NCBI GenBank assembly: GCA_041664625.1 | Contig: JBAYKK010000001.1 | Location: 1,956 to 65,955 of the forward strand | Source of the DNA: Minisyncoccota bacterium | GTDB taxonomy: Bacteria; Patescibacteriota; Minisyncoccia; Phycocordibacterales; WO2-35-19 | Length of the DNA stretch: 64,000 bases | Reading direction: 5' to 3' | Part shown: one piece after another, positions 1 through 64,000 of the stretch | Position numbering within the stretch: position 1 is the stretch's first letter | Layout of the letters: each line of letters begins with the position of its first letter | Translations under genes and position numbers: made by a program | The notes under the pieces: model-generated | Seen by the model: the letters and a program-made list of their open reading frames with translations, nothing else | The model's database searches: none | What the model was told of the DNA's origin: nothing

Positions 1-12
1 TTGAAACTGAGT

Positions 13-72
13 TATAATTAAAGTCGCACTCTAGTCGACGTATCGTGCGACATGATTTCGCTAAATCATATG
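13..72 (+). promoter_or_regulatory. Conserved leader element, copy 1. It has a TATAAT box at 13-18, hairpin 1 (GTCGCAC 23-29 pairing GTGCGAC 45-51) and hairpin 2 (ATGATTT 52-58 pairing AAATCAT 63-69) directly abutting the ATG at 70.
   Basis: Perfect inverted repeats read directly. The same architecture recurs at 9782-9857 with a compensatory change in hairpin 2. Confidence 0.6.
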
Positions 73-2826
73 GAATACAAATTCCCACTACCAAAAATAC
101 CTTTTGAAAACACTGAGGATGAAATAACTCATTTGCGTAAATTGATTGCTGAAAAGGAAAAACATTTAGAAGATATTGGTTTAAAAAAAGAAGATCTTGC
201 GCCAGCCAGAGAAACTCTGGCACAATACAAAGCTGTTTCAGCAGGCAATACTCTCAGTCCTGGTTTTGAAATAAAAAAAGCTGACATAGAAAAAATAGTG
301 GTCAAACTTTCTCCAGAAGAGCACGACAAACAGATCAATGAGTTGGTCACTTTGGCCAAAGAAAAGGGCATCAAAAATGCTTTGGCAGTAGTAGAAAAAA
401 TGTCAAATTTTCATCTGACTGACGATTTCCATCGTTTTGTAGCTGAATATTTGAAAGAAGGCTTCACCATACCAGGTTTAAATATAAAAGAGAAAATTTC
501 TAAAGGCCTAGATATGGTTCTTTACGAAATCTTGATTCCAGAGGAAAGTAATAATGATAATGTCAAAAATACTCTGGAAGAAGTGATTTCTGGTATGGAG
601 CAGTTTTACGCTGGTATGCTTTCTATATCTGATTCTAACAAAGACGAAGGAAATTGGATGTCTTTGGAGATCGCCAATGCCAATTTTTCTCAAGAGATAA
701 TTTTTTATGTTGCGGTACCAAGTATAAGGAAAAATCTATTTGAAAAACAAATTCTTTCTATTTTTCACAATGCCAAAATCACCGAAAAACCCGATGATTA
801 TAATATTTTCAACGAGACCGGTGTGACGGTCGGAGTTTATGCTAAGTTTACCAAAAATCCGATTTACCCGATCAAAACATATGAAAGTTTTATTCACGAT
901 CCACTCAATGCGATGCTTTCTAGTTTTTCTAAGGTTAACCGAGACGGCGAAGGAGCCGCTATCCAACTTATTTGGTCGCCAGCCGGAGAAAAATACGTCA
1001 AAAGGTATAAAGGCGCTTTAGACAAAATCCAAAAAGGTGTGCCACTCAAAGAAGCTATTGATATTCCAGATAATTTTTCTGAAGATGTGGTGCATGTTTT
1101 TAAAGATTTTTTCTCATCGTCTTCTGATTCCAAAAATAAAGATGGTGTAGATAAAAAGCCAGAGCCAATTGATCAAAGCGCCGTAGCTGAAATAAACAAA
1201 AAAATATCAGCACCAATAGTCAGATGTAATTTAAGACTTTTAGCCTCGTCAAATACCAAAAATGAAGCCGAAGAAATATTGAGTAGCTTGAAATCTGGCT
1301 TCAATCAATTTGATAATACTTTGGGCAATGCTTTGGAATGGAAAAAAACTGACGGCGGTGATCTACGTAATTTAGTCAAAAATTTTAGCTTCAGGATTTT
1401 TGATGAGAGTTCTAGTTTGCCAATGAATTTAAGAGAGGTGACTTCAATAGTGCATTTCCACACCAAAGCTCTTTCGGCTTCCGAAGGTTTACGTCAATCC
1501 CGATCGGCTACTGCTCCAGCTCCGCTTGATATCGGTCAAGAAGGGCTACTTTTGGGTATAAATAAACACCGCAATATAGACACCGAAATAAAAATGGCAG
1601 AAGAAGATCGTTTGAGACACTTTTATTGCATCGGCCAGACTGGTACTGGTAAATCTACTTTGCTCAGAAAAATGATTATCCAAGATATCCAAATGGGCCA
1701 CGGAGTTTGTATGATCGATCCTCATGGTAATGATATCCAAGATGTTTTGGCAAGTGTACCACCCGAGAGATATGATGATGTTATCTATTTTGATCCGGCT
1801 TATACGCAGAGACCAATGGCTCTCAACATGTTGGAATTTGATGAAAATTTTCCTGAGCAAAAAACTTTTGTGGTCAATGAACTTTTCAGTATTTTTAGGA
1901 AACTATATGGCAACGTCCCCGAATCTATGGGCCCAGCTTTTGAGCAATATTTTAGAAACTCCGCTCTGCTTGTGATGGAAGACCCAGCTTCGGGTAACAC
2001 TTTGGTAGATATGTCGCGAGTGTTGTCAGACAAATCTTATCGAGATTTGAAAATGTCTAAATGCAAAAATCCTTTAGTCAAACAATTTTGGCTTAATGCC
2101 GAAAAAACCAGTGGTGATCAGGGACTGGCCAATTATGTGCAGTATGTGACCAACAAATTTGATGTATTTTTGGCCAACGAAATCATGCGTCCAGTCATAG
2201 CCCAAGAAAAATCTTCTTTCAATTTCCGCGACATCATGGATAACAAAAAGATTTTGTTGGTCAATCTTTCCAAAGGCAGACTAGGTGATATCAATGCCAA
2301 TTTGATCGGTTTGATTTTGGTGGGTAAGATTTTGATAGCCGCTCTTTCTCGTTCTGATTCTTTTGGTAAAGATTTCCCACCGTTTTATTTGTATATAGAT
2401 GAATTCCAAAACATTACTACCGATTCTATCGCTACTATTTTATCTGAAGCTCGCAAATACAAATTATCTTTAAATATTGCTCATCAGTTTATCGCTCAAT
2501 TGGAAGAAAACATCAAAGATGCAGTTTTTGGTAACGTAGGTTCTATCTGTGCTTTTAGAGTAGGAGCTGAAGATTCAGAAATTCTAGAAAAACAATTTAC
2601 CCCGACTTTTTCTAGTAGCGATTTGATGAATATAGATAATCTAAATGCTTATTTGAAACTTTTGGTAAATGGTAAGCCTGCCAAACCTTTTAATATTTTT
2701 GTACCATTTCCACCAAAAGGGGATTCTGTTCAGGCAGAAAAATTGAAAGAAATGTCTTATTTGAAATATGGTAAACCTCGCGAAGAAATAGAGAAATTGG
2801 TTTTGGAAAAATACAAAATAATATAA
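70..2826 (+). CDS. TraG/TraD/VirD4-like P-loop ATPase of the FtsK/HerA/T4CP superfamily, with a ~500 aa N-terminal domain of unknown function.
   Basis: Walker A 'GQTGTGKST' and a T4CP/HerA-like C-terminal half ('YLYIDEFQN', 'IAHQ'). The start is moved to ATG 70 because the ATG at 52 lies inside the conserved hairpin. Confidence 0.6.
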   Translation: MEYKFPLPKIPFENTEDEITHLRKLIAEKEKHLEDIGLKKEDLAPARETLAQYKAVSAGNTLSPGFEIKKADIEKIVVKLSPEEHDKQINELVTLAKEKGIKNALAVVEKMSNFHLTDDFHRFVAEYLKEGFTIPGLNIKEKISKGLDMVLYEILIPEESNNDNVKNTLEEVISGMEQFYAGMLSISDSNKDEGNWMSLEIANANFSQEIIFYVAVPSIRKNLFEKQILSIFHNAKITEKPDDYNIFNETGVTVGVYAKFTKNPIYPIKTYESFIHDPLNAMLSSFSKVNRDGEGAAIQLIWSPAGEKYVKRYKGALDKIQKGVPLKEAIDIPDNFSEDVVHVFKDFFSSSSDSKNKDGVDKKPEPIDQSAVAEINKKISAPIVRCNLRLLASSNTKNEAEEILSSLKSGFNQFDNTLGNALEWKKTDGGDLRNLVKNFSFRIFDESSSLPMNLREVTSIVHFHTKALSASEGLRQSRSATAPAPLDIGQEGLLLGINKHRNIDTEIKMAEEDRLRHFYCIGQTGTGKSTLLRKMIIQDIQMGHGVCMIDPHGNDIQDVLASVPPERYDDVIYFDPAYTQRPMALNMLEFDENFPEQKTFVVNELFSIFRKLYGNVPESMGPAFEQYFRNSALLVMEDPASGNTLVDMSRVLSDKSYRDLKMSKCKNPLVKQFWLNAEKTSGDQGLANYVQYVTNKFDVFLANEIMRPVIAQEKSSFNFRDIMDNKKILLVNLSKGRLGDINANLIGLILVGKILIAALSRSDSFGKDFPPFYLYIDEFQNITTDSIATILSEARKYKLSLNIAHQFIAQLEENIKDAVFGNVGSICAFRVGAEDSEILEKQFTPTFSSSDLMNIDNLNAYLKLLVNGKPAKPFNIFVPFPPKGDSVQAEKLKEMSYLKYGKPREEIEKLVLEKYKII

Positions 2827-2834
2827 AAGAGGGT

Positions 2835-2856
2835 GGGCTGACCTTGCGGTCAGCCC
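2835..2856. terminator. Perfect 9 bp-stem hairpin GGGCTGACC-ttgc-GGTCAGCCC between convergent genes.
   Basis: Inverted repeat read directly. A T-rich tract follows on the minus strand. Confidence 0.5.
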
Positions 2857-3104
2857 TTGATATGAAAACGGAACTTTTTTTGTCCGCCACTTTTTTTTGC
2901 TCTTTCTTGGTGGCGGATTTGGGAAATCTCTTTTCTCAGCCGGGAGATTTCGGCGGGGTCCTTGATGCCGTGGCCCCTGATCACCATGGTCAAGAGGTGA
3001 GAAAAGTCGATTTTCTCAACTTTTTCACCCTTCAATCTGGCGTATTCGAAGTTCACTTCGTTGGCCATGTACATGGCCTCTGTGGGGAATGCGGTAGGTG
3101 GCAT
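2850..3104 (-). CDS. Hypothetical small protein (84 aa) with GC-rich codon usage.
   Basis: ORF ends in the terminator hairpin and is divergent from the GC-rich pyrEF-like gene. No recognisable motifs. Confidence 0.3.
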   Translation of the reverse strand: MPPTAFPTEAMYMANEVNFEYARLKGEKVEKIDFSHLLTMVIRGHGIKDPAEISRLRKEISQIRHQERAKKSGGQKKFRFHIKG

Positions 3105-3255
3105 GCTTACTCCTTCTGCTTCCTATTATACCATATACACAATTTCTGTCAACTTGACTGTGGATAGCAAAAAATCTTGCTTTTTGACAGTTTTTCATTA
3201 GTATTGTTCTCGGAAGTCTTTTAGAGACTTGATCTTTGTTAGGGAGAAAAAAGTT

Positions 3256-4554
3256 ATGATGCAATCATGGCTTGATCCGTCAGAGCGTGAGTATTTGGTT
3301 TCTCGTTTACTCGAGAGCCAACTTATCAAATTTTCGAACGAAAGGAATTTGCCACTCAAAAGTGGTGGCAAGACTGACGTTTACATCAACTTGCGAGATG
3401 CTCGTAACGATCCACGAGCAATTGGGCTTGTTGCTAGAATGTTTGAAAACCCGCTACGGCGACTTAATCCGGCCCGCTTCATTGAAGTGCCGGATGCGGT
3501 GAGTTGCTTCGCTGGACCACTTTCAATGGCTCTCGGCATGTCATATATCACTGTTCGTGAGAAGCCGAAGGAAGGACGCGTGGCAAAAGCTACGGCCATC
3601 GGCTCAGCAAAGTTCGGAAGTACCGCAGTCATCATTGATGATGTTGTTACCGACGGCGAATCGAAAATCGTTCCGTTCTTCGAGGCAAAATCGATGGGAC
3701 TTCAGGTCAATGACCTCGTTGTTCTCGTCGATCGCCAACAGGGTTGGAAGAAAAAATTCGCTGAACGCGGTGTTGATCTCTCAGTTTGGCCAGGCATGAC
3801 ACTTCACGATGTGCGGAAACTTCTCATCTCGGATTTCGGGGTTATGCAGCGATGCAATCCCGAGACGGAAGAGAAAAATTGCATCATCGTGGCTCTCGAC
3901 GGCAAGAATTGGGAAGAGACGCTAGCGATCATCGACCCACTCCGCCCGTCTGGCTGCATCCTCAAGGTAAACGATCTCCTTTTTGATCAAGGGATCGCTA
4001 ACCTCATTCCCGATCTTCAGGTTTACGGACGAGTCATGGCCGATCTCAAATGCCATGACATTCCGAACACTGTGAAAAACACCTGCGAGCGACTTCGTAA
4101 GAATCCGCCATGGGCTGTTACCGTCCATGCTTCAGGTGCTTCCGGGATGGTTAAGGCTGCTGTCGATGCTCTAGTTGGTACGCCGACCAAGGTGCTCGCC
4201 ATCACGGTCCTTACCTCGATTGATTCGGTAACATGCGAAGATATTTACAATCGTCTTCCGCTGGATCAAGTGTTAATTCTGGCTGAGAAAGCATCTAAGG
4301 CGGGAGCACATGGTTTCGTTTGCTCTCCCGAGGAAGCACGCGAACTCAAACAAATCTATCCCGACAAAACGATTGTCACTCCGGGTATTCGCTCTGAAGC
4401 GACTCCCAAAGATGATCAAGCCAGGATTGCCACACCCTGTGGCGCCAGGGATAACGGTTCTAATTACCTGGTCATGGGCCGTCAAATCCTTGGGGCCAAG
4501 GACCCGGTTGCTGAAGTCAAACGAGTTCTGACTGAAGAACTCGAAATCAAGTAA
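3256..4554 (+). CDS. Bifunctional orotate phosphoribosyltransferase / orotidine-5'-phosphate decarboxylase, a UMP synthase-like PyrE-PyrF fusion.
   Basis: N-terminal half carries the PRPP-binding motif 'VIIDDVVTDGES'. C-terminal half carries OMPdecase motifs 'DLKCHDIPNT', 'VTVHASGASGM', 'VLTS' and 'TPGIR'. RBS GGGAG lies upstream of ATG 3256. GC content is clearly above the flanks. Confidence 0.8.
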   Translation: MMQSWLDPSEREYLVSRLLESQLIKFSNERNLPLKSGGKTDVYINLRDARNDPRAIGLVARMFENPLRRLNPARFIEVPDAVSCFAGPLSMALGMSYITVREKPKEGRVAKATAIGSAKFGSTAVIIDDVVTDGESKIVPFFEAKSMGLQVNDLVVLVDRQQGWKKKFAERGVDLSVWPGMTLHDVRKLLISDFGVMQRCNPETEEKNCIIVALDGKNWEETLAIIDPLRPSGCILKVNDLLFDQGIANLIPDLQVYGRVMADLKCHDIPNTVKNTCERLRKNPPWAVTVHASGASGMVKAAVDALVGTPTKVLAITVLTSIDSVTCEDIYNRLPLDQVLILAEKASKAGAHGFVCSPEEARELKQIYPDKTIVTPGIRSEATPKDDQARIATPCGARDNGSNYLVMGRQILGAKDPVAEVKRVLTEELEIK

Positions 4555-4577
4555 GTTTGGGAATCAATTTTCCAAAG

Positions 4578-4618
4578 GGTCGTCATGAAAGTGATGACCC
4601 ATTTTGTTTGTTGTTTTG
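4578..4618 (+). terminator. Hairpin GGGTCGTCAT..ATGACCC followed by a T-rich tract after the pyrEF-like gene.
   Basis: Read directly. Confidence 0.5.
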
Positions 4619-4678
4619 TATTATTTTTTGTATTAAAATATAGTAAAGGTCATTATTAATTATTAATTTATAAATCGT

Positions 4679-4933
4679 ATGAATTGGCAAAGTTTTTATG
4701 CAGGTCCGGTCAGTGCAGGTTTTTTGGGTATGGCAGGGCTTTTGATTTTAGTAGTTGCTCTCTGGACAATTGTCTGGAAAGGCATGGCTCTTTGGAAAGC
4801 CGCTCAAGAAAAAAATAAAGTTTGGTTTGTAGTTTTGCTTTTGGTCAACACTGTTGGCATTTTGGATATACTTTATCTTTACGTCTTCAGCAAAAGGAAA
4901 TCAGTGACACCAGTCGAAGCTCCAAAAATGTAA
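4679..4933 (+). CDS. Small membrane protein with two predicted TM helices.
   Basis: Hydrophobic segments 'GFLGMAGLLILVVALWTIVW' and 'VWFVVLLLVNTVGIL'. Confidence 0.4.
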   Translation: MNWQSFYAGPVSAGFLGMAGLLILVVALWTIVWKGMALWKAAQEKNKVWFVVLLLVNTVGILDILYLYVFSKRKSVTPVEAPKM

Positions 4934-5043
4934 TAATTTTTTGTTAAGCTTCAAAAAACAAAAACCATCTTTCATAAACATGAGAGGTGGTTTTTGTTGT
5001 GTTTTGGTGGGTTTGTTCTAATATGATAAATGGAGGTTTGGAA

Positions 5044-5424
5044 ATGAAGAAGACTGTTTTAGAGCCAAAGTATTGGCAAATGTCATTGGGTTTTCCATTG
5101 GCCAGATTGCTGAATCGGGTGGTCAGCAACTGTGGTTTCGCTGAAAAAGTAGAGGTGGTCTCGTTCCCTTCCAAGGAATGTTTCAGAGTATTGGTTTTTC
5201 TATTAGATCCATTAGGTGAGCCGATACACCGGGGTACTGGAAAGAGAGGTATTGAATTTATGAGGATCGAAATCAGGTTTCCTGACAGATTCAATATGAT
5301 TTTAGTGAATGCTAGTGGGGGTGGATTTGGTTTTGCCTTTTCTTCACCCACAGTTTTAGCTGTAAAATCAGAAAAAGCATTAACTGAAATTCTGTGTACA
5401 CTTTGGGTGGAAACCAATCCCTAA
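5044..5424 (+). CDS. Hypothetical protein (~126 aa).
   Basis: Good RBS GGAGG 7 nt upstream of ATG 5044. Ends at the bidirectional terminator. Confidence 0.4.
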   Translation: MKKTVLEPKYWQMSLGFPLARLLNRVVSNCGFAEKVEVVSFPSKECFRVLVFLLDPLGEPIHRGTGKRGIEFMRIEIRFPDRFNMILVNASGGGFGFAFSSPTVLAVKSEKALTEILCTLWVETNP

Positions 5425-5452
5425 AAGCCATGAGCGCGTCTCATGGCTTTTT
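5423..5452. terminator. Bidirectional terminator hairpin GCCATGAG-cgcgt-CTCATGGC followed by TTTTT.
   Basis: Read directly between convergent genes. Confidence 0.6.
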
Positions 5453-5462
5453 CGATTTTGCT

Positions 5463-6260
5463 TTACCAAATTTTTCTGAAAAGGCCACTCAATGGCTCGT
5501 GGCCGTTTTTGAATTCTTTTTGGTCTCCGTGTTTCTCTAATTCTTCATTGTATTTGAGGCCCATGCGGATCGGAGCTTTTTTAATCATTTCTAATATTTC
5601 GTTATGATCATCGGTGATGGTGTATAGCGAGAGATCATCTTTTGTTATAGTTTTGTTTTCAACTAAAAATTCTTTAAAGAATTTTTCTAATGCTGACCAA
5701 AAATTAACCCCTACTAATATTATAGGAGCTTTAGGAATCTTATTGGTTTGTACCAAAGTCAAAATTTCCAAAAATTCATCCAAAGTGCCAAAACCGCCAG
5801 GAAAGAAAACATAGGCTTCGGCCGAAAATGAAAGGCAAACTTTTCGGCTGAAAAAATAATGGAAATCTTCTTTGTCGGTTAAGTATCTGTTGTCTAATTG
5901 CTCGTGGGGCAATTCTATCGTCAGACCCAAAGAATTACCTCCAGCTTCAAATGCTCCACGATTGGCGGCTTCCATTATGCCGGGACCGCCACCTGTGGTC
6001 ACAGAATAATGAAGTTCGGTCACTATTTTGCCAGCCAGCTCTCTAGCTTTTTGATAACAAGGTTCATCTTCTTTGGTTCTGGCAGAACCAAAAAAAGTGA
6101 CAGATCTTGGGTAGTTTTTTACAAATTCAAAACCGTTTTCAAATTCTTTGGATATAAAAAGCACTCTTTTTTGAGCAGCTTCGCTTATTTCAGACAAAGT
6201 TATTGGGGCTTTTTGATTTTCCATATACTCACATTCTAATGGTTTTAAATAATAAGGCAA
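5463..6260 (-). CDS. LOG-family (TIGR00730, SLOG Rossmann-fold) nucleotide-binding protein, a cytokinin riboside 5'-monophosphate phosphoribohydrolase-like protein.
   Basis: Motifs 'GGGPGIMEA' and 'PGGFGTLDE'. Confidence 0.8.
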   Translation of the reverse strand: MPYYLKPLECEYMENQKAPITLSEISEAAQKRVLFISKEFENGFEFVKNYPRSVTFFGSARTKEDEPCYQKARELAGKIVTELHYSVTTGGGPGIMEAANRGAFEAGGNSLGLTIELPHEQLDNRYLTDKEDFHYFFSRKVCLSFSAEAYVFFPGGFGTLDEFLEILTLVQTNKIPKAPIILVGVNFWSALEKFFKEFLVENKTITKDDLSLYTITDDHNEILEMIKKAPIRMGLKYNEELEKHGDQKEFKNGHEPLSGLFRKIW

Positions 6261-6307
6261 TATGATAATATCTGGACAGTATTATTAAGAGCTAAATCAA
6301 ATCGCGT

Positions 6308-6808
6308 ATGAAAAAATTATCTAAAAAAGAGTGGGTCGCTGTCAGTGTGGGTGTGGTGTTTGTAGCTTACACTTTGTTTGGTGGTGATGTTTTGAGTTTA
6401 TTTCAAACGGGTAATACCAGTTCTAATTCTTTGGCAGCTACCGCTAGTGCCAACCCTACCAATAACAATGTCATCACAAGTGATGTCGTAGTTGGTCAAG
6501 GGGCTGAAGTCAAAGTGGGGCAGTTGGTTTCGGTTAATTATATCTTAGCTTTATCTGATGGTACCGTTGTGCAAAACTCTAAAGATTTTGGTCAAACTTT
6601 TAAATTTACCTTGGGTGCCGGAGAAGTGATCCCTGGTTGGGAAATGGGTTTTGCTGGTATGAGAGTTGGTGGTGTACGTGTCGTCACTATCCCTCCAGAA
6701 TTGGCTTATGGGGTCAACCAAGCTGGTCCTATACCTCCAAATTCAACTTTGATATTTACTATTGAATTAGTCGATGCTTCTGATATCGCCCCACAGCCAG
6801 TACAATAA
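6308..6808 (+). CDS. FKBP-type peptidyl-prolyl cis-trans isomerase with an N-terminal signal or anchor.
   Basis: FKBP-domain pattern 'VSVNY...DGTVVQNS...FKFTLGAGEVIPGWEMG..GMRVGGVR'. Confidence 0.8.
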   Translation: MKKLSKKEWVAVSVGVVFVAYTLFGGDVLSLFQTGNTSSNSLAATASANPTNNNVITSDVVVGQGAEVKVGQLVSVNYILALSDGTVVQNSKDFGQTFKFTLGAGEVIPGWEMGFAGMRVGGVRVVTIPPELAYGVNQAGPIPPNSTLIFTIELVDASDIAPQPVQ

Positions 6809-6816
6809 ACTCATCA

Positions 6817-8019
6817 ATGTTAAAAATTGAAAATAAAATAAAAAACTCTCTCGGTAGAGCTGGAGTTTTGACTACGGCTCATGGTTCAATCCAAACTCCG
6901 GCTTTTGTGGCAGTGGGCACCAAAGCTACTGTCAAATCTTTGTCTCCAGAACAAGTCAAAGCGGCTGGTTCGCAAGTAGTTTTGGCCAACACTTATCATC
7001 TTTATTTAGAACCCGGAGAAAAAATAGTGAAAGAAGCCGGGGGCTTACATAAATTCATGAATTGGCAAGGTCCGACCATGACTGATTCGGGTGGTTTCCA
7101 AGCTTTTTCTTTGGGGGTGGCTTATGGTAGTAATTTAAATAAGTTTATTGTGAGTGATGCTCCGACAGTTGCCGAGATCGATGAAGCGTATGATAAAAAC
7201 AAAATAAAAAAAGCCAAAATAACTGAAAATGGAGTAGAGTTTCAATCTATTATCGATGGTAGTGCACATTTTTTTACGCCCGAAAAATCTATCCAAATTC
7301 AAAATGATTTGGGGGCGGATATTATTTTTGCTTTTGATGAGTGCACCTCGCCTCACGCTTCCAAAGAATATTTAAAAGAAGCTATGGAGAGGACCCACCG
7401 ATGGGCAAAACGTTGTTTAGATTTTCATAATAAAAAAGAACAATTCTTGTTTGGCATCGTGCAAGGTGGGCGCTATGAAGATTTGAGAAAAGAAAGTGCC
7501 AAAACGATAAGCGGTATGGACTTCGGTGGTTTTGGAGTGGGTGGTTCGTTTATAAAAGAAGATATGGCTACAGCAGTAAAATGGGTCAATGAGATATTGC
7601 CAGAAGAAAAACCTCGGCATCTTTTGGGAGTAGGGGAACCAGTAGATTTAATTTTGGGAGTAGAAAATGGTTGCGACACTTTTGATTGTGTCTCACCGAC
7701 GAGACTAGGACGTAACGGCACATTTTTCACTCACCAAGGCAAAATACATATTGAAAATACAAAATATAGAAACATTTTTGAACCGATAGAAAAAGACCTG
7801 CCCGACGGCAAGGCGGGTTGTGGGTGCTACACTTGCCAAAATTATACTGCCGCTTATGTTTCGCATCTTTTTAGAAGCAAAGAAATGTTGGCTGGCACAT
7901 TGGCCTCGATTCATAATCTTTATTTTTTGAATAATCTTATGTCACGAATTCGTCAGTCAATTTTGGACGGCACATTTTTTGAACTAAAAGAAGAATTTTT
8001 GAGAAATTATAAATCATAA
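6817..8019 (+). CDS. tgt: Queuine tRNA-ribosyltransferase (tRNA-guanine transglycosylase).
   Basis: Motifs 'TDSGGFQ', 'LLGVGEP' and the Zn site 'CGCYTCQNYTAAYVSHL'. Confidence 0.9.
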   Translation: MLKIENKIKNSLGRAGVLTTAHGSIQTPAFVAVGTKATVKSLSPEQVKAAGSQVVLANTYHLYLEPGEKIVKEAGGLHKFMNWQGPTMTDSGGFQAFSLGVAYGSNLNKFIVSDAPTVAEIDEAYDKNKIKKAKITENGVEFQSIIDGSAHFFTPEKSIQIQNDLGADIIFAFDECTSPHASKEYLKEAMERTHRWAKRCLDFHNKKEQFLFGIVQGGRYEDLRKESAKTISGMDFGGFGVGGSFIKEDMATAVKWVNEILPEEKPRHLLGVGEPVDLILGVENGCDTFDCVSPTRLGRNGTFFTHQGKIHIENTKYRNIFEPIEKDLPDGKAGCGCYTCQNYTAAYVSHLFRSKEMLAGTLASIHNLYFLNNLMSRIRQSILDGTFFELKEEFLRNYKS

Positions 8020-8029
8020 CAAAAAGAAA

Positions 8030-8400
8030 AACCACATCCATCTCTCGACGGTTGTGGCTTTGCCAGGTTTCAGTTCCACGGGTTCTGGCTACCGGCTCGT
8101 TTTTTCCTGAGGTTTTAGCGAGTTCCTCTTCTTAATCCACTTGTGTCGTTCTCATTTCGAAGGCTCATTTTTTTGTTTCTTTCGACACTCTTTTTAAATA
8201 AAAAAAGTGTCTGGTCTAGCCTGGCCCCAAATATGGCCTGGGCTAGTTTTTGGATCGATTGCTGAGCAAGTGGGCGTTGTGCCTCTCCGCCTACCTGCTG
8301 TCACCCCTGTTTTAGAGCGGGTGGCTGCTCTTTCCTAGGTACGTCACTCTGTATATATCATAGCATAATCACATAATTTGTCAAGCATAATTTGCATTTT
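8030..8400. other. ~370 bp GC-enriched noncoding interval between tgt and the truB-like gene. It contains imperfect hairpins and no ORF of 60 aa or more on either strand. Candidate structured RNA.
   Basis: The ORF track is empty here and GC is visibly above the AT-rich flanks. I found no RNase P P4 'AAAGTCC', tmRNA or SRP consensus. Confidence 0.2.
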
Positions 8401-8480
8401 GTAAAATTAAGTGTTAAAAAACGGCTAAAAATAAGGATTTTTGCAAAATGGAGACAAAATGAGGTAGTATTTAGTCACTT

Positions 8481-9320
8481 ATGATTTACAATCTTTACAA
8501 ACAAAGAGGCGAAACACCGCTTGAATGCATCAGACGATTTGCCAAAAAGACTCCTGAGCTCAAAGGTCAGAAAATGACTTATCTGGGCAGGCTTGATCCG
8601 CTAGCCGAAGGAGTGTTGCTCATGGCCTCCGGTGAAGATACCAGTCAGGCTAGGCGTGAAGAATTTTTTGGATTAGATAAAGCTTACGATTTTGTCGCTA
8701 TATTTGGTTTTGCTACTGATAGTTATGATATTTTGGGCAAAATCGTCAGGGTAGAAAAATTGTCAGAACTTTTGGAAAATGATGTCAGGCGAGCGACTAT
8801 GATTTTTGAAGGCGAGCGCGAACAAGAATATCCTTTTTATTCTTCTAAAATGATCGCTAAAAGAAAAAATAAATTAAAAAATCAGAATACAAATTCTGAC
8901 TCCTCCTCCCTAAAGGGTTCCCACGGAGATCAAAATTTGCATCCCGATTTTTCTTCAGAGGACTTTCCTCAGAAGAAAGTGATCATTCACAAAATTCAGT
9001 TCCACAAACTAGAAACTTTAAATAATAAAGAACTTTTTGGGCGCTTACTCTCAGATATTTCCAAAGTGAATGGTGATTTTAGACAAAATGAGATTTTAAT
9101 TTTGTGGAATCAAATTTTATTTGGTTCAAAAAATGTTAAAGACAAAAAAGAAGCCAGTTATTTTATTGGCCGATTTAGTGCTGAAGTATCAAGTGGTACT
9201 TATATCAGGAGTTTGGTCAATGATTTGGGTAAAACTTTGGGTTGCGGAGCTACTACTCTTTCTATCAAGAGGACTCGAGTCGGGGATTTTAAGATAGAAG
9301 AGAGTTTACAATCTTTTTAA
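8481..9320 (+). CDS. tRNA pseudouridine synthase (TruB-like) with a ~35 aa low-complexity insertion.
   Basis: N-terminal 'YLGRLDPLAEGVLLMASGE' matches the TruB catalytic-Asp motif. Confidence 0.65.
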   Translation: MIYNLYKQRGETPLECIRRFAKKTPELKGQKMTYLGRLDPLAEGVLLMASGEDTSQARREEFFGLDKAYDFVAIFGFATDSYDILGKIVRVEKLSELLENDVRRATMIFEGEREQEYPFYSSKMIAKRKNKLKNQNTNSDSSSLKGSHGDQNLHPDFSSEDFPQKKVIIHKIQFHKLETLNNKELFGRLLSDISKVNGDFRQNEILILWNQILFGSKNVKDKKEASYFIGRFSAEVSSGTYIRSLVNDLGKTLGCGATTLSIKRTRVGDFKIEESLQSF

Positions 9321-9738
9321 CCATACTTCCGTCTGCATTCCCTTGGGTTTCTTTTATTATTGCTCCAATTAAAATTCCTACTTTACTTTTGTCTGTGATT
9401 TTTAATTCTTCAATTTTCAATTTTGCAATTTTTTCGATTTGATTCTCTGACATTTGAGCGGGCAAAAATTCTTCCAAAATTTTCATTTCAGCTTTTTCAT
9501 TTTCAGCCAAATCTTTGCGACCACCTTTTTCAAACTGTTCTATAGAATCTTTTCTTTGTTTGACTAATCGACGGATGACAGCGATAGCTTCTTCGTCGGA
9601 AAGTTTGTCTTGAGGTTTGCGTTTCAAATTCATCACTTCATTGGTAAAAGCGGCTAAAACGCCACGCAAAGTAGTGAGTCTGACTTCGTCTTTGGCTCGC
9701 ATAGCATCAGGGATTTGGTTTTGTATTTTTTCGTGCAT
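9289..9738 (-). CDS. GatB/YqeY-domain protein.
   Basis: Full-length similarity to the YqeY family ('MRAKD..RLTTLR', 'LSDEE..AVI...VKQRKDS'). Confidence 0.8.
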   Translation of the reverse strand: MHEKIQNQIPDAMRAKDEVRLTTLRGVLAAFTNEVMNLKRKPQDKLSDEEAIAVIRRLVKQRKDSIEQFEKGGRKDLAENEKAEMKILEEFLPAQMSENQIEKIAKLKIEELKITDKSKVGILIGAIIKETQGNADGSMVKKIVNSLLS

Positions 9739-9781
9739 CGTATTTGGATGTTATTTTTAATGATTAAATTTTATCAAATTT

Positions 9782-9857
9782 CTGATATAATGAAAAGGAA
9801 ATAAGTCGCACTCCAAAGGACGGTATCGTGCGACACGATTTCGCAAAATCGCATATG
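9782..9857 (+). promoter_or_regulatory. Conserved leader element, copy 2. It has an extended -10 (cTGaTATAAT, 9783-9791), hairpin 1 (GTCGCAC 9805-9811 pairing GTGCGAC 9828-9834) and hairpin 2 (CGATTT 9836-9841 pairing AAATCG 9846-9851) abutting ATG 9855.
   Basis: Same architecture as 13-72. Hairpin 2 shows a T:A to C:G compensatory change. Confidence 0.6.
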
Positions 9858-10895
9858 CAAAATATCGCTCTCATAATTTTGGCAGTTGGGCTTTTGGTGG
9901 CGGTTTTTGCTTTGCTTAAAAGGAAACCCGACGAAAAATCAAACGATGGAGCTATGAAATTGCTTTTGGAACAAATGAATGAACTTTCCCGGACTATGGA
10001 TAGGAAAATGGGTGAGACTACTAAACAGGTTAACGAATCCATGAAGGACCAGTTTAGAGAATCTAGCAAACTCATCCGTGATGTGACAGAGGGTTTAACT
10101 AAGCTTGATGAGACCAACAAACAAGTTATTTCTTTTGCTGATCAACTCCAAAATTTGCAAGATATTTTGAAAAATCCCAAACAGCGGGGGATCCTCGGTG
10201 AGTATTACCTGGAAACACTACTCAAAAATGTTTTGGCACCAGCTCAATATCAAATGCAATATGCTTTTGTAAATGGTGAAATCGTGGATGCTGTGGTTTT
10301 TGTCAAAGATAAAGTTATACCGATTGATTCCAAATTTTCACTCGAGAATTATAATCGTTTGATTGGAGCCAAAGATCCAGCTGAAAAAGAACGACTAGAA
10401 AAACTTTTTATAAATGATTTGAAATTGCGTATTACTGAAACTTCAAAATACATTCGCCCAACCGAAGGTACAATGGATTTTGCTTTTATGTTTATCCCTC
10501 ACGAAGCTATTTATTATGATTTGCTTATAAATAAAATCGGAGCAGTGACAGAAGATACGGAAAATCTGATCCAAAGAGCGGCTGGCAAATATAAAGTGAT
10601 TATTGTCTCCCCGACCTCGTTTTTGGCATACCTCCAGACAGTTTTACAGGGTCTCAAAGCAATGCAAATAGAGGAGACAGCAAAAGATATAATAAAGAGA
10701 GTTGGGGAGCTTTCTGAGCACTTAAAAAAGTATGAAATGTATCATGGCAAACTCGGCAACTCATTGGAGACGGTGGTCAATCATTTCAATGCTTCTAGCA
10801 AAGAGTTTAAAAAGGTAGACAAAGATGTGGTGCGTATAACCGGTGTTTCTCAAGCTTTTGAAGTCCCTATTTTGGACAAGCCAGATATAGAATAA
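9855..10895 (+). CDS. rmuC: DNA recombination protein RmuC.
   Basis: N-terminal TM segment followed by a coiled coil and the RmuC core ('GEYYLETLL', 'IPIDSKF', 'FAFMFIP'). Start set to ATG 9855, downstream of the conserved leader. Confidence 0.8.
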   Translation: MQNIALIILAVGLLVAVFALLKRKPDEKSNDGAMKLLLEQMNELSRTMDRKMGETTKQVNESMKDQFRESSKLIRDVTEGLTKLDETNKQVISFADQLQNLQDILKNPKQRGILGEYYLETLLKNVLAPAQYQMQYAFVNGEIVDAVVFVKDKVIPIDSKFSLENYNRLIGAKDPAEKERLEKLFINDLKLRITETSKYIRPTEGTMDFAFMFIPHEAIYYDLLINKIGAVTEDTENLIQRAAGKYKVIIVSPTSFLAYLQTVLQGLKAMQIEETAKDIIKRVGELSEHLKKYEMYHGKLGNSLETVVNHFNASSKEFKKVDKDVVRITGVSQAFEVPILDKPDIE

Positions 10896-11086
10896 TGCCA
10901 AAGTTAAAAACCTTCTCGCTTAGCCGTCGCATAATTTCTGCCTGCCCGCCATCGCTATGCTCAAGCATTGCAGGTGGGCTGAAATTTGCTATGCTCGGCA
11001 CGTTTGCCTACGCATAGGCACGCGATAAGCTTTTTGACTTTGGCCTGTTGCAATATTTTGTCAAATCCTGTAAAGTAGTATGCGTT

Positions 11087-11527
11087 ATGCCAGTAGCCAA
11101 AAAAACCACAAAAAAAGAGGTAAAAACCACCCCAAAGGCTCCTTCTGCCCCCGCTAAAGCTATGGCGGACAAGAAGGTTGTAAAAGCTGAAAAAGTCGTC
11201 CCAAATGGCAGTTTTGCCGTTGTGGAGACTGGTGGTAAGCAATACCGAGTGGCTGTTGGCGAAACTATCAAAGTTGAAGCTATAAATGGGGAATTGAAAG
11301 AGGGAGATGCTGTAGTTTTTGATAAAGTCCTTTTGATTGACAATGGCACCGATTCTACTGACATTGGTACTCCTTATATCGCTGGTGCCAAAGTGACTGG
11401 TACTCTAGTTGAAATTGGCCGTAATGCTAAAGTCATCGTCATCAAATACAAACAAAAATCTCGTTATTTCAAGAAAAATGGCCATCGCCAACCTTTCTTT
11501 GCTGTCCGTATTGATAAAATTTCTTAA
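11087..11527 (+). CDS. rplU: 50S ribosomal protein L21 with a Lys/Ala-rich N-terminal extension.
   Basis: 'FAVVETGGKQYRVAVGETIKVE' matches the bL21 signature. Confidence 0.85.
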   Translation: MPVAKKTTKKEVKTTPKAPSAPAKAMADKKVVKAEKVVPNGSFAVVETGGKQYRVAVGETIKVEAINGELKEGDAVVFDKVLLIDNGTDSTDIGTPYIAGAKVTGTLVEIGRNAKVIVIKYKQKSRYFKKNGHRQPFFAVRIDKIS

Positions 11528-11545
11528 TTAAAAACGCAATCTCAA

Positions 11546-11664
11546 AACCTAACCCCCTTAATCCCCCTTATCTTAAGGGGGAAACCACGCAACATAAATA
11601 AACCATTGAGTAATAAACAGTAGTCACCCTCTCCTTAATATAAGGAGAGGGAAGGGGTGAGGTT
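11546..11664. repeat. ~120 bp MITE-like element. Its terminal inverted repeats are AACCTAACCCC and GGGGTGAGGTT, and it holds two internal GC hairpins (CCCCCTTA/TAAGGGGG and CCCTCTCCTT/AAGGAGAGGG).
   Basis: Read directly. Related copies lie at 12570, 54257, 55026 and 58149. Confidence 0.6.
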
Positions 11665-11681
11665 AGAAAAAAATTTGAAAA

Positions 11682-12314
11682 TTAACTAAAGAAGAAATCT
11701 TTAAATTGGAAGAGAATAGAAAATATAATAAAGACATACCAGATTATCAAAATCTGGATGTGATTTTTTGATACGAAACGGAAGAAAGATGGCCAAAAAG
11801 TGAAATGATTTTCTCTAAAATTCCAAACAGTGGTGTAAAGCAAAAGTGGCCAAGTGACAGCCCAAACTATCATACAATAAATACAAAGTGAGCCAATGCG
11901 GTAAACGCTTTCAAAGAAAAACCACATCACGAAAACCATAGCAGCAAGTGTGCCCAAATTAACCAAAAGCCAAAGTGGTTTGCGAGATCTTCCACCAGAC
12001 AAAAGCATCACACCTATCGCTAAAAGCATAGCAAAAGCTACTATTCCCAAAAGCGAATTTGGGAAGCCAAATACTTCGGCCTGCCAAGTGGTAGCCACAC
12101 TAGTGCAACTAACAAAAGGATTTATATTGCAGGGGAGCTCAACTCCCGGGTTTTTTATAAGTTCAAAAGTATCTACGGTCAAAATAAAGGAGGCCAAAAG
12201 GCCGATGATACTCCCAACTATTAATATGTAAGAAAATGATTTTTGAATTGCCATATTATTGGTGTTGTTTTTTTTAAGAAAACTTTCTGGAAAAAAGTCT
12301 GGCCTGTGCAACAA
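11682..12314 (-). CDS. Vitamin K epoxide reductase (VKOR)-family membrane thiol oxidoreductase.
   Basis: Loop Cys pair 'LPCNINPFVSC' plus the TM CxxC 'CIYC' with multiple TM helices. Confidence 0.65.
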   Translation of the reverse strand: MLHRPDFFPESFLKKNNTNNMAIQKSFSYILIVGSIIGLLASFILTVDTFELIKNPGVELPCNINPFVSCTSVATTWQAEVFGFPNSLLGIVAFAMLLAIGVMLLSGGRSRKPLWLLVNLGTLAAMVFVMWFFFESVYRIGSLCIYCMIVWAVTWPLLLYTTVWNFRENHFTFWPSFFRFVSKNHIQILIIWYVFIIFSILFQFKDFFFS

Positions 12315-12358
12315 GGAGGTCCGAGGACTTTTTAGAAGAAACGTTTTTTGAAAAAATA

Positions 12359-13027
12359 TTAACTTCTGTTCCGGAGTGCATTTTTCATCGTCTCTGGATC
12401 AGTATACTCCAATTCGGTGCCCATAGAAAGACCTTTGCCCAAGTGCGAAATTTTGATTTTATTTTTTTCTAGGATTGGTTTTAAAAATTTGGCGACGTAA
12501 TCTCCTGTGTTTTCGCCTTCTGGGTTCCAATTGACGCCCAAAATAATCTCTTTAAGTCCAGAATAATGTTCCTCTCCTCGCCCCCCTCTTAAGGTAAGAG
12601 GGGGGTTGGGGGGTGATATTCTTTTTTCAATAAAACTTTTAAGTTCTTTGATGCGGATTCTTTTTTCCGGTTCTTTTTCTAATATCGGCACTGAACCACC
12701 AAGCACAAAATAAATGCCATTGAAACTGCCGTTTTTTTCTACTGATTCCAGATCGATATCTCTTTGTACCAACATCAAGACAGATTGGTCTCTAGTCTGA
12801 TCAGAGCAAATTTTGCAAAAGTGGCCATTATTGTTTTTGGATTCAAAAAATCTATGACAATCTTCACAAATCATCACATCATTTTTTAAATCTTTTATGT
12901 TTTGAGAAAGTTCTCTCAAAGTGCTATCGGTCCGGGTCAAAAGATAGTAGACAAACCGCCGAGCTTGCCGTGGGCCAATACCTGGGAATTGGGAAAATAT
13001 TTGAATGAGTTTTTCTATTGAGTTCAT
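12359..13027 (-). CDS. recR: Recombination protein RecR carrying a ~17 aa in-frame insertion encoded by a hairpin repeat.
   Basis: HhH 'GIGPRQARR', C4 Zn finger 'CEDCHRF...CKIC' and Toprim 'IILGVNWNPEGENTGDY'. The extra segment 'SPPNPPLTLRGGRGEEH' maps to 12570-12619. Confidence 0.9.
   Translation of the reverse strand: MNSIEKLIQIFSQFPGIGPRQARRFVYYLLTRTDSTLRELSQNIKDLKNDVMICEDCHRFFESKNNNGHFCKICSDQTRDQSVLMLVQRDIDLESVEKNGSFNGIYFVLGGSVPILEKEPEKRIRIKELKSFIEKRISPPNPPLTLRGGRGEEHYSGLKEIILGVNWNPEGENTGDYVAKFLKPILEKNKIKISHLGKGLSMGTELEYTDPETMKNALRNRS
12570..12619. repeat. GC-rich hairpin repeat (CCCCCCTCTT-aaggt-AAGAGGGGGG followed by GGGGGGTGA) lying inside the recR coding sequence.
   Basis: Perfect 10 bp stem in an otherwise AT-rich gene. 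Its end resembles the family's TIR. Confidence 0.55.
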
Positions 13028-13030
13028 ATA

Positions 13031-13067
13031 TACGAAATAACGAATGGATTACGAATGGCTACGAATA
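13031..13067. repeat. Left iteron arm with four ACGAAT repeats (tACGAAataACGAATggattACGAATggctACGAATa). It is the inverted partner of 13841-13900.
   Basis: ACGAATGGCTACGAATA at 13051-13067 equals the reverse complement of 13858-13874. Confidence 0.6.
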
Positions 13068-13456
13068 AGTTCACAAAATTTTTCCTTAGCTTCATGAGCA
13101 GAGCTTACAATATAGCCCGCTTTCTTCACAAATTCAATTGACCATTTTGGGTTCCTATTTTCCTGCCAAATAATAATAAGTTTATTGCAAAAATCACCTG
13201 GGTTTTTAACATTATTGGTGTAAAAATAGCCAATTTCAATCCAAGTGGCTTCTGAGGGGGCCATTCCTGGGTTTGCTATCATATAGTCACTGGATTTTAT
13301 CCCTTTTAAATCATCGGGAAAAAATGTATCTGGGGATGTTTGATCTGAATGTATTTCCCAGTCAAAGAAGTCACAATCGTTAATATTTTGGAAAATCTTT
13401 TTCCAGTTATTATCGTGCTCATTTGATTGTCCGGCTAAATATGCTTTTATTTTCAT
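13049..13456 (-). CDS. Nucleoside 2-deoxyribosyltransferase-like (SLOG-superfamily) protein.
   Basis: 'KAYLAGQ' N-terminus and 'SEATWIEIGYFY', which are typical of the NDT-like fold. Tentative. Confidence 0.4.
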   Translation of the reverse strand: MKIKAYLAGQSNEHDNNWKKIFQNINDCDFFDWEIHSDQTSPDTFFPDDLKGIKSSDYMIANPGMAPSEATWIEIGYFYTNNVKNPGDFCNKLIIIWQENRNPKWSIEFVKKAGYIVSSAHEAKEKFCELIRSHS

Positions 13457-13460
13457 GTAA

Positions 13461-13838
13461 TTAATCTGAATCTATTTTTAGAACTCTTATTGGTCTTAAA
13501 TGTAAAGTTCTAAAATTTACCAATAATCCTAATTTTTTGTTGGTTTGTTGGAGATAGTTTTGCAGTTGGCGATAATATTCTTTGTTAATTTCTCTGACCG
13601 ATTTTAACTCTAAAATTATTTTATCTTCAACTAAAAAATCCAAAACATTTCCGGTATTCCCAATCGCAAGCTCACGATTATATAAAATATTTTTCTCTTT
13701 AAAGTGTTTCTCAATTAAATCCGCATATTGTTTTTCTCTGGCATATTCTCCTAATTCTTTATGTACTTCAAAAAGTATACCCACAATAATATAAGAAAGT
13801 TCAGGATAAATAACTTTTGGACTCACTTTTTGTTCCAT
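13461..13838 (-). CDS. GxxExxY-family PD-(D/E)xK nuclease-like protein.
   Basis: '[11 protein letters not shown]' motif and a C-terminal '[13 protein letters not shown]' core. Confidence 0.55.
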
Positions 13839-13840
13839 AT

Positions 13841-13900
13841 TTCTATTCGTTATTTCTTATATTCGTAGCCATTCGTTGTAAATTCGTTACTTCGTATTTT
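13841..13900. repeat. Right iteron arm with five copies of ATTCGT (the reverse complement of ACGAAT).
   Basis: Read directly. It is inverted relative to 13031-13067. Confidence 0.6.
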
Positions 13901-15293
13901 AAAATTCGCGGAATTCGCCTTCGGCACCACTAAACTGAGCTTTTTCAAGTGGTAAAAACATAACCTTCTTTTCATCAAAGAAGAGGTCAACTTTGCCAGT
14001 GGCACCGTTTCTGTGTTTTTCAATAAGTATTTCGGCGATGTTGGTTTTTTCGGCGTCGTTGCTACCTTTGGCTTTGTCTTCGCGGTGTATAAACATAACC
14101 ACATCGGCGTCTTGTTCGATTGAACCTGAATCACGTAAGTCGGAGAGTTTGGGTCTACCACCACGCTGTTCAATGGCACGAGAAAGCTGAGAGAGAGCAA
14201 TGACTGGTACTTCAAGTTCGCGAGCCAAATTTTTGAGGGAACGAGAAATCTCGGTGACTTGGTTAACCATCGAATCATAATTTTTGGTGGTCACCATGAG
14301 TTGTAAGTAGTCCACGATGATAAGCCCCAAACCTTTTTCATTTTTGAGTCGTCTGGCGACTGAGCGCATTTTCAAAATGTTGTTGCCAGGCTGATCATCT
14401 ATGAAAATCGGAGCTTTGGAAAGCACATCTAAAGATTGGCGTATAGAGGCGAAGTCATCTTCGCGATTAAGTCTACCGGTACGCAATTTCCAAGCATCTA
14501 CGTTGGATTGGGAAGCGAGCATACGATCTACTAATTGTTGGGAGCTCATTTCTAAAGAAAATATACCGACTGGGACATTGTGATTGACCGCGGCTTGGCG
14601 AGCGATATCTAGAGCAAGCGCGGTTTTACCAACTGATGGTCTGGCTGCCAAAATAATGAGATCGGATTTTTGGAAACCAGAAAGTTTGTCATCTAATTCT
14701 TTGAAACCGCTGGGTACTCCACGTAGACCGTCTCCAGAATTGTGCATTTTATCAAGTCTTTCCCACGCTTCGGCCAACTCATCTTTCATTTCTACAAATT
14801 TGTGGATACTGGCGATGTTGGTCACATCATATATTTTTTTCTGAGCTTGATCCAAAAGTTCTTCCAATTCTTCGGCTTCGTCATAACCCAACGAGGAAAT
14901 GAAATCGGCTGCCGCAATCAGATTGCGAGCGATATGTTTTTTTTGGATTATTTGCGCGTAGTAGGTGGCATTGGCAGCTGAAGGTACCGAATTGATAACC
15001 TCTCCCAAATAAGTGTTACCACCGATTTCTTCCAAAATGTTTTTTTCTTTTAACCGAGCTGATACGGTGAGCAAATCAGTCGGACTCCTTTTGCTGAAAA
15101 GTTCGAGCATGGTCTCAAAAATCAAACGGTGCTTTTCAGAATAAAAAGAGGCACAGTGGGCTAAATCAGTAATTTCAAACATTACTTCTGGTCTGAGCAT
15201 CACCGAACCGAGGAGAGCCTTTTCGGCTTCGGTGTTGTTGGGTGGGATTCGCAGATGAGTTTTTTTGACTTCCATGCCCACATCATATATCAA
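13899..15293 (-). CDS. dnaB: Replicative DNA helicase DnaB.
   Basis: Walker A 'ARPSVGKTALAL' plus DnaB N-terminal and C-terminal domains. Confidence 0.9.
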   Translation of the reverse strand: MIYDVGMEVKKTHLRIPPNNTEAEKALLGSVMLRPEVMFEITDLAHCASFYSEKHRLIFETMLELFSKRSPTDLLTVSARLKEKNILEEIGGNTYLGEVINSVPSAANATYYAQIIQKKHIARNLIAAADFISSLGYDEAEELEELLDQAQKKIYDVTNIASIHKFVEMKDELAEAWERLDKMHNSGDGLRGVPSGFKELDDKLSGFQKSDLIILAARPSVGKTALALDIARQAAVNHNVPVGIFSLEMSSQQLVDRMLASQSNVDAWKLRTGRLNREDDFASIRQSLDVLSKAPIFIDDQPGNNILKMRSVARRLKNEKGLGLIIVDYLQLMVTTKNYDSMVNQVTEISRSLKNLARELEVPVIALSQLSRAIEQRGGRPKLSDLRDSGSIEQDADVVMFIHREDKAKGSNDAEKTNIAEILIEKHRNGATGKVDLFFDEKKVMFLPLEKAQFSGAEGEFREF

Positions 15294-15364
15294 GTTTCAA
15301 AGACTTCAAATTAAATTTATCAAAAAATTGTGATTAAAAAGGGGATAAGCATTTTTATGTTATA

Positions 15365-16285
15365 ATGTATCTAATTATGGTTTCAGTTTATAATCAACAA
15401 AGCTCAAATACAGCCAAAACCTATCTTTTAATGGGTTTATTTTTGGTGGTAGTGGGGGCTTTGGGTTACTTCGTTTCTTTTTATTACAACAATCCGGGCA
15501 TTTTTTATATCGCTATTATTTTTAGTTTATTTATGAATGTGGCTAGTTTTTGGTGGTCTGACAAAATAGTTTTGTCGATTTCCAAAGCCAAACCAGCAAG
15601 CAGATCAGAGTTTTTTGATCTTTATACGGTGACCGAAAATTTGGCCATCACCGCCGGCTTGCCTCTGCCCAAAATTTATGTGATTGACGATCCAGCACCC
15701 AATGCCTTTGCGACTGGGCGAGACAAAGAGCATGCGGTGGTAGCAGTCACTACTGGCCTTTTATCAAAATTAGAAAGATCCGAGTTGGAAGGTGTGATCG
15801 CTCATGAACTTTCTCATATTGGCAACAAAGATATTTTGCTTATGAGTGCAGTGGTGGTGCTCGTCGGTTTCGTTTCTATTATCTCGGATATGTTTTTGCG
15901 AGGTATGATTTTTGGCTCGCCTTCGCGGGGCTTCGGCGGAGTAAACGGCGATAGAGAAAATAATAATGGTGGGATATTGGCAATTGTTGGTATCGTATTG
16001 GTAGTACTTTCGCCGGTTATCGCTACTTTGATAAAATTGGCCATCTCTCGCCGGCGCGAATTTTTGGCTGATGCTTCGGGGGCTTTGCTTACTAGATACC
16101 CCGAAGGTTTAGCTTCCGCTCTTGAAAAAATTTCTTCATACAATCAGCCTATGAAAGTTTCAAGCACTGCTACCGCTCATCTTTTTATTGCTAATCCTTT
16201 TGGTTCTGGTACCAAATCGATCTCAAATCTTTTTGCTACTCATCCACCGATAGCTGAGCGTATCAAAATTTTGCGTAGTATGTAG
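15365..16285 (+). CDS. htpX: M48-family zinc metalloprotease HtpX.
   Basis: HExxH motif 'AHELSHI', TM helices and a C-terminal 'THPP..ERI' segment. Confidence 0.85.
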   Translation: MYLIMVSVYNQQSSNTAKTYLLMGLFLVVVGALGYFVSFYYNNPGIFYIAIIFSLFMNVASFWWSDKIVLSISKAKPASRSEFFDLYTVTENLAITAGLPLPKIYVIDDPAPNAFATGRDKEHAVVAVTTGLLSKLERSELEGVIAHELSHIGNKDILLMSAVVVLVGFVSIISDMFLRGMIFGSPSRGFGGVNGDRENNNGGILAIVGIVLVVLSPVIATLIKLAISRRREFLADASGALLTRYPEGLASALEKISSYNQPMKVSSTATAHLFIANPFGSGTKSISNLFATHPPIAERIKILRSM

Positions 16286-16344
16286 TTGTTGTGAACAGAT
16301 ATAATTAGACATTTTTTTCTTTCATAATATACTCCATATTAGAG

Positions 16345-16563
16345 GTGCGTCTGATGAGTGGCCAAACTGGTCTTCACTCTGAAGAGTATCAAATGATTCA
16401 CGGTTTTGGTCAGGTTCTGGGCCAAACCATCAACGATTGCCCGAAACATGGGAAGGCCATTTTTGTTCTTCTTGGAGATAAGACTAAGGATGGGAATGGA
16501 ACAAAAAAGATCTGCGAGAAGTGTTTGCTTCAGAGCAAAATCAACTCGTATAGGGATGATTAA
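16345..16563 (+). CDS. Hypothetical small protein (72 aa) with a possible Cys/His zinc ribbon and GC-richer sequence.
   Basis: RBS AGAGG upstream and a strong terminator directly after. Confidence 0.35.
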   Translation: MRLMSGQTGLHSEEYQMIHGFGQVLGQTINDCPKHGKAIFVLLGDKTKDGNGTKKICEKCLLQSKINSYRDD

Positions 16564-16583
16564 GGAGAGCCCGCGCTCTCCTT
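16562..16583 (+). terminator. Terminator hairpin AAGGAGAGC-ccgc-GCTCTCCTT.
   Basis: Perfect 9 bp inverted repeat. Confidence 0.55.
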
Positions 16584-16671
16584 ATCTGCTATATATTTTC
16601 AAAAATGGTTTTTAGTGTCTAGTTGCTCAGATTAATTCTTGTTTTAAATAAATCACTTGCTATAATAGCGA

Positions 16672-17100
16672 GTGATGAATCTAAAAGAATTAAAATTAGC
16701 AGGTGGGCTTATTTATATGTGTGAAGGAACTAAACTTCGCCAAGATCTGCGTTATAAAAATACTTTTATATATGCGATAGAGTTTACTAATTCTAATCCT
16801 AAATTGGTTTTTTTGTTCGTTAAATTTATGAAAAAGATTTTGAATATTGAACCAAATAAAATTAAAGGCCAACTTTTTATTTATCCAGATTTAGATAAGA
16901 AAAAAGTTATGGATATATGGAGCAGTCGGACGGGTGTGCCCATTGAACAATTTCAAAAAATCATTATGCTTAAGGCGAAGGTTTCAAAATTTAAACATAA
17001 CCCATTAGGTACGTTTAAAGTGAGGTATTCGAGTAAAGAAAAATTTTTGAAGCTTCAGGAAATAATGGATAGTATTTGGAGAGATGCGAGAGTGGTTTAA
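16672..17100 (+). CDS. Hypothetical protein. 'LAGGLIYMCEG' weakly resembles a LAGLIDADG motif. Its 3' end overlaps tRNA-Ser by ~23 nt.
   Basis: ORF only. The motif resemblance is weak. Confidence 0.3.
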   Translation: MMNLKELKLAGGLIYMCEGTKLRQDLRYKNTFIYAIEFTNSNPKLVFLFVKFMKKILNIEPNKIKGQLFIYPDLDKKKVMDIWSSRTGVPIEQFQKIIMLKAKVSKFKHNPLGTFKVRYSSKEKFLKLQEIMDSIWRDARVV

Positions 17101-17162
17101 TCGGCAGACCTGGAAAGTCTGTGTGGGGCAACTCACCAAGGGTTCGAATCCCTTTCTCTCCG
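17078..17162 (+). tRNA. tRNA-Ser (anticodon GGA) with a long variable arm. CCA is not encoded.
   Basis: Hand fold: acceptor GGAGAGA/TCTCTCC, anticodon stem CAGAC/GTCTG with loop CTGGAAA, and T-arm AAGGG-TTCGAAT-CCCTT. It closely resembles E. coli tRNA-Ser. Confidence 0.8.
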
Positions 17163-17275
17163 CATTGACAATTTAGTATCGGTGTGTCCCGATTACTTGA
17201 GAGTAATCTGCGACCGGAATACTATAAAAAGTTGAACAAAAAATACGAGAGCTATTCGTATTTTTTGTTTTCCTA

Positions 17276-18604
17276 CTAAGCTATCAGAGTTATCTTTTTA
17301 TCCTTATACTCCAACCTGCTTCTGAGATTAGCCAGCAGTTCTCTTTTCTCGCTCGTGCTCCCTTCCTTGAGGAGATACTTGGCGTAATTCCTAATGTCGG
17401 TATCGTAGTTAGTTTGCGTTTTTTCTTTGGCTCCAAGCACAGATCGCTGGAAAATATTGTATCTTTTAATCTCTTCTTCCAACTTATGTTGCATCCCAAG
17501 CTCATTGAGATTCACTTGGTCTATGATTTTAAGAAGCCCGTCAATCAGTTCTTCCTCCCTAATATATTTATTCTTGCAATTCCGGTCTCTAGCTCGGCTA
17601 CACCCGTAGTATATGTAGTGAGCCGAAGTACCATCTTTAAGCGGCTTCCATTTTTCTTCAGCTGATATGCCAGACTGGCAGTACCCACAGGTGAAAAGCT
17701 TGGTAAAGGCAAACTCTTTGTTTTCTCTCACTATCTGATCCCGCTTAAGTTGAGCTTGGGTTTTTTCAAAAAGTTCCTGAGTAATTAACGGCTGGTGCTT
17801 GCCTTGGTACCAGTTTCCAGACTTGGTTGGATACTCAAATGGGCCGTAGTAGAAGGTATTTTGCAGTACTCGGTATACTCCACTTAACGTCAGGGGTTTA
17901 TTCCCCCGGGTATGGAAATTCAGTTCAAATTTCATCCAGTTGTAAATCCTTCTGCCAGAATATTGCTCGTACGCCACCTTCTCAAACATCTTTTTTATTA
18001 TCGGAGCTCTCGCAGGATCAACTAACAACACGCACTTCCTATCCATCATTTTTTGGGTTAAATATCCAAGTGGTGCTTGAGTTGGCCAGAGACCCATCTC
18101 TACTCTAGTTCGCAAACCTCTTTTTACATTGATGCCTCGGTTATCGTTTTCTAGTTTTGCCTGACTGCCTAAAATCATCAGGAGGAATTTTTCATTAGGG
18201 TTATTTGAAAACTTCTGACTATATGTGCGTATTTCCACCAAAAGTTTGGCATCCATGAGGTCTACGATTTTTCCCAAGTCCCCGGCATTCCTTGAAATTC
18301 TGTCCGATGCCCAGGTTAATATTCCATTATATTTTTCTTTCCTAATATCATCGATTATTTCATTAAAGACCACTCTTGTACCGGTCTCTTTTGCAGAGTG
18401 ACTTTCTCTCTTAATTTCTACCACCTCCAACCCTTCCTTTTCAGCCAGTTGAAGCATCTCCTTCACCTGACTATCAATGCTCAAAACTTGCCTCTCCTCG
18501 GACTCGGTACTCTTCCTAGCATAGAGGCAGTATTTGACCGGAACCACCACTTCTTCTTTTTTCTTGAAATCTATAATCGAACTTCTTATTTGTGTTTCTT
18601 GCAT
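17276..18604 (-). CDS. Large serine recombinase (integrase).
   Basis: Catalytic 'YARKSTESEE..SIDSQ' N-terminus, a recombinase domain and a C-terminal Cys cluster 'CGYC...C'. Confidence 0.85.
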   Translation of the reverse strand: MQETQIRSSIIDFKKKEEVVVPVKYCLYARKSTESEERQVLSIDSQVKEMLQLAEKEGLEVVEIKRESHSAKETGTRVVFNEIIDDIRKEKYNGILTWASDRISRNAGDLGKIVDLMDAKLLVEIRTYSQKFSNNPNEKFLLMILGSQAKLENDNRGINVKRGLRTRVEMGLWPTQAPLGYLTQKMMDRKCVLLVDPARAPIIKKMFEKVAYEQYSGRRIYNWMKFELNFHTRGNKPLTLSGVYRVLQNTFYYGPFEYPTKSGNWYQGKHQPLITQELFEKTQAQLKRDQIVRENKEFAFTKLFTCGYCQSGISAEEKWKPLKDGTSAHYIYYGCSRARDRNCKNKYIREEELIDGLLKIIDQVNLNELGMQHKLEEEIKRYNIFQRSVLGAKEKTQTNYDTDIRNYAKYLLKEGSTSEKRELLANLRSRLEYKDKKITLIA

Positions 18605-18746
18605 AATATTTAAATTAGCTTGTATACATACAGAGATGACGCTTTTCGCCCTATGTGTCCAGAGCGTCCCGAGAGCTAACTGTTGGTAACTTTAGCCCCT
18701 AAATTCTTTACTAAAGCCAACAATTATCTTAATATTAAGTACCGTT

Positions 18747-19166
18747 ATGTTTTCAATAGATCTTAAAAAAATTACTAAAATATCAGCGATATTTATTATC
18801 CTGGGAGCAGTGATTTTTGGCTATTTTTGTCTAGACACATTTACTCACCATCAAATGGAAGCGGGGTTAACCGGTAACACTTCATCTGTAATGCAGAATG
18901 CTGAATCTTGTTGTAGTACAACTTTTTCAAAATATTCAGAATCCTTACTATCTAATTTTAATTTGTCATCAAGGGCTGATGATTATTTACTCATTCTTAT
19001 TATCTCAGTTGTATTAGCTTATATAATAAATTTGCTACTTCGCAGTATTACAAATACAGGTTCCTTATTGCAGAGATTGTTCTTACTGCAAAACCCAAAT
19101 CTCGTCGCGTTTAATTCTCTTAAACTAGCTTTTTCAAACGGAATAATTAATCCAAAAATTTTTTAA
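18747..19166 (+). CDS. Hypothetical membrane protein.
   Basis: Two hydrophobic helices. A terminator hairpin follows at 19181-19220. Confidence 0.4.
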   Translation: MFSIDLKKITKISAIFIILGAVIFGYFCLDTFTHHQMEAGLTGNTSSVMQNAESCCSTTFSKYSESLLSNFNLSSRADDYLLILIISVVLAYIINLLLRSITNTGSLLQRLFLLQNPNLVAFNSLKLAFSNGIINPKIF

Positions 19167-19244
19167 CTTCCCAAGTTGTTGCGCTTAATAATGTTTAAGC
19201 GCGTGCCTTTTTGTATTTTACTAATTATTAAACTTAAATAAGTT

Positions 19245-19967
19245 ATGGAAACCGAATTAAAAAAAGAGCGTATATCCATACCCACAGCAATTATCCTGGC
19301 GGGTGTATTAATTGCTGGAGCGGTGATATGGAGTAATAAAAGCAATGCAAATTTAGCTCAAAAACAGCAACCTCAACAAGTCGCGCAGCAGACCGGCGAC
19401 CTCGAGCAGATGGCTAAAATATCTGCTAGCGACCACATTCGCGGTAATCCAGATGCGCCAGTTAAAATCGTCGAATACTCGGACCCGGAATGTCCATTCT
19501 GCAAACGCTTCCACGACACGATGAAGCAGGTCATGGATGAGTACGGCAAAGACGGAAAGGTTGCGTGGGTCTACCGTAATTTTCCGCTTGATCAACTCCA
19601 TCCAAAAGCTCGCAATGAATCCGTGGCTATCGAATGTGCCGGTGATTTAGGAGGTAACGACAAATTCTGGTCATATGCCGATCGGCTCTACGAAGTGACT
19701 CCCTCAAACAACGGCCTTGATCCAGCAGAGCTTCCCAAAATAGCTCAATATGTTGGCCTTGATGTAAGTAAATTCAACAGCTGTCTTACGAGTGGAAAAT
19801 TCGACAAACACATTGAGGATGATGTTCAGAATGCCGCTGCAACAGGTGGAAACGGTACGCCATGGAGCATTGTGGTTGATAAGAATGGTAAGAAGTACCC
19901 TCTGTCCGGCGCACAGCCCTACGCTTCAGTAAAACAGCTAATAGATATCGCTCTACAAAGCAAATAA
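19245..19967 (+). CDS. DsbA-family thiol:disulfide oxidoreductase.
   Basis: N-terminal TM anchor and the thioredoxin-fold active site 'CPFC'. Confidence 0.75.
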   Translation: METELKKERISIPTAIILAGVLIAGAVIWSNKSNANLAQKQQPQQVAQQTGDLEQMAKISASDHIRGNPDAPVKIVEYSDPECPFCKRFHDTMKQVMDEYGKDGKVAWVYRNFPLDQLHPKARNESVAIECAGDLGGNDKFWSYADRLYEVTPSNNGLDPAELPKIAQYVGLDVSKFNSCLTSGKFDKHIEDDVQNAAATGGNGTPWSIVVDKNGKKYPLSGAQPYASVKQLIDIALQSK

Positions 19968-19971
19968 CTCT

Positions 19972-20514
19972 ATGGTATTTCAAGCTCTGCAAAAAGTATT
20001 CCGGAGACCACAGTATGCGCTACTTGCTTTCGTAACAAGCGTAACAGTCTTTGTGTTTGCTGTCTGGTTCCCAAACCTACCACTGATTGTAAGAATCATG
20101 GGACACTCAGACATATTATTCTCGCAGAAGTTTGATCTACCAATCAGTCTTTTAGGATCAATTGTTACCAACTTCACTCTGCTCTCCGCTTCATACACTA
20201 TAGCTATCGCTATTTTGTTCGGAATTAATCTGTCTATGCTCGTCTACTTTTTGCGGCGAAGAGTTGCTGAAGTAAAACAAGGAGGAATTGCCACAGGAAT
20301 ATTTGGTATTACGAGCGGAGTTGTAGGAATCGGCTGTGCCGCCTGCGGATCGTTTCTCTTGACCAGTATTCTCTCGCTAGTTGGTGCATCCTGGATACTT
20401 TCATTTCTTCCCTTGCGCGGAGCGGAATTTGGCATCTTAGGGGTAATCTTACTTTCCACATCACTCTACACAACAGCGAAGAAAATCCAAAATCCGGTTA
20501 TCTGCAAAATTTAG
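19972..20514 (+). CDS. Polytopic membrane protein with an intramembrane CxxC ('GCAACGS').
   Basis: Hydropathy pattern and the Cys motif. Confidence 0.45.
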   Translation: MVFQALQKVFRRPQYALLAFVTSVTVFVFAVWFPNLPLIVRIMGHSDILFSQKFDLPISLLGSIVTNFTLLSASYTIAIAILFGINLSMLVYFLRRRVAEVKQGGIATGIFGITSGVVGIGCAACGSFLLTSILSLVGASWILSFLPLRGAEFGILGVILLSTSLYTTAKKIQNPVICKI

Positions 20515-20537
20515 CCACAATCATTTAAATCAAAAAT

Positions 20538-21134
20538 ATGGAACCCACAATAAATCAAGAATTAACACGTCAGCAGCGCAGAGAGGTTGAACGACAAGAA
20601 AGAAAAAAAGGAGAAGGGTCGTCTCTACAAAAACGGAAAATAAAAAAGGTTTTGCTTTGGACAATCGGTACTCTTATCGTGATTGGGATAATCTATTTGC
20701 TTGCAATAAGTGTAAAAAACCAAAAACCAAGGCCTGGTGAAGCCTTTTCAGTACAAGGACAAGAACATATTGCGGTTGGAGCAACTCACGAAGAGTACAA
20801 CTCTAACTTACCCACATCCGGCCCTCATTACGCACAACCCGCAAAATGGGGAGTGTACCAGAGCGAACTGCCTGATGAACAAGTTGTCCACAATCTTGAG
20901 CACGGTGGCATCTGGATTGCTTATAAAGACATTCCTGAAGACACAAAAACTACTTTGGAAGAAATTACAAAATCCGGATTGAAGATAATTATGACACCCA
21001 GAGCCAAAAATGATGCACCTATCACTCTCGCTTCTTGGGGAAGAGTTCAGAAGTTTGAGAGTTTTGACAGACAGGCCATCTTAGACTTTATCAGAGCCAA
21101 TACTAACAAATCACCTGAACCATTTGCGCAGTAG
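20538..21134 (+). CDS. Membrane-anchored secreted protein, possibly DUF3105-like.
   Basis: 'SGPHY....HNLEHGGIWI' pattern. Family assignment is tentative. Confidence 0.4.
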   Translation: MEPTINQELTRQQRREVERQERKKGEGSSLQKRKIKKVLLWTIGTLIVIGIIYLLAISVKNQKPRPGEAFSVQGQEHIAVGATHEEYNSNLPTSGPHYAQPAKWGVYQSELPDEQVVHNLEHGGIWIAYKDIPEDTKTTLEEITKSGLKIIMTPRAKNDAPITLASWGRVQKFESFDRQAILDFIRANTNKSPEPFAQ

Positions 21135-21253
21135 GCGAGAAATAAAGAATGTTGGTTATCCACAGGTGTATATTTGACAAATAGAGTATAGGGGTATAGG
21201 GTATATATAGGTCGATAATAATCAATCCAAATTACCCTATAAACCACTAAATC

Positions 21254-21526
21254 ATGTTAGATCAAAAACTAAAAAAGAAAGCCACCCACCGAGCCAGAAT
21301 CATTCGCGGTCAGATGGATGGCTTAATAAAAGCAATAGAAGAAGAAAAGTATTGTGTTGATTTGATAACACAGTCTCGATCAATTCAGCTCTCACTCAAG
21401 AGTATGGACAGGGTGCTTCTTGCCAACCATCTTCAGGGTCATGTGAAGCACATGCTCAATGATAAAAAACAAGAAGCCAAAGCCATTAAAGAGCTCGTCG
21501 ACCTCTACGCGTTATCAAACAAATAA
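21254..21526 (+). CDS. CsoR/RcnR-family metal-sensing transcriptional repressor.
   Basis: 90 aa helical protein with Cys (YCVD) and His (HLQGH) at the CsoR metal-ligand positions. Confidence 0.6.
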   Translation: MLDQKLKKKATHRARIIRGQMDGLIKAIEEEKYCVDLITQSRSIQLSLKSMDRVLLANHLQGHVKHMLNDKKQEAKAIKELVDLYALSNK

Positions 21527-21528
21527 CC

Positions 21529-21738
21529 ATGCGCAAAAAAATTACATCATTTTTAAAGAAATTTGGAATGCATGAGGTGAAAGAACCTCAGACTTTCTTT
21601 GATGTTGTTTGCGGTATGGAGCTTACAGTGGATAAAATCAAGCACACCGTTGAGCACACGAACGGCACTGCGTATCATTTCTGTTCGAAGTCGTGCAAGG
21701 ATCATTTCGTCAATGATCCTCAAAAATATCTAAGTTAA
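21529..21738 (+). CDS. YHS/TRASH-domain metal-binding protein (1 of 3).
   Basis: 'DVVCGM....YHFCSKSCKDHFVNDP'. Confidence 0.7.
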   Translation: MRKKITSFLKKFGMHEVKEPQTFFDVVCGMELTVDKIKHTVEHTNGTAYHFCSKSCKDHFVNDPQKYLS

Positions 21739-21760
21739 TTAATCAATTAACTCAAAAAAT

Positions 21761-21997
21761 ATGAAGATGTCAAAAATATTGCATGTTGTCAGCGTTATAT
21801 CGGGAATCTTGGGAGTCCTCTCTTTTCTTGGTTTGTTTGGCGGAGGAATGATGTCTGGGTTCTCTGGAATGATGGGATACGGACAAGGGTCTACACTCAT
21901 GCCCATGGGTTCGATAGTATTCTTTCTCATCGCTATCTGGCTTCAGCTCGCAACCATGCATCACATGATGCTCGAGAAGAAAAGAGAGCTTGTTTAG
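21761..21997 (+). CDS. Small membrane protein with a Met/Gly-rich loop ('GGGMMSGFSGMMGYGQGSTLMPMGS').
   Basis: Met-rich motif of the kind seen in Cu(I)-binding proteins. Preceded by the AT palindrome motif. Confidence 0.45.
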   Translation: MKMSKILHVVSVISGILGVLSFLGLFGGGMMSGFSGMMGYGQGSTLMPMGSIVFFLIAIWLQLATMHHMMLEKKRELV

Positions 21998-22011
21998 ATT
22001 AAAAACTAATA

Positions 22012-22194
22012 ATGAAAACCATGGAAAATAACCACCCATCAAGAAAAGTGTTCGATCCAGTGTGTGGCATGGAGCTTGATATTGAAAATGTCAGACATTC
22101 TTTTGAACACGAAGGTATAGAGTATTACTTCTGTTCTGAGAAGTGCAAAACTGAATTTATTAATGATCCGGAAAAGTTTATTAAAAAAGATTAA
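22012..22194 (+). CDS. YHS/TRASH-domain metal-binding protein (2 of 3).
   Basis: 'DPVCGM....YYFCSEKCKTEFINDP'. Confidence 0.7.
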   Translation: MKTMENNHPSRKVFDPVCGMELDIENVRHSFEHEGIEYYFCSEKCKTEFINDPEKFIKKD

Positions 22195-22224
22195 TTATCA
22201 CTTAATTAATAATTAACAAAAAAT

Positions 22225-22491
22225 ATGAATCTCTCACTAAAATCATATGGCTGGAAGTGTGTCATTGGAGCCGAAGTGGCATACATTCTTTGTGTATTGG
22301 GCGGATTCCTCCCCTTACGGTCAGCGGCTGGGATACAGCTTCATCACACCATTTTTGAAACTCTACCTGGCTTTACTTGGATTAGTTTTGGCAGCTTCAT
22401 ACTTGGTGCAATCTATATGTTCGTCTTCGCTTGGATTTTCGCTTCCTATTTCGTGTGGATGCACAATTCAAGTTTAATAAGTACTAAATAA
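22225..22491 (+). CDS. Small membrane protein.
   Basis: Two or three TM helices. Preceded by the conserved TTAATTAATAATTAAC motif. Confidence 0.4.
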   Translation: MNLSLKSYGWKCVIGAEVAYILCVLGGFLPLRSAAGIQLHHTIFETLPGFTWISFGSFILGAIYMFVFAWIFASYFVWMHNSSLISTK

Positions 22492-22499
22492 TCAAAATT

Positions 22500-22799
22500 A
22501 TGCACAACCACGAAAAAGACAATAAAGGAATGGGTTCTATGATGTGGATGATGCTCATCTGCTGTGCTGTACCACTGATTCTTATTCTTCTCTTTGGAGT
22601 AGGAGGCAAAGCATTTGGCGCTTCGTCATGGGTTATTTTTGGTGGAGTTGCGTTTATGCTGTTGGCCCACTTCTTTATGATGAGAGGCCATGGACATTCT
22701 AATGAAGAAAAAGATAAACAAGGTATTGCTGGTGAAGATAGCAAAAACAAAGATGATAAGGACCACAAAGATCATTCCGGTCATGGATGTTGCAGTTAA
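22500..22799 (+). CDS. Met/His-rich small membrane protein ending in 'SGHGCCS'.
   Basis: 'MGSMMWMM', 'HFFMMRGHGHS' and a C-terminal His/Asp/Lys-rich tail with a CC pair. Confidence 0.45.
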   Translation: MHNHEKDNKGMGSMMWMMLICCAVPLILILLFGVGGKAFGASSWVIFGGVAFMLLAHFFMMRGHGHSNEEKDKQGIAGEDSKNKDDKDHKDHSGHGCCS

Positions 22800-22815
22800 A
22801 TAAAGTTAAAATTAT

Positions 22816-23025
22816 ATGGAAAACAAAATAAAATCATTGATCAAAAAATTGAGTAGGTTTGGTTTTAGTGTCAAACCCAAAAAAGAAAGCCATATAGATC
22901 CCGTGTGCGGAATGGCGGTGTCGGATGATTCTCTCAAAGCCGATTATAAAGGCAAAAGTTATTATTTTTGCTCAAGCCACTGTAAAGAACAGTTCATAGC
23001 CAATCCTAGTGAGTACGTAGATTAA
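22816..23025 (+). CDS. YHS/TRASH-domain metal-binding protein (3 of 3).
   Basis: 'DPVCGM....YYFCSSHCKEQFIANP'. Confidence 0.7.
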   Translation: MENKIKSLIKKLSRFGFSVKPKKESHIDPVCGMAVSDDSLKADYKGKSYYFCSSHCKEQFIANPSEYVD

Positions 23026-23029
23026 AAAC

Positions 23030-23482
23030 ATGGATACAAAACAGAAGACAAAAATATTCCTTAATGCCATTACGGCGACTCTTTCGCTTCTACTTTTGTA
23101 TTTTGCCATAGTTACTCTGGTATCTGGCTTCAAATTTGCCATGTCTCAATTTGAAAGCTTTTGGTATTTTTTAATCAGTCTGGCGATAGGATTTGGAATC
23201 CAGATTGGTCTGTACTCTTATCTCAAACAACTGGTTAAAAACAGCAACACGATTATGAAGGACAAGACTATTGCAGTAACTGGGACAACTTCCACTCTAG
23301 CCATGATTTCATGCTGTGCTCATTATCTTGCCAATATTGTACCCATACTTGGTATAGCCGGAGCGCTTACTATTATCGCCCAATATCAAACTGAGATTTT
23401 CTGGGTTGGACTTGCATTTAACCTGTTTGGCATTGCATTTATCAGTAATAAAGTCATTAAATTTAAAAAATATCATGAATAA
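23030..23482 (+). CDS. Membrane protein with four predicted TM helices.
   Basis: Hydropathy. Confidence 0.45.
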   Translation: MDTKQKTKIFLNAITATLSLLLLYFAIVTLVSGFKFAMSQFESFWYFLISLAIGFGIQIGLYSYLKQLVKNSNTIMKDKTIAVTGTTSTLAMISCCAHYLANIVPILGIAGALTIIAQYQTEIFWVGLAFNLFGIAFISNKVIKFKKYHE

Positions 23483-23936
23483 AACAATTACAATATTGGT
23501 ACTGGTACTTGCTTTTATAGGTGGCTTCCTGCTTTTTTATAAGCCTAAACAAATTTCTAGTCCGACTACAGACAATTCTCCTGCATCAAGTACATTGGGT
23601 CAGTGGGAAACAAAAACTGATGAACAAGCAAATGTAACGGTTACCATTACCCCATCTGACATATCCATAGATTCAAAGGAGTGGAAATTTGATGTTGTTA
23701 TGAATACCCATTCGGTAGAATTGGATCAAGATATGGTTAAGGCGACAATTCTTATAGATAATCCGGGGGAGGAATATAAACCATTGCGCTGGGAAGGCGC
23801 TGGGCCTGGGGGCCATCACAGAGAAGGCACTTTGGTTTTTGCTCCAATCAAGCCCTATCCACAACACCTAAGCTTGATTATTAAGGGTATTGGCGACAAA
23901 GACAAAGCCTTTGCGTGGATCTTAAATGGGGAATAA
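23475..23936 (+). CDS. Hypothetical anchored or secreted protein.
   Basis: N-terminal TM helix, then a soluble domain with 'GGHHREG'. Confidence 0.35.
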   Translation: MNKTITILVLVLAFIGGFLLFYKPKQISSPTTDNSPASSTLGQWETKTDEQANVTVTITPSDISIDSKEWKFDVVMNTHSVELDQDMVKATILIDNPGEEYKPLRWEGAGPGGHHREGTLVFAPIKPYPQHLSLIIKGIGDKDKAFAWILNGE

Positions 23937-23959
23937 TTTTTTAATCAAATCAGAACGAT

Positions 23960-24484
23960 ATGAATCCAAAAATAAGACATCATGAAGAAAGTACGATAGT
24001 AGACATTTCTCCTATGAGACTTTTTGCGTACGTGGATGACCATGCCCGTTTTGCGTCACACATGAATAGTTCTTCTTGGATGATGGGCGGAGGACATATG
24101 AATACCCAAGTTGATACGGGGCGTGGCCAAAGAGTCGGTTCACATATACAAATGGACGGAAAAATTTTGGGCATTAATCTTTATCTTGATGAAGTTGTAA
24201 CGCAATACGAACCGCCTTATTTAAAAATATGGAAAACAGTTGGAGATATAAACCTCTTAATAATCGGCCACTATCAAATGGGTTTTAAAATAGAAGAAGA
24301 ACGTGGTAAGTCATTATTTACGGTGTTTATAAATTATAAACTGCCCCAATATATCGGTACTCGCTGGTTGGGATATTTATTGGGAGGAGTTTATGCGAAG
24401 TGGTGCGTTAAACAAATGCTTTCAGGCCCAACAAAATATTTTAATCATAATAACAAGAGACAAAATTATGGAACACAATCATAA
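23960..24484 (+). CDS. Hypothetical protein.
   Basis: ORF only. Its end overlaps the start of the ATPase gene. Confidence 0.3.
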   Translation: MNPKIRHHEESTIVDISPMRLFAYVDDHARFASHMNSSSWMMGGGHMNTQVDTGRGQRVGSHIQMDGKILGINLYLDEVVTQYEPPYLKIWKTVGDINLLIIGHYQMGFKIEEERGKSLFTVFINYKLPQYIGTRWLGYLLGGVYAKWCVKQMLSGPTKYFNHNNKRQNYGTQS

Positions 24485-26654
24485 TCCAATGAAAGAAAAA
24501 GATGGAATAATATACACCTGCCCCATGCATCCGGAGGTAAGGAAAACCGAGCCAGGCAAATGTCCAGGTTGCGGTATGGACTTGATTCCTGAAAAGAAAT
24601 CGGTAGGGGTTCACGCTGACCATGATATGCAAAAGATGAGCCATATGGATCATGAATCTGCCATGACAAATCCTCAGATGGCCAAGAAAATGGAAAAAGA
24701 TATGCGCCGAAGATTTTGGATTTCTTTCTTACTTTCCATCCCCATCTTTCTCTACTCCCCAGTCGGCATTAATTTCTTTGGGCTCAATCTGCCAACCCCA
24801 ATACCTATAAATTGGCTTCTCTTTATACTTACAACTCCGATAGTATTTTGGACCGGCTCGATCTTTATTACTGGTACCTACTACTCGCTCAAAGCCAAAA
24901 AACTCAATATGGCCGTGCTTATAGCCACCGGCGTTTTAGCTGCGTATCTTTTTAGTGTACTCCTCACTTTTATTCGACCGGGTAGCGAAACTTTTTATGA
25001 AGCGGCAGCTCTTTTAGTTACTTTCGTGTTGTTTGGCCATTGGATGGAAATGAAATCCCGCAGAGGCACTTCTGATTCGCTTAGGGCTCTTTTTGATCTT
25101 GTTCCACCAAAGGCAATTGTTATAAGAGATGGAAAAGAGTTGGTTATTTTAAGTTCCGAAATTATTAAAGGAGATATTGTTTTGGTAAAACCGGGTGACA
25201 AAATTCCGGTGGACGGCAAGGTTATTGAAGGAGAAACCAGTATAGATGAATCTCTCATTACCGGAGAATCAATTCCCGTAAGCAAAAATATCGGCGATGC
25301 TGTCGTTGGCGGATCGGTCAATATCACCGGGGTTATCAAATTTAAAGCTGAAAAAGTCGGTGCTGACACTGTATTAGCAAGCATCATTAAAATGGTTGAA
25401 ACTGCCCAGAACTCCAAAGCTCCTGGCCAGCGTATTGCCGATAAGGCGGCCGGATGGCTGGTAGTTGTAGCGATTGGCTCAGGGCTGGCCGCTTTTTTTG
25501 GCTGGTATGTATTCGCCGGCGCTGCTTTGATCACTGCTCTTACCTTTGCAGTCTCAACAGTGGTCATCGCGTGCCCTGACGCTCTTGGTTTAGCTACCCC
25601 TACGGCCGTTGCGGTGGGTACTGGAATAGGAGCTAAAAATAATATCCTTATCAAAGATGCGGCTACTTTGGAAAATACTTCTCGCCTAACTGCTATCGTG
25701 CTTGATAAGACCGGTACTTTAACTGAAGGAAAACCGAAAGTGACTGATGTTATTGCTTTCAATGGATTTACTGAAGATGAGATCATGAAATACGAAGCCA
25801 CTATTGAGTCCGGTTCCAATCATCCAATTGCCAAAGCTATTATTGACGAAGCAAAAAATAGAAATATTGAAATTGCTTCTCATCAAAATTTTGAATCAGT
25901 GGCAGGACACGGGCTAAGAGCGGTCATAGACGGCAAAAAAATATTAACTGGCAAAGAAAAACTATTGAATGATAATGGTGTTGATATAATAAAAGAAAGG
26001 ATTGTCTTTGAACGCTTGGCGAGTGAAGGTAAAACAGTCAGTATTTTGGCAGTTGACGGCAAAGTTGCCGGAGTAATAGCGGTAGCCGATACTATTAAAC
26101 CAAATTCCAAGAAAGCGATAGTTGCTCTAAAAAAATTAGGGCTTGAAGTCATTATGATTACCGGTGATAACCAGCGTGTTGCTCAAGGTGTCGCTAATGA
26201 GCTCGGCATAGACCGCTTCTTTGCTGAGGTCTTGCCGGAAGAAAAAGAAAACTATGTAAAAAAACTGCAAGATGAAGGGAAATTTGTGGCTATGGTTGGC
26301 GATGGTATAAATGACGCTCCCGCTTTGGCTCGTTCGGATATTGGTATTGCCATAGGAGCGGGTACAGACGTGGCTATTGAGACCGGCAATATTGTGCTTA
26401 TGAAATCCGATCCTTATGATATTGTGGCCGCCATTCGTTTAAGTAAAGCGACTGTCAGAAAAATGAAGCAAAATCTGTTTTGGGCTGCCATATACAACCT
26501 CCTTGCCATTCCAGTTGCGGCCGGGGCATTTTATAACTCGTTTGGGTTATCTCTTCGACCAGAAATAGCGGCGCTTTTAATGTCCGCTTCATCTATAATT
26601 GTCGCTACCAATGCTGTTTTGCTTAAAAGAGTGGAATCAAAATTAAAATTATAA
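24468..26654 (+). CDS. copA: Heavy-metal (Cu+-type) translocating P1B-type ATPase.
   Basis: N-terminal Cys cluster 'CPMHPEV..CPGCGM', TM 'CPC' ('ACPDALGLATP'), 'DKTGTLT', 'GDGINDAP' and 'MITGD'. Confidence 0.9.
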   Translation: MEHNHNPMKEKDGIIYTCPMHPEVRKTEPGKCPGCGMDLIPEKKSVGVHADHDMQKMSHMDHESAMTNPQMAKKMEKDMRRRFWISFLLSIPIFLYSPVGINFFGLNLPTPIPINWLLFILTTPIVFWTGSIFITGTYYSLKAKKLNMAVLIATGVLAAYLFSVLLTFIRPGSETFYEAAALLVTFVLFGHWMEMKSRRGTSDSLRALFDLVPPKAIVIRDGKELVILSSEIIKGDIVLVKPGDKIPVDGKVIEGETSIDESLITGESIPVSKNIGDAVVGGSVNITGVIKFKAEKVGADTVLASIIKMVETAQNSKAPGQRIADKAAGWLVVVAIGSGLAAFFGWYVFAGAALITALTFAVSTVVIACPDALGLATPTAVAVGTGIGAKNNILIKDAATLENTSRLTAIVLDKTGTLTEGKPKVTDVIAFNGFTEDEIMKYEATIESGSNHPIAKAIIDEAKNRNIEIASHQNFESVAGHGLRAVIDGKKILTGKEKLLNDNGVDIIKERIVFERLASEGKTVSILAVDGKVAGVIAVADTIKPNSKKAIVALKKLGLEVIMITGDNQRVAQGVANELGIDRFFAEVLPEEKENYVKKLQDEGKFVAMVGDGINDAPALARSDIGIAIGAGTDVAIETGNIVLMKSDPYDIVAAIRLSKATVRKMKQNLFWAAIYNLLAIPVAAGAFYNSFGLSLRPEIAALLMSASSIIVATNAVLLKRVESKLKL

Positions 26655-26658
26655 ATTT

Positions 26659-28263
26659 ATGAAAAATAAACTAACTATAGGAATCATTGCAGCCGTAGTC
26701 ATCATAGGTGGGATTGTCCTTGTACAAAGTCCGGACACTGGTAATAAAGTATTGGCTGGAAGTTTTTCTACTGATATAACCGGTCTGGCAGAAGCCAAAA
26801 CATCAGAGACTGTTGAGCTTAAAAACGGCGATACCTACGATCTCACGGCTTCAATTGTGAAGAAGATGATTGGCAACAGCGTGGTCAAAATGCTCGCCTA
26901 TAACGGCATGATTCCGGGACCCATGATTAAAGTGGAGCAAGGTGCGGAAGTAACACTCAATTTCACTAATAATACAGATGTTGACACCACGATTCATTCC
27001 CACGGAGTGCGACTTGATAATAAATTCGATGGCGTTCCAGACGTGACACAAAAAGAAGTTAAAACGGGCGAATCTTTCACTTATAAGGTCAAATTCCCTG
27101 ACGAGGGCATGTACTGGTATCACCCTCATATTCGAGAAGATTACGCACAGGAGCTTGGCCTTTACGGCAACTATCTTGTTACTCCCAATGATCCGAACTA
27201 CTGGTCTCCGGTCAATCGTGAAGTTGCGTTGTTCATAGACGACATCCTTATAGAAAACGGCAAGATTGCGACGTTTAGCAAAGCGTCTGCAGATCGCACG
27301 CTTATGGGCAGGTTCGGCAATACCATGCTTGTAAATGGCGAGATTGACTACACACTTCAAGCAAAAGCAGGAGAAGTAATCCGCTTCTATATCACGAACT
27401 CCGCGAATACAAGAACGTTTAATATCTCTATCCCCGGCGCAAAAATGAAACTTGTGGGAGCTGATGGCGGAAAATATGAACGCGAAACGTGGAGCGACGG
27501 TGTGGTTCTAGGCCCTTCTGAACGTACAATCGTTGAGGTGCTCTTTGCGAATTCCGGATCTTATATGCTTCAGCACAAAACTCCGAATCGTACTTATACA
27601 TTGGGAACGATTAATGTTACCAACGAGAAAGTAATTAATTCATTTGAGAAAGAGTTTGTGATACTACGTTCAAACAAAGACATGCAAGCGGAAATTGACG
27701 CATTCAGACCATTTTTCAATAAACCGGCAGATAAGCGTTTGAAGCTCACTATTGATATGGGTATGCAGATGCAGGGCATGATGCAAAACAATACCGGTGG
27801 CCACAATATGAATATGATGGGCGGCAATCAAATGATGCCCAACAGCGAAATGGTGGCTAGTGGCGATCCTATTGAGTGGGAGGAAAACAGTGCAACAATG
27901 AACGTTATGTCCAATTCTGAAATTATGAAATGGGTTATCCAAGACGAAGACACTGGCAAGAAAAATATGGATATTGATTGGAGCTTCAAAGTTGGCGACA
28001 AAGTTAAAATCAAAATCACCAACGATCCGAAGTCCGTGCACCCAATGCAACACCCTATTCACTTCCACGGCCAACGTTTTTTAGTACTTTCAACAAACGG
28101 CAAACCGAACGATAATCTTGTGTGGAAAGATACTACTCTAATCCCAAACGGAGATACAGTTGAACTTCTTGTTGAAATGACAAATCCAGGTGAATGGATG
28201 GCACACTGCCACATTGCCGAGCATTTGGAGGCAAGCATGATGTTTGGTTTTAAGGTTAATTAA
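26659..28263 (+). CDS. Multicopper oxidase with a Met-rich insert.
   Basis: 'HSHG', 'WYHPH', C-terminal 'HCHIAEHLEASMM', and the Met-rich 'MGMQMQGMMQ...MNMMGGNQMM'. Confidence 0.85.
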   Translation: MKNKLTIGIIAAVVIIGGIVLVQSPDTGNKVLAGSFSTDITGLAEAKTSETVELKNGDTYDLTASIVKKMIGNSVVKMLAYNGMIPGPMIKVEQGAEVTLNFTNNTDVDTTIHSHGVRLDNKFDGVPDVTQKEVKTGESFTYKVKFPDEGMYWYHPHIREDYAQELGLYGNYLVTPNDPNYWSPVNREVALFIDDILIENGKIATFSKASADRTLMGRFGNTMLVNGEIDYTLQAKAGEVIRFYITNSANTRTFNISIPGAKMKLVGADGGKYERETWSDGVVLGPSERTIVEVLFANSGSYMLQHKTPNRTYTLGTINVTNEKVINSFEKEFVILRSNKDMQAEIDAFRPFFNKPADKRLKLTIDMGMQMQGMMQNNTGGHNMNMMGGNQMMPNSEMVASGDPIEWEENSATMNVMSNSEIMKWVIQDEDTGKKNMDIDWSFKVGDKVKIKITNDPKSVHPMQHPIHFHGQRFLVLSTNGKPNDNLVWKDTTLIPNGDTVELLVEMTNPGEWMAHCHIAEHLEASMMFGFKVN

Positions 28264-28281
28264 AATTATAAAAATAAAAAT

Positions 28282-28914
28282 ATGTCATCAGCATCAGGTT
28301 ATGGAATGTGGGGATTGGTAGTATTAAATGTAGCGATTTTTCTTATATTCGCTTTCAGTTTTACTCATCCAAAAACAAAAAGAGATTGGCGATCATTCGG
28401 AGCATTTTCGGCATTTATTGTGGCGTTGTTTACAGAAATGTATGGCTTTCCGCTGACCATTTATTTTCTTTCCGGTTGGCTTACGAAATGGGTACCCGGA
28501 CTTGATCCTTTTACACACAACTCTGGTCATATTTTAGAAGACCTTTTTGGGTGGGGTGGCGATCCTCATTTTGGACCGTTCCATATTGCAAGCTATATTC
28601 TGATTTTTTACGGATTTAGTTTGCTTGCTAAATCATGGAAAGTTCTTTATGCAAGTCAGCGTGAACATACTCTCGCCACTACCGGCCCGTACGCTCGTAT
28701 CCGCCATCCTCAATATGTGGGATTTGTAACTATCATGTTCGGATTTCTTTTGCAGTGGCCTACTATACTCACGGTTATCATGTTTCCAATTCTAATATGG
28801 GTTTATACTCGCCTTGCTTACAGAGAAGAAAGAGAAATGCAAAAAGAATTTGGCGATGTTTACAAAAAATATTATGAACAAGTTCCCGCTTTTATTCCTA
28901 GGTTAAAAAAGTAA
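28282..28914 (+). CDS. Isoprenylcysteine carboxyl methyltransferase (ICMT)-family membrane methyltransferase.
   Basis: 'RHPQYVG' motif and TM helices. Confidence 0.55.
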   Translation: MSSASGYGMWGLVVLNVAIFLIFAFSFTHPKTKRDWRSFGAFSAFIVALFTEMYGFPLTIYFLSGWLTKWVPGLDPFTHNSGHILEDLFGWGGDPHFGPFHIASYILIFYGFSLLAKSWKVLYASQREHTLATTGPYARIRHPQYVGFVTIMFGFLLQWPTILTVIMFPILIWVYTRLAYREEREMQKEFGDVYKKYYEQVPAFIPRLKK

Positions 28915-28941
28915 AGTATGCTATACTTTTAGCAACCAAAT

Positions 28942-29349
28942 ATGAAATACATTGCAACGTTGATTTTCATAAGTTTTTTGGGATTAGCCGTATTTAGCAC
29001 TATGGCTCTTAATCATAGGATGAACGATTCTGTGGATAACTGCATAGGTTCTAAAGTGGATAACACTCCTTGCCCTACCAACTTAGTGGCAGCGGCCGCT
29101 CATCACATTTCCGTTTATCAAGCGATTTTCAATACATTTATACCTTCAGTTAGTAACTCTCTTGTTTTATTAACATTACTGCTCCTTGCTCTAGCATTTA
29201 TATCCTGGTCTGCCAAAGATCTTATCAGCGAGACTTCCCAACTTAAATTTTTACATCAAAGATTAAGAGATTTTGAATTAGTAAGACATAAAGCTAGACA
29301 AAGATTTGTCTCTTGGCTTTCTCTTTTTGAATTGAGTCCTTCTATATAA
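28942..29349 (+). CDS. Hypothetical membrane protein.
   Basis: N-terminal and central TM segments. Confidence 0.35.
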   Translation: MKYIATLIFISFLGLAVFSTMALNHRMNDSVDNCIGSKVDNTPCPTNLVAAAAHHISVYQAIFNTFIPSVSNSLVLLTLLLLALAFISWSAKDLISETSQLKFLHQRLRDFELVRHKARQRFVSWLSLFELSPSI

Positions 29350-29446
29350 TCCGGCACGAATTAGCCTAAGCTTTTTCGTGCTGTTCAATATCCCATCTCT
29401 GGGATATTTCTATTTACTACTAAAATTATTAGCTTACAGAAAAATT

Positions 29447-30316
29447 ATGGAAATTCTCGTAGGAACATCTCTCGTGGCGGCATTCGTGGCCGGAGTAGCA
29501 GCTCTGTTCGCTCCATGTTGTGTGTCTGTTCTTCTGCCGTCTTACCTTGGGAACGTATTCAAAGAAAAATACAAAATTTTCTTTATGACTTTTGTATTTT
29601 TCCTCGGTATGGCAACAGTTTTCCTGCCGATCGGATTGGGAGCATCAATGTTGTCTCAAACTTTCAGCAAATACCACAGCCAAATATTCACGGTTGGCGG
29701 TATATTCCTGATGGTACTTGGGATCTTTATGCTGTTCGGTAAAAAAATGACCACACCTGCTTCTGTTAGAGATGGTATGAAAAAGCATGTTTCGTCCATC
29801 TATGTCCTTGGAATATTCTCAGCTATCGCAACTACTTGTTGCGCTCCGGTATTGGCTGGAGTGCTGACTCTCTCGGTCGCTAGTGGCACAGTTATTTGGG
29901 GAGTGATTTATACCCTTGCTTACGTCTTGGGTATGACATTGCCCCTATTCATCATTGCTGCACTTCTGGACAAATACAACCTTACGGAAAAAATAAAGGG
30001 GGCGAAAAAGATTGTGGCTATGCGGCTCGGAAGCTTTAAGTGGAGGATTACGGTCTCTGAACTCATCTCAAGCCTAATCTTCCTCGCAATGGGCGGATAT
30101 ATCACGTACTTGGCTTTTGCCAATAAATTGACTATGCATCCGTCCGATTATCAGCTGCAAATGAACATATACAACGCCAAATTTCTGGGTGCTATTCAGG
30201 GCTATGTAAAAATAATTCCCGAATATATTTGGGCTCTGATCTTCGTATTGATCGTGTCGTATATGTCATTTGCGTTTATCAAACTAATTAAAAAACAAAA
30301 CAATGAAAAAATTTAA
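29447..30316 (+). CDS. Polytopic membrane protein, possibly DsbD/CcdA-like ('APCC' in TM1).
   Basis: Six to eight TM helices with a conserved Cys pair. Family assignment is tentative. Confidence 0.4.
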   Translation: MEILVGTSLVAAFVAGVAALFAPCCVSVLLPSYLGNVFKEKYKIFFMTFVFFLGMATVFLPIGLGASMLSQTFSKYHSQIFTVGGIFLMVLGIFMLFGKKMTTPASVRDGMKKHVSSIYVLGIFSAIATTCCAPVLAGVLTLSVASGTVIWGVIYTLAYVLGMTLPLFIIAALLDKYNLTEKIKGAKKIVAMRLGSFKWRITVSELISSLIFLAMGGYITYLAFANKLTMHPSDYQLQMNIYNAKFLGAIQGYVKIIPEYIWALIFVLIVSYMSFAFIKLIKKQNNEKI

Positions 30317-30959
30317 GGAATACATACCGCTTTTAACAGCATTCATGTTCGTTATTGGGGTCGGGGCACTCGGATTTATTTTGTATAAATCGGCTCCGCC
30401 CCAAACTGCCCAATCTGCGACAGCGACTAATGATATGTCCAGCCATCACAGCGGAGGGGCTGGAGCAGTGACGGATAATGGTCCGCTCAATTCTCTAATA
30501 GGCAAAGCATTGCCGGATATAAGTCTCCAAGATAAAGATGGTAAAACATACGCCAATGCCGACCTTAAGGGTAAATATACAGTCCTTTTCTTCAATGAGG
30601 GGCTCATGTGTTATCCCGGATGTTGGAACCAAATTGCTGCTTTTGGCAGTGACTCGAGATTCAATTCGGCCGATGTACAGGCTATATCTGTAGTAGTTGA
30701 TTCGGCCAAAGATTGGCAAAAGGCTATCGCCAAAATGCCTAAACTGGCTAATGCTAGAACTATGTATGACACAGGGGCGAGCGCCTCAAAACAGCTCGGT
30801 ATGCTCTCCACTGCTTCTTCGATGCATAAAGGATCACTGCCCGGACACACGTATGTTTTGGTCGATAAAGATGGAATCGTAAAGTACGTTTATGACGATC
30901 CTAATATGGCTATCGCCAACGATTCTCTCTGGGGCAAAATTCAGGAATTAAACAAATAA
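30303..30959 (+). CDS. Thioredoxin-fold (redoxin/TlpA-like) protein with a CxxC ('CYPGC').
   Basis: 'KYTVLFFNEGLMCYPGC' and an N-terminal anchor. Confidence 0.55.
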   Translation: MKKFKEYIPLLTAFMFVIGVGALGFILYKSAPPQTAQSATATNDMSSHHSGGAGAVTDNGPLNSLIGKALPDISLQDKDGKTYANADLKGKYTVLFFNEGLMCYPGCWNQIAAFGSDSRFNSADVQAISVVVDSAKDWQKAIAKMPKLANARTMYDTGASASKQLGMLSTASSMHKGSLPGHTYVLVDKDGIVKYVYDDPNMAIANDSLWGKIQELNK

Positions 30960-30964
30960 CAATT

Positions 30965-31456
30965 ATGGACAAAAAACCAACAATGGAGGAGCTTGTGGAA
31001 AAAATAAATAAGCTCAAAGCTACGGGCGAACTTGATCTCTCTATGGAGGAAGATTTGAGTATAGCCATTATGAATCTGATTAGTCTGGAAGAACATTTCT
31101 ATTTTACCGGAGAAAAAACCGGTAAAAGCGAATATTTTGATTTGCTGGGCGAAACCAGGGAAATCAGAAAACAGCTTCTAGCTAAAATGATTGACAAAAA
31201 CGAAGGAGAGACTTGGTGCATTACCAAACACTTACTCGCTACGACCATGAGGCTTATAGAGGTCGGTACCAAGCTTCAATCGTCCGGCAAAAAAGAAGAA
31301 TCGCAAGATATGTTCAAAAAAGCCTATCAAATTTACTCTCTCTTTTGGGGACTTAGGCTTAAACTCATAGATTTACCTGAATTGAAAGAAGTATCAGGCG
31401 AGCCAATGACAAAAGAAGATATTATTAGCAAATTAGTAGACTGTTGCAAAGAATAG
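30965..31456 (+). CDS. Hypothetical protein.
   Basis: ORF only. Confidence 0.35.
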   Translation: MDKKPTMEELVEKINKLKATGELDLSMEEDLSIAIMNLISLEEHFYFTGEKTGKSEYFDLLGETREIRKQLLAKMIDKNEGETWCITKHLLATTMRLIEVGTKLQSSGKKEESQDMFKKAYQIYSLFWGLRLKLIDLPELKEVSGEPMTKEDIISKLVDCCKE

Positions 31457-31475
31457 ACTACACATTAAAAGTAAA

Positions 31476-32477
31476 ATGGAAAATAAAAAAACTTTCGAAA
31501 TACCTACGCCTGTGGCAATTATTATTGCTGGAGCATTGCTTTCCGGTGCTTGGATGTTCAATAATTGGCTGAATCTTCCAGTCAACCAGCAGAAGACGAC
31601 TCTGGCCGCCCAAAAGAAAGTCCAGGTTCAATTATCAGATGCGGAAAAGAAAGTCATCCCCGCTGGGGGGGTGGAATTACCAGTGACTTGGGGAGAACTT
31701 GGGAAACAGTTAACTGATGTCGGGGTCATTGATAAAGAAAAATTCAAAAAGTTGTATGTAGATCGCCAAGAATGGAATGCTGAATACGATAAGCTTCTTT
31801 CTGGTAATAACACAGGAAAGATCAGGGTTACCCCTGAAAATTCACCGTTTCTATTGAACTTACTATGGGCACTCGGCTTAGCTCAAAACAATCCTATCTT
31901 GTTTGATAAAGAAGACATAATGAATCCTAAGTATGCCAACGGCAAAACTCCTGGTTCAACATTTGCTTCTACCGGAGGCTGGAATATGGCCGTTGGAAAC
32001 AGTATGGACCACTATGGGAAGCACACCTTCTTTAATCTCACTCCTGAACAGCAGGCATTGGTTGATAAAATTTCTCGTGGCGTATACCGACCTTGCTGCG
32101 GCAATTCAACTCACTTCCCAGATTGCAATCACGGTATGGCCATGTTGGGGCTTCTAGAACTCATGGCCTCTCAAGACGCAAGCGAGCAAGACATGTGGAA
32201 AGCGGCTCTCGCAATCAATTCATATTGGTTTCCTGACACTTACATCACCATTGCTTCTTACATGAAAGAAAAGAAGAATATAGAGTGGAAAAATGTTAAT
32301 CCTCAAGAAGTTTTGGGAGTAGATTATTCAAGCGGTCAAGGCTTTGCAAAAATTTCTGCGCAGGTGGCTCCAGTATCTGGATCAAGCAGAGGTGGCAGTG
32401 GATGCGGCATTAGTTCCGGCGCACCGGCAGAAACAGTGGCACAGCCACAGAGAAGACAGAGCGGTTGCGGATTATAA
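31476..32477 (+). CDS. Secreted Cys-rich protein, paralog A.
   Basis: Shares 'YRPCCGNSTHFPDCNHGMAMLGLLE' and a Gly/Ser/Cys C-terminal tail with 32501-33388. Confidence 0.5.
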   Translation: MENKKTFEIPTPVAIIIAGALLSGAWMFNNWLNLPVNQQKTTLAAQKKVQVQLSDAEKKVIPAGGVELPVTWGELGKQLTDVGVIDKEKFKKLYVDRQEWNAEYDKLLSGNNTGKIRVTPENSPFLLNLLWALGLAQNNPILFDKEDIMNPKYANGKTPGSTFASTGGWNMAVGNSMDHYGKHTFFNLTPEQQALVDKISRGVYRPCCGNSTHFPDCNHGMAMLGLLELMASQDASEQDMWKAALAINSYWFPDTYITIASYMKEKKNIEWKNVNPQEVLGVDYSSGQGFAKISAQVAPVSGSSRGGSGCGISSGAPAETVAQPQRRQSGCGL

Positions 32478-32500
32478 GATTAAAATAGCCACAATAAAAA

Positions 32501-33388
32501 ATGGAAAACGAACCAGAATATGGAATTCAAAGGCAGACGAAAAAATCTGGCGACAAGTTCATGTTACCAATCTCTATCGTTATTGCTGGTATATTGATTG
32601 CCGGAGCTGTTACGTATAAATCAGGAGCCATTTCGTTACAGTCGCTGACAGCCAAGCAAGCAGTTCAAAACAGGCAAGCAACACTTATCGATGGAGGAAA
32701 AATTCTACCTCTGGAACAGGAAAAGAAAATACTTGAAACTCTAATCGCTAACGGCACTATTGATCCAAACCAGCTTTCTGAAGTGTCTGAGCTTAATCTG
32801 CTTTGGGCATTTGGCTTGGCTAATAAGAATCAGATTCTTGAGAATGGACCGATAATGGATTCTAGCTATGGCGGACCGACAAACATGGCTTCGGTTGGAG
32901 GGTGGACTGTAACAACAGGATCAGTGATGGATCACTATGACAAACACTCTTTAGTGGCACTTACAGTTGATCAACAGGCTCTTGTTGAAAAAATTGCAAA
33001 GGAAATCTATAGACCTTGTTGTGATAACTCTACCTACTTCCCTGATTGCAACCACGGAATGGCTATGTTGGGGCTTCTTGAATACCTAGCATTCCAAGGA
33101 GCAACAGAAGAGCAGATGTGGAATGCGGCCATAACGGCCAATATGAGCTGGTTCCCTGATCAATATCAGACGATCTCCCAATATTTGAAGATAAAGGGTA
33201 TTGATATAAAGACAGTGACACCTCAAATGCTTCTTAGCGCAGAATATTCAAGCGGTTCAGGATTTACAAGGATTTCAGCTCAAGTTCCTCAAAACCTGCA
33301 GCAAAGAAGTAGCGGTGGTGGGTGTGGTGTGGATTCAGGTGGAACTTCGGCTACACCCCAGAAACAGCAAGGCGGATGTGGGATATAA
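32501..33388 (+). CDS. Secreted Cys-rich protein, paralog B.
   Basis: 'YRPCCDNSTYFPDCNHGMAMLGLLE'. Tandem duplicate of the upstream gene. Confidence 0.5.
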   Translation: MENEPEYGIQRQTKKSGDKFMLPISIVIAGILIAGAVTYKSGAISLQSLTAKQAVQNRQATLIDGGKILPLEQEKKILETLIANGTIDPNQLSEVSELNLLWAFGLANKNQILENGPIMDSSYGGPTNMASVGGWTVTTGSVMDHYDKHSLVALTVDQQALVEKIAKEIYRPCCDNSTYFPDCNHGMAMLGLLEYLAFQGATEEQMWNAAITANMSWFPDQYQTISQYLKIKGIDIKTVTPQMLLSAEYSSGSGFTRISAQVPQNLQQRSSGGGCGVDSGGTSATPQKQQGGCGI

Positions 33389-33418
33389 AATTATAAATTT
33401 AGATTAAACATTAAAATT

Positions 33419-34042
33419 ATGGACATTACGATTAGAGGTGACGAGCAAAAACCATCAAAAGCCAAAGGATCAAGGTTGATTATTATCTCCGTCAGCGCCG
33501 CAATAATAATTCTCCTTGCCAGTCTCCAATTCTCAAGAGGTCTGCTTGTAGCGGCAACCGTTAATGGTAGCCCCATAAGCAGATGGGCAGTAATAGGAAA
33601 TTTGGAAAAGCAAGCTGGCAAACAGGCACTTGATTCTTTGATCACTGAAAAATTAATTGAAAGCAAACTGGGTGAAATATTTGTTTCTAAAGAAGAAATA
33701 GACGGCGAAATTAAAAAAATTGAGCAACAGGTTACTTCTCAAGGAGCAACCATGGATGCGGCTCTAAAGCAGCAAGGTATGACAATGGAACAGCTACAAG
33801 ACCAGATAACGATGCGAAAAAAGCTTGAAAAATTGCTGGCTGATAAAGCCCAGATATCGGATGAAGAAGTGAACACCTACATTAAAGATAACAAAGTTAC
33901 ACCTAAAAATGGCGAAAAGCCGGAAGATTTCAAGGTTCAAGTTAAACTGGAATTACAACAGCAGAAGTTTGACCAAGTAGCTGGGCAATGGATGAGTGAT
34001 TTAAAAACTAACGCAAAAATAAATTATTATGTAAATTATTAA
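33419..34042 (+). CDS. SurA N-terminal-domain-like chaperone protein.
   Basis: TM anchor followed by a helical domain typical of SurA_N. Confidence 0.45.
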   Translation: MDITIRGDEQKPSKAKGSRLIIISVSAAIIILLASLQFSRGLLVAATVNGSPISRWAVIGNLEKQAGKQALDSLITEKLIESKLGEIFVSKEEIDGEIKKIEQQVTSQGATMDAALKQQGMTMEQLQDQITMRKKLEKLLADKAQISDEEVNTYIKDNKVTPKNGEKPEDFKVQVKLELQQQKFDQVAGQWMSDLKTNAKINYYVNY

Positions 34043-34105
34043 AGAATAACATGTGACGTTTTCATATTAATAGTCCTGTCCGAGCAATTGGATGGGGCTA
34101 TTATC

Positions 34106-35935
34106 TCAAAACTCTCCCAAAATTCCTTTCAATTTAGTCTCATGGTCTCGAATACCAGCATCGTCTGGTTCAATTGAATCAATATCGATAATAAAATTAT
34201 CCTCAAAATGCAGGATCTCTTTTTGCTTGAAAATGCCACGTCTAGTTTTCTTTAGGTCATCTTTGGCTGCGTTGGTAGCGATCAAAATCGATTCGTTATA
34301 TAGCCTAATACAATCCTTTAAAAATTGTATCCTCTCGGCCACATGATAGGTAAAATCGGTCTCGTAAATTTTGACTAGTCTCTTGAATAGTTTTTCAAAA
34401 GCCAAAAGAGCGGCATAATTTTTAATCAGATTTTCTCGTCTTTCCTTAAACAATTTGTAAATCTGTTGGCTCCTGAACTTTATGATCGCTTTTCCATCCT
34501 CCCGCTCCTCTTTAAACACAGATTGTCCCTTGTGAATATTTGAGAGAAGGGTGATTGAGAGACCATAAACACTGAAAATATTTGGTTCACCCTTGCCGTT
34601 GTGGTCGCAGATAAGAAATTCTCTGTCCAGGTTTTCTCCATTTTCAGGATCGTCATTGGTATAAACGATGCCTAGATTTGGATCATATTTATCTGTTCTT
34701 TCTCTGAATTCTTTAACGAATTTGTAATCTGCTTTTAAATTATATAAACTTTTGCCAGTTATGACAGAGCCATCAAATGTCTCAAAGCATACTCTTTCGT
34801 CGGCTTCGCACTTAATTGGTTCGAGGCCGGCATTCTCCAGAACTTTGCGAGCGTTTTCAAGCTCTTTGTCGTATAAACCTTTGCTGTACAATTTTTCATT
34901 TCTGGTTTCTCTCTCGCTTCTCTCGCTCAATTTCAATTCTCCTTTTTTGACGTGATCTAGTAAAATTTTTCTGGCTTCCTTTTTAATCTCAAGCCACCTT
35001 TGGAAAAGATCGAAGCTATTACTCAAAACAAGAGGGGTATAGTCATCAAAGAGCCCATCATCGAACCACTTGAGGCAAGCTTCCTTTAGCATAGCTTTTA
35101 TATTTGTGTCGTTTTTGGTCGCGTACTCTTCCATTAGTTTAGAGACCTCTTCGTAGGTATTGCTCTGCTCATCATCAGCTTCTTGATTTTGAGACATGGA
35201 CTTGCCCTTAATTTCAATTCCCTTGTCTTTCAAAAAATATCTGGCAACTTCGGTCAGAGGGATGCAAGCGAAATAATGATAGAGCTGGTATTCGTGGGCA
35301 AATTTGTTGTAACTTTGCTCAGCCACCAGCTCTGCCAGTTTTTCTTTGCCGTCTTGGTTGAGTTCATCTTTGTCGCCAAAGAGATTGGCGATAATTTCCT
35401 CTTGATCTAAATACTGGTGGTCATATTCAATTTCAACATACAGCTCCTTAAGTTGCTCTTTTTCCGCTTCACTTAATCTTTCGAGAGCTAGTTGGTACAC
35501 AGCATAATCAAAATCAATTCCTTCTCGCAGCTTCATTTGTTTTTGCTTTTCGGCAATTTCCGCGGCTTCTTCAATGGTGACCATCTTTGTGCTCTTCAGG
35601 TTTTCGATGTACCTTTTCATTTCTCGGTGAGCTGGATATTGGGCCATGTCGGTAAGAATGGGAAGTTGAGCAAGGTATGCGGTCTGGCCGTCTTTGAAAT
35701 GGAATTCGACTTCGATTTCCATCCTACCTACATGTTTCCAGCCTTCATTCATACGGTTCCACTCTTTGGCTTCCCAGTTCTCTTTTGACTCCCAATTTTC
35801 AAGAGCCGCTTTATCGGCAGGAGTGAGAGATTCTTTTCCCGTTCTTTCTCTTTGGATGTCGTTTTGAATGAGGAGAATATACCTCTCCTTTGGAGTTAAG
35901 TTACTTCGGCCCAACATATTTGAAATATTTTTCAT
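34106..35935 (-). CDS. Large hypothetical protein (609 aa), Glu/Lys-rich with coiled-coil character.
   Basis: Long ORF with no P-loop or other recognisable motif. Confidence 0.5.
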   Translation of the reverse strand: MKNISNMLGRSNLTPKERYILLIQNDIQRERTGKESLTPADKAALENWESKENWEAKEWNRMNEGWKHVGRMEIEVEFHFKDGQTAYLAQLPILTDMAQYPAHREMKRYIENLKSTKMVTIEEAAEIAEKQKQMKLREGIDFDYAVYQLALERLSEAEKEQLKELYVEIEYDHQYLDQEEIIANLFGDKDELNQDGKEKLAELVAEQSYNKFAHEYQLYHYFACIPLTEVARYFLKDKGIEIKGKSMSQNQEADDEQSNTYEEVSKLMEEYATKNDTNIKAMLKEACLKWFDDGLFDDYTPLVLSNSFDLFQRWLEIKKEARKILLDHVKKGELKLSERSERETRNEKLYSKGLYDKELENARKVLENAGLEPIKCEADERVCFETFDGSVITGKSLYNLKADYKFVKEFRERTDKYDPNLGIVYTNDDPENGENLDREFLICDHNGKGEPNIFSVYGLSITLLSNIHKGQSVFKEEREDGKAIIKFRSQQIYKLFKERRENLIKNYAALLAFEKLFKRLVKIYETDFTYHVAERIQFLKDCIRLYNESILIATNAAKDDLKKTRRGIFKQKEILHFEDNFIIDIDSIEPDDAGIRDHETKLKGILGEF

Positions 35936-36171
35936 ATTTTTCTCTTTTTTAACATCTGTTCAAGAAATTCGACCCGGTCTTTGAGGTCTCTGACTTCTAT
36001 AAGTTTAGATAACGCCAAAGCCAAGCGGGAAATAGTGGCTGCCCGACGCAAAGAAGTTTTTCTCTCAGCCACATCCTGCAAAGTCTCTGAAAGAATGGCT
36101 GCCGCCTCTTCAGCACTCATGTAATTTTTCTTTTGTAAATCTTTTTCGTCCATATTTTTACATTCCTTCAA
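35932..36171 (-). CDS. Hypothetical small protein.
   Basis: ORF in the same orientation as its neighbours, with overlapping stop and start codons. Confidence 0.35.
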   Translation of the reverse strand: MKECKNMDEKDLQKKNYMSAEEAAAILSETLQDVAERKTSLRRAATISRLALALSKLIEVRDLKDRVEFLEQMLKKRKI

Positions 36172-36547
36172 TTATTTCCATCCAAGCTTTGACCTCGGCA
36201 GCCCTGCCGGTTTTGGTAGCTTCGCGATACAGAGCAGAGACGACATTTGGAGTTAGCTTCTTGGCCCAGGAATGGATAGATTTCATAAGGCCACCTGATT
36301 TCTCAATCCTCTTGTTCCATTCGGAAAGAGTGCCCAAATCCTTGATTCCAAACTTCTTGGCAAACTCTGTTTGGTTTTTAATTTCCAAAAGAGACATCGC
36401 CAGCTCGTCATCCACACCCAATTTTTCGACCACATGCCTCGGCTGTCCGCGCAGGATAGAAGGCATCGATCGCCAAAGAACATAGGATTCAAATTCCTGT
36501 TTTTTGTAGATGGTCGCATATTTTGAGTTATCATCCTCGTCTGGCAT
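36158..36547 (-). CDS. Hypothetical protein, possibly a phage small-terminase or HTH-like protein.
   Basis: ORF. The resemblance is weak. Confidence 0.3.
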   Translation of the reverse strand: MPDEDDNSKYATIYKKQEFESYVLWRSMPSILRGQPRHVVEKLGVDDELAMSLLEIKNQTEFAKKFGIKDLGTLSEWNKRIEKSGGLMKSIHSWAKKLTPNVVSALYREATKTGRAAEVKAWMEIIEGM

Positions 36548-36557
36548 ATAACTTGGG

Positions 36558-37340
36558 TCATTTTAAAATTTCAGCTTTTTTGTCGCTGAGTTTCTCCCAC
36601 CTTTCGACTATGGTGTTGCAATACGACTCCTCCATCTCAATCGCAAAACACCTTCGACCAAGATGTTCGCAAGCGATCAAAGTTGAACCCGATCCGGCAA
36701 ATGGATCAAAAACTATATCTTCTGGCTTGGTACTGTGGTATACGAGGCGACGCAATAGAGCCGGTGGCTTCATGGTTGGATGCAACTTGCTTTTGTGTGG
36801 TTTGGGATAGAAGAGGGCGGTTTTGTCTCGGTTACCGAAATATTCGTGCCTGCCGTACCAGCCATATATGATGAGCTCATGTTGGGGATGAAAATCTTTG
36901 CGGCCGACTATGTGATTGTTTTTAAGCCAAATGAGAAGAGAGGATTTGGTGTAGCTAGTGTCGTGTAGAGCATTCAAAAGTTCTCGCAACTTCATGTCAC
37001 TGTTGAAAATATAGAAGGCATTTTTGTCTTTAAGATATGGCCTCATCGGTTCAAGCCATTTTTTACAAAAACTATAATAATCCTGCTCAACCTCGTCTCC
37101 TTTTATGGCCGAGAATTTTTGATTGCTATTATCCTTATGAATTTTCTCCAAAAATTCCTGCTTGCCTTCGACGTAGCCAACTCCGTACGGGGGATCTGTT
37201 AAAACCAGAGTCGCTTTTTCTTTTTCAAAAAGCTGTTTTACATCCTCCACTTTTGTAGAGTCTCCAAGCATGAGCCTGTGCTCACCAAGTTTCCAGATTT
37301 TAGTTAAGTTTTTTTGCATGGTTGCCGGTGAAATGCTCAT
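36558..37340 (-). CDS. DNA methyltransferase of the N6-adenine/N4-cytosine class.
   Basis: 'LVLTDPPYGVGY' (motif IV) and 'FDPFAGSGST' (motif I). Confidence 0.8.
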   Translation of the reverse strand: MSISPATMQKNLTKIWKLGEHRLMLGDSTKVEDVKQLFEKEKATLVLTDPPYGVGYVEGKQEFLEKIHKDNSNQKFSAIKGDEVEQDYYSFCKKWLEPMRPYLKDKNAFYIFNSDMKLRELLNALHDTSYTKSSLLIWLKNNHIVGRKDFHPQHELIIYGWYGRHEYFGNRDKTALFYPKPHKSKLHPTMKPPALLRRLVYHSTKPEDIVFDPFAGSGSTLIACEHLGRRCFAIEMEESYCNTIVERWEKLSDKKAEILK

Positions 37341-38562
37341 AACGTCGAATGATGAGGTCGCAAAATGTCGGGTCGAGTTCGACCAAAAACGCTCGCCGCT
37401 TTAACTGCTCTGCCGCAATTAAGGTACTGCCACTGCCACCGAAGAGATCGAGGATAATTTCGCCGGGAGCAGAGCATCTTTTTATTGGTTTCTCATTTAA
37501 GGTAATTGGCTTTTGAGTTGGATGCTCGTAATCAGCAGAGTTGTCTCTCTTTACCAGCCAGAGTTGGACAATGCTCATGAGATCATCGTATAGGCCGATT
37601 GAGTTCACTTCTTTGTTTAGAACTTCGGATAGATTTTTAAGAGCCGGATTCAGAGAGGGAGTGCCTCGAGTGCCGTAAATGCAGGGCTCGATGACTTTGT
37701 TAAAAGCTACTTGTGGTGTTGGGTCAAAGTTATTTTTAACCCAAAAACAAATTCGGCGGTTGGTGACTTTATTCTGCCCGTAAAGTTGCTGGATTAGCCA
37801 GACATATTTTTCGTCACACCAGTAGAAGAGGTGGACATCGGGGTGGCTTACTGCTAGAGCATTTTGTATCGACTGTTCCAAAAATGTCTCGTACTCCTTG
37901 GCACTCTTGCTGTCATTCACCATTTTTTCAGGCGTATATTTTCCTTTGGAGCCAATGCCTTTTCTATAGTCCAAACCAATGTTATATGGTGGATCGCAGT
38001 ACACCATATTGGCTTTGTGCTCTCCCATGAGCTTCTGCACATTTTTCAAATCAAGGCAGTCTCCACAAAGAAGTCTGTGGTCTCCAAGTTCATACAGGTC
38101 GCCTGGCTTGCTTTCAGGAGTGACAATTTTTTCGAGTTCCTCTGCAACATTAAAATCGTCGTCTGTTATATCTAACACATCATCAAAAAATCCGTTAAGC
38201 TCGTCGGGAGTGAAGCCGACATCAAGGAGAAGGCCGGTATCAAAAGCTCTTAAAAGTTCCTCATCCCAGCTGCCCAAATTTTTGTTGAGCCGTAGGTTTA
38301 ACTCCTGCTCTCGCTCAAGCTCTGGAATAATGAGGTATACAACAGGCACTTCTGTAAAGCCCATCATTTTGGCGACCTTAAGGCGAAGGTGACCACCGAT
38401 CAGGATATTTTTTCTTTCTGGCGCACCATTCACTATTAGGGGATCGCATAGGCCAAATCGCTTTATACTCTCGGTCATATCGGCGATTGTTTTCTCATTC
38501 CATTTTCTGGGATTGTAGACCGAGGGTTTTAATTCACTCACTTTAACTTGTTCTATTTTCAT
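37300..38562 (-). CDS. ParB-like nuclease domain fused to a DNA methyltransferase.
   Basis: N-terminal ParB/Srx fold ('IGGHLRL'), then 'DPPYNIGLDY' and 'LDLFGGSGST'. Confidence 0.8.
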   Translation of the reverse strand: MKIEQVKVSELKPSVYNPRKWNEKTIADMTESIKRFGLCDPLIVNGAPERKNILIGGHLRLKVAKMMGFTEVPVVYLIIPELEREQELNLRLNKNLGSWDEELLRAFDTGLLLDVGFTPDELNGFFDDVLDITDDDFNVAEELEKIVTPESKPGDLYELGDHRLLCGDCLDLKNVQKLMGEHKANMVYCDPPYNIGLDYRKGIGSKGKYTPEKMVNDSKSAKEYETFLEQSIQNALAVSHPDVHLFYWCDEKYVWLIQQLYGQNKVTNRRICFWVKNNFDPTPQVAFNKVIEPCIYGTRGTPSLNPALKNLSEVLNKEVNSIGLYDDLMSIVQLWLVKRDNSADYEHPTQKPITLNEKPIKRCSAPGEIILDLFGGSGSTLIAAEQLKRRAFLVELDPTFCDLIIRRYEHFTGNHAKKLN

Positions 38563-38638
38563 AAAATTGGGTTAATTTTTAATTGTTTCTTTAATAATGC
38601 TTACTTGCGACATATAGTAACTATTTTAGGCAAAAAAA

Positions 38639-39172
38639 TTAGAATGATATCCCGGGCATCATGCGGAAGGGTAAATCGAGGTGTTCAAGCTGAATCCTGG
38701 CTACTGGTTTGGACACTCGGAACAATTTGGCGATGTCTTCAACAAATGGAAATGGTTCGTATTGATACACGTTTCTAACTGCCGGTTCCGGCATCAAAAT
38801 ATCCCCGGCAAAGCGGTCGCAGAGTCTCTCTACCCAACTATCATTGTCATCGGAATGGTACATTATGGCTGGTTCATTTGGAACGAGTACAATGTGAGCC
38901 AGTTCATGAGCGGCGGAGAATCTTTGCCTGACGATGCTTTCGTTTCCGTTAAGTATGATGAACCAACCTCTCTCCATGTCTCGGGTAGAGAAGGCGGAGA
39001 CTCCTTTCTCGAATGGAAAATCGGTCCTCGAGTGAACTTCTGCATCGCCCAAGTACTTGGTTATAACCTCCTTGATCACCACCGGAAGATTCAAAGATTC
39101 GCCATATACCTCTTTCAGTATCGCGTTGGCTTTATATTTAGAAACGTTTTTCCATTGCTCCGGGATCTCCAT
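38639..39172 (-). CDS. ImmA/IrrE-family metallopeptidase.
   Basis: 'AAHELAHIVL' HExxH motif in the DUF955 context. Confidence 0.7.
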   Translation of the reverse strand: MEIPEQWKNVSKYKANAILKEVYGESLNLPVVIKEVITKYLGDAEVHSRTDFPFEKGVSAFSTRDMERGWFIILNGNESIVRQRFSAAHELAHIVLVPNEPAIMYHSDDNDSWVERLCDRFAGDILMPEPAVRNVYQYEPFPFVEDIAKLFRVSKPVARIQLEHLDLPFRMMPGISF

Positions 39173-39178
39173 TGTCTT

Positions 39179-39520
39179 TTACTTAACTTTTAATTCCTTC
39201 TTGAGGTAGCCGATATAGTTTTCCACCATTTTCGACTGCTCCTCATTGAAGTTGTATTTGGCTCGGAGGAAGGTCGGGGTATCGGCCGATTTGATATAAT
39301 CCTCTTGAGTGATGCCCGCTTTGTTCAAAATGAATTCAAGCGGCTCACTTAACCCATCAGCTATTTTTCTTAATGTACTTACCGAGGGTGACTCATCTGG
39401 GTACTCACCTTGCTCTAAGCGGGAAATGTAGCCTCTGGTTAAACCAGAATTTTCGGCCAATTTCTCCTGCGTTAGTTCCTTATCCTCGCGCAAACTTTTT
39501 ATGACCTCAGCTAATTTCAT
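39179..39520 (-). CDS. XRE-family helix-turn-helix transcriptional regulator.
   Basis: 'QEKLAENSGLTRGYISRLEQGE'. Confidence 0.8.
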   Translation of the reverse strand: MKLAEVIKSLREDKELTQEKLAENSGLTRGYISRLEQGEYPDESPSVSTLRKIADGLSEPLEFILNKAGITQEDYIKSADTPTFLRAKYNFNEEQSKMVENYIGYLKKELKVK

Positions 39521-39849
39521 ATTTTTTCCTATTATTACTTTTCTATTCTAAGTCGACTGGAGATAGTATAGCATAAGTCGCTAAGATGTGAAGTATAGTT
39601 ACTATAAAAGTTGTGGATAACTGATTGTTTTTCATATCACAAAACAGAATTTAGCATTTGTCCAGAAAACCCAAAAGAATTTTGGCCTGTGCCAAAGTAC
39701 CTTTATTTTGCTTCATTTTCCGAATTTACTCTTTCACAGATTTGGCATTGTTTGGGTTTTCAAGACCCCGACCCGAACACTTCAATTCCACTTCTGGAAA
39801 TGTGCTAAAATACCCTTATGGTTACTAACCTAATGGGTACTTAACCCGA

Positions 39850-39925
39850 ATACACCGCCTTCGGTCCGCAGTAGCAGACCTTCGGCGTGACGAAGTCCGC
39901 CAGAAGGGGTGCGAAGGCGACCTTA
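39850..39925 (+). other. GC-rich multi-stem element directly upstream of the GIY-YIG gene.
   Basis: CGCCTTCG at 39861 pairs with CGAAGGCG at 39912, and an inner hairpin GACCTTCG-gcgtga-CGAAGTC sits between them. Confidence 0.35.
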
Positions 39926-39931
39926 GCCAAA

Positions 39932-40165
39932 ATGAATTACGTATACTCACTAAAATGCAAAGACGGCTTCTACATAGGATGTACTAATGATTTGAAAGAC
40001 AGAATCAAAAGACACGAAGCAGGACAGGTTGGTGCAACAAAAGATAGATTGCCTATTGAATTAGATTTTTATATAGCTCTTGATAATCAATACAAGGCCT
40101 TCAACTTCGAAAAATATTTGAAATCTGGTTCGGGTAGGACTTTTATAAAAAAGCATTTTGTTTAA
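39932..40165 (+). CDS. GIY-YIG nuclease-family protein.
   Basis: 'YVYSLKCKDGFYIGCTNDLKDRIKRH'. Confidence 0.7.
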   Translation: MNYVYSLKCKDGFYIGCTNDLKDRIKRHEAGQVGATKDRLPIELDFYIALDNQYKAFNFEKYLKSGSGRTFIKKHFV

Positions 40166-40250
40166 AAAACATAAAATTATGATTCCAATTTTGATGTAAA
40201 AAAGAGCCGCCCAGAGAGCGACGGCTCTCCGAGGCGGCGTTTGTGAAGAA

Positions 40251-40943
40251 CTATTTCGGCGGATCGGGTGGAGGTGTCCACGACTTCGGACAATACAGTC
40301 CGGCCCTTAGTTTTGCGCTGGGCTTAAGCACTTCGTGGAACGCAATCATGTCGAACTTACCATAGCCCCAATGACGACGCACCACTTGGTACAATTGGCC
40401 GGTGTATTCAAAGGAAAGGTACCAATTGCGTAACCAAGTCGGCATCGAAACTTCGTGGGAGATGTCCTTCTGAAGAAAGAGAGCCAGGGGTTGGTTCATT
40501 TTCCAGAAGAAAAATCGGTCGGCATAAGGCGGAATCCAGTTAATCTCTGCGACATCAAGCTCTTCGGGAAGTCCGAGCGATGACTGGAATGAGCGAACGC
40601 TCTTACCAACATCGCAATGACCCCAATCAATGAGGTAGAGTTCGCCGACATACTCGATACCTTTCCCTTTAAGGTAAGCTGAGGTCTTGCGGTTGATATC
40701 GGTCTCCGAGAGTTTAAGCGACAGCAACTGCTGAAGCTGCTCCGGCTCTGGGAGAGTGTTTTGTTTCGGTATGGCAGCAAGTAGCCGGTTCTCCTTGAAA
40801 AACTGGAGAGAAGAAAGAAGGGCATGCACTTGTTGAGGTGAACGCTCTCCTCTCTCAACGAAACCAACGGCTTGTGCGTAAAGACTGGCCAGATTCGCCA
40901 GCTCCTTGTTCCTCTCAAGTCTGGTATTTGCAGACATTGTCAA
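40251..40943 (-). CDS. Hypothetical protein in a GC-rich islet.
   Basis: ORF with clearly elevated GC. Confidence 0.4.
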   Translation of the reverse strand: MTMSANTRLERNKELANLASLYAQAVGFVERGERSPQQVHALLSSLQFFKENRLLAAIPKQNTLPEPEQLQQLLSLKLSETDINRKTSAYLKGKGIEYVGELYLIDWGHCDVGKSVRSFQSSLGLPEELDVAEINWIPPYADRFFFWKMNQPLALFLQKDISHEVSMPTWLRNWYLSFEYTGQLYQVVRRHWGYGKFDMIAFHEVLKPSAKLRAGLYCPKSWTPPPDPPK

Positions 40944-41139
40944 AGTCCTTTCAATGAATTTTCTCTTTGCAGTGTTAGTGCAACGAGTGTCCCCAGACGA
41001 ACCTGCTTGGTATTCGCAAACAGATTTTAATCGTTTTGGGTAAGGTTAGTCTAAATATATTTAATCATAATGTAAGTAATTTAGCAAATTGACGAATATC
41101 TCATAGTATGTTATCTTTTGCACAGGAAAGGAGGCTAGT

Positions 41140-42000
41140 GTGCACGGAAAAAACATTGCTCGCGGTTTGTTGGGAGCAGTAGGTATCTGGCTCACAGCCG
41201 GTCTCGCTCTCCCATTCGTCAATGTTTTGAAGTCTTTTACTCCCGAGCAGCTCATGTTTGCTCGCGGAATAATGACAGCCATCTTCGCGATTCTCATCAT
41301 GAGAGGAAAAGTGTTTCCGATTGATCGGTACACTCTCCTTTCAGGAGTCGGATTTGCATTCGGTTGCTTAGGACTGTACCACGGCATCCGAGAACTTGGA
41401 CCGAGCTTGGCGATCATCATTATCACCACCGCCCCAGTAGTTAATTTCTTGTTCGCTTGGGGCAGAGGCCGGCATGTTTCTTTTGCTGCCATCGGTAGTT
41501 TGGTGATCATGCTTGCAGGAGTAGTGTTTGCTCTCCATCCGTGGAATAGCACGACAACCCTCACGTTCAAAGGAGTGGCTTGGAGCATTTTCGGAGCAAC
41601 TTCCGGAGCGCTGTATTATGAAGCACTGTCCAAAGCCAAAGGAAGTCGCTTAACTCGCTGCTTCTGGCAAGCTTTGGTGGTAGCTCTAATTGCGATCTCG
41701 GGAAATATGGTTACAGGATCTGTAGTCCATATCCCTGAATTCAAAACCATGCTTCTCCTGGTCGCCTTCGCTCTCATGGGTGGTTTCTTGTACTTTATCG
41801 CCAACATCGAAGCTTTCGACAACCTGCCGACTGAAGTTGCAAGTGTGCTCGCTCAGGGAGAAACTCCGGCAGTCATTATCATGGCCGGGGTACTTCTCGG
41901 AGAGAAGCTCAGTTTGTCTCAATGGCTCGGGGTCGGAATTGCTCTTCTTGGTGCAGGATATCTCTCTCGCTGGATTTCTAACCAGCAAAAGGTCTCGTGA
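41140..42000 (+). CDS. EamA/DMT-family transporter.
   Basis: Ten TM helices with an internal duplication. GC-rich. Confidence 0.65.
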   Translation: MHGKNIARGLLGAVGIWLTAGLALPFVNVLKSFTPEQLMFARGIMTAIFAILIMRGKVFPIDRYTLLSGVGFAFGCLGLYHGIRELGPSLAIIIITTAPVVNFLFAWGRGRHVSFAAIGSLVIMLAGVVFALHPWNSTTTLTFKGVAWSIFGATSGALYYEALSKAKGSRLTRCFWQALVVALIAISGNMVTGSVVHIPEFKTMLLLVAFALMGGFLYFIANIEAFDNLPTEVASVLAQGETPAVIIMAGVLLGEKLSLSQWLGVGIALLGAGYLSRWISNQQKVS

Positions 42001-42087
42001 TACGCGTCACGGGACCTGCTTTTTTATTAATTTTCGATCTTGACTACCCCTAAAGTTTGAATCGCCAAAACATCGTCAAATAAATTA

Positions 42088-42120
42088 GCTTTATTTTTAT
42101 CCAAATTTCAATTAAACTGG
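42088..42120 (+). promoter_or_regulatory. Conserved upstream motif GCTTTATTTTTATCCAAATTTCAATTAAACTGG, copy 1.
   Basis: Near-identical 33-mer at 45407-45438. Confidence 0.5.
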
Positions 42121-42125
42121 TAATA

Positions 42126-42659
42126 ATGAAATTCGTAATTGGCTCGGGAAGTAAAAGAAAAATTGATATTGCTGAAAAAGTAATAAAGCAGTTTTTTAAT
42201 GGAGAGATTTCAATTGATAGTTTTGGAGCCAAATCCCAAATGCCAGACATCCCGTGGGACAAACAAACTTTTGATGGAGCAAGAAATAGAGCTTTGGACA
42301 GCAAATCTAATATAGCCGAAGGAGATTATTATATCGGTTTAGAAAGTGGTCTCATTGAGCGTTATGGGCATATTTATGAGGAGGCTTGGGCAGTTGTCGT
42401 TACTAAAGATGATACAGAATATAACGGCTACTCCAGTGGCCTCAAAGTCCCAGATTTTATACTCAAAAAGATGGATGAGCTCAAAATGGAACATTCTGAT
42501 GTTATGACTATCATTGAAAAAGAATACGGCAAGTTACCTAATGATACTTGGGGTACATATTCTGGCGGAACGATTTTACGAGAAGTGAGTCTGGAAGAAG
42601 CTCTGCGAAATGTTTTTATTCAAATCACTGCCCCAGAAAACAGTTTTTACAAAAAATAA
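42126..42659 (+). CDS. Non-canonical purine NTP phosphatase (YjjX/DUF84-like inosine/xanthosine triphosphatase).
   Basis: 'GARNRA', 'IGLESG' and an overall YjjX-like pattern. Confidence 0.5.
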   Translation: MKFVIGSGSKRKIDIAEKVIKQFFNGEISIDSFGAKSQMPDIPWDKQTFDGARNRALDSKSNIAEGDYYIGLESGLIERYGHIYEEAWAVVVTKDDTEYNGYSSGLKVPDFILKKMDELKMEHSDVMTIIEKEYGKLPNDTWGTYSGGTILREVSLEEALRNVFIQITAPENSFYKK

Positions 42660-42660
42660 T

Positions 42661-43260
42661 ATGGAAAATATAAATAATAATTGGACTGTATTACTTATTG
42701 GCGGTAGTTCTGGATTGGGCAAAACATATCTTGCTCAACAAATTGCGGAAAGGTATCGCATATCGCATATGGAAGCCGATGACCTTCGGGTGGCATTGAG
42801 AACAGTTACTAACCGAGAAGCACATCCTGAACTTTTTACATTCGTTGACCATCAAAATTATCTTGAAGAATTTGCGGAGGAGGAATTTGTAGAAAAGCAC
42901 ATTGCTGTTGGAGAAACCATTTGGCTTGCCATCAACGACATCATAACGAAGCATATAGGATTTAATGAACGGCTAATAATAGACGGGGATAGCGTTATTC
43001 CAACTTCGCTCGCAAAGCGAGACCAAACAGGTATAAAATCTGTTTTCCTATACGATGACCTTGAAGGTATTCGAGAGAGACAGATTAAAAGAAATCGCAA
43101 TAAAAAACGAACTCCCGAAAAAATGGAAACTAACGCTCAGTTTTCTTTTGCTTACAGTGAAGCCATCCGAAAACAAGCAGAGGAGTGCGGACTTATCACC
43201 TGCAAAGTTTCTCCCATTGAAACCCTGTTTGACCGTGTGGTTGATATTATTGAGGAATAA
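42661..43260 (+). CDS. P-loop NTPase / kinase-like protein.
   Basis: Walker A 'GGSSGLGKT'. Confidence 0.45.
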   Translation: MENINNNWTVLLIGGSSGLGKTYLAQQIAERYRISHMEADDLRVALRTVTNREAHPELFTFVDHQNYLEEFAEEEFVEKHIAVGETIWLAINDIITKHIGFNERLIIDGDSVIPTSLAKRDQTGIKSVFLYDDLEGIRERQIKRNRNKKRTPEKMETNAQFSFAYSEAIRKQAEECGLITCKVSPIETLFDRVVDIIEE

Positions 43261-43285
43261 AAAAGAAGGTTTACTTTGAAATAAA

Positions 43286-44058
43286 ATGAAAATAATTTCT
43301 CTCAACATCTGGGATGCTCGTATATTTGAGCCGCTTATGGGTTTCTTTGAACACAACCAAGATATTGATATTTTTTGTTTGCAAGAAGTGTTTAATGGTA
43401 CAGAACCAGTTTTTTTAGGAGAGGAGAGAAAAGAGTAAACGGTTTTTCGGAGATTGCATCAAAACTACCAAACTATAATGGATTTTTTATACCAGCAGAG
43501 GAAGCTCTTGATGATGAACCTCCGAGAGGAATATCTGTTCCTTATGGATTAGCAATTTTTGTGAAGAAAAACATAAAAATACTTTCACACCACCACGACT
43601 ATATTTTTGGTACTGGTAACGAATCATTGAGTGATGACGCGAGAACTCATAAGAGATTAATACAGACCGTGTGCATTTCTCATAATGGCTCGCCTGTGGC
43701 TATTTCAAATGTTCACGGACTATGGAATGGGCAGGGAAAAACAGACACCACAGACAGAATTGAACAATCTAATAAAATAAAAACCCACATAAAAAAATTT
43801 GAGCACCCAGTAATACTTGTTGGGGATTTTAATCTTCTACCAGATACAGAAAGTTTGGCAATTATCAGACACGAAATGAGAGATTTGATTAAGGAATACA
43901 ATATAACTTCTACACGAAGCAAACTTTATACTAAACACGAAAAACCTGTGCTTTTTGCAGATTATATTTTTACTTCACCAGAAATTAAGGTGGATGACTT
44001 CAAAGTTTTGCCAGATGTCGTCTCGGACCATTTACCTTTGTTATTAGATTTTAGCTAG
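43286..44058 (+). pseudogene. Endonuclease/exonuclease/phosphatase (EEP)-family gene interrupted by a -1 frameshift at a T7 run near 43410-43418.
   Basis: N-terminal 'ICLQEV' runs 43286-43438 and the rest, through the C-terminal 'SDHLP', continues from ~43396 in another frame. Confidence 0.5.
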
Positions 44059-44199
44059 TTACTAAGTGTTCACAATGTTGAATTTGGTGTAATCTGAAAG
44101 CATTAACGAGGTTCTCACTTCGTCTAATACCCTCCGCAATGATCCGCAAGGATAGCTTTGAATAGCTATGATTTTGATTCTGTGGTTTAATATTCTTAT

Positions 44200-44271
44200 G
44201 ACAAGGTAGCTCATCGGTAGAGCACCGCTATCACATAGCGGAGGTAGTGGGTTCAATTCCTACCCTTGTTA
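44200..44271 (+). tRNA. tRNA-Val (anticodon CAC).
   Basis: Hand fold: acceptor GACAAGG/CCTTGTT with a G1-U72 pair, anticodon stem CCGCT/AGCGG with loop ATCACAT, and T-loop TTCAATT. Confidence 0.75.
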
Positions 44272-44273
44272 CT

Positions 44274-45368
44274 ATGTCCACAAGTGATTGGTATAACCAA
44301 ATAGAAACTTCAGTCGCAAATCTTACTTCAAAAGGATTATTAAACGCCCTTGAGAAATTTGACGGCAAAGACAAGGAGGTTTTATCCAATCTTTTCATTA
44401 AGAAAATAGAGAAAAATAAAAATTTTAGACCCTTAGTTTTTTATATTGGATACTGTCTCGCAAAAGGTAAATTCATTCCGATTGATAGTTTATCTGATGA
44501 GGAAAAATCTATTATAGGTGATGTTACGGCTTCAATAGAAGCGGAAAACATATCCACATATTATGTTAACCACTATATTGACCAGAAAGGTGATATTAAA
44601 GACAAGCAGGACGAGAAAAACAGGGTGCTGGCGGGTATTTTGAGCAATACTATTGCACAGAACGTAATTGAGAATACAAGTCTTAGTCTTGATATAAAAG
44701 CTGAACTGATACGTTTGATAAACCAGATTGATATGGACATAGCAAAAGCACAAATCTACGAAGTAAATGTGGGTCTTTTTAGTAACCTTGAGGATTTCAA
44801 AAACGAGGAGGACTTTTTGAAAATTTATTTTGAAAGATGCAGAAAAATAAGTGGGCAGTTCTATGGTCGTTCAGCAGAAATGGGCTACATTGTCGGCTCC
44901 AGAAATATAAAAGAAACGAACGACAGAAAAAAAATAGAACAGTTTTATACTGAAATGGTAACGCTTCTTCAATATGCAAATGATATTGGAGATTACGCTC
45001 TCCCTAATATGCATTCTGGAACAGCAGAGAAGAATTTTTATAAGGATTATGGTAGTGATTTCAAGAATCAACGGTTAACATATCCGAATTATTTACTCCT
45101 AAAAAGAGTGGAGGATTTGAACGATAAAGAATTAATAAAGAGCATTCTTTCAGAAGGTTTTGACACACACAGGATGAAAGATTTTATGGCACTGATGAAT
45201 AAATTGGAAATATTCAAAGATTGTTTCAGTCTACTTAATTCAAAATTTAACCAAGAAAAGAAGAAGCTCTGGTTACGGAACTCTGAATTGAGGAAGCTTA
45301 TTTCAAGTTCCGTCATCATTATAAGGTCAAACAAATTATTAACCTCAATAAAGAAAGTTATGGTCTAA
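44274..45368 (+). CDS. Hypothetical protein starting 3 nt after the tRNA.
   Basis: AT-rich ORF. Confidence 0.4.
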   Translation: MSTSDWYNQIETSVANLTSKGLLNALEKFDGKDKEVLSNLFIKKIEKNKNFRPLVFYIGYCLAKGKFIPIDSLSDEEKSIIGDVTASIEAENISTYYVNHYIDQKGDIKDKQDEKNRVLAGILSNTIAQNVIENTSLSLDIKAELIRLINQIDMDIAKAQIYEVNVGLFSNLEDFKNEEDFLKIYFERCRKISGQFYGRSAEMGYIVGSRNIKETNDRKKIEQFYTEMVTLLQYANDIGDYALPNMHSGTAEKNFYKDYGSDFKNQRLTYPNYLLLKRVEDLNDKELIKSILSEGFDTHRMKDFMALMNKLEIFKDCFSLLNSKFNQEKKKLWLRNSELRKLISSSVIIIRSNKLLTSIKKVMV

Positions 45369-45406
45369 TTGATTTTAGCAGTAGCAAACTGATTAAAAAT
45401 TACTGG

Positions 45407-45438
45407 CTTTATTTTTATCCAAGTTTCAATTAAACTGG
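45407..45438 (+). promoter_or_regulatory. Conserved upstream motif, copy 2 (GGCTTTATTTTTATCCAAGTTTCAATTAAACTGG).
   Basis: Matches 42088-42120. Confidence 0.5.
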
Positions 45439-45442
45439 GGGT

Positions 45443-45764
45443 ATGAAGATTGTTAAATTTAGACCACATTTAACCTCTGATATTATCCGGAGAGAAAAAT
45501 TCTACTTGGAGATTATTTGATGATAAAGATTTATCTTTAAATGACGAGTTTATTATTCAAGAATGGGGTACGGGGGAAAATTTCGGTAAGGCGTTGATAA
45601 TTAAAGTTGAAGAAAAGAAACTTAAAGATTTGCAAGATAGTGATTTTGAAGGGCATGAGAAATATGAGAGTGAAGAAAAAATGTATGAGAATTACAGGAA
45701 ATATTATGGAGACAAAGTGACCCCCGACACTGTTGTAAAAATGATCGATTTTAAACTTAATTAG
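45443..45764 (+). pseudogene. ASCH-domain protein gene with a single-nucleotide frameshift near 45472-45476 (a C-run).
   Basis: Frame 0 reads 'MKIVKFRPHLT' to a stop at 45518. Frame +1 then reads 'PLILSGEKNSTWRLFDDKDL...' to 45764. Confidence 0.5.
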
Positions 45765-45882
45765 TAGTAGAAAATAATTTTCTAACGAATTACTTCTTTT
45801 CAAAAAAATCTTTTTTGGATTTTTGGGTAAATAGAAAGAGGGCGGCCGCTTGGGTCGCCCCCATAAGGATGCGGAGTTTTTC

Positions 45883-46338
45883 TCAATTTTCGCAGATCGA
45901 ACATCGCGCTGGAATGAGAACTTGTACCACCCGCACCTCAGCATCATCCGGAATCTCAATGTCGTTTCGAAGGTGTACCGACTCCGGCGGTAGCGACCCG
46001 AATGTGCACCCATTGAGCAACTTCACACACCCTCGAAGTGTCTGGTCTGATGGGTTGCTGAGTGCCGGATAGGCTAGGGTCTGCCCGATAAATACTCCAT
46101 TTTTGTAGAAATGGAGCAAAAACATGAAGCTGTTGACCTCGGCCTCCAACGGGCTTCTATCCGGTTGAACCTCTTTTTTAATCTCGGTCGTGGCATCGAT
46201 GAAGGCCGCTATCACGATCCAGCCCACAAAAAACAACATAATCTCGAGCCACATTTTAGTGGGAGAAAACATCGTAAAAGTGTAGCGTCCCACCATGAAG
46301 GCGAGAGCTATGAGCAAAGAAACCGCAGCAGTGTTCAC
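45883..46338 (-). CDS. Hypothetical membrane-anchored protein, GC-rich.
   Basis: GTG start with RBS AAGGAG and two N-terminal TM helices. Confidence 0.45.
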   Translation of the reverse strand: MNTAAVSLLIALAFMVGRYTFTMFSPTKMWLEIMLFFVGWIVIAAFIDATTEIKKEVQPDRSPLEAEVNSFMFLLHFYKNGVFIGQTLAYPALSNPSDQTLRGCVKLLNGCTFGSLPPESVHLRNDIEIPDDAEVRVVQVLIPARCSICEN

Positions 46339-46450
46339 ATCAAACTCCTTTTAATCTGTGTATAAGTATATCAAACTACGCATACAAAGTCAATGATTGT
46401 AAAGTAGTAGAGAGAATAAACTCATAGCGGAGCTTTTAAAAGCAATAAAC

Positions 46451-47650
46451 TTATTTCAAAGCCAAAAATGCGTTGACGTAATGGATAGCGATACCGCCAA
46501 AATTTGGATTAGAATTAAAAGCTTTGTTTATTTTACTGATTTGACCAGAGAGATAGTTTTTGGAAGTCCTGTGGAAAGTGATGTATGGAGGCATCACATC
46601 GCCAGTCTCTTGAGCGATGACCACTTGAGTATTGTATTTGCCATTTTTTGCAGTTTGCATTTCATTATTGGAAATTTCTATAGACCCGTCATAACCTTCG
46701 GCAAAACTTCGATAAGACATAATAATGATAGAGCTATCGGGCTTCCTGTCCAAAATGTTTAGCAGATGTTTGAATGTGTAATCTTTTTTGCCGTTGTATG
46801 CAATTTTGGGAGTCATTTGGTCTTCTTTGTCATAAAAATCCGGTATAACTATGCTGAATTTCAATGAGCTGTCTTGCATGAAATTTTCAGTTTGGTCAAT
46901 CAATTGGATGAAATTTTTTAGAACAACGCTTTTATTTTTTTCGTAAGAAGCCAAGAGATAAGGTTCTACATCGTATTGAAAGCCTCTGAATTTATTGGCT
47001 CTAGTGTTATTGAAATTTTTGACATAATTTACGATAGCAAAAGCTTTGTAAGTGTTGCCTTCTTCAGCCCAATTTTGCCAACCTGCTTCAGCATCTACTG
47101 CTATGCCCCTACTATTTGCAGAAACGATGAAGTTTTCTAATTTATCCGAGAATGCCTTTTTGGCTTGTTCTCTTTTTTCACCTTTGGGCATTACAAATAC
47201 GTCGAGGTAGGTATCAATAGAAATGTATATGGTGTTTACCCTGTTAACTTGGGCTTGAGAAAGGGTCGACTCGATATATTCTGGGGTCATGATCATGATA
47301 GGTGTCCAGATCCAAATGCCATGTTCTTTTGTATTTTGTTTGGGTTCAGTTGGATTAGTACCCAAAGTTTTGATGCTTTTGATTACGCTAGCAATTTGAT
47401 TGGTAAAAAAATAAGACTTTTTTTGAGGTACTGCGTCAAAAGTGATTTTTTGAAATTCGGGATTAGAGGCGATAGCGTTTGGAGTTATGATTTTGTTTGA
47501 ATATTGCGATATTTGAGTGTCTATCGGATTGCGATGGGGGATATACTCTGTTTTTATGATCGAAGCAAACATCATAATACCTATACCTAGTATCACACAT
47601 CCTAGGAACATATTTCTTTTGGTTGTTTTGTTTTGCTTTTTATTTTTCAC
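46451..47650 (-). CDS. Hypothetical membrane-anchored extracytoplasmic protein.
   Basis: TM anchor plus a ~360 aa domain. Confidence 0.45.
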   Translation of the reverse strand: MKNKKQNKTTKRNMFLGCVILGIGIMMFASIIKTEYIPHRNPIDTQISQYSNKIITPNAIASNPEFQKITFDAVPQKKSYFFTNQIASVIKSIKTLGTNPTEPKQNTKEHGIWIWTPIMIMTPEYIESTLSQAQVNRVNTIYISIDTYLDVFVMPKGEKREQAKKAFSDKLENFIVSANSRGIAVDAEAGWQNWAEEGNTYKAFAIVNYVKNFNNTRANKFRGFQYDVEPYLLASYEKNKSVVLKNFIQLIDQTENFMQDSSLKFSIVIPDFYDKEDQMTPKIAYNGKKDYTFKHLLNILDRKPDSSIIIMSYRSFAEGYDGSIEISNNEMQTAKNGKYNTQVVIAQETGDVMPPYITFHRTSKNYLSGQISKINKAFNSNPNFGGIAIHYVNAFLALK

Positions 47651-47717
47651 TTTTAATTATTATAACACTGTTTGAAAAATAAAAAATTTCTGCTATATTT
47701 ACGATGTTCCATAACAT

Positions 47718-47793
47718 GCGCGGTTAGCTCAGTTGGTAGAGCGCGTCATTGACGTTGACGATGTCAGAGGTTCGAGCCCTCTATCGCGCACCA
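47718..47793 (+). tRNA. tRNA-Val (anticodon GAC) with CCA encoded.
   Basis: Hand fold: acceptor GCGCGGT/ATCGCGC, D-arm GCTC..GAGC, anticodon stem CGTCA/TGACG with loop TTGACGT, and T-arm AGAGG-TTCGAGC-CCTCT. Confidence 0.9.
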
Positions 47794-47890
47794 GACAAAA
47801 TATCTCCACTTTTATTTTAAGATTTTTCGGTTTACAGATATTATATAGTATGTTTATATATGTTAGTAAAAGTTCTTGAAAGGAGTCAGT

Positions 47891-48256
47891 ATGGCCGTTA
47901 AAGTTTTGGTGGTGGAAGACGAAGAGGACTTCCACAGATTATGGAAGGAAGAGGTAGGGAACAACGTGGAAATTCTCAGTGCCTATAGCATTCAGGATGC
48001 TATAGCTCTGTTCAATTCCAATCCGGACATATCCATGATAGTCATGGACGCATGTGTACCTGGGAACCAACAAAATACAGCCCCTTTAGTAAAGTGGCTG
48101 AGGGAAAAATTCAAGGGCCCACTCATTGCAACCTCGAGCGTGCCCTGTTTCAGGGTCGAACTCCTGAAGGCTGGATGCAGTCATGAGTCCCAGAAGCGAC
48201 ACGTACCCAAGAAGGTGCTGGAACTTCTGGAATCTGGAATTGTGTCCGGGCATTGA
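47891..48256 (+). CDS. Stand-alone response-regulator receiver domain (CheY-like).
   Basis: 'KVLVVEDEED' with a phospho-acceptor Asp in the 'IVMDACVPG' context. Confidence 0.55.
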   Translation: MAVKVLVVEDEEDFHRLWKEEVGNNVEILSAYSIQDAIALFNSNPDISMIVMDACVPGNQQNTAPLVKWLREKFKGPLIATSSVPCFRVELLKAGCSHESQKRHVPKKVLELLESGIVSGH

Positions 48257-48344
48257 GTGAGGTCTGCCCATCAGGGCCAGTCTGCGATAACATCAATGGC
48301 TGGCTCTTTCTTTTTGTTTAATTCACATTTTTTAAATACAAAAT

Positions 48345-48378
48345 AGCCGCAGGGGTGCGTGGAGCGCCCCTGCGGCTG
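48345..48378 (-). terminator. Hairpin with an 11 bp stem AGCCGCAGGGG...CCCCTGCGGCT downstream of the PEP-CTERM gene.
   Basis: Read directly. Confidence 0.5.
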
Positions 48379-48388
48379 TTGTGGAGCG

Positions 48389-49072
48389 TTAGCTCCTACT
48401 GTTGCGTTGACGACGGGCGATAAGCCCGACGAGAAAAAGTCCGAGAGTCGCCGTGCCGTAGGTGGCCGGTTCGGGCACCTGACTGCCCGTGACCTGCAGC
48501 TCACTGGCGATCCCGTTGGAGTCGCCAAAGAGCTGGAATGAAGTTATTTTCAGAACGTTCGTTCCAGACTGGAACCATGCCGGGTTCAGGGAACCCGAGA
48601 ACATGGTGCTGGAAACGCATCCTGGCGTCCCCAACACGCAGTGTTCAGCCGGGTTGGTGTCCGTCGGTGAGACGGCCAGTTGCCCGTTCAGGGTGGCCGA
48701 AGCGGTGTCGTCGGCCAGAAGCTTCAATGTTGCCGATGTGACCATGAAGCCAGCCGGCAGAGTGAAGGTTTGGGTGAACTCCTGCACGGTCCCGTTGGGG
48801 ACCTGGAAGTATTCCGCGTTGTGAGCACCAGACTGCCAATGGGAGATCCACGGCACTCCGGGCATCGAATACCACGCCGAGTTGGCCGGAATGGCCAGAA
48901 CCGAACCGTCGCCCTTGTCGACCCAGATTGAGTCATCGGCAGTGTTTGTGGCCGAAGAATGCGACTGGAAAGTCAGGGTAGTGACGGGTGTCGCGCCGGC
49001 CGTGATGGCCAACACGAAAATCAAAAAAGCTGCCGTAAGGTAGCCGTTGTACTTCACTTCTTTTTCCTCCAA
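48389..49072 (-). CDS. Secreted PEP-CTERM sorting-domain protein. GC content is very high (~55-60%).
   Basis: N-terminal signal peptide. C-terminus reads 'VPEPATYGTATLGLFLVGLIARRQRNSRS' (PEP + TM helix + Arg cluster). Confidence 0.7.
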   Translation of the reverse strand: MEEKEVKYNGYLTAAFLIFVLAITAGATPVTTLTFQSHSSATNTADDSIWVDKGDGSVLAIPANSAWYSMPGVPWISHWQSGAHNAEYFQVPNGTVQEFTQTFTLPAGFMVTSATLKLLADDTASATLNGQLAVSPTDTNPAEHCVLGTPGCVSSTMFSGSLNPAWFQSGTNVLKITSFQLFGDSNGIASELQVTGSQVPEPATYGTATLGLFLVGLIARRQRNSRS

Positions 49073-49219
49073 AGATCAATTTTTGGGTTACCTCAGGGGC
49101 AACCTCTAGAACTGCTTATATAGTAAACAAATATAAAAGATTTGTCAATAAAGTATATCCTAATCTATATTTGGGTGTTCGAGATCTTTATTATGCACCG
49201 GTATTACACCAAAATATAC

Positions 49220-49247
49220 TTGACAAGTATTGGGGTGGGCGTAAAAT
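49220..49247 (+). promoter_or_regulatory. Sigma-70-like promoter: TTGACA, a 16 nt spacer, then TAAAAT.
   Basis: Read directly upstream of the large surface-protein gene. Confidence 0.4.
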
Positions 49248-49303
49248 CTCTAACATAGTGTTAGGTGCTAGGAATTTATTAAGTGTTTATTAATTTTAAT
49301 ACT

Positions 49304-52300
49304 ATGAAAAACAAATATTTTGAAGCCGGGCTTTCAAAATTAGCCTTGGCATTTTTGGCGTTGATAATAGCGCTACCGATGACATTTATGCCGTCAGTGG
49401 CAAATGCGATTAGTCCTACAACTATTTTTTCTGATGGATTTGAAGCCCCAACTGGTGTAGGTAATTGGATAGAATCTGGGTGGAGTTCAAGTAGTGACGG
49501 TCATGGTGTTGGTAAATCAGCAAAATTGGTTGGAGCAGAAAATGCCCAGACAATGCAAAAAAATATATCAACATCAGGTTATGAAAATATCTCTTTGAGT
49601 TTCTGGTATAAGGCATATGATCTTGATACTTCTGGTCATCTTGACAAGGTTGAGGTATTTTACACACTAGATGGTTCTAGCTGGGTTGAAGTGTCTGGCG
49701 CTCAAATTGATGACAATGATGATGATAATAATTGGCACCAATTTTCTTTCTCTAGTTTTCCATCTGGAGCAAACAATAATCTAAATTTTGGCGTAAAATT
49801 TGATGGGGATTTGAATTCTGATAATGATAAAGTTTGGGTGGATGACGTTTCTTTAACTGGCGCCTCAATTCCAGTTCCTGTAAACGGTGGTTGGTCAGAG
49901 TGGTCTCCATCTTCTTGCCCAACAGCTCCGGGTTCTCCCGAATCTCAGTTGGTACGTACATGCACAAATCCAACTCCCGCTAATGGGGGCAGAGAGTGTC
50001 AAGGAGAAGCTACTCAAGTCTGTGCTGCTGTGCCAGCTGATACAGATCAGGATGGTGTGCCAGATTATACAGACAATTGCCCTTCAACAGCAAATTCTAA
50101 TCAAGAAGACAGAGACGGTGATGGTGTAGGCGATGCTTGTGATAACTGCATATCAAACGCAAACGCTAATCAGGCCGATGAAAATCAAAATGGTGTAGGT
50201 GATATTTGTGAGGTTCCAGATGAACCAACAACAGGAACAATTAAAATTACAAAATATGCATGTCCTGCAGATACTTCTGTAGTTAGATCTGCAAATGGTG
50301 TTGAGGGAACAGTTCCTCCTTTGTGTGAACTTCAATCAGGAGCAACATTTGGATTTGTCCACGGCACACAAACAGATGCAAATGCTCCATATCCGGAATT
50401 GACTGCGAATCTTACTGCGGGCGGTACAACTGATGGTAGTGGTGTATTAAATATTACTGATTTACCAGCAGATGGGAGATATTTGGTAGTAGAAACCGAT
50501 GGTAATAATACAAAAATCCCGGATGGAGATATTTTAGGACTATATTGTGTAGGAGATGGTGATACGTCAAATAATAATGATAACCAAGAGCTAACTTTTG
50601 TTTCTGCGGGTGGTACAGTAAATTGTGTTGCTTATAACAAAGCTAAAGAAGTGCCTGCACCTGTCTGTGATCCAGAAAAAAATCTTATTGCAAATGGTGG
50701 TTTTGAGAATCCACTTGTTGAGACCCCAGAAAAATGGAATACGTTTGCTTCTGGATTTACTGGTCTTGAGTGGATTGTAAATTGGTTAAATCCTGATGGG
50801 GCACCAACGGTTGCAAATCTAGAACTTCATAAAACTGGTATCATATCAGGATGGAATGCTCTAGAAGGTGTTCAATATGCAGAATTAGATACCGATTTTG
50901 GAGCACCTCCATCAAATCCAGGTGGAGCGGCTTCCGTTTCTATCGCACAAGAAATACAAACTATTCCAGGCAAAAATTACAAACTTACTTTTGATTTTTC
51001 ACCACGACCAAATAGAGATACAACAGAAAATGTTTTAGGAGTATTTTGGGGTGGAGAGCAGGTACCAGGTAGCCCAGTTTCAGCTGCTGGCAATGGTACT
51101 AATAATGTTTGGGCACCTTATACTTTCAATTTTTCCGCGACAACCTCTCTTACAACCTTGATGTTTAAAGATTTGGGTATTTCTAATTCAGAAGGAACAT
51201 TTTTGGATAATGTCAGTTTGACTTGCCAAAACGAAGCAGAAGATCCTTGTACTTATTTTGATGAAGTTGTCGTTTCTGATGAGACCAATATGGTTGGCGA
51301 AAATCCTGCTCAATTGACGTGGACTCATGAATTATGGGTCTCTACTACTACTTCCGCCAAATGGATATGGAGTGATGCCACAGTTCAAAATCCTACCCAA
51401 TACGAGGTAAAAACATTTACCAAAACTTTCACTTTGAACGGTAATCCGACATCTGATGCTCTGCTTTCTATCGCTTCTGACAATACATACAAAGTGCTCG
51501 TAAATGGTAATGAAATTGCTTCTACCACCAATGAAGCAAATTATGCAGCCTTTACTGATTATGTAGTCCCTGCGTCTGCTCTGATTTATGGTGAAAATAC
51601 GATTACTGTCGAAGTCCACAATTGGGCATTAGAAGGAGCTACTCCAGAGACCAACCCAGCCGGAGTTATTTATGCACTTTATGTCAATACCAAAAACTGC
51701 CCTGGTGACAATCCTCAAGAACCGGACAAATTACAGGTGAAGATATACAAATATCTTGATGGTGTTCAGGCGACGGCTCAATCTGTAAACAATTACGAAT
51801 TCCCAATGCATGCGGTTTGGAGTTGGCCAGCAAGTGAACAACTTCAAGGAAGTGAAGGGGCTGGTGATTATTTGTTGGGGCTCAGCGGCCATGGTGGCTC
51901 AGGTTCTTATGAAGCTTTCACTTCGACTATGAACGCGCCTGCCATATATCAAACCTACGAAAGGACTAGTGATATGTATGCGGAAAGTAATGTATTGCCG
52001 ATAGATAGCCAGTGTGTTGAGGGTAAATATAGATTGAAGGGTTACAGATGGGGAAATTCTCCAACTGAAGCGCAATCGGCCTCACTTTCTACGACTTATC
52101 CTGACTTCACCAATTTGACAGCTGATAAGTATGTAATCGTTGAGAACGAAACCTGTCCTGAGGTTATTGAGCCTCTACGATGTGAACAGGGATATCATGA
52201 AGAGGAAAACGTGTGTGTACTAGATGAAAGAGAAGAACAACAACAAGATCCAGCTCCAACCATAACTCAAACCTCTGGTGGTAGAAGACATGATGTGAGC

Positions 52301-52669
52301 GGTTTATTCGGAGGAGGATCAGTTTTGGGAGCTTCAACTGAAGGCAGTTTGTTATGCGAACCATATTTAAAAGATTATATTAAATTTGGAGGCAATAATA
52401 ATTCAGAAGAAGTCAAAAAACTTCAAATATTCCTAAATCAATTCTTTGAGACCAATAATCCGGTTACTGGATTTTACGGCCAGATCACTTATGATATGGT
52501 GAAAAAATTCCAGGCCCATCAAGAAGCAGGCACTCTCACTCCTTGGGCTTCTGCAGGAGTACCAACAGATGGACCAACAGGTTATGTTTATAAAACCACC
52601 AAGAGATGGATAAATATCTTGAAGTGTCCTGATATGATCGCAAGTACTCCTGTTCCACAACTTCCATAA
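49304..52669 (+). CDS. Large secreted surface protein with a TSP1-like repeat, thrombospondin type-3 (Ca-binding) repeats and a C-terminal PG_binding_1 domain.
   Basis: Signal peptide. 'WSEWSPSSC....C' (TSP1-like), 'DTDQDGVPDYTDNC...DRDGDGVGDACDNC' (TSP3) and 'LQIFLNQ...GFYGQITYDMVKKFQ' (peptidoglycan-binding). Confidence 0.7.
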   Translation: MKNKYFEAGLSKLALAFLALIIALPMTFMPSVANAISPTTIFSDGFEAPTGVGNWIESGWSSSSDGHGVGKSAKLVGAENAQTMQKNISTSGYENISLSFWYKAYDLDTSGHLDKVEVFYTLDGSSWVEVSGAQIDDNDDDNNWHQFSFSSFPSGANNNLNFGVKFDGDLNSDNDKVWVDDVSLTGASIPVPVNGGWSEWSPSSCPTAPGSPESQLVRTCTNPTPANGGRECQGEATQVCAAVPADTDQDGVPDYTDNCPSTANSNQEDRDGDGVGDACDNCISNANANQADENQNGVGDICEVPDEPTTGTIKITKYACPADTSVVRSANGVEGTVPPLCELQSGATFGFVHGTQTDANAPYPELTANLTAGGTTDGSGVLNITDLPADGRYLVVETDGNNTKIPDGDILGLYCVGDGDTSNNNDNQELTFVSAGGTVNCVAYNKAKEVPAPVCDPEKNLIANGGFENPLVETPEKWNTFASGFTGLEWIVNWLNPDGAPTVANLELHKTGIISGWNALEGVQYAELDTDFGAPPSNPGGAASVSIAQEIQTIPGKNYKLTFDFSPRPNRDTTENVLGVFWGGEQVPGSPVSAAGNGTNNVWAPYTFNFSATTSLTTLMFKDLGISNSEGTFLDNVSLTCQNEAEDPCTYFDEVVVSDETNMVGENPAQLTWTHELWVSTTTSAKWIWSDATVQNPTQYEVKTFTKTFTLNGNPTSDALLSIASDNTYKVLVNGNEIASTTNEANYAAFTDYVVPASALIYGENTITVEVHNWALEGATPETNPAGVIYALYVNTKNCPGDNPQEPDKLQVKIYKYLDGVQATAQSVNNYEFPMHAVWSWPASEQLQGSEGAGDYLLGLSGHGGSGSYEAFTSTMNAPAIYQTYERTSDMYAESNVLPIDSQCVEGKYRLKGYRWGNSPTEAQSASLSTTYPDFTNLTADKYVIVENETCPEVIEPLRCEQGYHEEENVCVLDEREEQQQDPAPTITQTSGGRRHDVSGLFGGGSVLGASTEGSLLCEPYLKDYIKFGGNNNSEEVKKLQIFLNQFFETNNPVTGFYGQITYDMVKKFQAHQEAGTLTPWASAGVPTDGPTGYVYKTTKRWINILKCPDMIASTPVPQLP

Positions 52670-52690
52670 GCTAACAAAGTAGCTAAAATA

Positions 52691-52730
52691 AAAAACACCC
52701 CATACGATACAGGGGGGTGTTTTTTATTTT
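52691..52730 (+). terminator. Strong intrinsic terminator AACACCCC...GGGGGGTGTTTTTTATTTT.
   Basis: Read directly. Confidence 0.7.
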
Positions 52731-52760
52731 ATTGTTTAATGTGGTATTATGTAAATTAAG

Positions 52761-53276
52761 ATGAATAATAAAAAAGAAATTATGAGACTAAAAATATTTA
52801 CTGCAATTTTAGTAGTGTTGGTCCTTTTGATGGGGACGGTGCCCTCTTTTAGAGCACCTATCTTTGACTCACTTTCTGCTATTTATGCTTCTGTGCTTGT
52901 AAATTTGACCAATAAAGACAGAGTATCGGCCAATCTCTCCGAACTTAAAGTCAATGCTTTGCTAGAAAAAGCGGCTCAAATGAAAGCCGATGATATGGCT
53001 ACCAAAGGTTATTTTGCTCACAATACACCCGAAGGTTTTACCCCGTGGTATTGGCTTGGCAAAGCTGGTTATGAATATATTTATGCCGGCGAAAATCTAG
53101 CTGTCAATTTTGAAGAAAGTAGCCAAGTAGAAACCGCTTGGATGAATTCTCGTGGTCACTTTCTAAACATAATGAACCCCAAATATACCGAAATTGGCAT
53201 AGCTACTTCTACCGGCATGTACAAGGGTCGCCAAGCCGTGTTTGTAGTCCAAATGTTCGGCACACCTGTTAAATAA
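52761..53276 (+). CDS. CAP/SCP (PR-1-like, YkwD-type) domain protein.
   Basis: 'GYFAHN', 'GENLA' and 'GHFLNIMNPKYTEIGIA'. Confidence 0.6.
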   Translation: MNNKKEIMRLKIFTAILVVLVLLMGTVPSFRAPIFDSLSAIYASVLVNLTNKDRVSANLSELKVNALLEKAAQMKADDMATKGYFAHNTPEGFTPWYWLGKAGYEYIYAGENLAVNFEESSQVETAWMNSRGHFLNIMNPKYTEIGIATSTGMYKGRQAVFVVQMFGTPVK

Positions 53277-53287
53277 TAAATAGTTTT

Positions 53288-54217
53288 TTATTTTATTTTC
53301 TGTAACTCTAGATAAATATCTTCTAGGGCTTTGATGGCGTCGCCGACGGCGATGTTGTTTTGGTGGTAAAGACCATCGGTGCAATCTCCAGATGCCCAAA
53401 TGCCTTTGATGTTGGTCCTTTGATTTTTATGGTCTACTATAATATTTTTAAACTCATTCATTTTTATGCCGATTGGTTCCGCGAAACCAGTAGAAGGTAT
53501 GTGGCCGATTTCTACAAAAATGCCGTCCACTTCGATCTCTACATTTTTGGCAGAAGCTTCATTTTTTTTGTAAATTAAAGATTTTACAAAATTATCACCT
53601 TTTATTTCTATTGGTGTAGTGTTGGCCAGAGCGGTCATCTTGGGATTGGCCAATACTTTTTCTATTGTTACGGGGTCTGCTCTGAAATCACCACGACTCA
53701 TGAGGGTGACGCTTTTGCAGTAAGCGAGCAGTTGAGCGGCCGACTCAAATCCGGCGTTACCTCCACCTATTATGGCCACATTTTTGTCGGCAAAAAACAA
53801 CCCATCACAAGATGCACAATAACTTATACCTTTGCCTTCAAATTCAGAAGCTCCTGCAATATCCAACTTTTTTCTAGAACTGCCACTAGATATCAAAATA
53901 GTTTTGGTATCGTAAGTCTCTTTGTTTGTTTTTACAGAAAATCCTTGGTCTGTCTTTTCTACTTCTTCCGCTCGTTCTCCTTCTTTTATTTCTACAAACT
54001 TACCGGCATAAAATTTAACATGCTCCTTCAATTTTTTGGCAAGTTCGATACCAGAAATAGCGGGTGTGCCTATCCAGTTTTGGATTTCTTCTGATTCTAC
54101 ACTTTGACCGCCAAAAGACTCGGCTACGAGTAATGTTTTTATTTGTTTGCGGGCTGCATAAACCCCGGCAGCCGCTCCGGCTGGTCCACCGCCTATAATA
54201 ATTAAATCATATTCCAT
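53288..54217 (-). CDS. trxB: Thioredoxin-disulfide reductase.
   Basis: 'DLIIIGGGPAGAAAG', redox 'CASCDG' and 'GGGNAGFE'. Confidence 0.9.
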   Translation of the reverse strand: MEYDLIIIGGGPAGAAAGVYAARKQIKTLLVAESFGGQSVESEEIQNWIGTPAISGIELAKKLKEHVKFYAGKFVEIKEGERAEEVEKTDQGFSVKTNKETYDTKTILISSGSSRKKLDIAGASEFEGKGISYCASCDGLFFADKNVAIIGGGNAGFESAAQLLAYCKSVTLMSRGDFRADPVTIEKVLANPKMTALANTTPIEIKGDNFVKSLIYKKNEASAKNVEIEVDGIFVEIGHIPSTGFAEPIGIKMNEFKNIIVDHKNQRTNIKGIWASGDCTDGLYHQNNIAVGDAIKALEDIYLELQKIK

Positions 54218-54311
54218 AAAATTATTGTATCATATAGCTACCTCATTTTGAAATTACTACCTCACCCCTAACCCCTCCCCTTGCAAAGGGGAGGGGAAAG
54301 AGACAAAAACA

Positions 54312-54665
54312 ATGTCAAAAATTCATAATAATAAAATTTTCATAGAAAGAAGAGTAGAATTACGAAAGAATCAAACTCCGACAGAAGAAAAATTGTGGTT
54401 CTTTCTTCGAGGTAATAAACTTAACGGAGTAAAATTTAAAAGACAGCATAGTATAGGAGGTTATATTCCGGATTTTTATTGCGCCAAAAAGAAATTGATT
54501 ATTGAACTTGATGGAGAAATACATAACACAACTGAAGCTCGAGAATATGACGAAGTAAGAGATAAGTTTTTTAAGGAACTTGGATATACAACACTCAGAT
54601 TTTTGAATAGGGAAATAGAGAATGATATTGATGAGGTTTTGGACAAAATATCAAAATTTTTGTAA
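54312..54665 (+). CDS. DUF559 (Vsr/PD-(D/E)xK-like) endonuclease-domain protein.
   Basis: 'RKNQTPTEEKLW..LR......KFKRQHSIGGYIPDFYC..KKLIIELDGEIH' with a C-terminal 'LRFLNREI'. Confidence 0.75.
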   Translation: MSKIHNNKIFIERRVELRKNQTPTEEKLWFFLRGNKLNGVKFKRQHSIGGYIPDFYCAKKKLIIELDGEIHNTTEAREYDEVRDKFFKELGYTTLRFLNREIENDIDEVLDKISKFL

Positions 54666-54715
54666 CAGAAAACCCGCCCATCGCACGAGCAGGAATTCCT
54701 GTCGCCAATGGCGGG

Positions 54716-54928
54716 TTAGCGAGAAACCACAATCTCGCCGGTCCGAAGGTCTACGATATGGGACCAGTCGTAACCGTCGAAGCCGGTGGTCTTGGGCAAC
54801 TTCTCAGTTGCTTCCTCGGTGGTGTTGAAGGACATTACTCGGCCGTCTTCTTTGCGAAGAACAGATTTCCACCCCTCGTGTTCGTCGCCATCGTTAATAC
54901 AGCCTGCGAAAATGATATATCTCAGCAT
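54716..54928 (-). CDS. Hypothetical small acidic protein (~70 aa), GC-rich, inside the TIR element.
   Basis: RBS GGAG upstream of ATG. A bidirectional hairpin (AACCCGCCCAT...ATGGCGGGTT) separates it from the DUF559 gene. Confidence 0.35.
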   Translation of the reverse strand: MLRYIIFAGCINDGDEHEGWKSVLRKEDGRVMSFNTTEEATEKLPKTTGFDGYDWSHIVDLRTGEIVVSR

Positions 54929-55101
54929 ACTCAATCTCCTCTGTCTTAATTATACACCCATTCAATATATATGTCAAGCAAGAAAGAGTAAAAATGTTTT
55001 AAAATAAGGAGATTTTGGTATTTAGCCCCTCCACTTTGCAAGGGGAGGGGCAATCCGACGCAAGTCGGATGGGGTGAGGTAGTTTTTGAAGTGGGGGAAA
55101 A

Positions 55102-56268
55102 TTACTTGAGTTTTGACCTTCGCAGGAAAGCTGGCACAGCGCCCCATTCGTCATCATCGTCTATAATGTTTTGTTTTTTTTCTTCTTCGGGCTCAGCTAC
55201 TTCATCCTTTTTTTCTACCTTGTCGTTTCGGAAAACGGAATTGAAAATCTTACCTTTGGTGTCTTCGGTTTCTTCTGTGGTTCTATCATTGAATACGTTT
55301 TTTTTGGCATAACCATCTGGGAAGCCTGAAGCGATAACGGTGATTTTGATCTCACCTTTTTTGAGTTTTTCATCATGGACTGTTCCAAAAATGATTTTGG
55401 CATTTGGATCAACTGATTCAGTTATGAATTTGGCCGCATCATGAATTTCAAACATGGTTAAGTCGCCTCCACCGGCGATAGAAAATAATACACCTTTGGC
55501 ACCGTTTATTGAAACATCCAAAAGAGGGGAGTTGATAGCCATTTTAGCGGCTTCTTCGGCTCTTTTTTCGCCTGAAGCTCGCCCTATACCCATCAATGCC
55601 CCACCGGCGCCTTCCATGACCGCTCGGACATCGGCGAAGTCTATGTTGATGATACCGGGCATAGTGATGAGGTCGGAGATACCTTCAACCGCTTGTTTCA
55701 AAATATCATCACACATCGCAAAAGCATTTTTGGCTAAGGTTTCTTTGTCGATGGTCGCAAGTAGTCGGTCGTTTGGTATAACGATCAAGGCGTCAACTGA
55801 TTGTCTGAGTTCTTCTAAGCCCGCTTCAGCGATGCGCATTCTTTGTTGGCCTTCAAATGAAAATGGTTTGGTAACTACACCGACAGTGAGTGCCCCCAAT
55901 TCTTTGGCGGTACGAGCGATGACGGGGCCAGCTCCGGTGCCGGTACCACCACCTGGTCCATAAGCGATGAAAACCATATCAGCACCTTTTAAAGCTTCTT
56001 GTATTTCTTCTTTGGTTTCTTCTACCGCTCGCTTACCCATTTCAGGGTTCATACCGGTACCCAAACCTTTGGTTAAATTTTTGCCAATGTGGATTTTCTT
56101 CTTAGCTTCTGAATGATGTAAATCTTGAGCGTCTGTATTGACAGCGATGAATTCTACCCCTCTAACTTTGGAGTTTATCATATGGTTTACGGCGTTTTTA
56201 CCAGAACCACCAACGCCGACAACCTTTATTCGAGCAAATACTTCTACGTCTGATTTTATTTGAGGCAT
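55102..56268 (-). CDS. ftsZ: Cell division GTPase FtsZ.
   Basis: '[13 protein letters not shown]' tubulin signature. Confidence 0.95.
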
Positions 56269-56333
56269 AGGTATAGTCTACAAAAAATTGCCAAAAAAGC
56301 AAAGTTTGCAGTTGGCTTTAAATGTGTCGTAAA

Positions 56334-57524
56334 TTAGGGCAGAAACTGCTTTAAAGTTTCAAAAATATTTTTGATGAGATTGGTGCCGTGCTTTTTGAGG
56401 CCCAATCTTTTTTCCTCATCTGGCAAATTGCTTATGATACAAAGTCCGTAAGCTACAGACCAAGAAGAATCTTTGATTTGGAATTTGCCAGTTTGAGCGG
56501 TCGTATTACTTTCAATATTTAAAGAAGCGATACGGCTAGGTAATCTCAAATAACTTCGGGCTAGATCTTCTATCGGGCCAACTGATGATGAGCCACCGGT
56601 GATGATGATGCCGGCCGGCAAAACTCCAGACTTACCGTTTTTTTTGAGATGAGTTTCTATCAATTCAAAAATGTCTCCAAGTCTGGCAGAGATAATATCT
56701 TCCAATTTTTTTCGAGAATAACTGGTGCTGGTCACTCCACCTAGTTTGATAGCCTCAGCTTCTTCCAAAGAAATTTTTAAACCCAATGCGATATCGTTGG
56801 TGATGTCTGACCCGCCGATAGGGAAAACTTCAAGAGATATTGGTATGCTATTTTCAAAAACTACGATCGAAACTGTCTCTGCGCCAATGTTTGCCAAAAC
56901 ACAACCGGCGATTTTTTGGCTTTTGGTGAGAGTGACGAAACTAGCGGCGATAGGTGAGGCAACTACGTCGATCACTATCACCCCAGTGGCTTCTACGGCT
57001 TCCACCAAATCATCTAAATGTGATTCAATACAGCTTACAAACAAGGCTTTGCTCTCGAGTTTGATGCCTTTCAGACCGACTACTCTACCCAAAACCTGTT
57101 TGCCGTCTACTTTCCATGAGGTGGGAATTGAATATATGATTTTTCGATTTTGCATTAAAACTCCAGGGATAGATTCTTCAGCAGCGAGGAGAGCTTGCTC
57201 AGTGTCTGCTTCGGTGATTTCTTGATCAGCCTTGGAAACCATAGTTGATCCGTTGGAATTAACTCCAGATAGACCGATACCACCAATAGAAATAAAAGCC
57301 TTTTTTATTTTAATACCAGAAGTTTTTTCAGCTTGTTTGACGGCGAGGTCTACACTTTTGGCTACATCAGCAGTGTTGATGATATAACCGTGTCTCAAAC
57401 CTTTTGAACTTGCTCTGCCAGTACCGAGAATGATCGGCAAAGTATTTTCATCGTTTTGCTGCGCCACTACTACACGTACTTCATAAGTTCCTACGTCTAT
57501 ACCGGCTGTAATACGTGAGCTCAT
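56334..57524 (-). CDS. ftsA: Cell division protein FtsA.
   Basis: Actin-fold motifs 'GIDVGT' and 'IIITGGSS'. Lies next to ftsZ. Confidence 0.85.
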   Translation of the reverse strand: MSSRITAGIDVGTYEVRVVVAQQNDENTLPIILGTGRASSKGLRHGYIINTADVAKSVDLAVKQAEKTSGIKIKKAFISIGGIGLSGVNSNGSTMVSKADQEITEADTEQALLAAEESIPGVLMQNRKIIYSIPTSWKVDGKQVLGRVVGLKGIKLESKALFVSCIESHLDDLVEAVEATGVIVIDVVASPIAASFVTLTKSQKIAGCVLANIGAETVSIVVFENSIPISLEVFPIGGSDITNDIALGLKISLEEAEAIKLGGVTSTSYSRKKLEDIISARLGDIFELIETHLKKNGKSGVLPAGIIITGGSSSVGPIEDLARSYLRLPSRIASLNIESNTTAQTGKFQIKDSSWSVAYGLCIISNLPDEEKRLGLKKHGTNLIKNIFETLKQFLP

Positions 57525-57846
57525 ATTTTTCCATTTTATCACTATGTTCTAAGCCTTTCAAATGTAAATTTCCGTGGATAACTAAAAATAACAGATAATC
57601 GGCGAAAGTCATGCCAAATTTTTTTGATTTTATTTTTGCAATTTCTTTGCAGATCAAAATTTCTCCACTTTTTTTATCAAGCGGAAAAGACAAAATGTCA
57701 GTAGCTTCATTTTTTTGTCTATAAGTTTTATTTAAAAATTTTATACGTGCTTTGTTTACAAAAGCAAAAGAAAGCTCGTAACGCTTTCCTAAAATGTCTT
57801 CTTTTATTTGTTCGATAGGTAAGTTTTTCATTATTAAACAAATCAA
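57481..57846 (-). CDS. ybeY: rRNA maturation endoribonuclease YbeY.
   Basis: Zinc motif 'HGNLHLKGLEHSD' (H-x3-H-x5-H). Confidence 0.7.
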   Translation of the reverse strand: MICLIMKNLPIEQIKEDILGKRYELSFAFVNKARIKFLNKTYRQKNEATDILSFPLDKKSGEILICKEIAKIKSKKFGMTFADYLLFLVIHGNLHLKGLEHSDKMEKYELTYYSRYRRRNL

Positions 57847-57872
57847 ATTAAAAATTTGATTTGCTCAAGATA

Positions 57873-58109
57873 TTATTCAATAGTACCGGTCATTTTGCCC
57901 ATCTTGATAAGCTCGTGGATTTTGGCTTTTTCGCCAAGTCTTTTTAAAGTTTTTTTCTTGGTAACGTATTCTGAAAGTTTCCTGACACTGTATCTTCGGC
58001 CACGGAGACGCGATAAAATACCAGAGCCTTGTACTCTTTTGGTAAACTTCCTTATAAGTCCCAAATTGTTATCTTTTTCGCCTTTGGTTATTTCTACGTT
58101 TATTGCCAT
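57873..58109 (-). CDS. rpsU: 30S ribosomal protein S21.
   Basis: ~79 aa basic protein ('LIRKFTKRVQGSGILSRLRGRRY'). Start set at the internal Met. Confidence 0.55.
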   Translation of the reverse strand: MAINVEITKGEKDNNLGLIRKFTKRVQGSGILSRLRGRRYSVRKLSEYVTKKKTLKRLGEKAKIHELIKMGKMTGTIE

Positions 58110-58148
58110 ATGCAATATCCTAACATACCTTATAATTTTGTGCAAAAG

Positions 58149-58216
58149 AACCTCACCCCTAACCCCTCTCCTAGATGCAGGAGAGGGGAAAATGTCAAAG
58201 GTGCCCTTTGACATTT
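58149..58216. repeat. Repeat-family copy (AACCTCACCCCT + CCCCTCTCCT-agatgc-AGGAGAGGGG) followed by a perfect 12 bp hairpin AAATGTCAAAGG-tgc-CCTTTGACATTT.
   Basis: Read directly. Lies upstream of rpsU. Confidence 0.55.
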
Positions 58217-58383
58217 GGAGATGTGTTGTAATTTTTCTCTGATCATCCCACATCTGGCCGATCGGCCAAATAGGGGGTGAAAACAGTTAAGGGAGATTTG
58301 TTTTTTTAATATTTAAAAAAAGAAAGCCCTGCACGATGGCGCGGGGCCAATCTTGCGGGGCTGGGGGAGGAAGAACAGATGTT

Positions 58384-58890
58384 TTACTCGTTTGCGATAC
58401 GAGCTCGTACATGATCGTACGAATATTTGATGTCCCAAGAATCCAAACGGAAGCCACCATCAACTTCCTTACGAAATGCAATGCCTGCCACCGAAAGTCC
58501 TTTTGGGTCTTGGGGACCACCGGCACAGAGAGTTACACTCTGATGGTCAAGGTGATTCCCGTTTGAAGCTTCGTTGTATTGAAGTTCAAGTATGAGTCGC
58601 TCGCGAAGTGTGATGCAACGGTCTAGTAGACTCTTCTCTTTCAAGTTTTCCACCGAAAGATTTTTGTATTCTTCGTCGCTTTCGATGTTGGGAACGAAGG
58701 TTCTTTCTGTTACAGAGGATGGTTGAGGGAATATCTCATCCAACATATCCCATTCCCAATAACTACTAAACGGGTAATCTCTAAGCATCAACTCCCATGC
58801 AAGTTCTGAAGTCTTGGGTTTTTCAGGGCCGTCTGAGACTACATTCCACATTGATTTTAACTCCTTTATTCTGCCATAAGTATAGCACAA
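58384..58890 (-). CDS. Hypothetical protein.
   Basis: ORF with a hairpin (CTCGT-ttgcgat-ACGAG) downstream. Confidence 0.4.
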   Translation of the reverse strand: MCYTYGRIKELKSMWNVVSDGPEKPKTSELAWELMLRDYPFSSYWEWDMLDEIFPQPSSVTERTFVPNIESDEEYKNLSVENLKEKSLLDRCITLRERLILELQYNEASNGNHLDHQSVTLCAGGPQDPKGLSVAGIAFRKEVDGGFRLDSWDIKYSYDHVRARIANE

Positions 58891-58919
58891 TCACAGAATT
58901 TGTCAAGCAGATTTAGATT

Positions 58920-60035
58920 TTATTTAGCTAGTTCTTTGGCACGGGCGGCGAGGTTACCAATGAGCACAGTTTCTTGAGCGCGAGTAGAAGTATTCCTGAT
59001 CACCACTGAATTGTCTAAAGCTTCTTTTTGACCGATCAAAATAATGTAAGGGGCCTCCGAATTTTCTGCAGTAGTCATCTGCCCACCCAATTTATCTTTG
59101 GCGATGGTATGCACGACGTTGACGCCGGCTTTATAAAGTTCTTTCAAAATCAAAAAACTTTTTAATTTGGCTTCGGGACCAAACTGGATCAAATAAAACT
59201 GCGGTTTAGTATTTTTGACTTTAACTTTCTTTAAACTCTTTTTTGCTTTGTCCGCCGTAGTTTTAGCGGAGGATGGAAGTTTAGCTGAAATATCTAATAT
59301 GGTGGCGGGTAAATCTTTTTTGCAACCCAATTTTTTGGCCAATCTATTGAAACGGAAACCATAAGCTAGTTCCTCACCGTCATTTTTAATAGCAAATACC
59401 GTTTCTGAACCGATATCCAAATCACCGACTAAATGCGGATTGATCTGATAAGGGATATCCAAAACTTCCAAAAATTCGATTACTTCTTTGAAATGTAAAC
59501 GACTGGTTTCTGATAAAAAATCAATAGATTTTGGACATTCTGTATCAAAATTTGCGCACTCATCTTTTTTTTCTTTGAAAATCGCGCACAAATCTTTTTT
59601 GACGGCTTGTCTCAAATTGGCTGAAAACGAATTGATATTTTTGCGGACGAATACAGCCAGTTTTTTTTGGAACTCATTCATGGACTCTTTGTCGCCGATA
59701 GAATTGATTTCAACTTCTAAATTTTTGTAGCCTAGACTGTTTAATATGGTGATGCCGGTTTCTATAGAAAGACATTCGCAGATACTTTTGGAAGAACCTA
59801 ACGAAACGATAGAGCAATCAAGTTTGGAAGCTTTGTGAGATTTTTCACAATAAAACATATTTGGTTGAGGCGATGCCATCATTCTTTCTTCAAAATATAT
59901 ACGGATGAAAGCTTCTTTGAGGCCCTCCTTTTCTAAATTGGGAGCGATAATAGGTTTGAAACCATAAAATTTGGCTATTTTACCGACTTCATTTATTTCT
60001 TTGACCGATCGGTCTGGGATTGGTTTTTGTTCCAT
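58920..60035 (-). CDS. Class-II aminoacyl-tRNA-synthetase-like protein (HisRS/HisZ-like) with a C-terminal anticodon-binding-type domain.
   Basis: The C-terminal ~100 aa follow the class-II anticodon-binding-domain pattern. The N-terminal catalytic motifs are poorly recognisable. Confidence 0.35.
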   Translation of the reverse strand: MEQKPIPDRSVKEINEVGKIAKFYGFKPIIAPNLEKEGLKEAFIRIYFEERMMASPQPNMFYCEKSHKASKLDCSIVSLGSSKSICECLSIETGITILNSLGYKNLEVEINSIGDKESMNEFQKKLAVFVRKNINSFSANLRQAVKKDLCAIFKEKKDECANFDTECPKSIDFLSETSRLHFKEVIEFLEVLDIPYQINPHLVGDLDIGSETVFAIKNDGEELAYGFRFNRLAKKLGCKKDLPATILDISAKLPSSAKTTADKAKKSLKKVKVKNTKPQFYLIQFGPEAKLKSFLILKELYKAGVNVVHTIAKDKLGGQMTTAENSEAPYIILIGQKEALDNSVVIRNTSTRAQETVLIGNLAARAKELAK

Positions 60036-60039
60036 AATT

Positions 60040-60594
60040 TTAAAATAGGCCGGGCCAAAATGCTATTTGGTTTAATGGTAAAAGTCGGACGATTGGCCTG
60101 CCTATAATGTATTTTCTAGGTACTGGGCCCCATATCCGAGAATCAGAACTACCAGCTCGGTTGTCACCCATGACGAAATATTCATCTGTGCCTAATTTTA
60201 TAGAAAAATTATCATATTTTGGGTAAACGACATAAGGCTCATTTAATTTGATGCCGTCTTTGTTTTGATTATTATATATAGTGACTACGCCTTTTTTGAT
60301 ATCGACGGTTTCTCCGGGGAAACCAATCATCCTTTTTATAAAAAATTTTGAAGGATCTTTGGGGTATCTTATAATGACTACCGATTCTCTTTTGGGTTCT
60401 TCAAATCTTTTGGAGAGTTGATCCACGATGAGGTAATCAGCATCTTTGAAAGTCGGATCCATAGACAAACCAGATACAATATAAGGTTGAGCTATAAAGA
60501 TACGGAAAGGCACCACTATGAGCAAAGCGATGATGGCATATCTCACGAATTCCCAAATAGAGCTTGGCTTTTTAATTTGAATTTCTTCATTCAT
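60040..60594 (-). CDS. lepB: Signal peptidase I.
   Basis: 'GLSMDPTF' (Ser box), 'GDNRAGSSDSR' and an N-terminal TM helix. Confidence 0.85.
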   Translation of the reverse strand: MNEEIQIKKPSSIWEFVRYAIIALLIVVPFRIFIAQPYIVSGLSMDPTFKDADYLIVDQLSKRFEEPKRESVVIIRYPKDPSKFFIKRMIGFPGETVDIKKGVVTIYNNQNKDGIKLNEPYVVYPKYDNFSIKLGTDEYFVMGDNRAGSSDSRIWGPVPRKYIIGRPIVRLLPLNQIAFWPGLF

Positions 60595-60722
60595 TCTGCC
60601 ATTTTATTATATAAATCTCTTTAACACAAATTTTGAATTATGAAGCAAGAATTATGAATTATGCAAGTCATTATTTTTTGTGTATTATTATTCCATGATT
60701 CATTATTCATAATTCTTAATTC

Positions 60723-61358
60723 ATGTTCTATATCGTAGGTTTGGGCAATCCTGGAGAAGAATATATAAATACTCGACACAACACTGGACGTATGGCGATT
60801 TTGAAATTGGCCAAAGACTTGGAGGCTCCAGAATTTGTTTTTAACAAAAAAGCCAACGCTTTAATTTCTGAAACCAAAATAGGAAAAGAAAAATTAACTT
60901 TAATTTTGCCCGAAACCTTCATGAACAAATCTGGCAACGCAGTTTCTTATTTTGTTAAGCCTTTGGTTAAAGTCAAAGCCGCCTCCGCCAAAGCTACGTC
61001 GAGCCAAAGGAAAGGTTTAGAAAATTTGATAGTTGTACATGATGATTTGGATTTGCCACTAGAAACTTTAAAAATTTCTTACAATAAAGGTGTGGGGGGG
61101 CATAGAGGACTCGATTCAGTCAGAAAAGCGGTTAAAACTTTAGAGTTTGTGAGAGTGCGTATCGGCATCTCACCTGCAACTAGCAAAGGCCGAGCCAAAA
61201 AACCAGAAGGGGAGCAAAAAGTCTTGGATTTTATTTTAGGTAAATTCAAACCAACCGAAACGGATACGATGAAAAAGATTTTTAAAAAAAGTAGCGAAGC
61301 TATGCAATCAATAATCGCAGATGGTCGCGATAGGGCTATGAATGTTTACAATTCTTAA
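60723..61358 (+). CDS. pth: Peptidyl-tRNA hydrolase.
   Basis: 'IVGLGNPGEEYINTRHNTG'. Confidence 0.9.
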   Translation: MFYIVGLGNPGEEYINTRHNTGRMAILKLAKDLEAPEFVFNKKANALISETKIGKEKLTLILPETFMNKSGNAVSYFVKPLVKVKAASAKATSSQRKGLENLIVVHDDLDLPLETLKISYNKGVGGHRGLDSVRKAVKTLEFVRVRIGISPATSKGRAKKPEGEQKVLDFILGKFKPTETDTMKKIFKKSSEAMQSIIADGRDRAMNVYNS

Positions 61359-61365
61359 TTTAAGA

Positions 61366-61390
61366 GCCGGAGGATTTCATGTCCTCCGGC
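61366..61390. terminator. Hairpin GCCGGAGGA-tttcatg-TCCTCCGGC between convergent genes.
   Basis: Perfect 9 bp stem. Confidence 0.45.
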
Positions 61391-61397
61391 CCCTGGC

Positions 61398-61691
61398 TTA
61401 TCGACCATGCATCACAATGATGTTGGTCAGTCCTTGCAGGCTCGTTTTCCAATGCACGCAGTAGCCAGCGGCATTGTAAAGTCGTTGAAGCAAATCATGA
61501 ACTTCATGGGGGATCTTCTCCCTCGGAGAAAAAACTTGCAGTCCGTGGTCCGTGTTGAACCAGCCATTGATGGTTAAGGCTTCGTCAATAATTTTCTCAC
61601 CTTCTTCTATCTTTTGTATGATAGTTGAAGGTTGCTGTGAGATAGTTTTTTTCACCACCTTCAAAGCCCGGTCTTGATTCGTGAGTGCCAT
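61398..61691 (-). CDS. Hypothetical protein.
   Basis: ORF only. Confidence 0.35.
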   Translation of the reverse strand: MALTNQDRALKVVKKTISQQPSTIIQKIEEGEKIIDEALTINGWFNTDHGLQVFSPREKIPHEVHDLLQRLYNAAGYCVHWKTSLQGLTNIIVMHGR

Positions 61692-61718
61692 AAGAACTCC
61701 TTCCTCAAAAAATATACT

Positions 61719-62828
61719 CTATTTTTCTATAAAACTCAAAGCCATCTTTTGGTCTTTAGGATCAAAGACGTTGATTTTGAAATTGTAAGTTTTGCCGAGT
61801 TCTAGTTTCTCGCGGAGTTTGTCTTCGGTACCAAATTCAGAAACATGAACCAAACCAGCTACTCCTTCTTCGATAGAAGCCAAAGCGCCGTGTTTGTTGA
61901 ATTTGATAACTACCCCAGTCACGATGTCATCTTTTTTGTATTTTTTGGAAGCTTCAGTCCAAGGGTTATCCCTCAAAGCTTTGATAGAAAGGGAAATTTT
62001 ACCATCTTTGACTTCTATCACTTTTACTTTGATTTTATCTCCGACTTTAGCAAATTTGTGTGGGTCATCTACCAAGCCCCAATCGATTTCTGAAATATGA
62101 ACTAATCCCTCCAAACCTTCTTCTATTTTGACAAAGATACCGAAGTCTACGATACCTGTGACATCACCCATCAATTCATCACCCAAGACATATTTGTCTA
62201 TGATTTTGCCTTTTTCGTCGCTGTTTGGATCTTTTTCAGAGAAAATCAGTTTACCTTCTTTGGCGTTTACACCAATGATTGCTACTGATATCTTTTGGCC
62301 GACTAATTTGCGTAATTCTTCAAGTATTTTGTCTTTGTCGCCATCAGCGATACGAGGGTAGTGCTCGGTTTTCAATTGAGAAGCTGGCAAAAATCCGGTG
62401 ATGCCTTGCCATATCATCATGAGACCACCTTTGTTGGCTTCTTTGACTGGTAATTCAAATACTTTTTTGTCTCTGATAGCTTCTTCGGCGTCGCTCCAGA
62501 TCAAAGCTTGTTTAGCTTCTTTCAATGAAATTTCTATATAACCTTCTTTGTTGTCATTGCCGACTATTTTACCAGTGATTTTGTCACCAATATTTATTTT
62601 TTTTATTAAATCACGAGCGTTGATGTATTCTTTACCAAAAATCACCCCAGTACCCCAAGGTGCTAAATCTACGAATATAGAATTTTTAGCAATCGCGATG
62701 ACGGTCCCGTCTACGATCGCTTCTTTGATCGGTGGCAAAACAGAATTATCCAAAAATTTGGACATTTTGCTTTCTTTTACTACTTCGCCTTCAATAATTT
62801 TTTTAACCATACAATGAAAAAACCGCAA
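61719..62828 (-). CDS. rpsA: 30S ribosomal protein S1 with multiple S1 domains.
   Basis: Repeated S1-domain pattern ('G.V..I..FG.FV.I..G..GL.H.SE'). Confidence 0.8.
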   Translation of the reverse strand: MRFFHCMVKKIIEGEVVKESKMSKFLDNSVLPPIKEAIVDGTVIAIAKNSIFVDLAPWGTGVIFGKEYINARDLIKKINIGDKITGKIVGNDNKEGYIEISLKEAKQALIWSDAEEAIRDKKVFELPVKEANKGGLMMIWQGITGFLPASQLKTEHYPRIADGDKDKILEELRKLVGQKISVAIIGVNAKEGKLIFSEKDPNSDEKGKIIDKYVLGDELMGDVTGIVDFGIFVKIEEGLEGLVHISEIDWGLVDDPHKFAKVGDKIKVKVIEVKDGKISLSIKALRDNPWTEASKKYKKDDIVTGVVIKFNKHGALASIEEGVAGLVHVSEFGTEDKLREKLELGKTYNFKINVFDPKDQKMALSFIEK

Positions 62829-63090
62829 GCTTTTCTACATATCTGGCTTGCCCGCCGTAACTTCAGTGAAGGCTGGGCCATTTCGGTATTGTAGAAGGTT
62901 AGACTTCGGATTTCTTCTAATAATGCTCAAGTTGAGCCCACCCATATTAACACCTTGACTTTTAGAACGCAAGGGTATATACTTATAGGGTAAGTGTTAA
63001 GTTCTATTTGTTTGTTTTGTGGCTTTAAACCCAAACGAGCAAGCGGAACTCGCTTGGTCGTTTAATCGCAATGTAATTTAAAGCAACGCA

Positions 63091-63372
63091 ATGAAAAAGC
63101 TTTTCGTAGGCAACTTGCCATACAAAGCCACCGATGCCGATTTGAGAGACATGTTCTCTAAAAACGGTGAAGTCACCGAAGCTGTCGTTATTATGGACAG
63201 AGAAAGAGGTGTCTCCAAAGGTTTTGGTTTTGTAACTATGACAAATGATGCCGAGGCAAATGCCGCTATCGATGCTTGGAATGGTAAAGACGTTGAAGGT
63301 AGAGCTCTCACAGTAAATGAAGCTCGCCCTCAAGAAGCTCGACCTCCTCGTAGAGATTCTTTCCGAAGATAA
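63091..63372 (+). CDS. RRM-type RNA-binding protein.
   Basis: RNP-2 'LFVGNL' and RNP-1 'KGFGFVTM', plus an Arg-rich tail. Confidence 0.85.
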   Translation: MKKLFVGNLPYKATDADLRDMFSKNGEVTEAVVIMDRERGVSKGFGFVTMTNDAEANAAIDAWNGKDVEGRALTVNEARPQEARPPRRDSFRR

Positions 63373-63400
63373 AGTGCTCCGCATTTTGTTCCGGAATAAC

Positions 63401-63430
63401 AAAAAACCACTCACTCGAGTGGTTTTTTGT
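63401..63430 (+). terminator. Intrinsic terminator AAAAAACCACTC-actc-GAGTGGTTTTTTG.
   Basis: Read directly. Confidence 0.7.
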
Positions 63431-63472
63431 TTATCCCTAGAAGCTTTAGCGGAGGAGGGTTATAATGATGTA

Positions 63473-63949
63473 GTGAAAAAAAATATTTTTATACTAATGA
63501 TAGTTTTTGTGGGTATTTTGGTAGTTTTGGTTATAAAAAATCAAAAAATAGAGCCAAATGAGCAAAAAGTAAGCATAGAAAGCGTTAAAACTTTAAAAAT
63601 AGGTGATGCGACATTAAATATTGAAGTGGCTGATACTGATGCAAAAAGAGTGCAGGGCCTTTCGGGCAAGGTGGGGTTAGCCCAAAATGAAGCAATGCTC
63701 TTTGTTTTTGATGCAGAAGGTTACCACAGCATTTGGATGAAAGACATGAATTTTGCTATCGATATAGTTTGGTTAAATAAGGATAAAAAAATAATTTACA
63801 TAGAAAAAAATGTCTCGCCAGACACTTATCCCAAAGTTTTTTATGCCAAAAAGGCAGACCTGCCGATTTTAAGTTTTTATGTTTTGGAAACTCCATCAGG
63901 ATTTTTGGCGGAAAATAACATCCAAATCGGGGACATTGTTGCTTTTTGA
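63473..63949 (+). CDS. DUF192 (COG1430)-domain protein with an N-terminal TM anchor.
   Basis: 'MLFVFD...SIWMKDMNFAIDIVWLNKD' and 'YVLETPSGF'. Start is uncertain: GTG 63473 follows a GGAGGAGGG RBS, and ATG 63497 is the alternative. Confidence 0.55.
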   Translation: MKKNIFILMIVFVGILVVLVIKNQKIEPNEQKVSIESVKTLKIGDATLNIEVADTDAKRVQGLSGKVGLAQNEAMLFVFDAEGYHSIWMKDMNFAIDIVWLNKDKKIIYIEKNVSPDTYPKVFYAKKADLPILSFYVLETPSGFLAENNIQIGDIVAF

Positions 63950-64000
63950 TTTGTTATGTTTTGAACTGATATTTTTGAAACTTATCCACAGTTTTTTTGA

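Follow-up and report, generated by a model that had tools for sequence, protein, structure and literature searches.

A probable 22.7-kb mobile element with a large serine recombinase at tRNA-Ser(GGA) of a Minisyncoccota genome

A single mobile element, integrated and about 22.7 kb long, very probably occupies positions 17165–39861 of the 64,000-nucleotide stretch of Minisyncoccota DNA analysed here (the window). It adjoins an intact tRNA-Ser(GGA) gene and comprises an integrase gene, 15 kb of cargo (18.7–34.0 kb) and a core (34106–39859), with the cargo placed between integrase and core. Both junctions were mapped by comparison with related contigs. An earlier sequence-only reading, which had estimated ~23–27 kb, had already placed the left edge of an island at tRNA-Ser and the recombinase.

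Integrase, target tRNA and attachment sites

The integrase is an intact large serine recombinase (LSR) of 442 residues (17276–18604, minus strand), assigned from Pfam, PHROG and its homologues. Three Pfam domains are present: the resolvase catalytic domain (Resolvase, PF00239, E 1.5e-19), followed by a C-terminal Recombinase domain (PF07508, E 1e-13) and zinc ribbon (Zn_ribbon_recom, PF13408, E 2e-8). The catalytic motif on which the sequence-only reading based its serine integrase, ...LYARKSTESEERQVLSIDSQ..., is indeed found; its YARKST segment corresponds to the R-x-S nucleophile motif, with R30 and S32 invariant across 34 homologues. The protein falls in a PHROG integrase family (E 4e-58) and has thousands of homologues in CPR bacteria at about 80% identity; nothing above 29% identity was found among annotated phages and plasmids. 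The nearest solved structure is that of the SPbeta integrase (9dxd/9dxh, E 1e-10). The gene is transcribed toward tRNA-Ser, as had been noted, with 112 nt (previously ~110 bp) between the tRNA end and its stop codon, and is followed by a terminator-like hairpin (17235–17269, minus strand) consisting of a 14-pair stem and a T run.

The tRNA-Ser(GGA) gene (17078–17163, plus strand), recognised earlier from the letters, was called by both ARAGORN and Rfam (RF00005, 55 bits), and the acceptor and T-arm sequence at its 3′ side supplies the host half (B) of the attachment site. An upstream open reading frame, ORF142 (16672–17100), shares 23 nt with the 5′ end of the tRNA gene, in agreement with the ~23 nt reported before, and is kept in one relative (L276). 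The LAGLIDADG-like character ascribed to it found no support. It has no Pfam match at E≤1, 0/24 of its homologues match a LAGLIDADG family, and hhalign against I-CreI returned a probability of 0.1%; assignment as a LAGLIDADG homing endonuclease was therefore dropped. The AF2 single-sequence model of this protein has a pLDDT of 43 and its fold is thus uninformative.

The left junction, attL, reads tRNA...CCGCA | TT | GACAATTT, with the putative crossover TT at 17165–17166, and the right junction, attR, reads GGGTACTTAACCCGAATACACCGCC (ending CACCGCC) | TT | CGGTCC, with the crossover TT at 39860–39861. The element arm of attL, P′ (17167–17221), is 72% identical to the sequence downstream of the LSR gene in the sibling locus L002 (E 2e-20) and holds the family motif GACAATTTnnTATCGG (reverse complement CCGATAnnAAATTGTC). 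The element arm of attR, P (39835–39859), was recognised by homology to the L002 junction (E 1e-10); it resembles a tRNA T-arm plus acceptor and is also found in four other related loci (L269, L258, L226 and L282). Homology to L282 ends at 39858, and the host flank resumes at 39862. The junction itself was located through L002, where P and P′ are joined: the sequences downstream of the two LSR genes are homologous up to ...AAATTGTC (E 2e-20), and past this point L002 continues with sequence homologous to window positions 39760–39865, 22 kb away (E 1e-10). Only TT is common to attL and attR at the junction, and by comparing them with the P|P′ junction of L002 we infer that this dinucleotide is the exact crossover.

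The reconstructed sites are …ACACCGCC TT GACAATTTAG… for attP and …CTCTCCGCA TT CGGTCCGCAG… for attB. Joining the two element ends gives a synthetic attP junction …GGGTACTTAACCCGAATACACCGCC-TT-GACAATTTAGTATCGGTGTGTCCCG…, and joining the host flanks gives a synthetic attB junction …GGGTTCGAATCCCTTTCTCTCCGCA-TT-CGGTCCGCAGTAGCAGACC…. The P and P′ arms display imperfect dyad symmetry (19/35 positions, shuffle p≈0.0004). A direct-repeat search found no copy of the tRNA 3′ end elsewhere in the window, in keeping with a serine integrase. The element is thus flanked by a defined attL and attR with the dyad symmetry, putative 2-bp crossover and hybrid composition, free of long direct repeats, of serine-integrase att sites. 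The sequence-only reading had suggested looking for short imperfect inverted repeats near the edges; the att sites are instead such hybrids, sharing TT only, and not simple inverted repeats.

Three candidates had been put forward for the far edge. The mapped edge at 39860/39861 lies between the first two, the end of the XRE gene (39520, inside the element) and the GIY-YIG gene (39932–40165, plus strand; Pfam GIY-YIG, E 7e-11), which is outside and is a native neighbour of tRNA-Ser. The third, tRNA-Val(CAC) at 44.2 kb, falls outside the LSR element, with arm P and the L282 homology both ending at 39858–39861. The composition is not atypical: the GC content of the island (0.409) differs from that of its flanks (0.396) by an amount within the window's own scatter and is uninformative as to foreign origin.

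LSRs carry out attP×attB integration unidirectionally, and excision needs a separate small directionality factor. In the proposed mechanism, the LSR would have recombined an attP composed of arm P, TT and arm P′ with a host site made up of the final ~25 nt of tRNA-Ser(GGA), a TT situated three bases beyond the tRNA's discriminator base, and the downstream flank. The tRNA would stay intact because the crossover is outside it, and after integration the 2-bp overlap would be the sole sequence common to both junctions.

Conserved core and exchangeable cargo

The core genes, all on the minus strand, specify an XRE/ImmA-like switch, a pair of DNA methyltransferases and three proteins of unknown function. 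The XRE repressor (39179–39520) is ImmR/CapH-like (Pfam; PADLOC capH, E 1e-9), and the adjacent M78 peptidase (38639–39172) is ImmA/IrrE/CapP-like (Pfam; PADLOC capP, E 7e-18). The methyltransferases, both matched by Pfam and PHROG, are a ParB_N–MTase fusion (37300–38562), which recurs in roughly half of the related LSR loci (154 in all), and an N6_N4 MTase (36558–37340). A regulatory and methyltransferase module had been described here as prophage-like; the module stands, but it contains no virion genes. Between the XRE gene and arm P lies a conserved non-coding end (39521–39834) within a block 73.5% identical to L282 and partly common to L002, which probably contains promoter or operator sequences.

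The three unknown proteins, orf609 (34106–35935), orf73 (35932–36153) and orf129 (36158–36547), occur in identical order in the sibling element L282, and orf73, of 73 residues, was also called in L285. The orf609 family contains 251 proteins, all from CPR bacteria, and its AF2 model (pLDDT 82) has no fold match; it is unrelated to the terminase of sibling elements. Likewise, orf129 has no similarity to a 122-residue protein common in the family. Nothing in the element was recognised as a directionality factor or as a gene for replication or transfer. The three proteins are candidates for an excision factor or other element functions, and one of the small core proteins may be the directionality factor. 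The XRE/M78-peptidase pair would act as an ImmR/ImmA-type or CapH/CapP-type switch and may control excision, and the two methyltransferases would be orphan enzymes.

The cargo is encoded on the plus strand and can be described in three parts. The first (18747–21134; Pfam) contains two membrane proteins, a DsbA-like thioredoxin (19245–19967) and a DUF3105 protein (20538–21134). The second is a copper-resistance cluster (21254–28263; Pfam and NCBIfam) with a CsoR-family repressor (21254–21526), three YHS proteins (21529–21738, 22012–22194 and 22816–23025), a CopA P1B-ATPase (24393–26654), a multicopper oxidase (26659–28263) and small membrane and His-rich proteins. The third (28282–34042; Pfam) contains an ICMT-family methyltransferase, DsbD_TM/CcdA-like, AhpC/TSA thioredoxin-like and SurA_N-like proteins and several unknowns, those of which that were scanned had no PHROG or PADLOC matches. 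The metal-resistance cluster and the redox genes (DsbA-like, DsbD_TM and AhpC/TSA) named in the sequence-only reading are therefore both present, and together this cargo makes up two thirds of the element. CsoR and CopA genes also adjoin related LSRs in three other loci (L239, L208 and L263).

The modular build is apparent from the sibling pair L282/L283, which is 73.5% identical to the window from 39858 to exactly 34106 and has the same seven core genes. Its cargo, which begins at the exact core boundary, is unrelated and encodes a branched-chain amino-acid ABC transporter. On this comparison, the element combines a conserved core with exchangeable cargo. The cargo slot lies between core and integrase and is filled here by a CsoR-regulated cluster for copper efflux and oxidation, together with genes for extracytoplasmic thiol redox.

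Relatives, sibling elements and alternative explanations

The search for an empty tRNA-Ser site in relatives, recommended by the sequence-only reading, yielded one, at the level of a relative rather than a strain. In L279 the order is HtpX–tRNA-Ser(GGA)–GIY-YIG, with 92 nt between the tRNA and the GIY-YIG gene. This unoccupied target belongs to a relative only 81% identical to the window in HtpX, with GIY-YIG proteins 51% identical and a flank that is not alignable as DNA. A second relative, L286, retains only a P′-arm scar (78% identical) beside tRNA-Ser(GGA), and in L276 a different LSR occupies this position. The only other assemblies with an identical LSR (L280 and L281) or an identical GIY-YIG protein (L285) show the same integrated arrangement, and neither an excised circle nor an empty site was found for the window's own genome. 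An exact-protein look-up of P0121, seeking an island-free strain, gave no record; a contig scan with the 25-nt tRNA 3′ end was too general, returning mostly Bacteroidota, and two of the loci, L052 and L054, are not close relatives.

Signs of recent mobility come from a sibling; none were seen for the window copy. Loci L002, L003 and L004, from three samples, encode an identical LSR protein, and L002 is 100.000% identical to L003 over 11,458 nt and to L004 over 4,964 nt. They diverge exactly at the junction, L003 and L004 continuing into a tRNA-Ser-type 3′ end and L002 into an element P arm. At the level of these contigs, an identical sibling element thus appears with alternative partners at its junction across samples. 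Instead of reflecting a circle, the joined P and P′ arms of L002 could stem from a head-to-tail tandem. L227/L228 contain several units head-to-tail at one site. No terminal repeats marking circular contigs were found among the related loci. Contig ends near the junction (L003, L004 and L281) were discarded as evidence of mobility because they fall within the T-arm of the tRNA and probably reflect breaks in assembly. The window copy may still be able to excise.

That the element is a prophage now defective, or a satellite reliant on a helper phage for packaging, is unlikely, even though the integrase, XRE, M78 peptidase and ParB-MTase all match phage protein families, IMG/VR viral contigs are the source of 69 related loci and a Terminase_6N large terminase lies directly upstream of the LSR in 8/154 loci, several of which represent a single element. 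Genes for virion structure, packaging and lysis (capsid, portal, tail, lysis and terminase matches) are absent among the element ORFs scanned against Pfam and PHROGs, the PHROGs scan covering all but six small ORFs and the ICMT-family ORF. Moreover, orf609 is no relative of the siblings' terminase, metal and redox genes fill most of the length, and the core retained in L282 is non-viral. There was likewise no Pfam match to a relaxase, coupling protein or type IV secretion component, as would be expected of an integrative conjugative or mobilisable element. By gene content, the element would be classed as neither a prophage nor an ICE.

The two remaining alternatives concern its extent and its nature. 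A composite island of about 29 kb, from tRNA-Ser to about 46.4 kb, would agree with the more distant edges suggested in the sequence-only reading and would accommodate the arrangement in L286, where a homologue of 46451–47650 and a tRNA-Val(GAC) follow the tRNA-Ser(GGA) and P′ scar within 0.5 kb, so that 39.86–46.45 kb is also missing; a sharp 33-nt direct repeat also brackets 42.1–45.4 kb. This is improbable, as both arm P and the L282 homology stop at the mapped edge, GIY-YIG directly follows tRNA-Ser in L279 and 39.9–46.4 kb contains no recombinase. L286 is also distant (HtpX 77% identical), and loss of synteny is expected in such a relative. It is very hard to credit that a solitary or domesticated resolvase or invertase sits here among ordinary chromosomal genes. 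The native-like composition and a window copy seen only in the integrated state would suit it, but the LSR has the full architecture, unlike a small resolvase, and the att mapping, with conserved junction arms at both ends, contradicts it. Also against it are the sibling with the same boundaries and other cargo, the identical sibling element with alternative junction partners, and the relatives' tRNA-Ser sites, which are variously empty, scarred or held by another element. The single 22.7-kb element remains the preferred reading.

Element family and comparison with known systems

The P′ motif followed by 2 nt and a tRNA 3′ end was found at 35 non-redundant sites, including that of the window. 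In a tally of 33 tRNA-adjacent sites, 30 were at tRNA-Ser (all isoacceptors) and three at tRNA-Asp, which indicates, as far as these sites go, that tRNA-Ser targeting is family-wide. Cargo across the integrase family includes restriction-modification systems, CBASS, OLD nucleases, ABC transporters and copper resistance. A literature search for a description of this tRNA-Ser-targeting family found none, and it is apparently both large and undescribed. We tentatively raise the possibility that it is a very large family specific to CPR/Patescibacteria, in which attP has an arm mimicking a tRNA, integration beside any tRNA-Ser gene recreates a tRNA-like landing site at the far end, units accrete in tandem and the elements serve as a main vehicle of accessory genes. 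If so, repeated accretion at tRNA-Ser would include 2–3-kb mini-elements and integrase-less units, defence systems, copper resistance and transporters would be carried into reduced CPR genomes, and the natural attP/attB/integrase sets would be possible genetic tools for CPR bacteria.

CPR/Patescibacteria genomes are tiny, and their gain of accessory functions is little described. The locus gives base-pair boundaries for an integrative element whose cargo would amount to a full set of genes for copper detoxification and thiol redox. Protein-coding or intergenic sequences are the targets usually ascribed to serine integrases; a large lineage directed to the ends of tRNA genes, and equipped with a tRNA-like arm, is unusual. 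Serine integrases work with short att sites alone and without host factors, which opens the deduced attP/attB pairs to direct testing; they could serve as integration tools in organisms whose manipulation is very difficult.

Among known systems, the element recalls the SCC elements of staphylococci (SCCmec, SCC/ACME), which are moved by the Ccr LSRs. The best curated NCBIfam match of its LSR is CcrB (E 7e-34), a conserved housekeeping gene receives the insertion at its extreme 3′ end and is left intact, resistance cargo is carried, virion and conjugation genes are absent, and the head-to-tail units of L227/L228 resemble composite SCC arrays, in which several units share one site. The LSR is nevertheless not a Ccr, as its CcrB score is 117 bits, far under the cut-off of 900. 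Additionally, the target is tRNA-Ser rather than rlmH, a single recombinase takes the place of the CcrA/CcrB pair, the host organisms belong to the CPR and the core consists of XRE/M78 and ParB-MTase genes.

The LSR shares its three-domain architecture with SprA (YokA) of SPbeta, which acts with the directionality factor SprB (YotN), but is only about 24–25% identical to the SPbeta integrase, and no SprB-like factor was recognised in the element. SPbeta is a complete phage and interrupts the protein-coding gene spsM. ICEBs1 ImmR/ImmA and CBASS CapH/CapP are likewise adjacent XRE HTH and M78 peptidase genes; here the pair, with a putative switch function, is at the element end, and conjugation or CBASS genes are absent beside it. 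Islands inserted at tRNA genes by tyrosine integrases (P4-type islands, tycheposons and many ICEs) also land at a tRNA 3′ end, preserve the tRNA, carry modular cargo and accrete in tandem at one tRNA. The element differs from them in its serine recombinase, in a 2-bp crossover just outside the tRNA as opposed to a long identical segment inside it, and in a diverged tRNA-like P arm in place of a duplication of the tRNA 3′ end.

Serine integrase and element boundaries

The large serine recombinase (LSR) gene is located on the minus strand (17276–18604), and its 442-residue product, which contains Resolvase, Recombinase and Zn_ribbon_recom domains as well as the YARKST…SIDSQ motif quoted in the sequence-only reading, is a complete LSR. 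The neighboring tRNA-Ser(GGA) gene (17078–17163, plus strand) is intact according to both ARAGORN and Rfam. The proposed abutment of the two genes is real, with 112 nt from the tRNA end to the LSR stop codon. A terminator-like hairpin is found at 17269–17235. Homologues of the LSR number in the thousands in CPR bacteria, at about 80% identity; in annotated phages and plasmids, the nearest proteins are at most 27–29% identical. The best curated match is CcrB, with a score far under the family cut-off, and the closest solved structure is the SPbeta integrase.

The ORF upstream of the tRNA (16672–17100; ORF142) is real and conserved and shares 23 nt with the 5' end of the tRNA. A representative library contains 621 homologues, and an N-terminal HTH domain is present in many of them; the domain of ORF142 itself matched no Pfam family. 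The LAGLIDADG-like motif previously ascribed to it gained no support from Pfam, the homologues, a structure model or profile alignment.

No second copy of the tRNA 3' end was found elsewhere in the window, and the element ends were therefore located by comparison with related contigs. In one of these, L002, the first 120 nt or so past the LSR stop codon are homologous to window 17164–17275 (E 2e-20), and the next stretch is homologous to 39760–39865 (E 1e-10), 22 kb away. Since both regions are contiguous in L002, this contig has the two element arms, P and P', joined, whereas the window has them apart. Judged from related elements, the crossover would fall at 17165–66 in the left junction (attL, …CTCTCCGCA-TT-GACAATTTAGTATCGG…) and at 39860–61 in the right junction (attR, …GGGTACTTAACCCGAATACACCGCC-TT-CGGTCCGCAG…), probably setting the boundaries to within a couple of bases and the element length at about 22.7 kb. 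The only sequence shared by attL and attR is TT, as expected when a serine integrase makes a cut staggered by 2 bp. In the reconstructed attP (P, TT and P'), the two arms are related by an imperfect dyad symmetry (19/35; shuffle p≈0.0004).

The interpretation of the LSR at tRNA-Ser as the mark of an island was thus essentially right, and both junctions are now mapped. They lie in the intervals suggested for imperfect inverted-repeat att sites (17165–17275 and 39520–40250), but are hybrid attL and attR sites with nothing but TT in common rather than simple inverted repeats. Among the candidates for the far edge, the XRE gene is inside the element, and the GIY-YIG gene (39932–40165) and tRNA-Val(CAC) are outside, as is the other tRNA-Val gene.

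Core, cargo and nature of the element

The metal-resistance, redox and regulatory/methyltransferase genes noted past the LSR are present, as seen from domain matches, in two blocks. The first (18747–34042, all plus strand) encodes DsbA-like, DUF3105, CsoR-family, three YHS, CopA, multicopper oxidase, ICMT, DsbD_TM and AhpC/TSA proteins and several unknowns. The second (34106–39520, all minus strand) encodes three unknowns, an N6/N4 methyltransferase, a ParB_N–methyltransferase, an M78 peptidase and an XRE repressor. Related loci L282 and L283 carry a homologue of orf609 (34106–35935; 75% identical) and the same gene order (XRE, M78, ParB-methyltransferase, methyltransferase, 128 aa, 70 aa, 609 aa). 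The L282 DNA is 73.5% identical to window 39858→34106, with a match that begins at the P arm, which independently confirms the right edge, and ends at the orf609 stop codon, past which a branched-chain amino-acid ABC transporter replaces the copper/redox genes. Therefore, 34106–39859 constitutes a conserved core and 18.7–34.0 kb an exchangeable cargo slot that sits between core and integrase. CsoR and CopA also adjoin related LSRs in three other loci (L239, L208 and L263); restriction-modification, CBASS or OLD-family genes are found in other siblings.

The XRE/M78 pair matches the CapH/CapP and ImmR/ImmA type, which by inference suggests stress-triggered de-repression. The orf609 family comprises 251 proteins, all from CPR; its AlphaFold model is confident (pLDDT 82) and mainly helical, with no significant fold match in the PDB or BFVD. 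No directionality factor was identifiable in the element; the conserved small proteins orf73 (35932–36153) and orf129 (36158–36547) are candidates. In roughly half of the LSR loci, the ParB-methyltransferase is followed by a protein of about 122 residues with a weak transposase-type HTH match, present in L002 (8275–8643) and 81 other loci and unrelated to orf129. This protein is a candidate for either an excision factor or the small subunit of a terminase.

Composition does not set the element apart from its host (GC 0.409 vs 0.396; tetranucleotide distance near that of control chunks). For those ORFs that were searched with Pfam and PHROGs, nothing matched a capsid, portal, tail, lysis, terminase, relaxase or secretion family. 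By content, the element thus fits neither prophage nor ICE, and the regulatory module labelled "prophage-like" contains no virion genes. A phage-satellite lifestyle is a live alternative for the family, since many sibling loci are classed as viral in IMG/VR and a large terminase adjoins the LSR in eight, which include several copies of one element; the scanned ORFs of the window element, however, match no virion or packaging families. Functionally, among known systems, the element most resembles SCC elements, which likewise insert at a housekeeping gene's 3' end, carry resistance genes, form tandem composites and lack transfer genes, although the window LSR scores below Ccr membership and the target is a tRNA. 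tRNA targeting is a hallmark of tyrosine-integrase islands, but here a serine integrase is used and the crossover is just outside the tRNA.

Element family and mobility

The family was surveyed in 154 loci from IMG/VR, metagenomes and contig look-ups of single LSR homologues; a full-text literature search did not find it described. At 35 non-redundant sites, the window included, only 2 nt separate the P' motif CCGATAnnAAATTGTC from the tRNA 3' end that follows it. In a tally of 33 sites, the adjoining tRNA is Ser-GCT (10), Ser-TGA (8), Ser-GGA (7), Ser-CGA (4), Asp-GTC (3) or Ser-ACT (1). The central dinucleotide differs among elements (TT, AA, CT and others), and P' lies anywhere between about 90 nt and over 6 kb from the LSR stop, such that cargo is possible on either side of the integrase. 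The P arm consensus, GGCGGTG…GGGTTaAGTACC in LSR orientation, is similar in sequence and spacing to the tRNA arm GGCGGAG…GGGATTCGAACC, a likeness that, hypothetically, may explain how attR could be reused as a landing site.

Contigs L002, L003 and L004, from three different sequencing runs, encode an identical LSR protein; their DNA alignments, of 11,458 nt and 4,964 nt respectively, show 100.000% identity. The contigs part ways exactly after …TTGTCTTGGCGG, where a tRNA-Ser-type 3' end comes next in L003 and L004 and an element P arm in L002. An identical element with differing junction partners indicates recent site-specific recombination at this junction within the family; the joined arms in L002 may represent either an excised circle or elements in head-to-tail tandem. 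Contig ends just beyond the junction were discounted as evidence of mobility, as they fall inside the tRNA T-arm. Look-ups of related assemblies returned the window copy in integrated form only. A tandem array in L227 (9564–17201; also in L228) consists of three to four 2–3-kb mini-elements joined by P-P' junctions, two with an LSR and at least one without, and terminates at tRNA-Ser(TGA).

The tRNA-Ser(GGA) site and its surroundings in relatives

Relatives were compared at tRNA-Ser(GGA) through the neighborhood of the flanking gene HtpX, whose product is 100% identical to a 'Candidatus Paceibacterota' MAG protein and 77% identical to Zambryskibacteria proteins, which assigns the window to a CPR/Patescibacteria genome. 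The site is a recurrent hot spot. An empty site, sought in relatives, was seen in L279 (HtpX 81%), where the tRNA is followed by 92 nt and a GIY-YIG gene (51% identical to that of the window); it is effectively the window minus the element. In L276 (HtpX 83%), a near-identical tRNA and an ORF142 homologue (about four in five residues identical, estimated by eye) are followed by a different LSR, abutting the tRNA after the same …CCGCATT (…CTCTCCGCATT) as in the window. This LSR (12865–14184) is 30% identical to that of the window and its gene is cut by the contig end; the ORF runs into the tRNA. L286 (HtpX 77%) retains beside the tRNA, without an integrase, a P' remnant of about 57 nt (11386–11443; 78% identical to window 17111–17221), which is the scar of a lost element. 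In L006 (HtpX 56%, tblastn), the P' arm adjoins the tRNA and 4 kb of extra genes precede the LSR.

In L286 (11386–13200), past the scar, a homologue of window gene 46451–47650 is reached within 0.5 kb of the tRNA, along with tRNA-Val(GAC). The equivalent of window 39862–46450 is missing there, so the 6.6 kb right of the element are lineage-variable too. No recombinase was found in these 6.6 kb, and 39.86–46.45 kb has no tie to the LSR. A 33-nt direct repeat with one mismatch (42088–42120 and 45406–45438), with sharp edges and no flank homology, encloses 3.3 kb containing a DUF84 NTPase, an AAA protein, an Exo_endo_phos fragment, tRNA-Val(CAC) and a polyprenyl synthase; possible explanations for the repeat are a second insertion and the duplication of a regulatory site. 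Further right, a local GC peak (48001–49000; 0.56 vs about 0.40 elsewhere) overlaps a minus-strand ORF (48389–49072) with a C-terminal PEP-CTERM-like motif.

Follow-up and report, generated by a model that had tools for sequence, protein, structure and literature searches.

The window, meaning the whole stretch of DNA analysed, is 64,000 nucleotides long. Within it lies a gene cluster, with all listed open reading frames on the + strand. As the earlier note had described, three YHS genes (YHS1, YHS2, and YHS3), four genes for small membrane proteins (M78, M88, M99, and M150), and two AT-rich spacers are found between a CsoR-family gene and genes for a P1B ATPase and a multicopper oxidase. This unit reaches beyond the positions then given, to a promoter region at positions 21156-21215, and to P153, the gene that follows M150. 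Throughout the cluster, genes overlap or are separated by gaps of 4-30 nt, and a consensus scan found no excess of promoters or terminators inside the region. Since, in addition, the operator core occurs only once in the window, and both promoter and operator are conserved, we take the genes to form one operon. We conclude that the region is the promoter-proximal half of a single polycistronic metal-detoxification operon, most likely for copper, on an integrated Candidatus Paceibacterota island. The host is a tiny, uncultured Paceibacterota bacterium and the island is mobile. DsbA-like, DsbD_TM, and redoxin genes are also present on the island, with a VKOR gene nearby. Note that synteny was counted in 80 species-level related loci, and gene presence in 86 sequences (85 fetched loci plus the window). 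Among the related loci, gene order is highly mosaic and the presence of YHS genes is optional.

The repressor gene (21254-21526, + strand) encodes 90 amino acids of the CsoR/RcnR family, matching PF02583 above the curated cutoff (E = 9.6e-18; 64.8 bits against 22.8). CsoR proper, which senses Cu(I), has an x-C-H-C fingerprint, corresponding to Cys36, His61, and Cys65 of the M. tuberculosis protein. In the window protein the ligand positions are C34, H59, and H63. Hence, the third ligand is histidine (C-H-H), and assignment as a Cu(I)-sensing CsoR by this fingerprint failed. The C-H-H set is kept in nearly all island CsoRs of related loci, with few being C-H-C. His3, found in the Ni/Co sensor RcnR, is absent from the window protein, which has Asp3.

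Upstream of csoR, TTGACA at 21174-21179 (+ strand) is likely the -35 hexamer of the operon promoter, and its position is conserved across loci. We only infer this assignment, since the consensus scan gave no promoter excess there. Directly after the hexamer is ATAGAGTATAGGGGTATAGGGTAT (21181-21204), followed by a conserved AGGTCGA at 21209-21215 (+ strand). Known CsoR operators have AT-rich inverted arms on either side of a G/C tract. The element at 21181-21204 is arranged in this way, lies across its own operon's promoter, and is kept in related loci. We consider it the likely CsoR operator, within a probable operator region spanning 21181-21215. The sequence ATAGGGTATAGGGGTATA(G/C)(A/C)(G/C)TAT is conserved 5' of every window-type csoR, and a palindromic form, ATAGGGTATAGGGGTATACCCTAT, occurs in several related loci. 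A second class of CsoR has ATACCCC-N3-GGGGTAT at the equivalent place. The single copy of the operator core in the window reads TATAGGGGTATA. Approximately 10 nt 5' of the -35 hexamer is a box, TTATCCACA (21156-21164, + strand), that matches the DnaA-box consensus. The window contains four exact copies where 0.62 would be expected. At this place upstream of csoR, many related loci of both CsoR classes also have the box, either identical or changed in one base.

The two AT-rich leaders, also on the + strand, precede M78 and M88. The former, TTAATTAATCAATTAACTCAAAAAAT (21735-21760), overlaps the YHS1 stop codon; the latter, TTAATTAATAATTAACAAAAAAT, is at 22202-22224. The motif reported earlier in these spacers reads TTAATTAATCAATTAAC at 21735-21751 and TTAATTAATAATTAAC at 22202-22217. 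Hence, the second copy is present, but starts at 22202 rather than 22203, and is one base shorter than the first. The AATTAAT core is found 5' of M88 in 22 of 80 loci (shuffle mean 4.1, maximum 10) and 5' of M78 in 7 of 19 (shuffle mean 1.3), these counts not being independent, since related loci share ancestry. Enrichment was confined to these two genes and was independent of the gene upstream. No Shine-Dalgarno motif was found at any island gene, and all leaders are A/T-rich. We conclude that the AT motif is a Shine-Dalgarno-less translation leader, travelling with M88 and M78, rather than an operator. A role as binding site for the CsoR-like protein, as the earlier note proposed, is unlikely; the motif is an intra-operon leader and the conserved G-tract is at the promoter.

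Proteins were assigned to the YHS/TRASH type if they matched PF04945 above the cutoff and had a C-x(19-23)-C-x3-C motif. YHS1 (21529-21738, 69 amino acids), the first gene after csoR, YHS2 (22012-22194, 60 amino acids), and YHS3 (22816-23025, 69 amino acids) are all on the + strand. Their products exceed the gathering score of 30.3 bits (40.5, 50.4, and 58.5 bits, respectively, with E values of 2.7e-10, 2.2e-13, and 6.6e-16). Each has a C-x(22-23)-C-x3-C motif, the invariant cysteines being visible in the alignment, and pairwise identity among the three is 38-43%. YHS1 and YHS2 belong to clade 2 and YHS3 to an M150-linked clade. The clades are positional. Thus, clades 4, 5, and 6 are directly 5' of M150 in 20 of 21 cases, while the YHS genes that directly follow csoR (9/55 cases) are from clade 2, except for one clade-3 case in locus L060. 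No signal peptide was found in the YHS proteins and, in fusions, YHS is on the cytoplasmic side of M150. Hence, these cytosolic proteins do not face the periplasm. We take the window lineage to be monoderm.

M78 (21761-21997, + strand) encodes 78 amino acids with two transmembrane (TM) helices. Its outer loop is rich in Met, and IHHMMLEK is conserved at the C-terminus. An alignment of 19 homologues has a mean column identity of 66%, and here the Met-rich loop is restricted to the window subclade. The 88 amino acid product of M88 (22225-22491, + strand), also with two TM helices, is very strongly conserved. The 411 homologues are 60-92% identical, mean column identity is 80%, and 35 of the 88 positions are invariant across CPR lineages, including C12, C23, H40, H41, E45, and M79-H80-N81. 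The window protein scores 17.2 bits against DUF5676 (PF18926), under the cutoff of 27.6, and weak matches that span the profile from end to end were obtained for 11 of 16 relatives (best E = 3.2e-5). At most, M88 may be a distant DUF5676 relative. M99 (22500-22799, + strand) encodes a protein of 99 amino acids, probably a divergent one of DUF2933 type, again with two TM helices. It has an N-terminal MHNH, MMWMM..CC in TM1, H..MM.GHG after TM2, and a C-terminal HGCCS; M99 tails are of low complexity and rich in His and Cys. The match to DUF2933 (PF11666) is 18.1 bits, the gathering cutoff being 21, and 9 of 41 aligned family members match the profile (best E = 1.1e-24). The M99 family also has the ICMT neighbour that is typical of DUF2933 genes. 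A DUF2933-YHS fusion is found in CPR loci. Some YHS-like proteins bear the same HGCCH tail.

Tested among themselves, M78, M88, and M99 are mutually non-homologous families. They nonetheless follow a conserved order, M78-M88-M99-ICMT, where ICMT is an ICMT/PEMT-family membrane methyltransferase (PF04140, PF04191). M78 is followed by M88 in 15 of 20 cases, M88 by M99 in 47 of 81, and M99 by ICMT in 27 of 61. The window ICMT gene (28282-28914, + strand) is displaced to the 3' side of the oxidase gene, though usually a neighbour of the DUF2933-type gene. The DUF2933-ICMT pairing is also found in Proteobacteria, including Nitrosomonadales.

M150 (23030-23482, + strand) encodes 150 amino acids with four TM helices. 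SCC(A/T)H in TM3 is invariant, and numerous polar residues within the membrane are conserved. No Pfam or NCBIfam family was matched, and sequence and fold searches found no relative in the PDB. The AF2 model has five helices and is of moderate confidence (pLDDT 71), lowest around the CC motif. The family is widespread and unannotated, with 2200 homologues and at least 915 clusters at 50% identity. Together with the 411 homologues of M88, and the presence of M78 in 21, and M99 in 68, of the 86 scanned sequences, this shows that the small membrane ORFs are conserved genes and not noise. The start of P153 (23475-23936, + strand) overlaps the M150 stop by 8 nt, and the gap between YHS3 and M150 is 4 nt. 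Alignments and an AF2 model (pLDDT 81, above 90 within the sandwich) show P153 as an Ig-like β-sandwich on the extracytoplasmic side, joined through a linker to a TM anchor at the N-terminus. Residues H79, H114, and H115 are invariant in the alignments and no cysteine is conserved. Foldseek matches are generic Ig-like domains, the best being MPT63 (1.2e-4), with CrdA at 0.016. Similarity to DUF5643 (PF18705) is under the cutoff (17.8 bits against 34), and 17 of 38 P153 relatives match weakly (best E = 9.7e-6).

M150 is followed by P153 in 38 of 50 cases. This, and the M88-M99-ICMT string, are the stable pairings in related loci. Fusions were surveyed in the best 150 representatives of the M150 family. 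Here, 39 are joined to P153, 11 to YHS, 5 to HMA, and 5 to HMBD. Two are single-chain YHS-M150-P153 proteins and one is an M150-YHS-TM-P153 chain. The latter layout places YHS inside the cell and P153 outside. M150-P153 fusions occur in CPR loci too. One YHS-M150-P153 fusion is encoded at a locus without any other metal gene, and no ATPase is nearby. In a Nitrosomonadales genome, from another phylum, the gene order is a YHS-HMBD-M150 fusion, a homologue of P153 (hhalign 99.7%), a YHS- and HMBD-containing ATPase, DUF2933, and ICMT. The window has YHS3, M150, and P153 in order, related loci share this order, and elsewhere the parts are fused. In 28 of 50 loci, no YHS gene adjoins M150, and 94 of the best 150 representatives are unfused. 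Therefore, the cytosolic domain is either dispensable or supplied from elsewhere. YHS, HMA, and HMBD are the same domain set used by P1B ATPases.

The earlier note had described a triplicated module, in which each YHS gene is paired with a small membrane protein gene. The YHS half of this description stands. The partners M78, M88, and M99 are unrelated and, in the 80 loci, pairing held for YHS3 and M150 (20/21) but not for the others; a YHS gene stands before M88 in 9 of 81 cases and before M78 in 6 of 20, and is missing altogether from 42 of the 80 loci. Judged from gene order and fusions, YHS3-M150 is the only real unit among the three pairs, since its clade is directly 5' of M150 and the two are found as single polypeptides. 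A membrane metal relay, also suggested, is thus reasonable for the YHS3-M150 module, but not with a periplasm-facing YHS.

Downstream, a gene at 24468-26654 (+ strand) encodes a P1B ATPase with an N-terminal HMBD (PF00122, PF00702, PF19335). E1-E2 ATPase and hydrolase domains are present, and the TM motifs are CPD, YN, and MSASS. We tried assigning the protein as a P1B-1 Cu(I) ATPase (CopA). While YN and MSASS fit, CPD replaces the CPC of that group, and the assignment was rejected. Among island ATPases, 26 have CPD and 22 have CPC. A published study reported CPD as a new variant among P1B-3-like copper ATPases (PMC5552934). Next is a gene for a membrane-anchored multicopper oxidase (26659-28263, + strand; PF07731, PF07732, PF00394). 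Since the sensor is C-H-H, not C-H-C, and the ATPase has CPD, not CPC, the metal may not be copper alone.

The reading we favour, at slightly better than even chances, is a copper operon with cytosolic YHS chaperones and a YHS3-M150-P153 unit that would export Cu(I), the AT motif being a leader. The analysis establishes gene families, synteny, fusions, the reasoning on topology, and the conservation of operator and leader, whereas the identity of the metal, the direction in which it passes, and any transport activity are inferred. The CsoR-family repressor most likely binds the promoter-overlapping G-tract, and its metal-loaded form would release DNA. The three YHS proteins may be TRASH-type mini metallochaperones or buffers, standing in for CopZ. 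YHS1 and YHS2 would be optional additions ahead of the M78, M88, and M99 string, usually followed by ICMT, and the membrane proteins of this string could be embedded Cu(I) acceptors or buffers.

Parts of this arrangement resemble known systems, and the earlier statement that no such copper handling is described needs qualification. In Sulfolobus, the stand-alone TRASH chaperone CopM is copper-induced and shares a transcript with CopA (PMC3595675). The CopT-CopM-CopA system thus has a stand-alone TRASH/YHS protein of 56-71 amino acids beside a copper ATPase, and YHS1-3 are of the same size with the same Cys motif. However, the window regulator is of the CsoR family, whereas CopT is Lrp-like with a TRASH domain. 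There are also three YHS paralogues from two clades, one dedicated to M150 rather than the ATPase, and the host is bacterial (CPR), not archaeal. Like csoR-copZ-copA of Firmicutes, the window has csoR first, then a small cytosolic metal binder, with a P1B ATPase downstream and a similar, putative operator overlapping the promoter. Here the differences are C-H-H rather than C-H-C ligands, a YHS/TRASH rather than HMA chaperone fold, six extra genes between repressor and ATPase, and an ATPase with CPD and HMBD instead of CPC and HMA. In gammaproteobacterial copper islands, a merR-copA-cupredoxin-DUF2933-ICMT module is known and the clusters are induced by copper (PMC8478169). A 2-TM protein, of DUF2933 type there and putatively so here, and ICMT beside a copper ATPase, on an island, are shared features, ICMT following M99 in the CPR cases counted above. 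The window differs in that ICMT is separated from M99 and follows the oxidase, M99 is under the Pfam cutoff and has extra CC motifs, and the regulator is of CsoR type, not MerR.

For the M150-P153 family, we found no published description in the literature. YHS3, M150, and P153 may be a three-part unit, comprising a cytosolic domain, a 4-TM CC-x-H bundle, and an extracellular His-triad β-sandwich. The cytosolic part would be YHS, HMA, or HMBD, depending on lineage. Cu(I) could move from this domain to the CC-H site of M150, and then to the outer histidine site of P153, where the neighbouring multicopper oxidase could oxidize it. More tentatively, and with the odds against it, M150 and P153 could be unrecognized, widespread, ATP-independent minimal metal translocators of CPR and Proteobacteria, passing Cu(I) along this path. 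If true, M150-P153 would be a second, pump-independent, copper route across the cytoplasmic membrane. CupA of S. pneumoniae, CopL of S. aureus, and CrdA of H. pylori are comparable to P153 in that each is a small β-rich domain tethered to the membrane, copper-binding (putatively so for P153), and specified by a copper-efflux operon. CrdA is also among the weak fold matches of P153. However, P153 is unrelated to them in sequence, is linked to a 4-TM protein with which it often forms one chain, and has three histidines, not Met/Cys sites, as candidate ligands.

The same parts could work in the opposite direction, which we think unlikely. P153 would capture metal outside and the vicinal cysteines of M150 conduct it inward to YHS, HMA, or HMBD, for buffering or for pumping out by the ATPase. 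Such inward capture would keep metal off surface targets. The layout parallels that of MerP, MerT, and NmerA, since the mer system likewise combines a soluble metal binder outside the cell with vicinal cysteines in a TM helix and a Cys domain in the cytosol. As with MerP, MerT, and MerF, small membrane proteins with a vicinal Cys pair in a TM helix have soluble partners on both sides; M99 presumably mirrors MerF, with a CC both in TM1 and at the C-terminus. The M150 fusions and topology fit, and it is not apparent how a small 4-TM protein would power export against the membrane potential. Conversely, Pfam and NCBIfam scans, at E values up to 0.1, found no Mer family match for M99 or M150, and the resemblance to MerT, MerC, and MerF is in design only. 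The cluster is without MerA, MerB, and MerR, and the outer partner P153 is a β-sandwich with a His site, not an HMA fold. Import of a toxic metal is hard to justify, with no cytosolic detoxifying enzyme, nor a MerA analogue, in the island. Moreover, the fused cytosolic domains are of the types that receive metal for export at P1B ATPase N-termini.

Still less probable is that M78, M88, M99, and the clade-2 YHS proteins are inducible metal sponges, which lower free metal until the ATPase clears it, with gene order reflecting cassette shuffling only. These would be membrane-tethered and soluble Cys/His/Met buffers, with no transport or relay role. Mosaic gene order, optional YHS genes, the low-complexity His/Cys-rich tails of M99, and the HGCCH tail of some YHS-like proteins agree with this. 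However, the 35 invariant positions of M88 exceed the needs of a sponge and suggest a specific complex, the M78-M88-M99-ICMT order is conserved, and the DUF2933-ICMT pairing persists in Proteobacteria.

Two further readings are, in our view, both improbable. The first has three equivalent YHS and membrane protein pairs that together supply the ATPase through a repeated Cu(I) relay, in the membrane or facing the periplasm, with the AT motif as CsoR operator. In its favour, one of the four small membrane genes comes after a YHS gene in 41 of 55 cases, enrichment of the motif core is seen 5' of M88 and M78, and the YHS3-M150 pair is real. This reading conflicts with the unrelated partners, the loci lacking YHS, its rarity before M88, the cytoplasmic placement of YHS without a signal peptide, the position of the AT motif between stop and start codons inside the operon, the CsoR-type operator conserved at the promoter instead, and the fused YHS-M150-P153 with no ATPase nearby. 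In the second, the M150 CC motif would shuttle reducing power, like CcdA/DsbD, keeping extracellular cysteines, P153, or the oxidase correct under copper stress, with YHS, HMA, or HMBD as a metal-sensing regulatory domain. An AhpC/redoxin gene directly precedes M150-P153 in five loci, preceded itself by a DsbD-like gene in four of these, a DsbD-like gene follows P153 in three loci, a setting that suits a thiol-redox role no less than a metal role, and thiol-redox genes are on or near the island, as listed above. Against this, the invariant residues of P153 are three histidines and not cysteines, vicinal CC-x-H is typical of metal ligands, whereas redox motifs are of the CxxC type, M150 resembles DsbD, CcdA, DsbB, and VKOR neither in sequence nor in fold, and fusion to three different metal-binding domains suggests a metal substrate.

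The remaining gene, P174 (23960-24484, + strand), is optional. Its product has a weak SRPBCC-like match, below the cutoff (PF10604, E = 9.7e-4). P174 was detected in 8 of the 86 scanned sequences, five of which are near-identical copies (L001-L005).

All of the open reading frames named in the earlier note, namely a CsoR-like first gene, three YHS genes and their membrane partners, are present on the forward strand. The first gene (21254-21526) belongs to the CsoR/RcnR family (PF02583, E 9.6e-18). The three YHS/TRASH mini-proteins, YHS1, YHS2 and YHS3, start at 21529, 22012 and 22816, and their YHS domains score above the Pfam cutoff (E 2.7e-10, 2.2e-13 and 6.6e-16, respectively). Each YHS gene is followed, after 4-30 nt, by a gene for a small membrane protein: M78 (21761-21997), M88 (22225-22491) and M150 (23030-23482), where the digits indicate length in amino acids. 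Another, M99 (22500-22799), ends in HGCCS and is encoded between M88 and YHS3. The gene for P153 (23475-23936), an anchored outer β-sandwich, overlaps the M150 stop by 8 nt. After P153 come P174, an optional gene, then genes for a P1B ATPase, a multicopper oxidase and a membrane methyltransferase of the ICMT family. Proteins identical to those of the locus are on record from a metagenome-assembled genome of Candidatus Paceibacterota. No internal promoter or terminator exceeded chance in a scan of the operon region. Hence, we read csoR through at least the oxidase gene as one operon.

We fetched 80 species-representative loci around M88, so the sample is biased towards this gene, and mapped the island families by tblastn and iterated HMMs. 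The small membrane ORFs proved to be real genes, with 411 database homologues for M88 and 2200 for M150. The M88 homologues are ~60-92% identical and come nearly all from Patescibacteria. In M88, 35 of 88 positions are invariant, including C12, C23, H40, H41, E45 and M79-H80-N81. The M150 family comprises 915 clusters at 50% identity. Across the 80 loci, gene order is mosaic, with some stable pairs. Thus, P153 follows M150 in 38 of 50 cases, M88 follows M78 in 15 of 20, M99 follows M88 in 47 of 81, and the ICMT gene follows M99 in 27 of 61. Co-occurrence of YHS and membrane protein genes was only partly borne out. A YHS gene lies directly upstream of M150 in 22 of 50 cases, but this is so for only 9 of 81 M88 genes and 6 of 20 M78 genes, and 42 of the 80 loci have no YHS gene within 8 kb. 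We conclude that YHS genes are optional in these loci, as are most of their pairings.

The earlier note took the three modules for copies of one unit. This idea fails, since M78, M88 and M99 are unrelated in profile-profile comparisons (hhalign probability <2%), and tandem triplication of a two-gene unit was rejected. The YHS paralogues of the window are 38-43% identical, and DNA repeats in the region are confined to the YHS1 and YHS2 3' ends and short leaders. When YHS domains from all loci were clustered, the resulting clades were positional. In 20 of 21 cases, genes of the clade with the signature DPVCGM...FCSDHC(K/R)QQFEKDP, which includes YHS3, immediately precede M150. The second clade, with YHS1 and YHS2, is usually found after csoR and before M78 or M88, and two further clades have other contexts. 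Note that a short segment, basic and amphipathic, is found at the start of YHS1 and YHS3 and is absent from YHS2; it reads (K/R)xIxSxIKK(L/F)..FG, is encoded by 21529-21575 and 22816-22870, and is conserved in their clades. This could be a membrane- or partner-docking helix. At one related locus (L009:6504-7064) a YHS domain of the second clade is fused to an N-terminal domain of ~130 amino acids, which looks DUF302-like by eye.

The pairing of YHS3 with M150 holds, given the position of its clade and the existence of YHS/M150 fusions. Fusions were surveyed in the M150 family, across its best 150 representatives, with Pfam confirmation. M150 stands alone in 94 of these and is fused to P153 in 39; it carries a YHS domain in 11, an HMA domain in five and an HMBD in five. 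Two proteins among the best 150 representatives join YHS, M150 and P153 in a single chain. One protein has the order M150-YHS-TM-P153 and, therefore, the YHS domain is cytoplasmic and P153 is outside. Loci of CPR bacteria (Patescibacteria) also hold M150-P153 fusions and a DUF2933-YHS fusion. The same set occurs in one Nitrosomonadales genome, where a YHS-HMBD-M150 fusion is followed by a P153 homologue (41% identity, hhalign 99.7%), a P1B ATPase with its own N-terminal YHS and HMBD, DUF2933 and ICMT. A second fusion adjoins csoR and an ATPase gene; around the third, which is solitary, there are no metal genes.

M150 matches no Pfam or NCBIfam family, and searches of the PDB by sequence and by fold found no relative. 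Its AF2 model, of moderate confidence, has five helices, four of them membrane-spanning. Because the N-terminus, second loop and C-terminus are Lys/Arg-rich, both ends are predicted to be cytoplasmic. An invariant SCC(A/T)H motif is found in TM3, among many conserved polar residues. In its AF2 model, which is confident, P153 has a TM anchor and, after a disordered linker, an Ig-like β-sandwich with pLDDT >90. Three of its histidines, H79, H114 and H115, are invariant. Searches by fold match P153 to Ig-like domains of a generic kind, with MPT63 at 1.2e-4 and the copper protein CrdA at 0.016. We conclude that YHS3, M150 and P153 constitute a dedicated unit, with an inside/outside logic and interchangeable cytosolic metal-binding domains.

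Copper is the likely substrate of the system, because of the oxidase, of YN and MxxSS in the ATPase, and of the precedents of CopM and DUF2933-ICMT modules. YHS1 and YHS2 would act as CopZ-like chaperones or buffers. From YHS3, metal would move to the CC-H site of M150, then to the histidine site of P153, and on to the oxidase. Alternatively, M150-P153 might have a thiol-redox role, as suggested by loci where the two adjoin AhpC or DsbD genes. Metal transfer might also run inward, in the Mer-like direction; note that MerP, MerT and MerF resemble the locus in design only. Simple buffering is the other alternative. In other lineages, M150 is fused to the three metal-binding domains that P1B ATPases also carry, and to an extracellular domain with a histidine site. 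Such fusions connect the parts in sequence and make the hypothesis of a three-part transmembrane metal relay testable.

Of the remaining membrane proteins, M99 is a divergent DUF2933 protein. The window copy scores below the cutoff, but the profile is matched by 9 of 41 relatives, at E 1.1e-24 for the best. Motifs of M99 are an N-terminal MHNH, MMWMM..CC within TM1, H..MM.GHG following TM2, and HGCC(H/S) at the C-terminus. Methylation of the CC(H/S) tail by ICMT was considered but is not supported, since classical DUF2933 proteins lacking the tail (L055, L075, L084) still adjoin ICMT. An (S/G)HGCC(H/S) tail is likewise found on short YHS-like zinc-ribbon proteins that form a clade of their own (KCPVCKMEL...FCSENC; for example, L043:14233-14514). 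Being common to both groups, the tail behaves as a portable metal-binding tag. By sequence, M88 is at most a distant DUF5676 protein. M78 has a conserved IHHMMLEK tail, with the Met-rich loop present only in the window subclade.

In the metal-binding helix of the window ATPase (24468-26654), CPD replaces CPC or CPH. The protein also has YN, MSASS and an HMBD at its N-terminus. Among the island ATPase sequences scanned, CPD and CPC were about equally common (26 versus 22). One earlier paper describes CPD, as a novel motif of atypical P1B-3-like pumps in Rhizobiales (PMC5552934).

Window-type csoR genes share the conserved predicted promoter TTGACA-(A/T)ATAGGGTATAGGGGTATA(G/C)(A/C)(G/C)TAT-AGGTAAGGTCGA. 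The predicted operator part is at 21181-21204, and its core occurs once in the window. In the same islands a second class of CsoR has, at the same position, the classical ATACCCC-N3-GGGGTAT, which is the known type of CsoR operator. The sequence AGGTCGA was discarded as a general element, since it is not enriched in the window and is conserved only after the operator. The ligand positions of the repressor are C34, H59 and H63, and are the same in nearly all island homologues. Because this set is C-H-H, and not C-H-C, we can only infer which metal is sensed. CsoR-family repressors of the CPR islands (L006-L085) are nearly all C-H-H, with no counterpart of RcnR His3. Window-type repressors have an additional conserved His12 and the distinct predicted operator ATAGGGTATAGGGGTATAnnnTAT.

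Near-identical AT-rich motifs do precede two of the membrane protein genes, as the earlier note described, but the second begins one base sooner than the 22203 given there. The spacers read TTAATTAATCAATTAACTCAAAAAATATG from 21735 and TTAATTAATAATTAACAAAAAATATG from 22202, each placed between a stop codon and a start codon. Their AATTAAT core is specific. Of 80 loci, 22 have it in the 40 nt that precede M88, where shuffling gives a mean of 4.1 and at most 10, though these counts are non-independent since the loci share ancestry. The core precedes M78 in 7 of 19 cases, M99 in 4 of 59, and most other families 0-2 times. It is found before M88 regardless of whether the upstream gene is M78, YHS, g333 or none. 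A Shine-Dalgarno motif precedes none of the 24 island genes (window 18747-34042) and only 4 of 43 window genes checked. Instead, island genes have A/T-rich leaders ending in approximately AAAA(T/A)(T/A)ATG, such as AAAAATATG. An RNA hairpin was rejected, since the folds are weak (-5.1 and -3.6 kcal/mol; z-scores -1.6 and -1.3), and the motif matches no Rfam family. The motif had been put forward as a possible CsoR site. It is enriched before M88 and M78, and we read it as a translation leader that travels with these genes, and not as an operator, the candidate for which lies upstream of csoR. A protein-binding role is possible, although this is not the reading we take.

M88 relatives outside CPR bacteria (for example, L075 and L084) do have GGAGG. 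M88 homologues with 64-85% identity (L013, L038, L044, L075, L083 and L084) lie on contigs whose bins are Thermodesulfovibrionia, Ignavibacteriaceae, Nanoarchaeota, Terriglobales/Terriglobia and Dehalococcoidia. Either the island was transferred laterally out of CPR bacteria or the contigs are mis-binned. The Terriglobia and Dehalococcoidia copies are on long contigs, with Shine-Dalgarno motifs, which favours real transfer.

The usual description of a copper efflux operon has genes for a sensor, a chaperone and a P1B pump, in some cases joined by an oxidase. The closest known systems include csoR-copZ-copA operons, CopT-CopM-CopA of Sulfolobus (PMC3595675) and the merR-copA-cupredoxin-DUF2933-ICMT island module (PMC8478169). 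As an overall kind, copper efflux operons that are under a repressor and include a small chaperone are already known. The main novelty is the M150-P153 family, which lacks annotation, together with its fusions. Also new are the 2-TM partners as a CPR-wide set, and a C-H-H branch of CsoR sensors that has an operator variant of its own. Our literature search, whose incomplete coverage makes this weak evidence, found no description of YHS-membrane pairs or M150/P153, and no paper describing the 2-TM set or the C-H-H branch. In this locus and its 80 relatives, the CPR pump is accompanied by conserved tiny Cys/His/Met membrane proteins that no library annotates. The long-uncharacterised DUF2933 family gains a context and partners, M88 and ICMT.

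A tRNA-Ser gene, a large serine recombinase gene and a DsbA/DUF3105 group lie upstream, which places the operon on an integrated island. The metal genes are bracketed (17078-18604 and 36158-39520) by tRNA-Ser and the recombinase (17276-18604, reverse strand) on one side, and by an Xre/IrrE pair and two DNA methylases on the other (36558-39520; one methylase has a ParB-like N-terminal domain). The metal region looks like an integrative element of ~20 kb. No att repeats were found beside tRNA-Ser. At L001, a near-identical island has M48 peptidase and DnaB neighbours that are the same as here, but its orientation is opposite and its cargo differs (ZIP, YibE_F, ArsR, FtsW and a second ATPase). 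Several related islands share the conserved group upstream of csoR (18747-21134), which is made up of g139, DUF3105, a DsbA-like thioredoxin and the membrane protein g180, with its GCAACG motif. Outside the island there is a VKOR gene (11682-12314), and DsbD_TM and AhpC/redoxin genes are further downstream. Given the DsbA-like, DsbD_TM and AhpC/redoxin neighbours, these islands combine metal genes with extracytoplasmic thiol-redox genes.

Finally, the DnaA-box consensus TTATCCACA has four exact copies in the window, versus 0.62 expected: 21156-21164, 29031-29039 (reverse), 39612-39620 (reverse) and 63982-63990. One is ~10 nt upstream of the predicted -35 element of the metal operon, and another precedes the promoter of the Xre/IrrE gene pair at 39520. 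The box upstream of csoR is conserved in many of the loci L006-L085, with both CsoR classes, although in some it is inverted or differs by one base. Possible roles are as an upstream promoter element and as the site of another regulator.

Follow-up and report, generated by a model that had tools for sequence, protein, structure and literature searches.

The joint presence of a phage-type repressor, a metallopeptidase, two DNA methyltransferases (MTases) and a large protein without recognizable domains in a single gene array raises the question of what kind of element resides at this locus in the genome of a Minisyncoccota bacterium, an ultra-small member of the Patescibacteria (CPR). The original prediction, made from a stretch of 64,000 nucleotides (hereafter, the window), considered either a prophage early region or a BREX/DISARM-like defense module.

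A conserved gene block headed by a predicted XRE/ImmA switch

Seven co-oriented minus-strand ORFs (39520-34106) follow each other in a row:

39179..39520, minus strand: XRE-family HTH repressor, 113 aa (HTH_3 in Pfam, E 4e-13)
38639..39172, minus strand: ImmA/IrrE-type M78 metallopeptidase with the HELAH motif, 177 aa (PF06114, Peptidase_M78, 1e-14)
37300..38562, minus strand: fusion of ParB_N (ParB-CTPase fold) with a beta-class N6/N4 DNA MTase, 420 aa (PF02195 and PF01555)
36558..37340, minus strand: beta-class N6/N4 DNA MTase, 260 aa (PF01555, E 1.8e-35)
36158..36547, minus strand: predicted homolog of the terminase small subunit (TerS), 129 aa (hhalign to viral genes adjacent to the large subunit, TerL)
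35932..36171, minus strand: small helical, coiled-coil-like protein, 79 aa (73 aa from ATG)
34106..35935, minus strand: 609 aa protein without a family match, the last core gene

The ORF coordinates and the Pfam matches agree with the genes and domains originally named. Pfam gives no significant match for the 129, 79 and 609 aa proteins; given that the 609 aa protein has 251 homologs at E<=1e-3 and the 129 aa protein has 161, the seven ORFs can be considered real genes. The length of 79 aa is counted from the first TTG; gene callers use the ATG, which gives 73 aa. The order of the five genes from the ParB-MTase to the 609 aa protein is kept in every one of the approximately 35 related CPR loci with sufficient sequence, and more than 200 genomes contain these genes intact, in unchanged order and with up to 87% identity. 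The ParB-MTase shows 74-82% and TerS 73-87% identity across Yanofsky-, Adler-, Taylorbacteria and Minisyncoccia, which argues for horizontal spread between lineages. In most loci, the core is headed by an XRE/M78 pair, either co-oriented or divergent; in one variant (L005), a primase-polymerase/helicase gene heads the core.

The XRE protein matches CapH in PADLOC (1e-9), with an RstR-like protein as the nearest NCBIfam model, below the cut-off, and the M78 metallopeptidase matches CapP (7e-18). Together with a good promoter, these Pfam and PADLOC matches bear out the XRE-ImmA/IrrE-type pair proposed at the head of the block. An XRE-type repressor paired with an M78/ImmA-type gene also heads the controlled operon in ICEBs1 (ImmR/ImmA; PMC8960796) and in CapH/CapP systems (10.1101/2022.04.27.489752; PMC13228613); by contrast, what the predicted switch of the island controls is not a conjugation module and does not correspond to any known defense system. 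Upstream of the XRE gene, the leader contains the following elements:

39565..39592, minus strand: operon promoter (-35 TTCACA, 16 nt spacer, TG-extended -10 TATACT)
39612..39620, minus strand: TTATCCACA box matching the DnaA-box consensus, located some 20 bp upstream of the -35
39681..39696, no strand assigned: TTTGGC-N4-GCCAAA palindrome, one of several leader GCCAAA boxes
39735..39858, minus strand: conserved outer leader unit, (T)GCGG..TCGGGTTAAGTACCC, a variable hairpin tip, TAAGGGTATTTTAGCACATT .. CTCGGGTCGGGGT

The promoter scores 10/12 matches plus TG, and its -10 region is conserved across loci. In 8/10 loci, the TTATCCACA box, a candidate operator or host-factor site, is present, exact or with one mismatch, at a constant distance of 84-100 bp to the XRE ATG. 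The window contains 3 GCCAAA boxes vs 0.74 expected, and tandem boxes with 10-bp phasing are present in L021, L025 and L003. The outer leader unit, which matches no Rfam family, is a candidate att, pac or ori region. Outside (T)GCGG, seven independent leader copies diverge completely, with unrelated outer flanks; because the similarity between independent copies ends there, ~39858 is the likely regulator-side end of the mobile DNA. In L047 and L048, the outer unit is present and the core genes are absent, so that the leader may in part belong to the host.

Both MTases retain motif IV followed by motif I (DPPYNIGLDY/FGGSGST in the ParB-MTase, DPPYGVGY/FAGSGST in the 260 aa MTase); hence the concern that they might be inactive for lack of either motif does not materialize. 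The ParB-MTase combines ParB_N (Pfam, 7.5e-10) and N6_N4_Mtase (1.7e-26) and matches phrog_498 with E 4e-101; the 260 aa MTase matches the same family with 2e-74, has CcrM as its nearest NCBIfam model and is probably adenine-specific. Judging from these motifs and matches, the two MTases are apparently active and of the phage-typical ParB-fusion kind. Homologs of the ParB-MTase are found in 152 phage records, and in 2/2 records inspected the gene is located just upstream of TerS/TerL. Prophages are enriched in ParB_N-MTase fusions, and the temperate phage versions (phrog_498; PMC12704722) share with that of the island both the domain fusion and the position directly upstream of packaging genes. 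However, the island protein is only about 33% identical to the versions from cultured phages and, unlike in the temperate phage arrangement, precedes a TerS homolog without TerL.

Extent, ends and cargo of the island

The block 34106-39520 is only the left arm of a larger unit, of ~22.7 kb, that reaches the recombinase gene at 17276-18604, which extends the limits originally drawn:

~17186-39858: predicted integrated island of ~22.7 kb, with the serine recombinase/tRNA-Ser at one end and the conserved leader at the other
17078..17163, plus strand: tRNA-Ser(GGA), a host gene (ARAGORN and Rfam)
17186..17215, no strand assigned: conserved arm just beyond the recombinase gene (minus-strand sequence GGTCGC...AAGnAA...GGnC)
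17235..17269, minus strand: terminator-like hairpin plus T-run, directly 3' of the recombinase stop codon
17276..18604, minus strand: large serine recombinase, 442 aa, predicted island integrase (Resolvase, Recombinase and Zn_ribbon_recom)
18747..34042, plus strand: cargo slot (Pfam and small ORFs), a copper/thiol-redox island in the window

From this arrangement, we infer that ~17186-39858 is an integrated mobile island. The element has a fixed architecture, in the order leader, XRE and ImmA, ParB-MTase, MTase, TerS homolog, 79 aa, 609 aa, cargo, recombinase, tRNA; the operon is always located at one island end, in a constant orientation relative to the recombinase. Orthologous recombinase genes (55-70% identity) follow the core, in the same orientation, in L001, L012, L015, L016, L019, L024, L027 and L030, at a distance of 0.2-8.5 kb (15.5 kb in the window), and in L050 and L055, the core or its sister modules are accompanied by a similar large serine recombinase. 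Thus, the serine integrase indeed co-occurs with the module in other genomes, in support of the earlier view that the block is part of a mobile element. The nearest NCBIfam model for the recombinase is CcrB (117 bits vs the cut-off of 900).

The 3' end of the tRNA-Ser gene faces the recombinase end of the island and appears to mark a tRNA-proximal insertion site; elsewhere, the recombinase faces the 3' end of tRNA-Arg (L001), tRNA-Gln (L005) or a tRNA-like T-arm (L016). The arm at 17186..17215, common to the window, L001 and L016 and followed by the tRNA 3' end about 20 nt later, is the probable recombinase-side element end (attR region). Searches of the element ends detected no significant direct or inverted repeats, and a search for an empty insertion site recovered none.

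The cargo of the window consists of a DsbA-like protein, DUF3105, a CsoR-like repressor, three YHS proteins, a Cu P-type ATPase, a multicopper oxidase, ICMT, DsbD, AhpC, two Cys-rich paralogs and a SurA_N-like protein. In other loci, the slot holds type I/III R-M systems, a DGR-like RT or MoxR/VWA genes, or is empty, as in L024, L030 and L005, where the core operon is the sole content. The cargo differs even between close relatives, such as the window and L006, and the element size ranges from about 8 to 23 kb among loci.

A predicted TerS homolog and the case for a phage satellite

Of all core proteins, that of 129 aa is the most conserved, with 73-87% identity in most CPR loci and 62-64% in a divergent clade. 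Using hhalign, it was matched to the gene overlapping the TerL start in viral contig L051 (99.96%, E 4e-39) and to the equivalent TerL-upstream gene in viral contig L052 (98.8%, E 9e-17). The two TerL genes were verified by PDB terminase matches and by matches in 357 and 1249 phage records, the annotated ones among the matches listed being mostly 'terminase large subunit', and the L051 protein in the portal position has matches to a protein annotated as portal and to one from a TM7 phage. By this profile similarity, the 129 aa protein is a TerS homolog, the reference genes themselves being assigned to TerS only by their position; it is not matched by the TerS models of Pfam and PHROGs, and its AF2 model has no TerS fold match in PDB. 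A phage TerS query has matches in 38 of the window plus the 37 core-carrying loci; in the 623 kb that these comprise, there are no homologs of TerL or of portal or capsid(-position) proteins. Accordingly, the statement that terminase genes are missing holds at the level of motifs and fails for this protein, and one of the 'two small proteins' to which no function had been given is an overlooked TerS homolog; the other, of 79 aa, has no family match. The presence of the TerS homolog points to the life style of a phage satellite rather than that of a phage or a defense operon. Neither structural genes of any kind nor an adjacent complete prophage set were found in about 35 related loci, which contradicts the prophage early region of the original prediction.

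Two sister elements have the MTase pair in common with the island and encode a serine recombinase (L046 and L055; L046 also has the leader), but hold TerS plus TerL in the slot where the core has TerS, 79 aa and 609 aa, which ties this slot to DNA packaging. The stop of the 79 aa gene overlaps the start of the 609 aa gene (ATGA). The 79 aa protein is conserved in every locus (52-77% identity) and has no family match in Pfam, PHROGs, PADLOC or NCBIfam, nor any relative at the level of fold; the 609 aa protein has none in these or among PDB sequences. Its AF2 model (pLDDT 83) is mostly helical, without a Walker A motif, and has no Foldseek match in PDB or BFVD, consistent with the lack of a recognizable domain noted at the outset; family, AF2 and fold searches reveal no nuclease, ATPase or helicase feature. 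The family includes 231 cluster representatives among 1.84e9, and a very distant relative adjoins ParA. The 609 aa protein occupies the TerL position of the sister elements, but comparison shows no relation to TerL.

By a narrow judgment, we favor the interpretation of the island as an XRE/ImmA-switched, self-methylating phage satellite that would be packaged with parts of a helper phage on which it presumably depends. In the integrated state, XRE would repress the TG-extended -10 promoter until a signal, such as DNA damage, ssDNA or a helper phage product, causes the ImmA-type protease to inactivate XRE. The two MTases would then methylate the element DNA, allowing it to survive restriction in the next cell, and the ParB_N domain might serve as a DNA-loading clamp. 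The recombinase would excise the island. The TerS homolog might bind a site on the element, with the conserved leader as the candidate, and recruit helper TerL and capsids for packaging. The translationally coupled 79 and 609 aa proteins could be accessory hijacking factors in the TerL position, for instance, a TerL adaptor, a re-director of capsid or scaffold, or a replication initiator; because the 609 aa protein, which is no ATPase, has a fold without known counterparts, this key hijacking step is a guess. After transfer, the recombinase would integrate the island beside a tRNA gene and deliver its cargo, which is copper resistance in the window and R-M systems, DGR-like retroelements or MoxR/VWA elsewhere.

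Among the closest known systems are PICI/SaPI and further satellites that carry TerS (PMC10085698, PMC6739421; marine VEIMEs, PMC9618062). These likewise are tRNA-adjacent islands that encode a terminal integrase, a master repressor and a TerS homolog of their own, are devoid of genes for TerL, capsid, tail and lysis, and bring accessory cargo, in many cases with defense genes. Unlike PICI/SaPI, which use a tyrosine integrase, the present island, of 8 to 23 kb and from the phylum Patescibacteria, employs a large serine recombinase, lacks a recognizable AlpA or pri-rep module, and has the XRE plus ImmA protease switch, two MTases and, in place of known Ppi/Cpm/Rpp-type hijackers, the ORFan 79 and 609 aa proteins. 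Against the satellite interpretation, no replication module of the kind usual in PICIs is recognizable in the element of the window; the variable element size, and the ends without significant repeats or a recovered empty site, weigh in the same direction. According to PMC9618062, the Vibrio PLEs were the only reference satellites to use a large serine recombinase. No core genes shared by PLEs and the island were detected. PLEs parasitize a lytic phage and possess their own replication initiator. The literature searched reports no satellites in Patescibacteria, and an island with a packaging small subunit and no other particle genes suggests an undescribed kind of satellite that ferries copper-resistance or defense genes.

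Alternative interpretations

A possible but doubtful alternative is a helper-independent integrative genomic island, in which the recombinase, switch and MTases would act as in a satellite, the TerS-like protein would be co-opted for excision (recombination directionality) or circle replication, the 609 aa protein would be an initiator that acts on the TTATCCACA box and the GCCAAA iterons of the leader, and the island would move between cells through natural transformation, vesicles or cell contact. No helper phage has been identified, and the leader is origin-like, with its DnaA-box consensus and GCCAAA repeats phased at 10 bp; the primase-polymerase/helicase gene at the core head in L005 and the very distant 609 aa relative next to ParA fit this scheme as well. 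So does the proximity of the recombinase to CcrB: SCC elements also are exchangeable-cargo islands moved by a large serine recombinase, with a fixed location at the 3' end of an RNA-related housekeeping gene, and are not known to be packaged by a terminase of their own. Unlike SCC, the island lacks cch or polA-type core genes and has another target and host, and its recombinase reaches 117 of the 900 bits of the CcrB cut-off. Against the helper-independent interpretation, the 129 aa protein is clearly homologous to a TerL-adjacent gene in two phages, the matching slot of the sister elements contains a complete terminase, and the 609 aa protein has no features of known initiators.

Compared with these possibilities, a methylation-based anti-phage defense operon (R-M- or BREX-like) merely riding on mobile islands appears improbable. 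Self DNA would be marked by the MTases, the 609 aa protein together with its two small neighbors would be a new effector, and the XRE/ImmA pair would be a DNA damage-responsive regulator of the CapH/CapP type, in line with the best PADLOC matches of the regulators (CapH, 1e-9; CapP, 7e-18), with the control of many defense operons by such pairs (10.1101/2022.04.27.489752; PMC13228613) and with the frequency of defense cargo in islands. However, the 129, 79 and 609 aa proteins match no PADLOC model, the putative effector has no nuclease, ATPase or helicase feature, the operon includes a TerS homolog, and a repressed promoter over the MTases would leave the host genome unprotected. Moreover, the operon is fixed in position and orientation and is the sole content of the cargo-free islands (L024, L030 and L005), and thus behaves as backbone rather than cargo. 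Nothing links the block to the BREX/DISARM-like module originally suggested, as PADLOC reports generic MTase and regulator matches only.

A decaying ordinary prophage that lost its structural genes, as the phage-typical XRE/ImmA pair, ParB-MTase (phrog_498) and TerS homolog might suggest, is highly improbable, given that the five genes are intact and ordered in more than 200 genomes while structural genes are found in no locus, a conservation not expected from random decay, and that the window and L006, which are close relatives, differ in cargo.

The conserved core and its cargo

Seven consecutive minus-strand open reading frames had been predicted at 34106-39520 of the window, and their coordinates are exactly borne out, as are the domains named for four of them, which Pfam identifies as an XRE-type helix-turn-helix (HTH) protein, an M78/ImmA peptidase (with HELAH), a fusion of ParB_N with an N6_N4 methyltransferase (MTase) and a second N6_N4 MTase. 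The other three genes encode proteins of 129, 79 and 609 aa, with zero matches in Pfam, PHROGs, PADLOC and NCBIfam. The XRE repressor gene adjoins that of the peptidase, which contains the HExxH motif; by gene content, the pair can be classified as a putative protease-repressor switch of the ImmR/ImmA or CapH/CapP type. Both MTases belong to PF01555 and possess the (D/S)PP(Y/F) motif IV ahead of the FxGxG motif I that characterizes beta-class N6/N4 DNA methyltransferases; the possibility that these enzymes are inactive, considered in the original prediction, thus loses its ground, given that DPPY and FxGxG are retained in both. For both, the closest NCBIfam models are CcrM-type adenine MTases. 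The two MTase ORFs share 41 nt (37300-37340), and the stop codon of the 79 aa gene overlaps the start codon of the 609 aa gene (ATGA, 35932-35935), which suggests translational coupling of the 129, 79 and 609 aa trio.

The ORFs of the block are real genes, considering that 251 homologues of the 609 aa protein and 161 of the 129 aa protein were identified; those that are named all belong to Patescibacteria/CPR (Yanofsky-, Adler- and Taylorbacteria, Paceibacteria and Minisyncoccia). The AF2 model of the 609 aa protein is confident (pLDDT 83), mainly helical and without a P-loop, and neither Foldseek searches against PDB and BFVD nor an HMM profile search against PDB sequences produced a match. 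An exhaustive HMM search detected only 231 members of this family among 1.84e9 representatives. Its distant members of about 496 aa (loci L031 and L034) show the same architecture, and distant members contain no Pfam domain; in the distant locus L032, the partner gene has no relationship to that of the 129 aa protein. An IMG/VR pattern scan and tblastn searches against INPHARED phages and PLSDB plasmids were all negative for the 609 aa family; a divergent relative (497 aa, 23% identity) was found later in the IMG/VR contig L050. The 129 aa protein is modeled by AF2 as eight helices (pLDDT 75).

Comparative analysis covered 30 loci, obtained by looking up exact proteins and by scanning GTDB species genomes, to which further loci were added later. 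As judged by tblastn, the order ParB-MTase, MTase, 129, 79, 609 aa is kept in every locus with enough sequence.

Identity of the core proteins to those of the window (closest relatives L006-L008 left out; divergent clade L005, L024 and L026 given apart)
ParB-MTase: 74-82%; divergent clade, 48-50%
MTase: 66-78%; divergent clade, 44-47%
129 aa protein: 73-87%; divergent clade, 62-64%
79 aa protein: 59-77%; divergent clade, 52-66%
609 aa protein: 43-56%

In the closest relatives, identity reaches 75% for the 609 aa protein and up to 94% for the 129 aa protein. The XRE/M78 pair stands at the head of the core in most loci, either co-oriented with it, as in the window, or divergent, and is replaced only in the divergent clade, for example by a primase-polymerase/helicase gene in L005. 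The right-hand flank of the block consists of cellular genes (GIY-YIG, EamA, NTPase, tRNA-Val); to the left are a 15 kb plus-strand copper/thiol-redox cluster and then a large serine recombinase.

Features to the left of the block
17276-18604, minus strand (as the block): large serine recombinase, stop codon 113 bp from tRNA-Ser
18747-34042, plus strand: coherent copper/thiol-redox resistance cargo, including DsbA-like, DUF3105, Cu P-type ATPase, multicopper oxidase, ICMT, DsbD and AhpC proteins and small His/Met-rich membrane proteins
21254-21526, plus strand: CsoR-like repressor (cargo)
21529-21738, 22012-22194 and 22816-23025, plus strand: three YHS/TRASH-type small proteins (cargo)
31476-33388, plus strand: two paralogous Cys-rich proteins (333 and 295 aa), no Pfam domain

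The recombinase has the complete domain set of its family, namely Resolvase (PF00239, 1.5e-19), Recombinase (PF07508, 1e-13) and zinc-ribbon (PF13408, 2e-8). An orthologue (55-70% identical) is encoded, co-oriented, 0.2-8.5 kb downstream of the 609 aa gene in L001/L022, L012, L015, L016, L019, L024, L027 and L030, this distance being 15.5 kb in the window; recombinases of other lineages occupy the same role in L003, L005 and L034. In the window (tRNA-Ser), L001 (tRNA-Arg), L005 (tRNA-Gln) and L016, the 3' end of a tRNA gene points towards the recombinase.

Contents of the cargo slot in comparison loci
L001, L015/L044, L016: reverse transcriptase (RT) + bAvd, AAA_5 + VWA
L027: complete type I restriction-modification (R-M) system
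L034: type III R-M + AAA_15
L012: ResIII helicase + RT
L024, L030, L005: empty
L006 (after the 609 aa gene): ABC transporter; no recombinase within the available sequence
L043 (after the 609 aa gene): PemK, NUDIX/HD genes; no recombinase within the available sequence

Taken together, the conserved core order, the recombinase and the varying cargo indicate that the core and the recombinase make up the backbone of a mobile island, which includes a slot for cargo, and the high identities between deeply diverged CPR lineages imply horizontal spread of this family, which has >200 members. An RT recurs in the slot (L001, 11896-13308; L044, the same locus as L015, 11902-13336; L012, 18079-19128; L034, 8353-9468; L050, 11968-13038); in L001 and L044, it is accompanied by a bAvd gene (DGR-like) and directly follows the 609 aa gene. 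In L044, the DNA directly past the recombinase (16440-21848) encodes a type I R-M system within which a Shedu-like (SduA_C) gene is embedded, and the insertion site of this island may be a defence-island hotspot.

A putative terminase small subunit homologue and viral relatives

A homologue of the 129 aa protein (153 aa; hhalign probability 99.96%, E 4e-39, 53% identity) is encoded in a 39 kb viral contig, L051. The gene (7968-8429) is in the position of a terminase small subunit (TerS) and overlaps the start, at 8389, of a gene for a 466 aa protein that is identified as the large subunit (TerL) by similarity to PDB 5oea (E 7e-7) and by 357 matching phage records, among which the annotated hits listed mostly read 'terminase large subunit'. 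The product of the next gene (9843-11867; 674 aa) has matches to an annotated portal protein and to a TM7 phage DolZOral124_53_65 protein; the latter match marks the L051 phage type as CPR-infecting and as a candidate helper. In a second viral contig, L052, a 91 aa ORF lies between the upstream homologue of the 129 aa protein (1936-2382) and a verified TerL of another family. Genes of both contigs thus conform to the usual profile of a phage TerS gene, which encodes an HTH protein of about 130-160 aa immediately upstream of TerL; the 129 aa protein itself contains an HTH-like segment with a weak match to HTH_28.

Searches of the 129 aa protein against Pfam, PHROGs (including member-by-member scans) and NCBIfam gave no TerS match, and neither a profile search against PDB sequences nor a Foldseek search against PDB gave any; TerS families are highly diverse, so the missing family or fold match lowers the standing of the assignment and does not exclude it. 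We conclude that the 129 aa protein is a predicted TerS homologue, an assignment based on homology and conserved position, without a curated TerS model, in which the TerS role of the phage genes is itself deduced from position. The phage TerS query matches 38 of these sequences (the window together with 37 core-carrying loci, 623 kb in total); in the same 623 kb, no match was found to six TerL proteins, an annotated portal or three candidates from the portal/capsid position. The annotated contexts of the core loci likewise contain no TerL, portal, capsid, tail or lysis Pfam domains.

Sister elements shed further light on the slot occupied by the trio. L046 (12.8 kb) has the same leader, the conserved DNA upstream of the XRE gene, as the island in the window and a related serine recombinase, and at the end of L055 (13 kb) is a recombinase with 55% identity to that of the window. 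Both encode a ParB-MTase/MTase pair 43-51% identical to that of the window, followed, in the slot of the trio, by an unrelated TerS and a verified TerL; L055 carries R-M cargo with a Dam-type and a second MTase, and no structural genes. Direct comparison of the 129 and 609 aa proteins with the TerS and TerL of L046 gave an hhalign probability of about 0.1%, and homology was rejected. In at least seven contigs besides L046 and L055, as in those two, a ParB-MTase is succeeded by an unrelated TerS-like gene; TerL was matched in L046 and L055. In two cultured temperate phages, the ParB-MTase is likewise located just upstream of TerS/TerL. Homologous ParB-MTases (43-56% identical), usually with the second MTase, were also observed throughout the sister elements and viral contigs L046, L055 and L056-L066. 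The IMG/VR contig L050 shows the full island architecture, with a recombinase 68% identical to that of the window and the 497 aa relative of the 609 aa protein; the available 16 kb contains no structural genes.

The nature of the element

An island that is integrated, encodes an integrase, a repressor switch and a putative TerS of its own, and lacks TerL, capsid and tail genes fits the definition of phage satellites (PICI/SaPI and some VEIMEs; PMC10085698, PMC9618062, PMC6739421). The recombinase lies at one end of the island, beside the tRNA gene, and SatelliteFinder treats serine and tyrosine integrases as exchangeable (PMC10085698); the 129 aa protein would supply the small terminase or packaging-redirection gene, and TerL, portal, capsid, tail and lysis genes are all absent. 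The island belongs to an uncultured host. Its architecture is firmly established; a phage-satellite life style is inferred and is the most likely reading, with about an even chance. Unlike PICIs, which possess a tyrosine integrase, the island employs a serine recombinase, has no recognisable replication module, the element in the window having no primase, helicase or Rep domain and a primase-polymerase/helicase gene being confined to the variant L005, and combines an ImmA-type switch and an MTase pair with two ORFan proteins in the TerL position. We tentatively propose, as a possibility short of an even chance, that the islands are the first family of CPR phage satellites, parasitising phages of episymbiont bacteria, in which the TerS homologue, coupled to the 79 and 609 aa proteins of unprecedented fold in the position of TerL of the sister elements, would redirect the packaging motor or capsid of the helper, the ParB-clamp MTase pair would pre-methylate the satellite DNA, and the whole would be a main vehicle of defence and metal resistance within these small, reduced genomes.

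A rather doubtful alternative is an island that has co-opted a TerS-like protein as a DNA binder and needs no helper phage; against it stands the location of the relatives of the putative TerS next to TerL in viral contigs. A methylation-based defence operon under CapH/CapP regulation appears improbable. The CapH/CapP-like switch would suit it, and the original prediction had considered a BREX/DISARM-like module; no component of either system was found (PglZ, BrxC, BrxL; DrmA/B/C helicase, DUF1998, PLD), and PADLOC reports generic MTase_II and regulator matches and nothing for the 129, 79 and 609 aa proteins or their neighbours. A decayed prophage is very improbable, and the prophage early region suggested at the outset finds no support, since contiguous virion and lysis modules are absent here and in related loci and the genes in the flanks and the cargo slot of the window are of cellular or copper-resistance types.

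Satellites and integrative islands are already known as kinds of element; what is new is the phylum, together with three conserved proteins outside described families, one of them assigned as a TerS homologue. Full-text literature searches retrieved no paper on phage satellites in Patescibacteria/CPR and none on this island family, and in the literature searched, genomic islands of these bacteria are listed only generically, in a single survey (PMC12455944). CPR/Patescibacteria account for a large part of bacterial diversity, have tiny genomes and exchange genes in ways that are poorly known. The present family is recurrent and recognisable by clear marker genes, its defined cargo slot is occupied by R-M systems, DGR-like retroelements or copper-resistance genes, and the putative TerS links it to CPR phages. 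Should the satellite reading be true, phage satellites would extend to a new phylum, the three conserved ORFan proteins would gain a testable role in packaging hijack, and L051-like phages would be nominated as helpers. Large serine recombinases with tRNA-proximal sites may also interest genome engineers.

Ends of the island and the leader

On the regulator side, the loci share conserved sequence over about 340 bp ahead of the XRE gene, and four further copies were detected by scanning metagenomes with a leader pattern of 34 bases. In all 7 leader copies, similarity begins sharply at (T)GCGG…TCGGGTTAAGTACC and the flanking sequences outside it are unrelated, which places the regulator-side end of the island at about 39858. 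On the recombinase side, the tRNA comes after a conserved arm at 17186-17215. No significant direct or inverted repeats were detected at the island ends: a 14-15 nt direct-repeat att candidate (17220/39600) was discarded because it lies inside the conserved leader and has equivalent matches elsewhere at chance level, and a terminal inverted repeat (CGGTGT...) scored 13/20 against a shuffle mean of 13.7. Serine recombinase att sites have little sequence in common, and the absence of end repeats is thus not unexpected. Look-ups of flanking proteins returned the same island-bearing organism or short contigs, and no empty site was recovered.

The leader contains a TG-extended -10 promoter, is enriched in GCCAAA boxes and, in 8 of 10 loci, includes a TTATCCACA box (the perfect DnaA-box consensus or a 1-mismatch variant) at a fixed distance of 84-100 bp upstream of the XRE ATG.

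39612-39620, minus strand: TTATCCACA box of the window, some 20 bp ahead of the -35 hexamer; likewise placed in L006, L009, L012, L018, L020, L025 and L030

This origin-like look is suggestive, at most, of a replication origin. The leader also forms a hairpin with an invariant stem sequence, for which RNAalifold shows just two covarying tip pairs; with no Rfam match at E<=1 and a whole-leader fold z-score of -1.8, an RNA gene is unsupported. The outer leader unit of about 100-130 nt (39735-39858) is present also in two contigs without core genes, L047 (about 470-600) and L048 (about 293-400), with the leader motif on the plus strand and unrelated genes on both sides; the units of L045 and L047 are identical, with differing outer flanks. 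This unit could be an att, pac or ori end common to several element types or, alternatively, a host target locus.

Just beyond the island edge, upstream of the gene for a 77 aa GIY-YIG protein (39932-40165), GC-rich hairpins with CUUCGG-type loops form a cluster (39856-39920) that has no Rfam match, is unique within the window and shows a fold z-score of -3.2.
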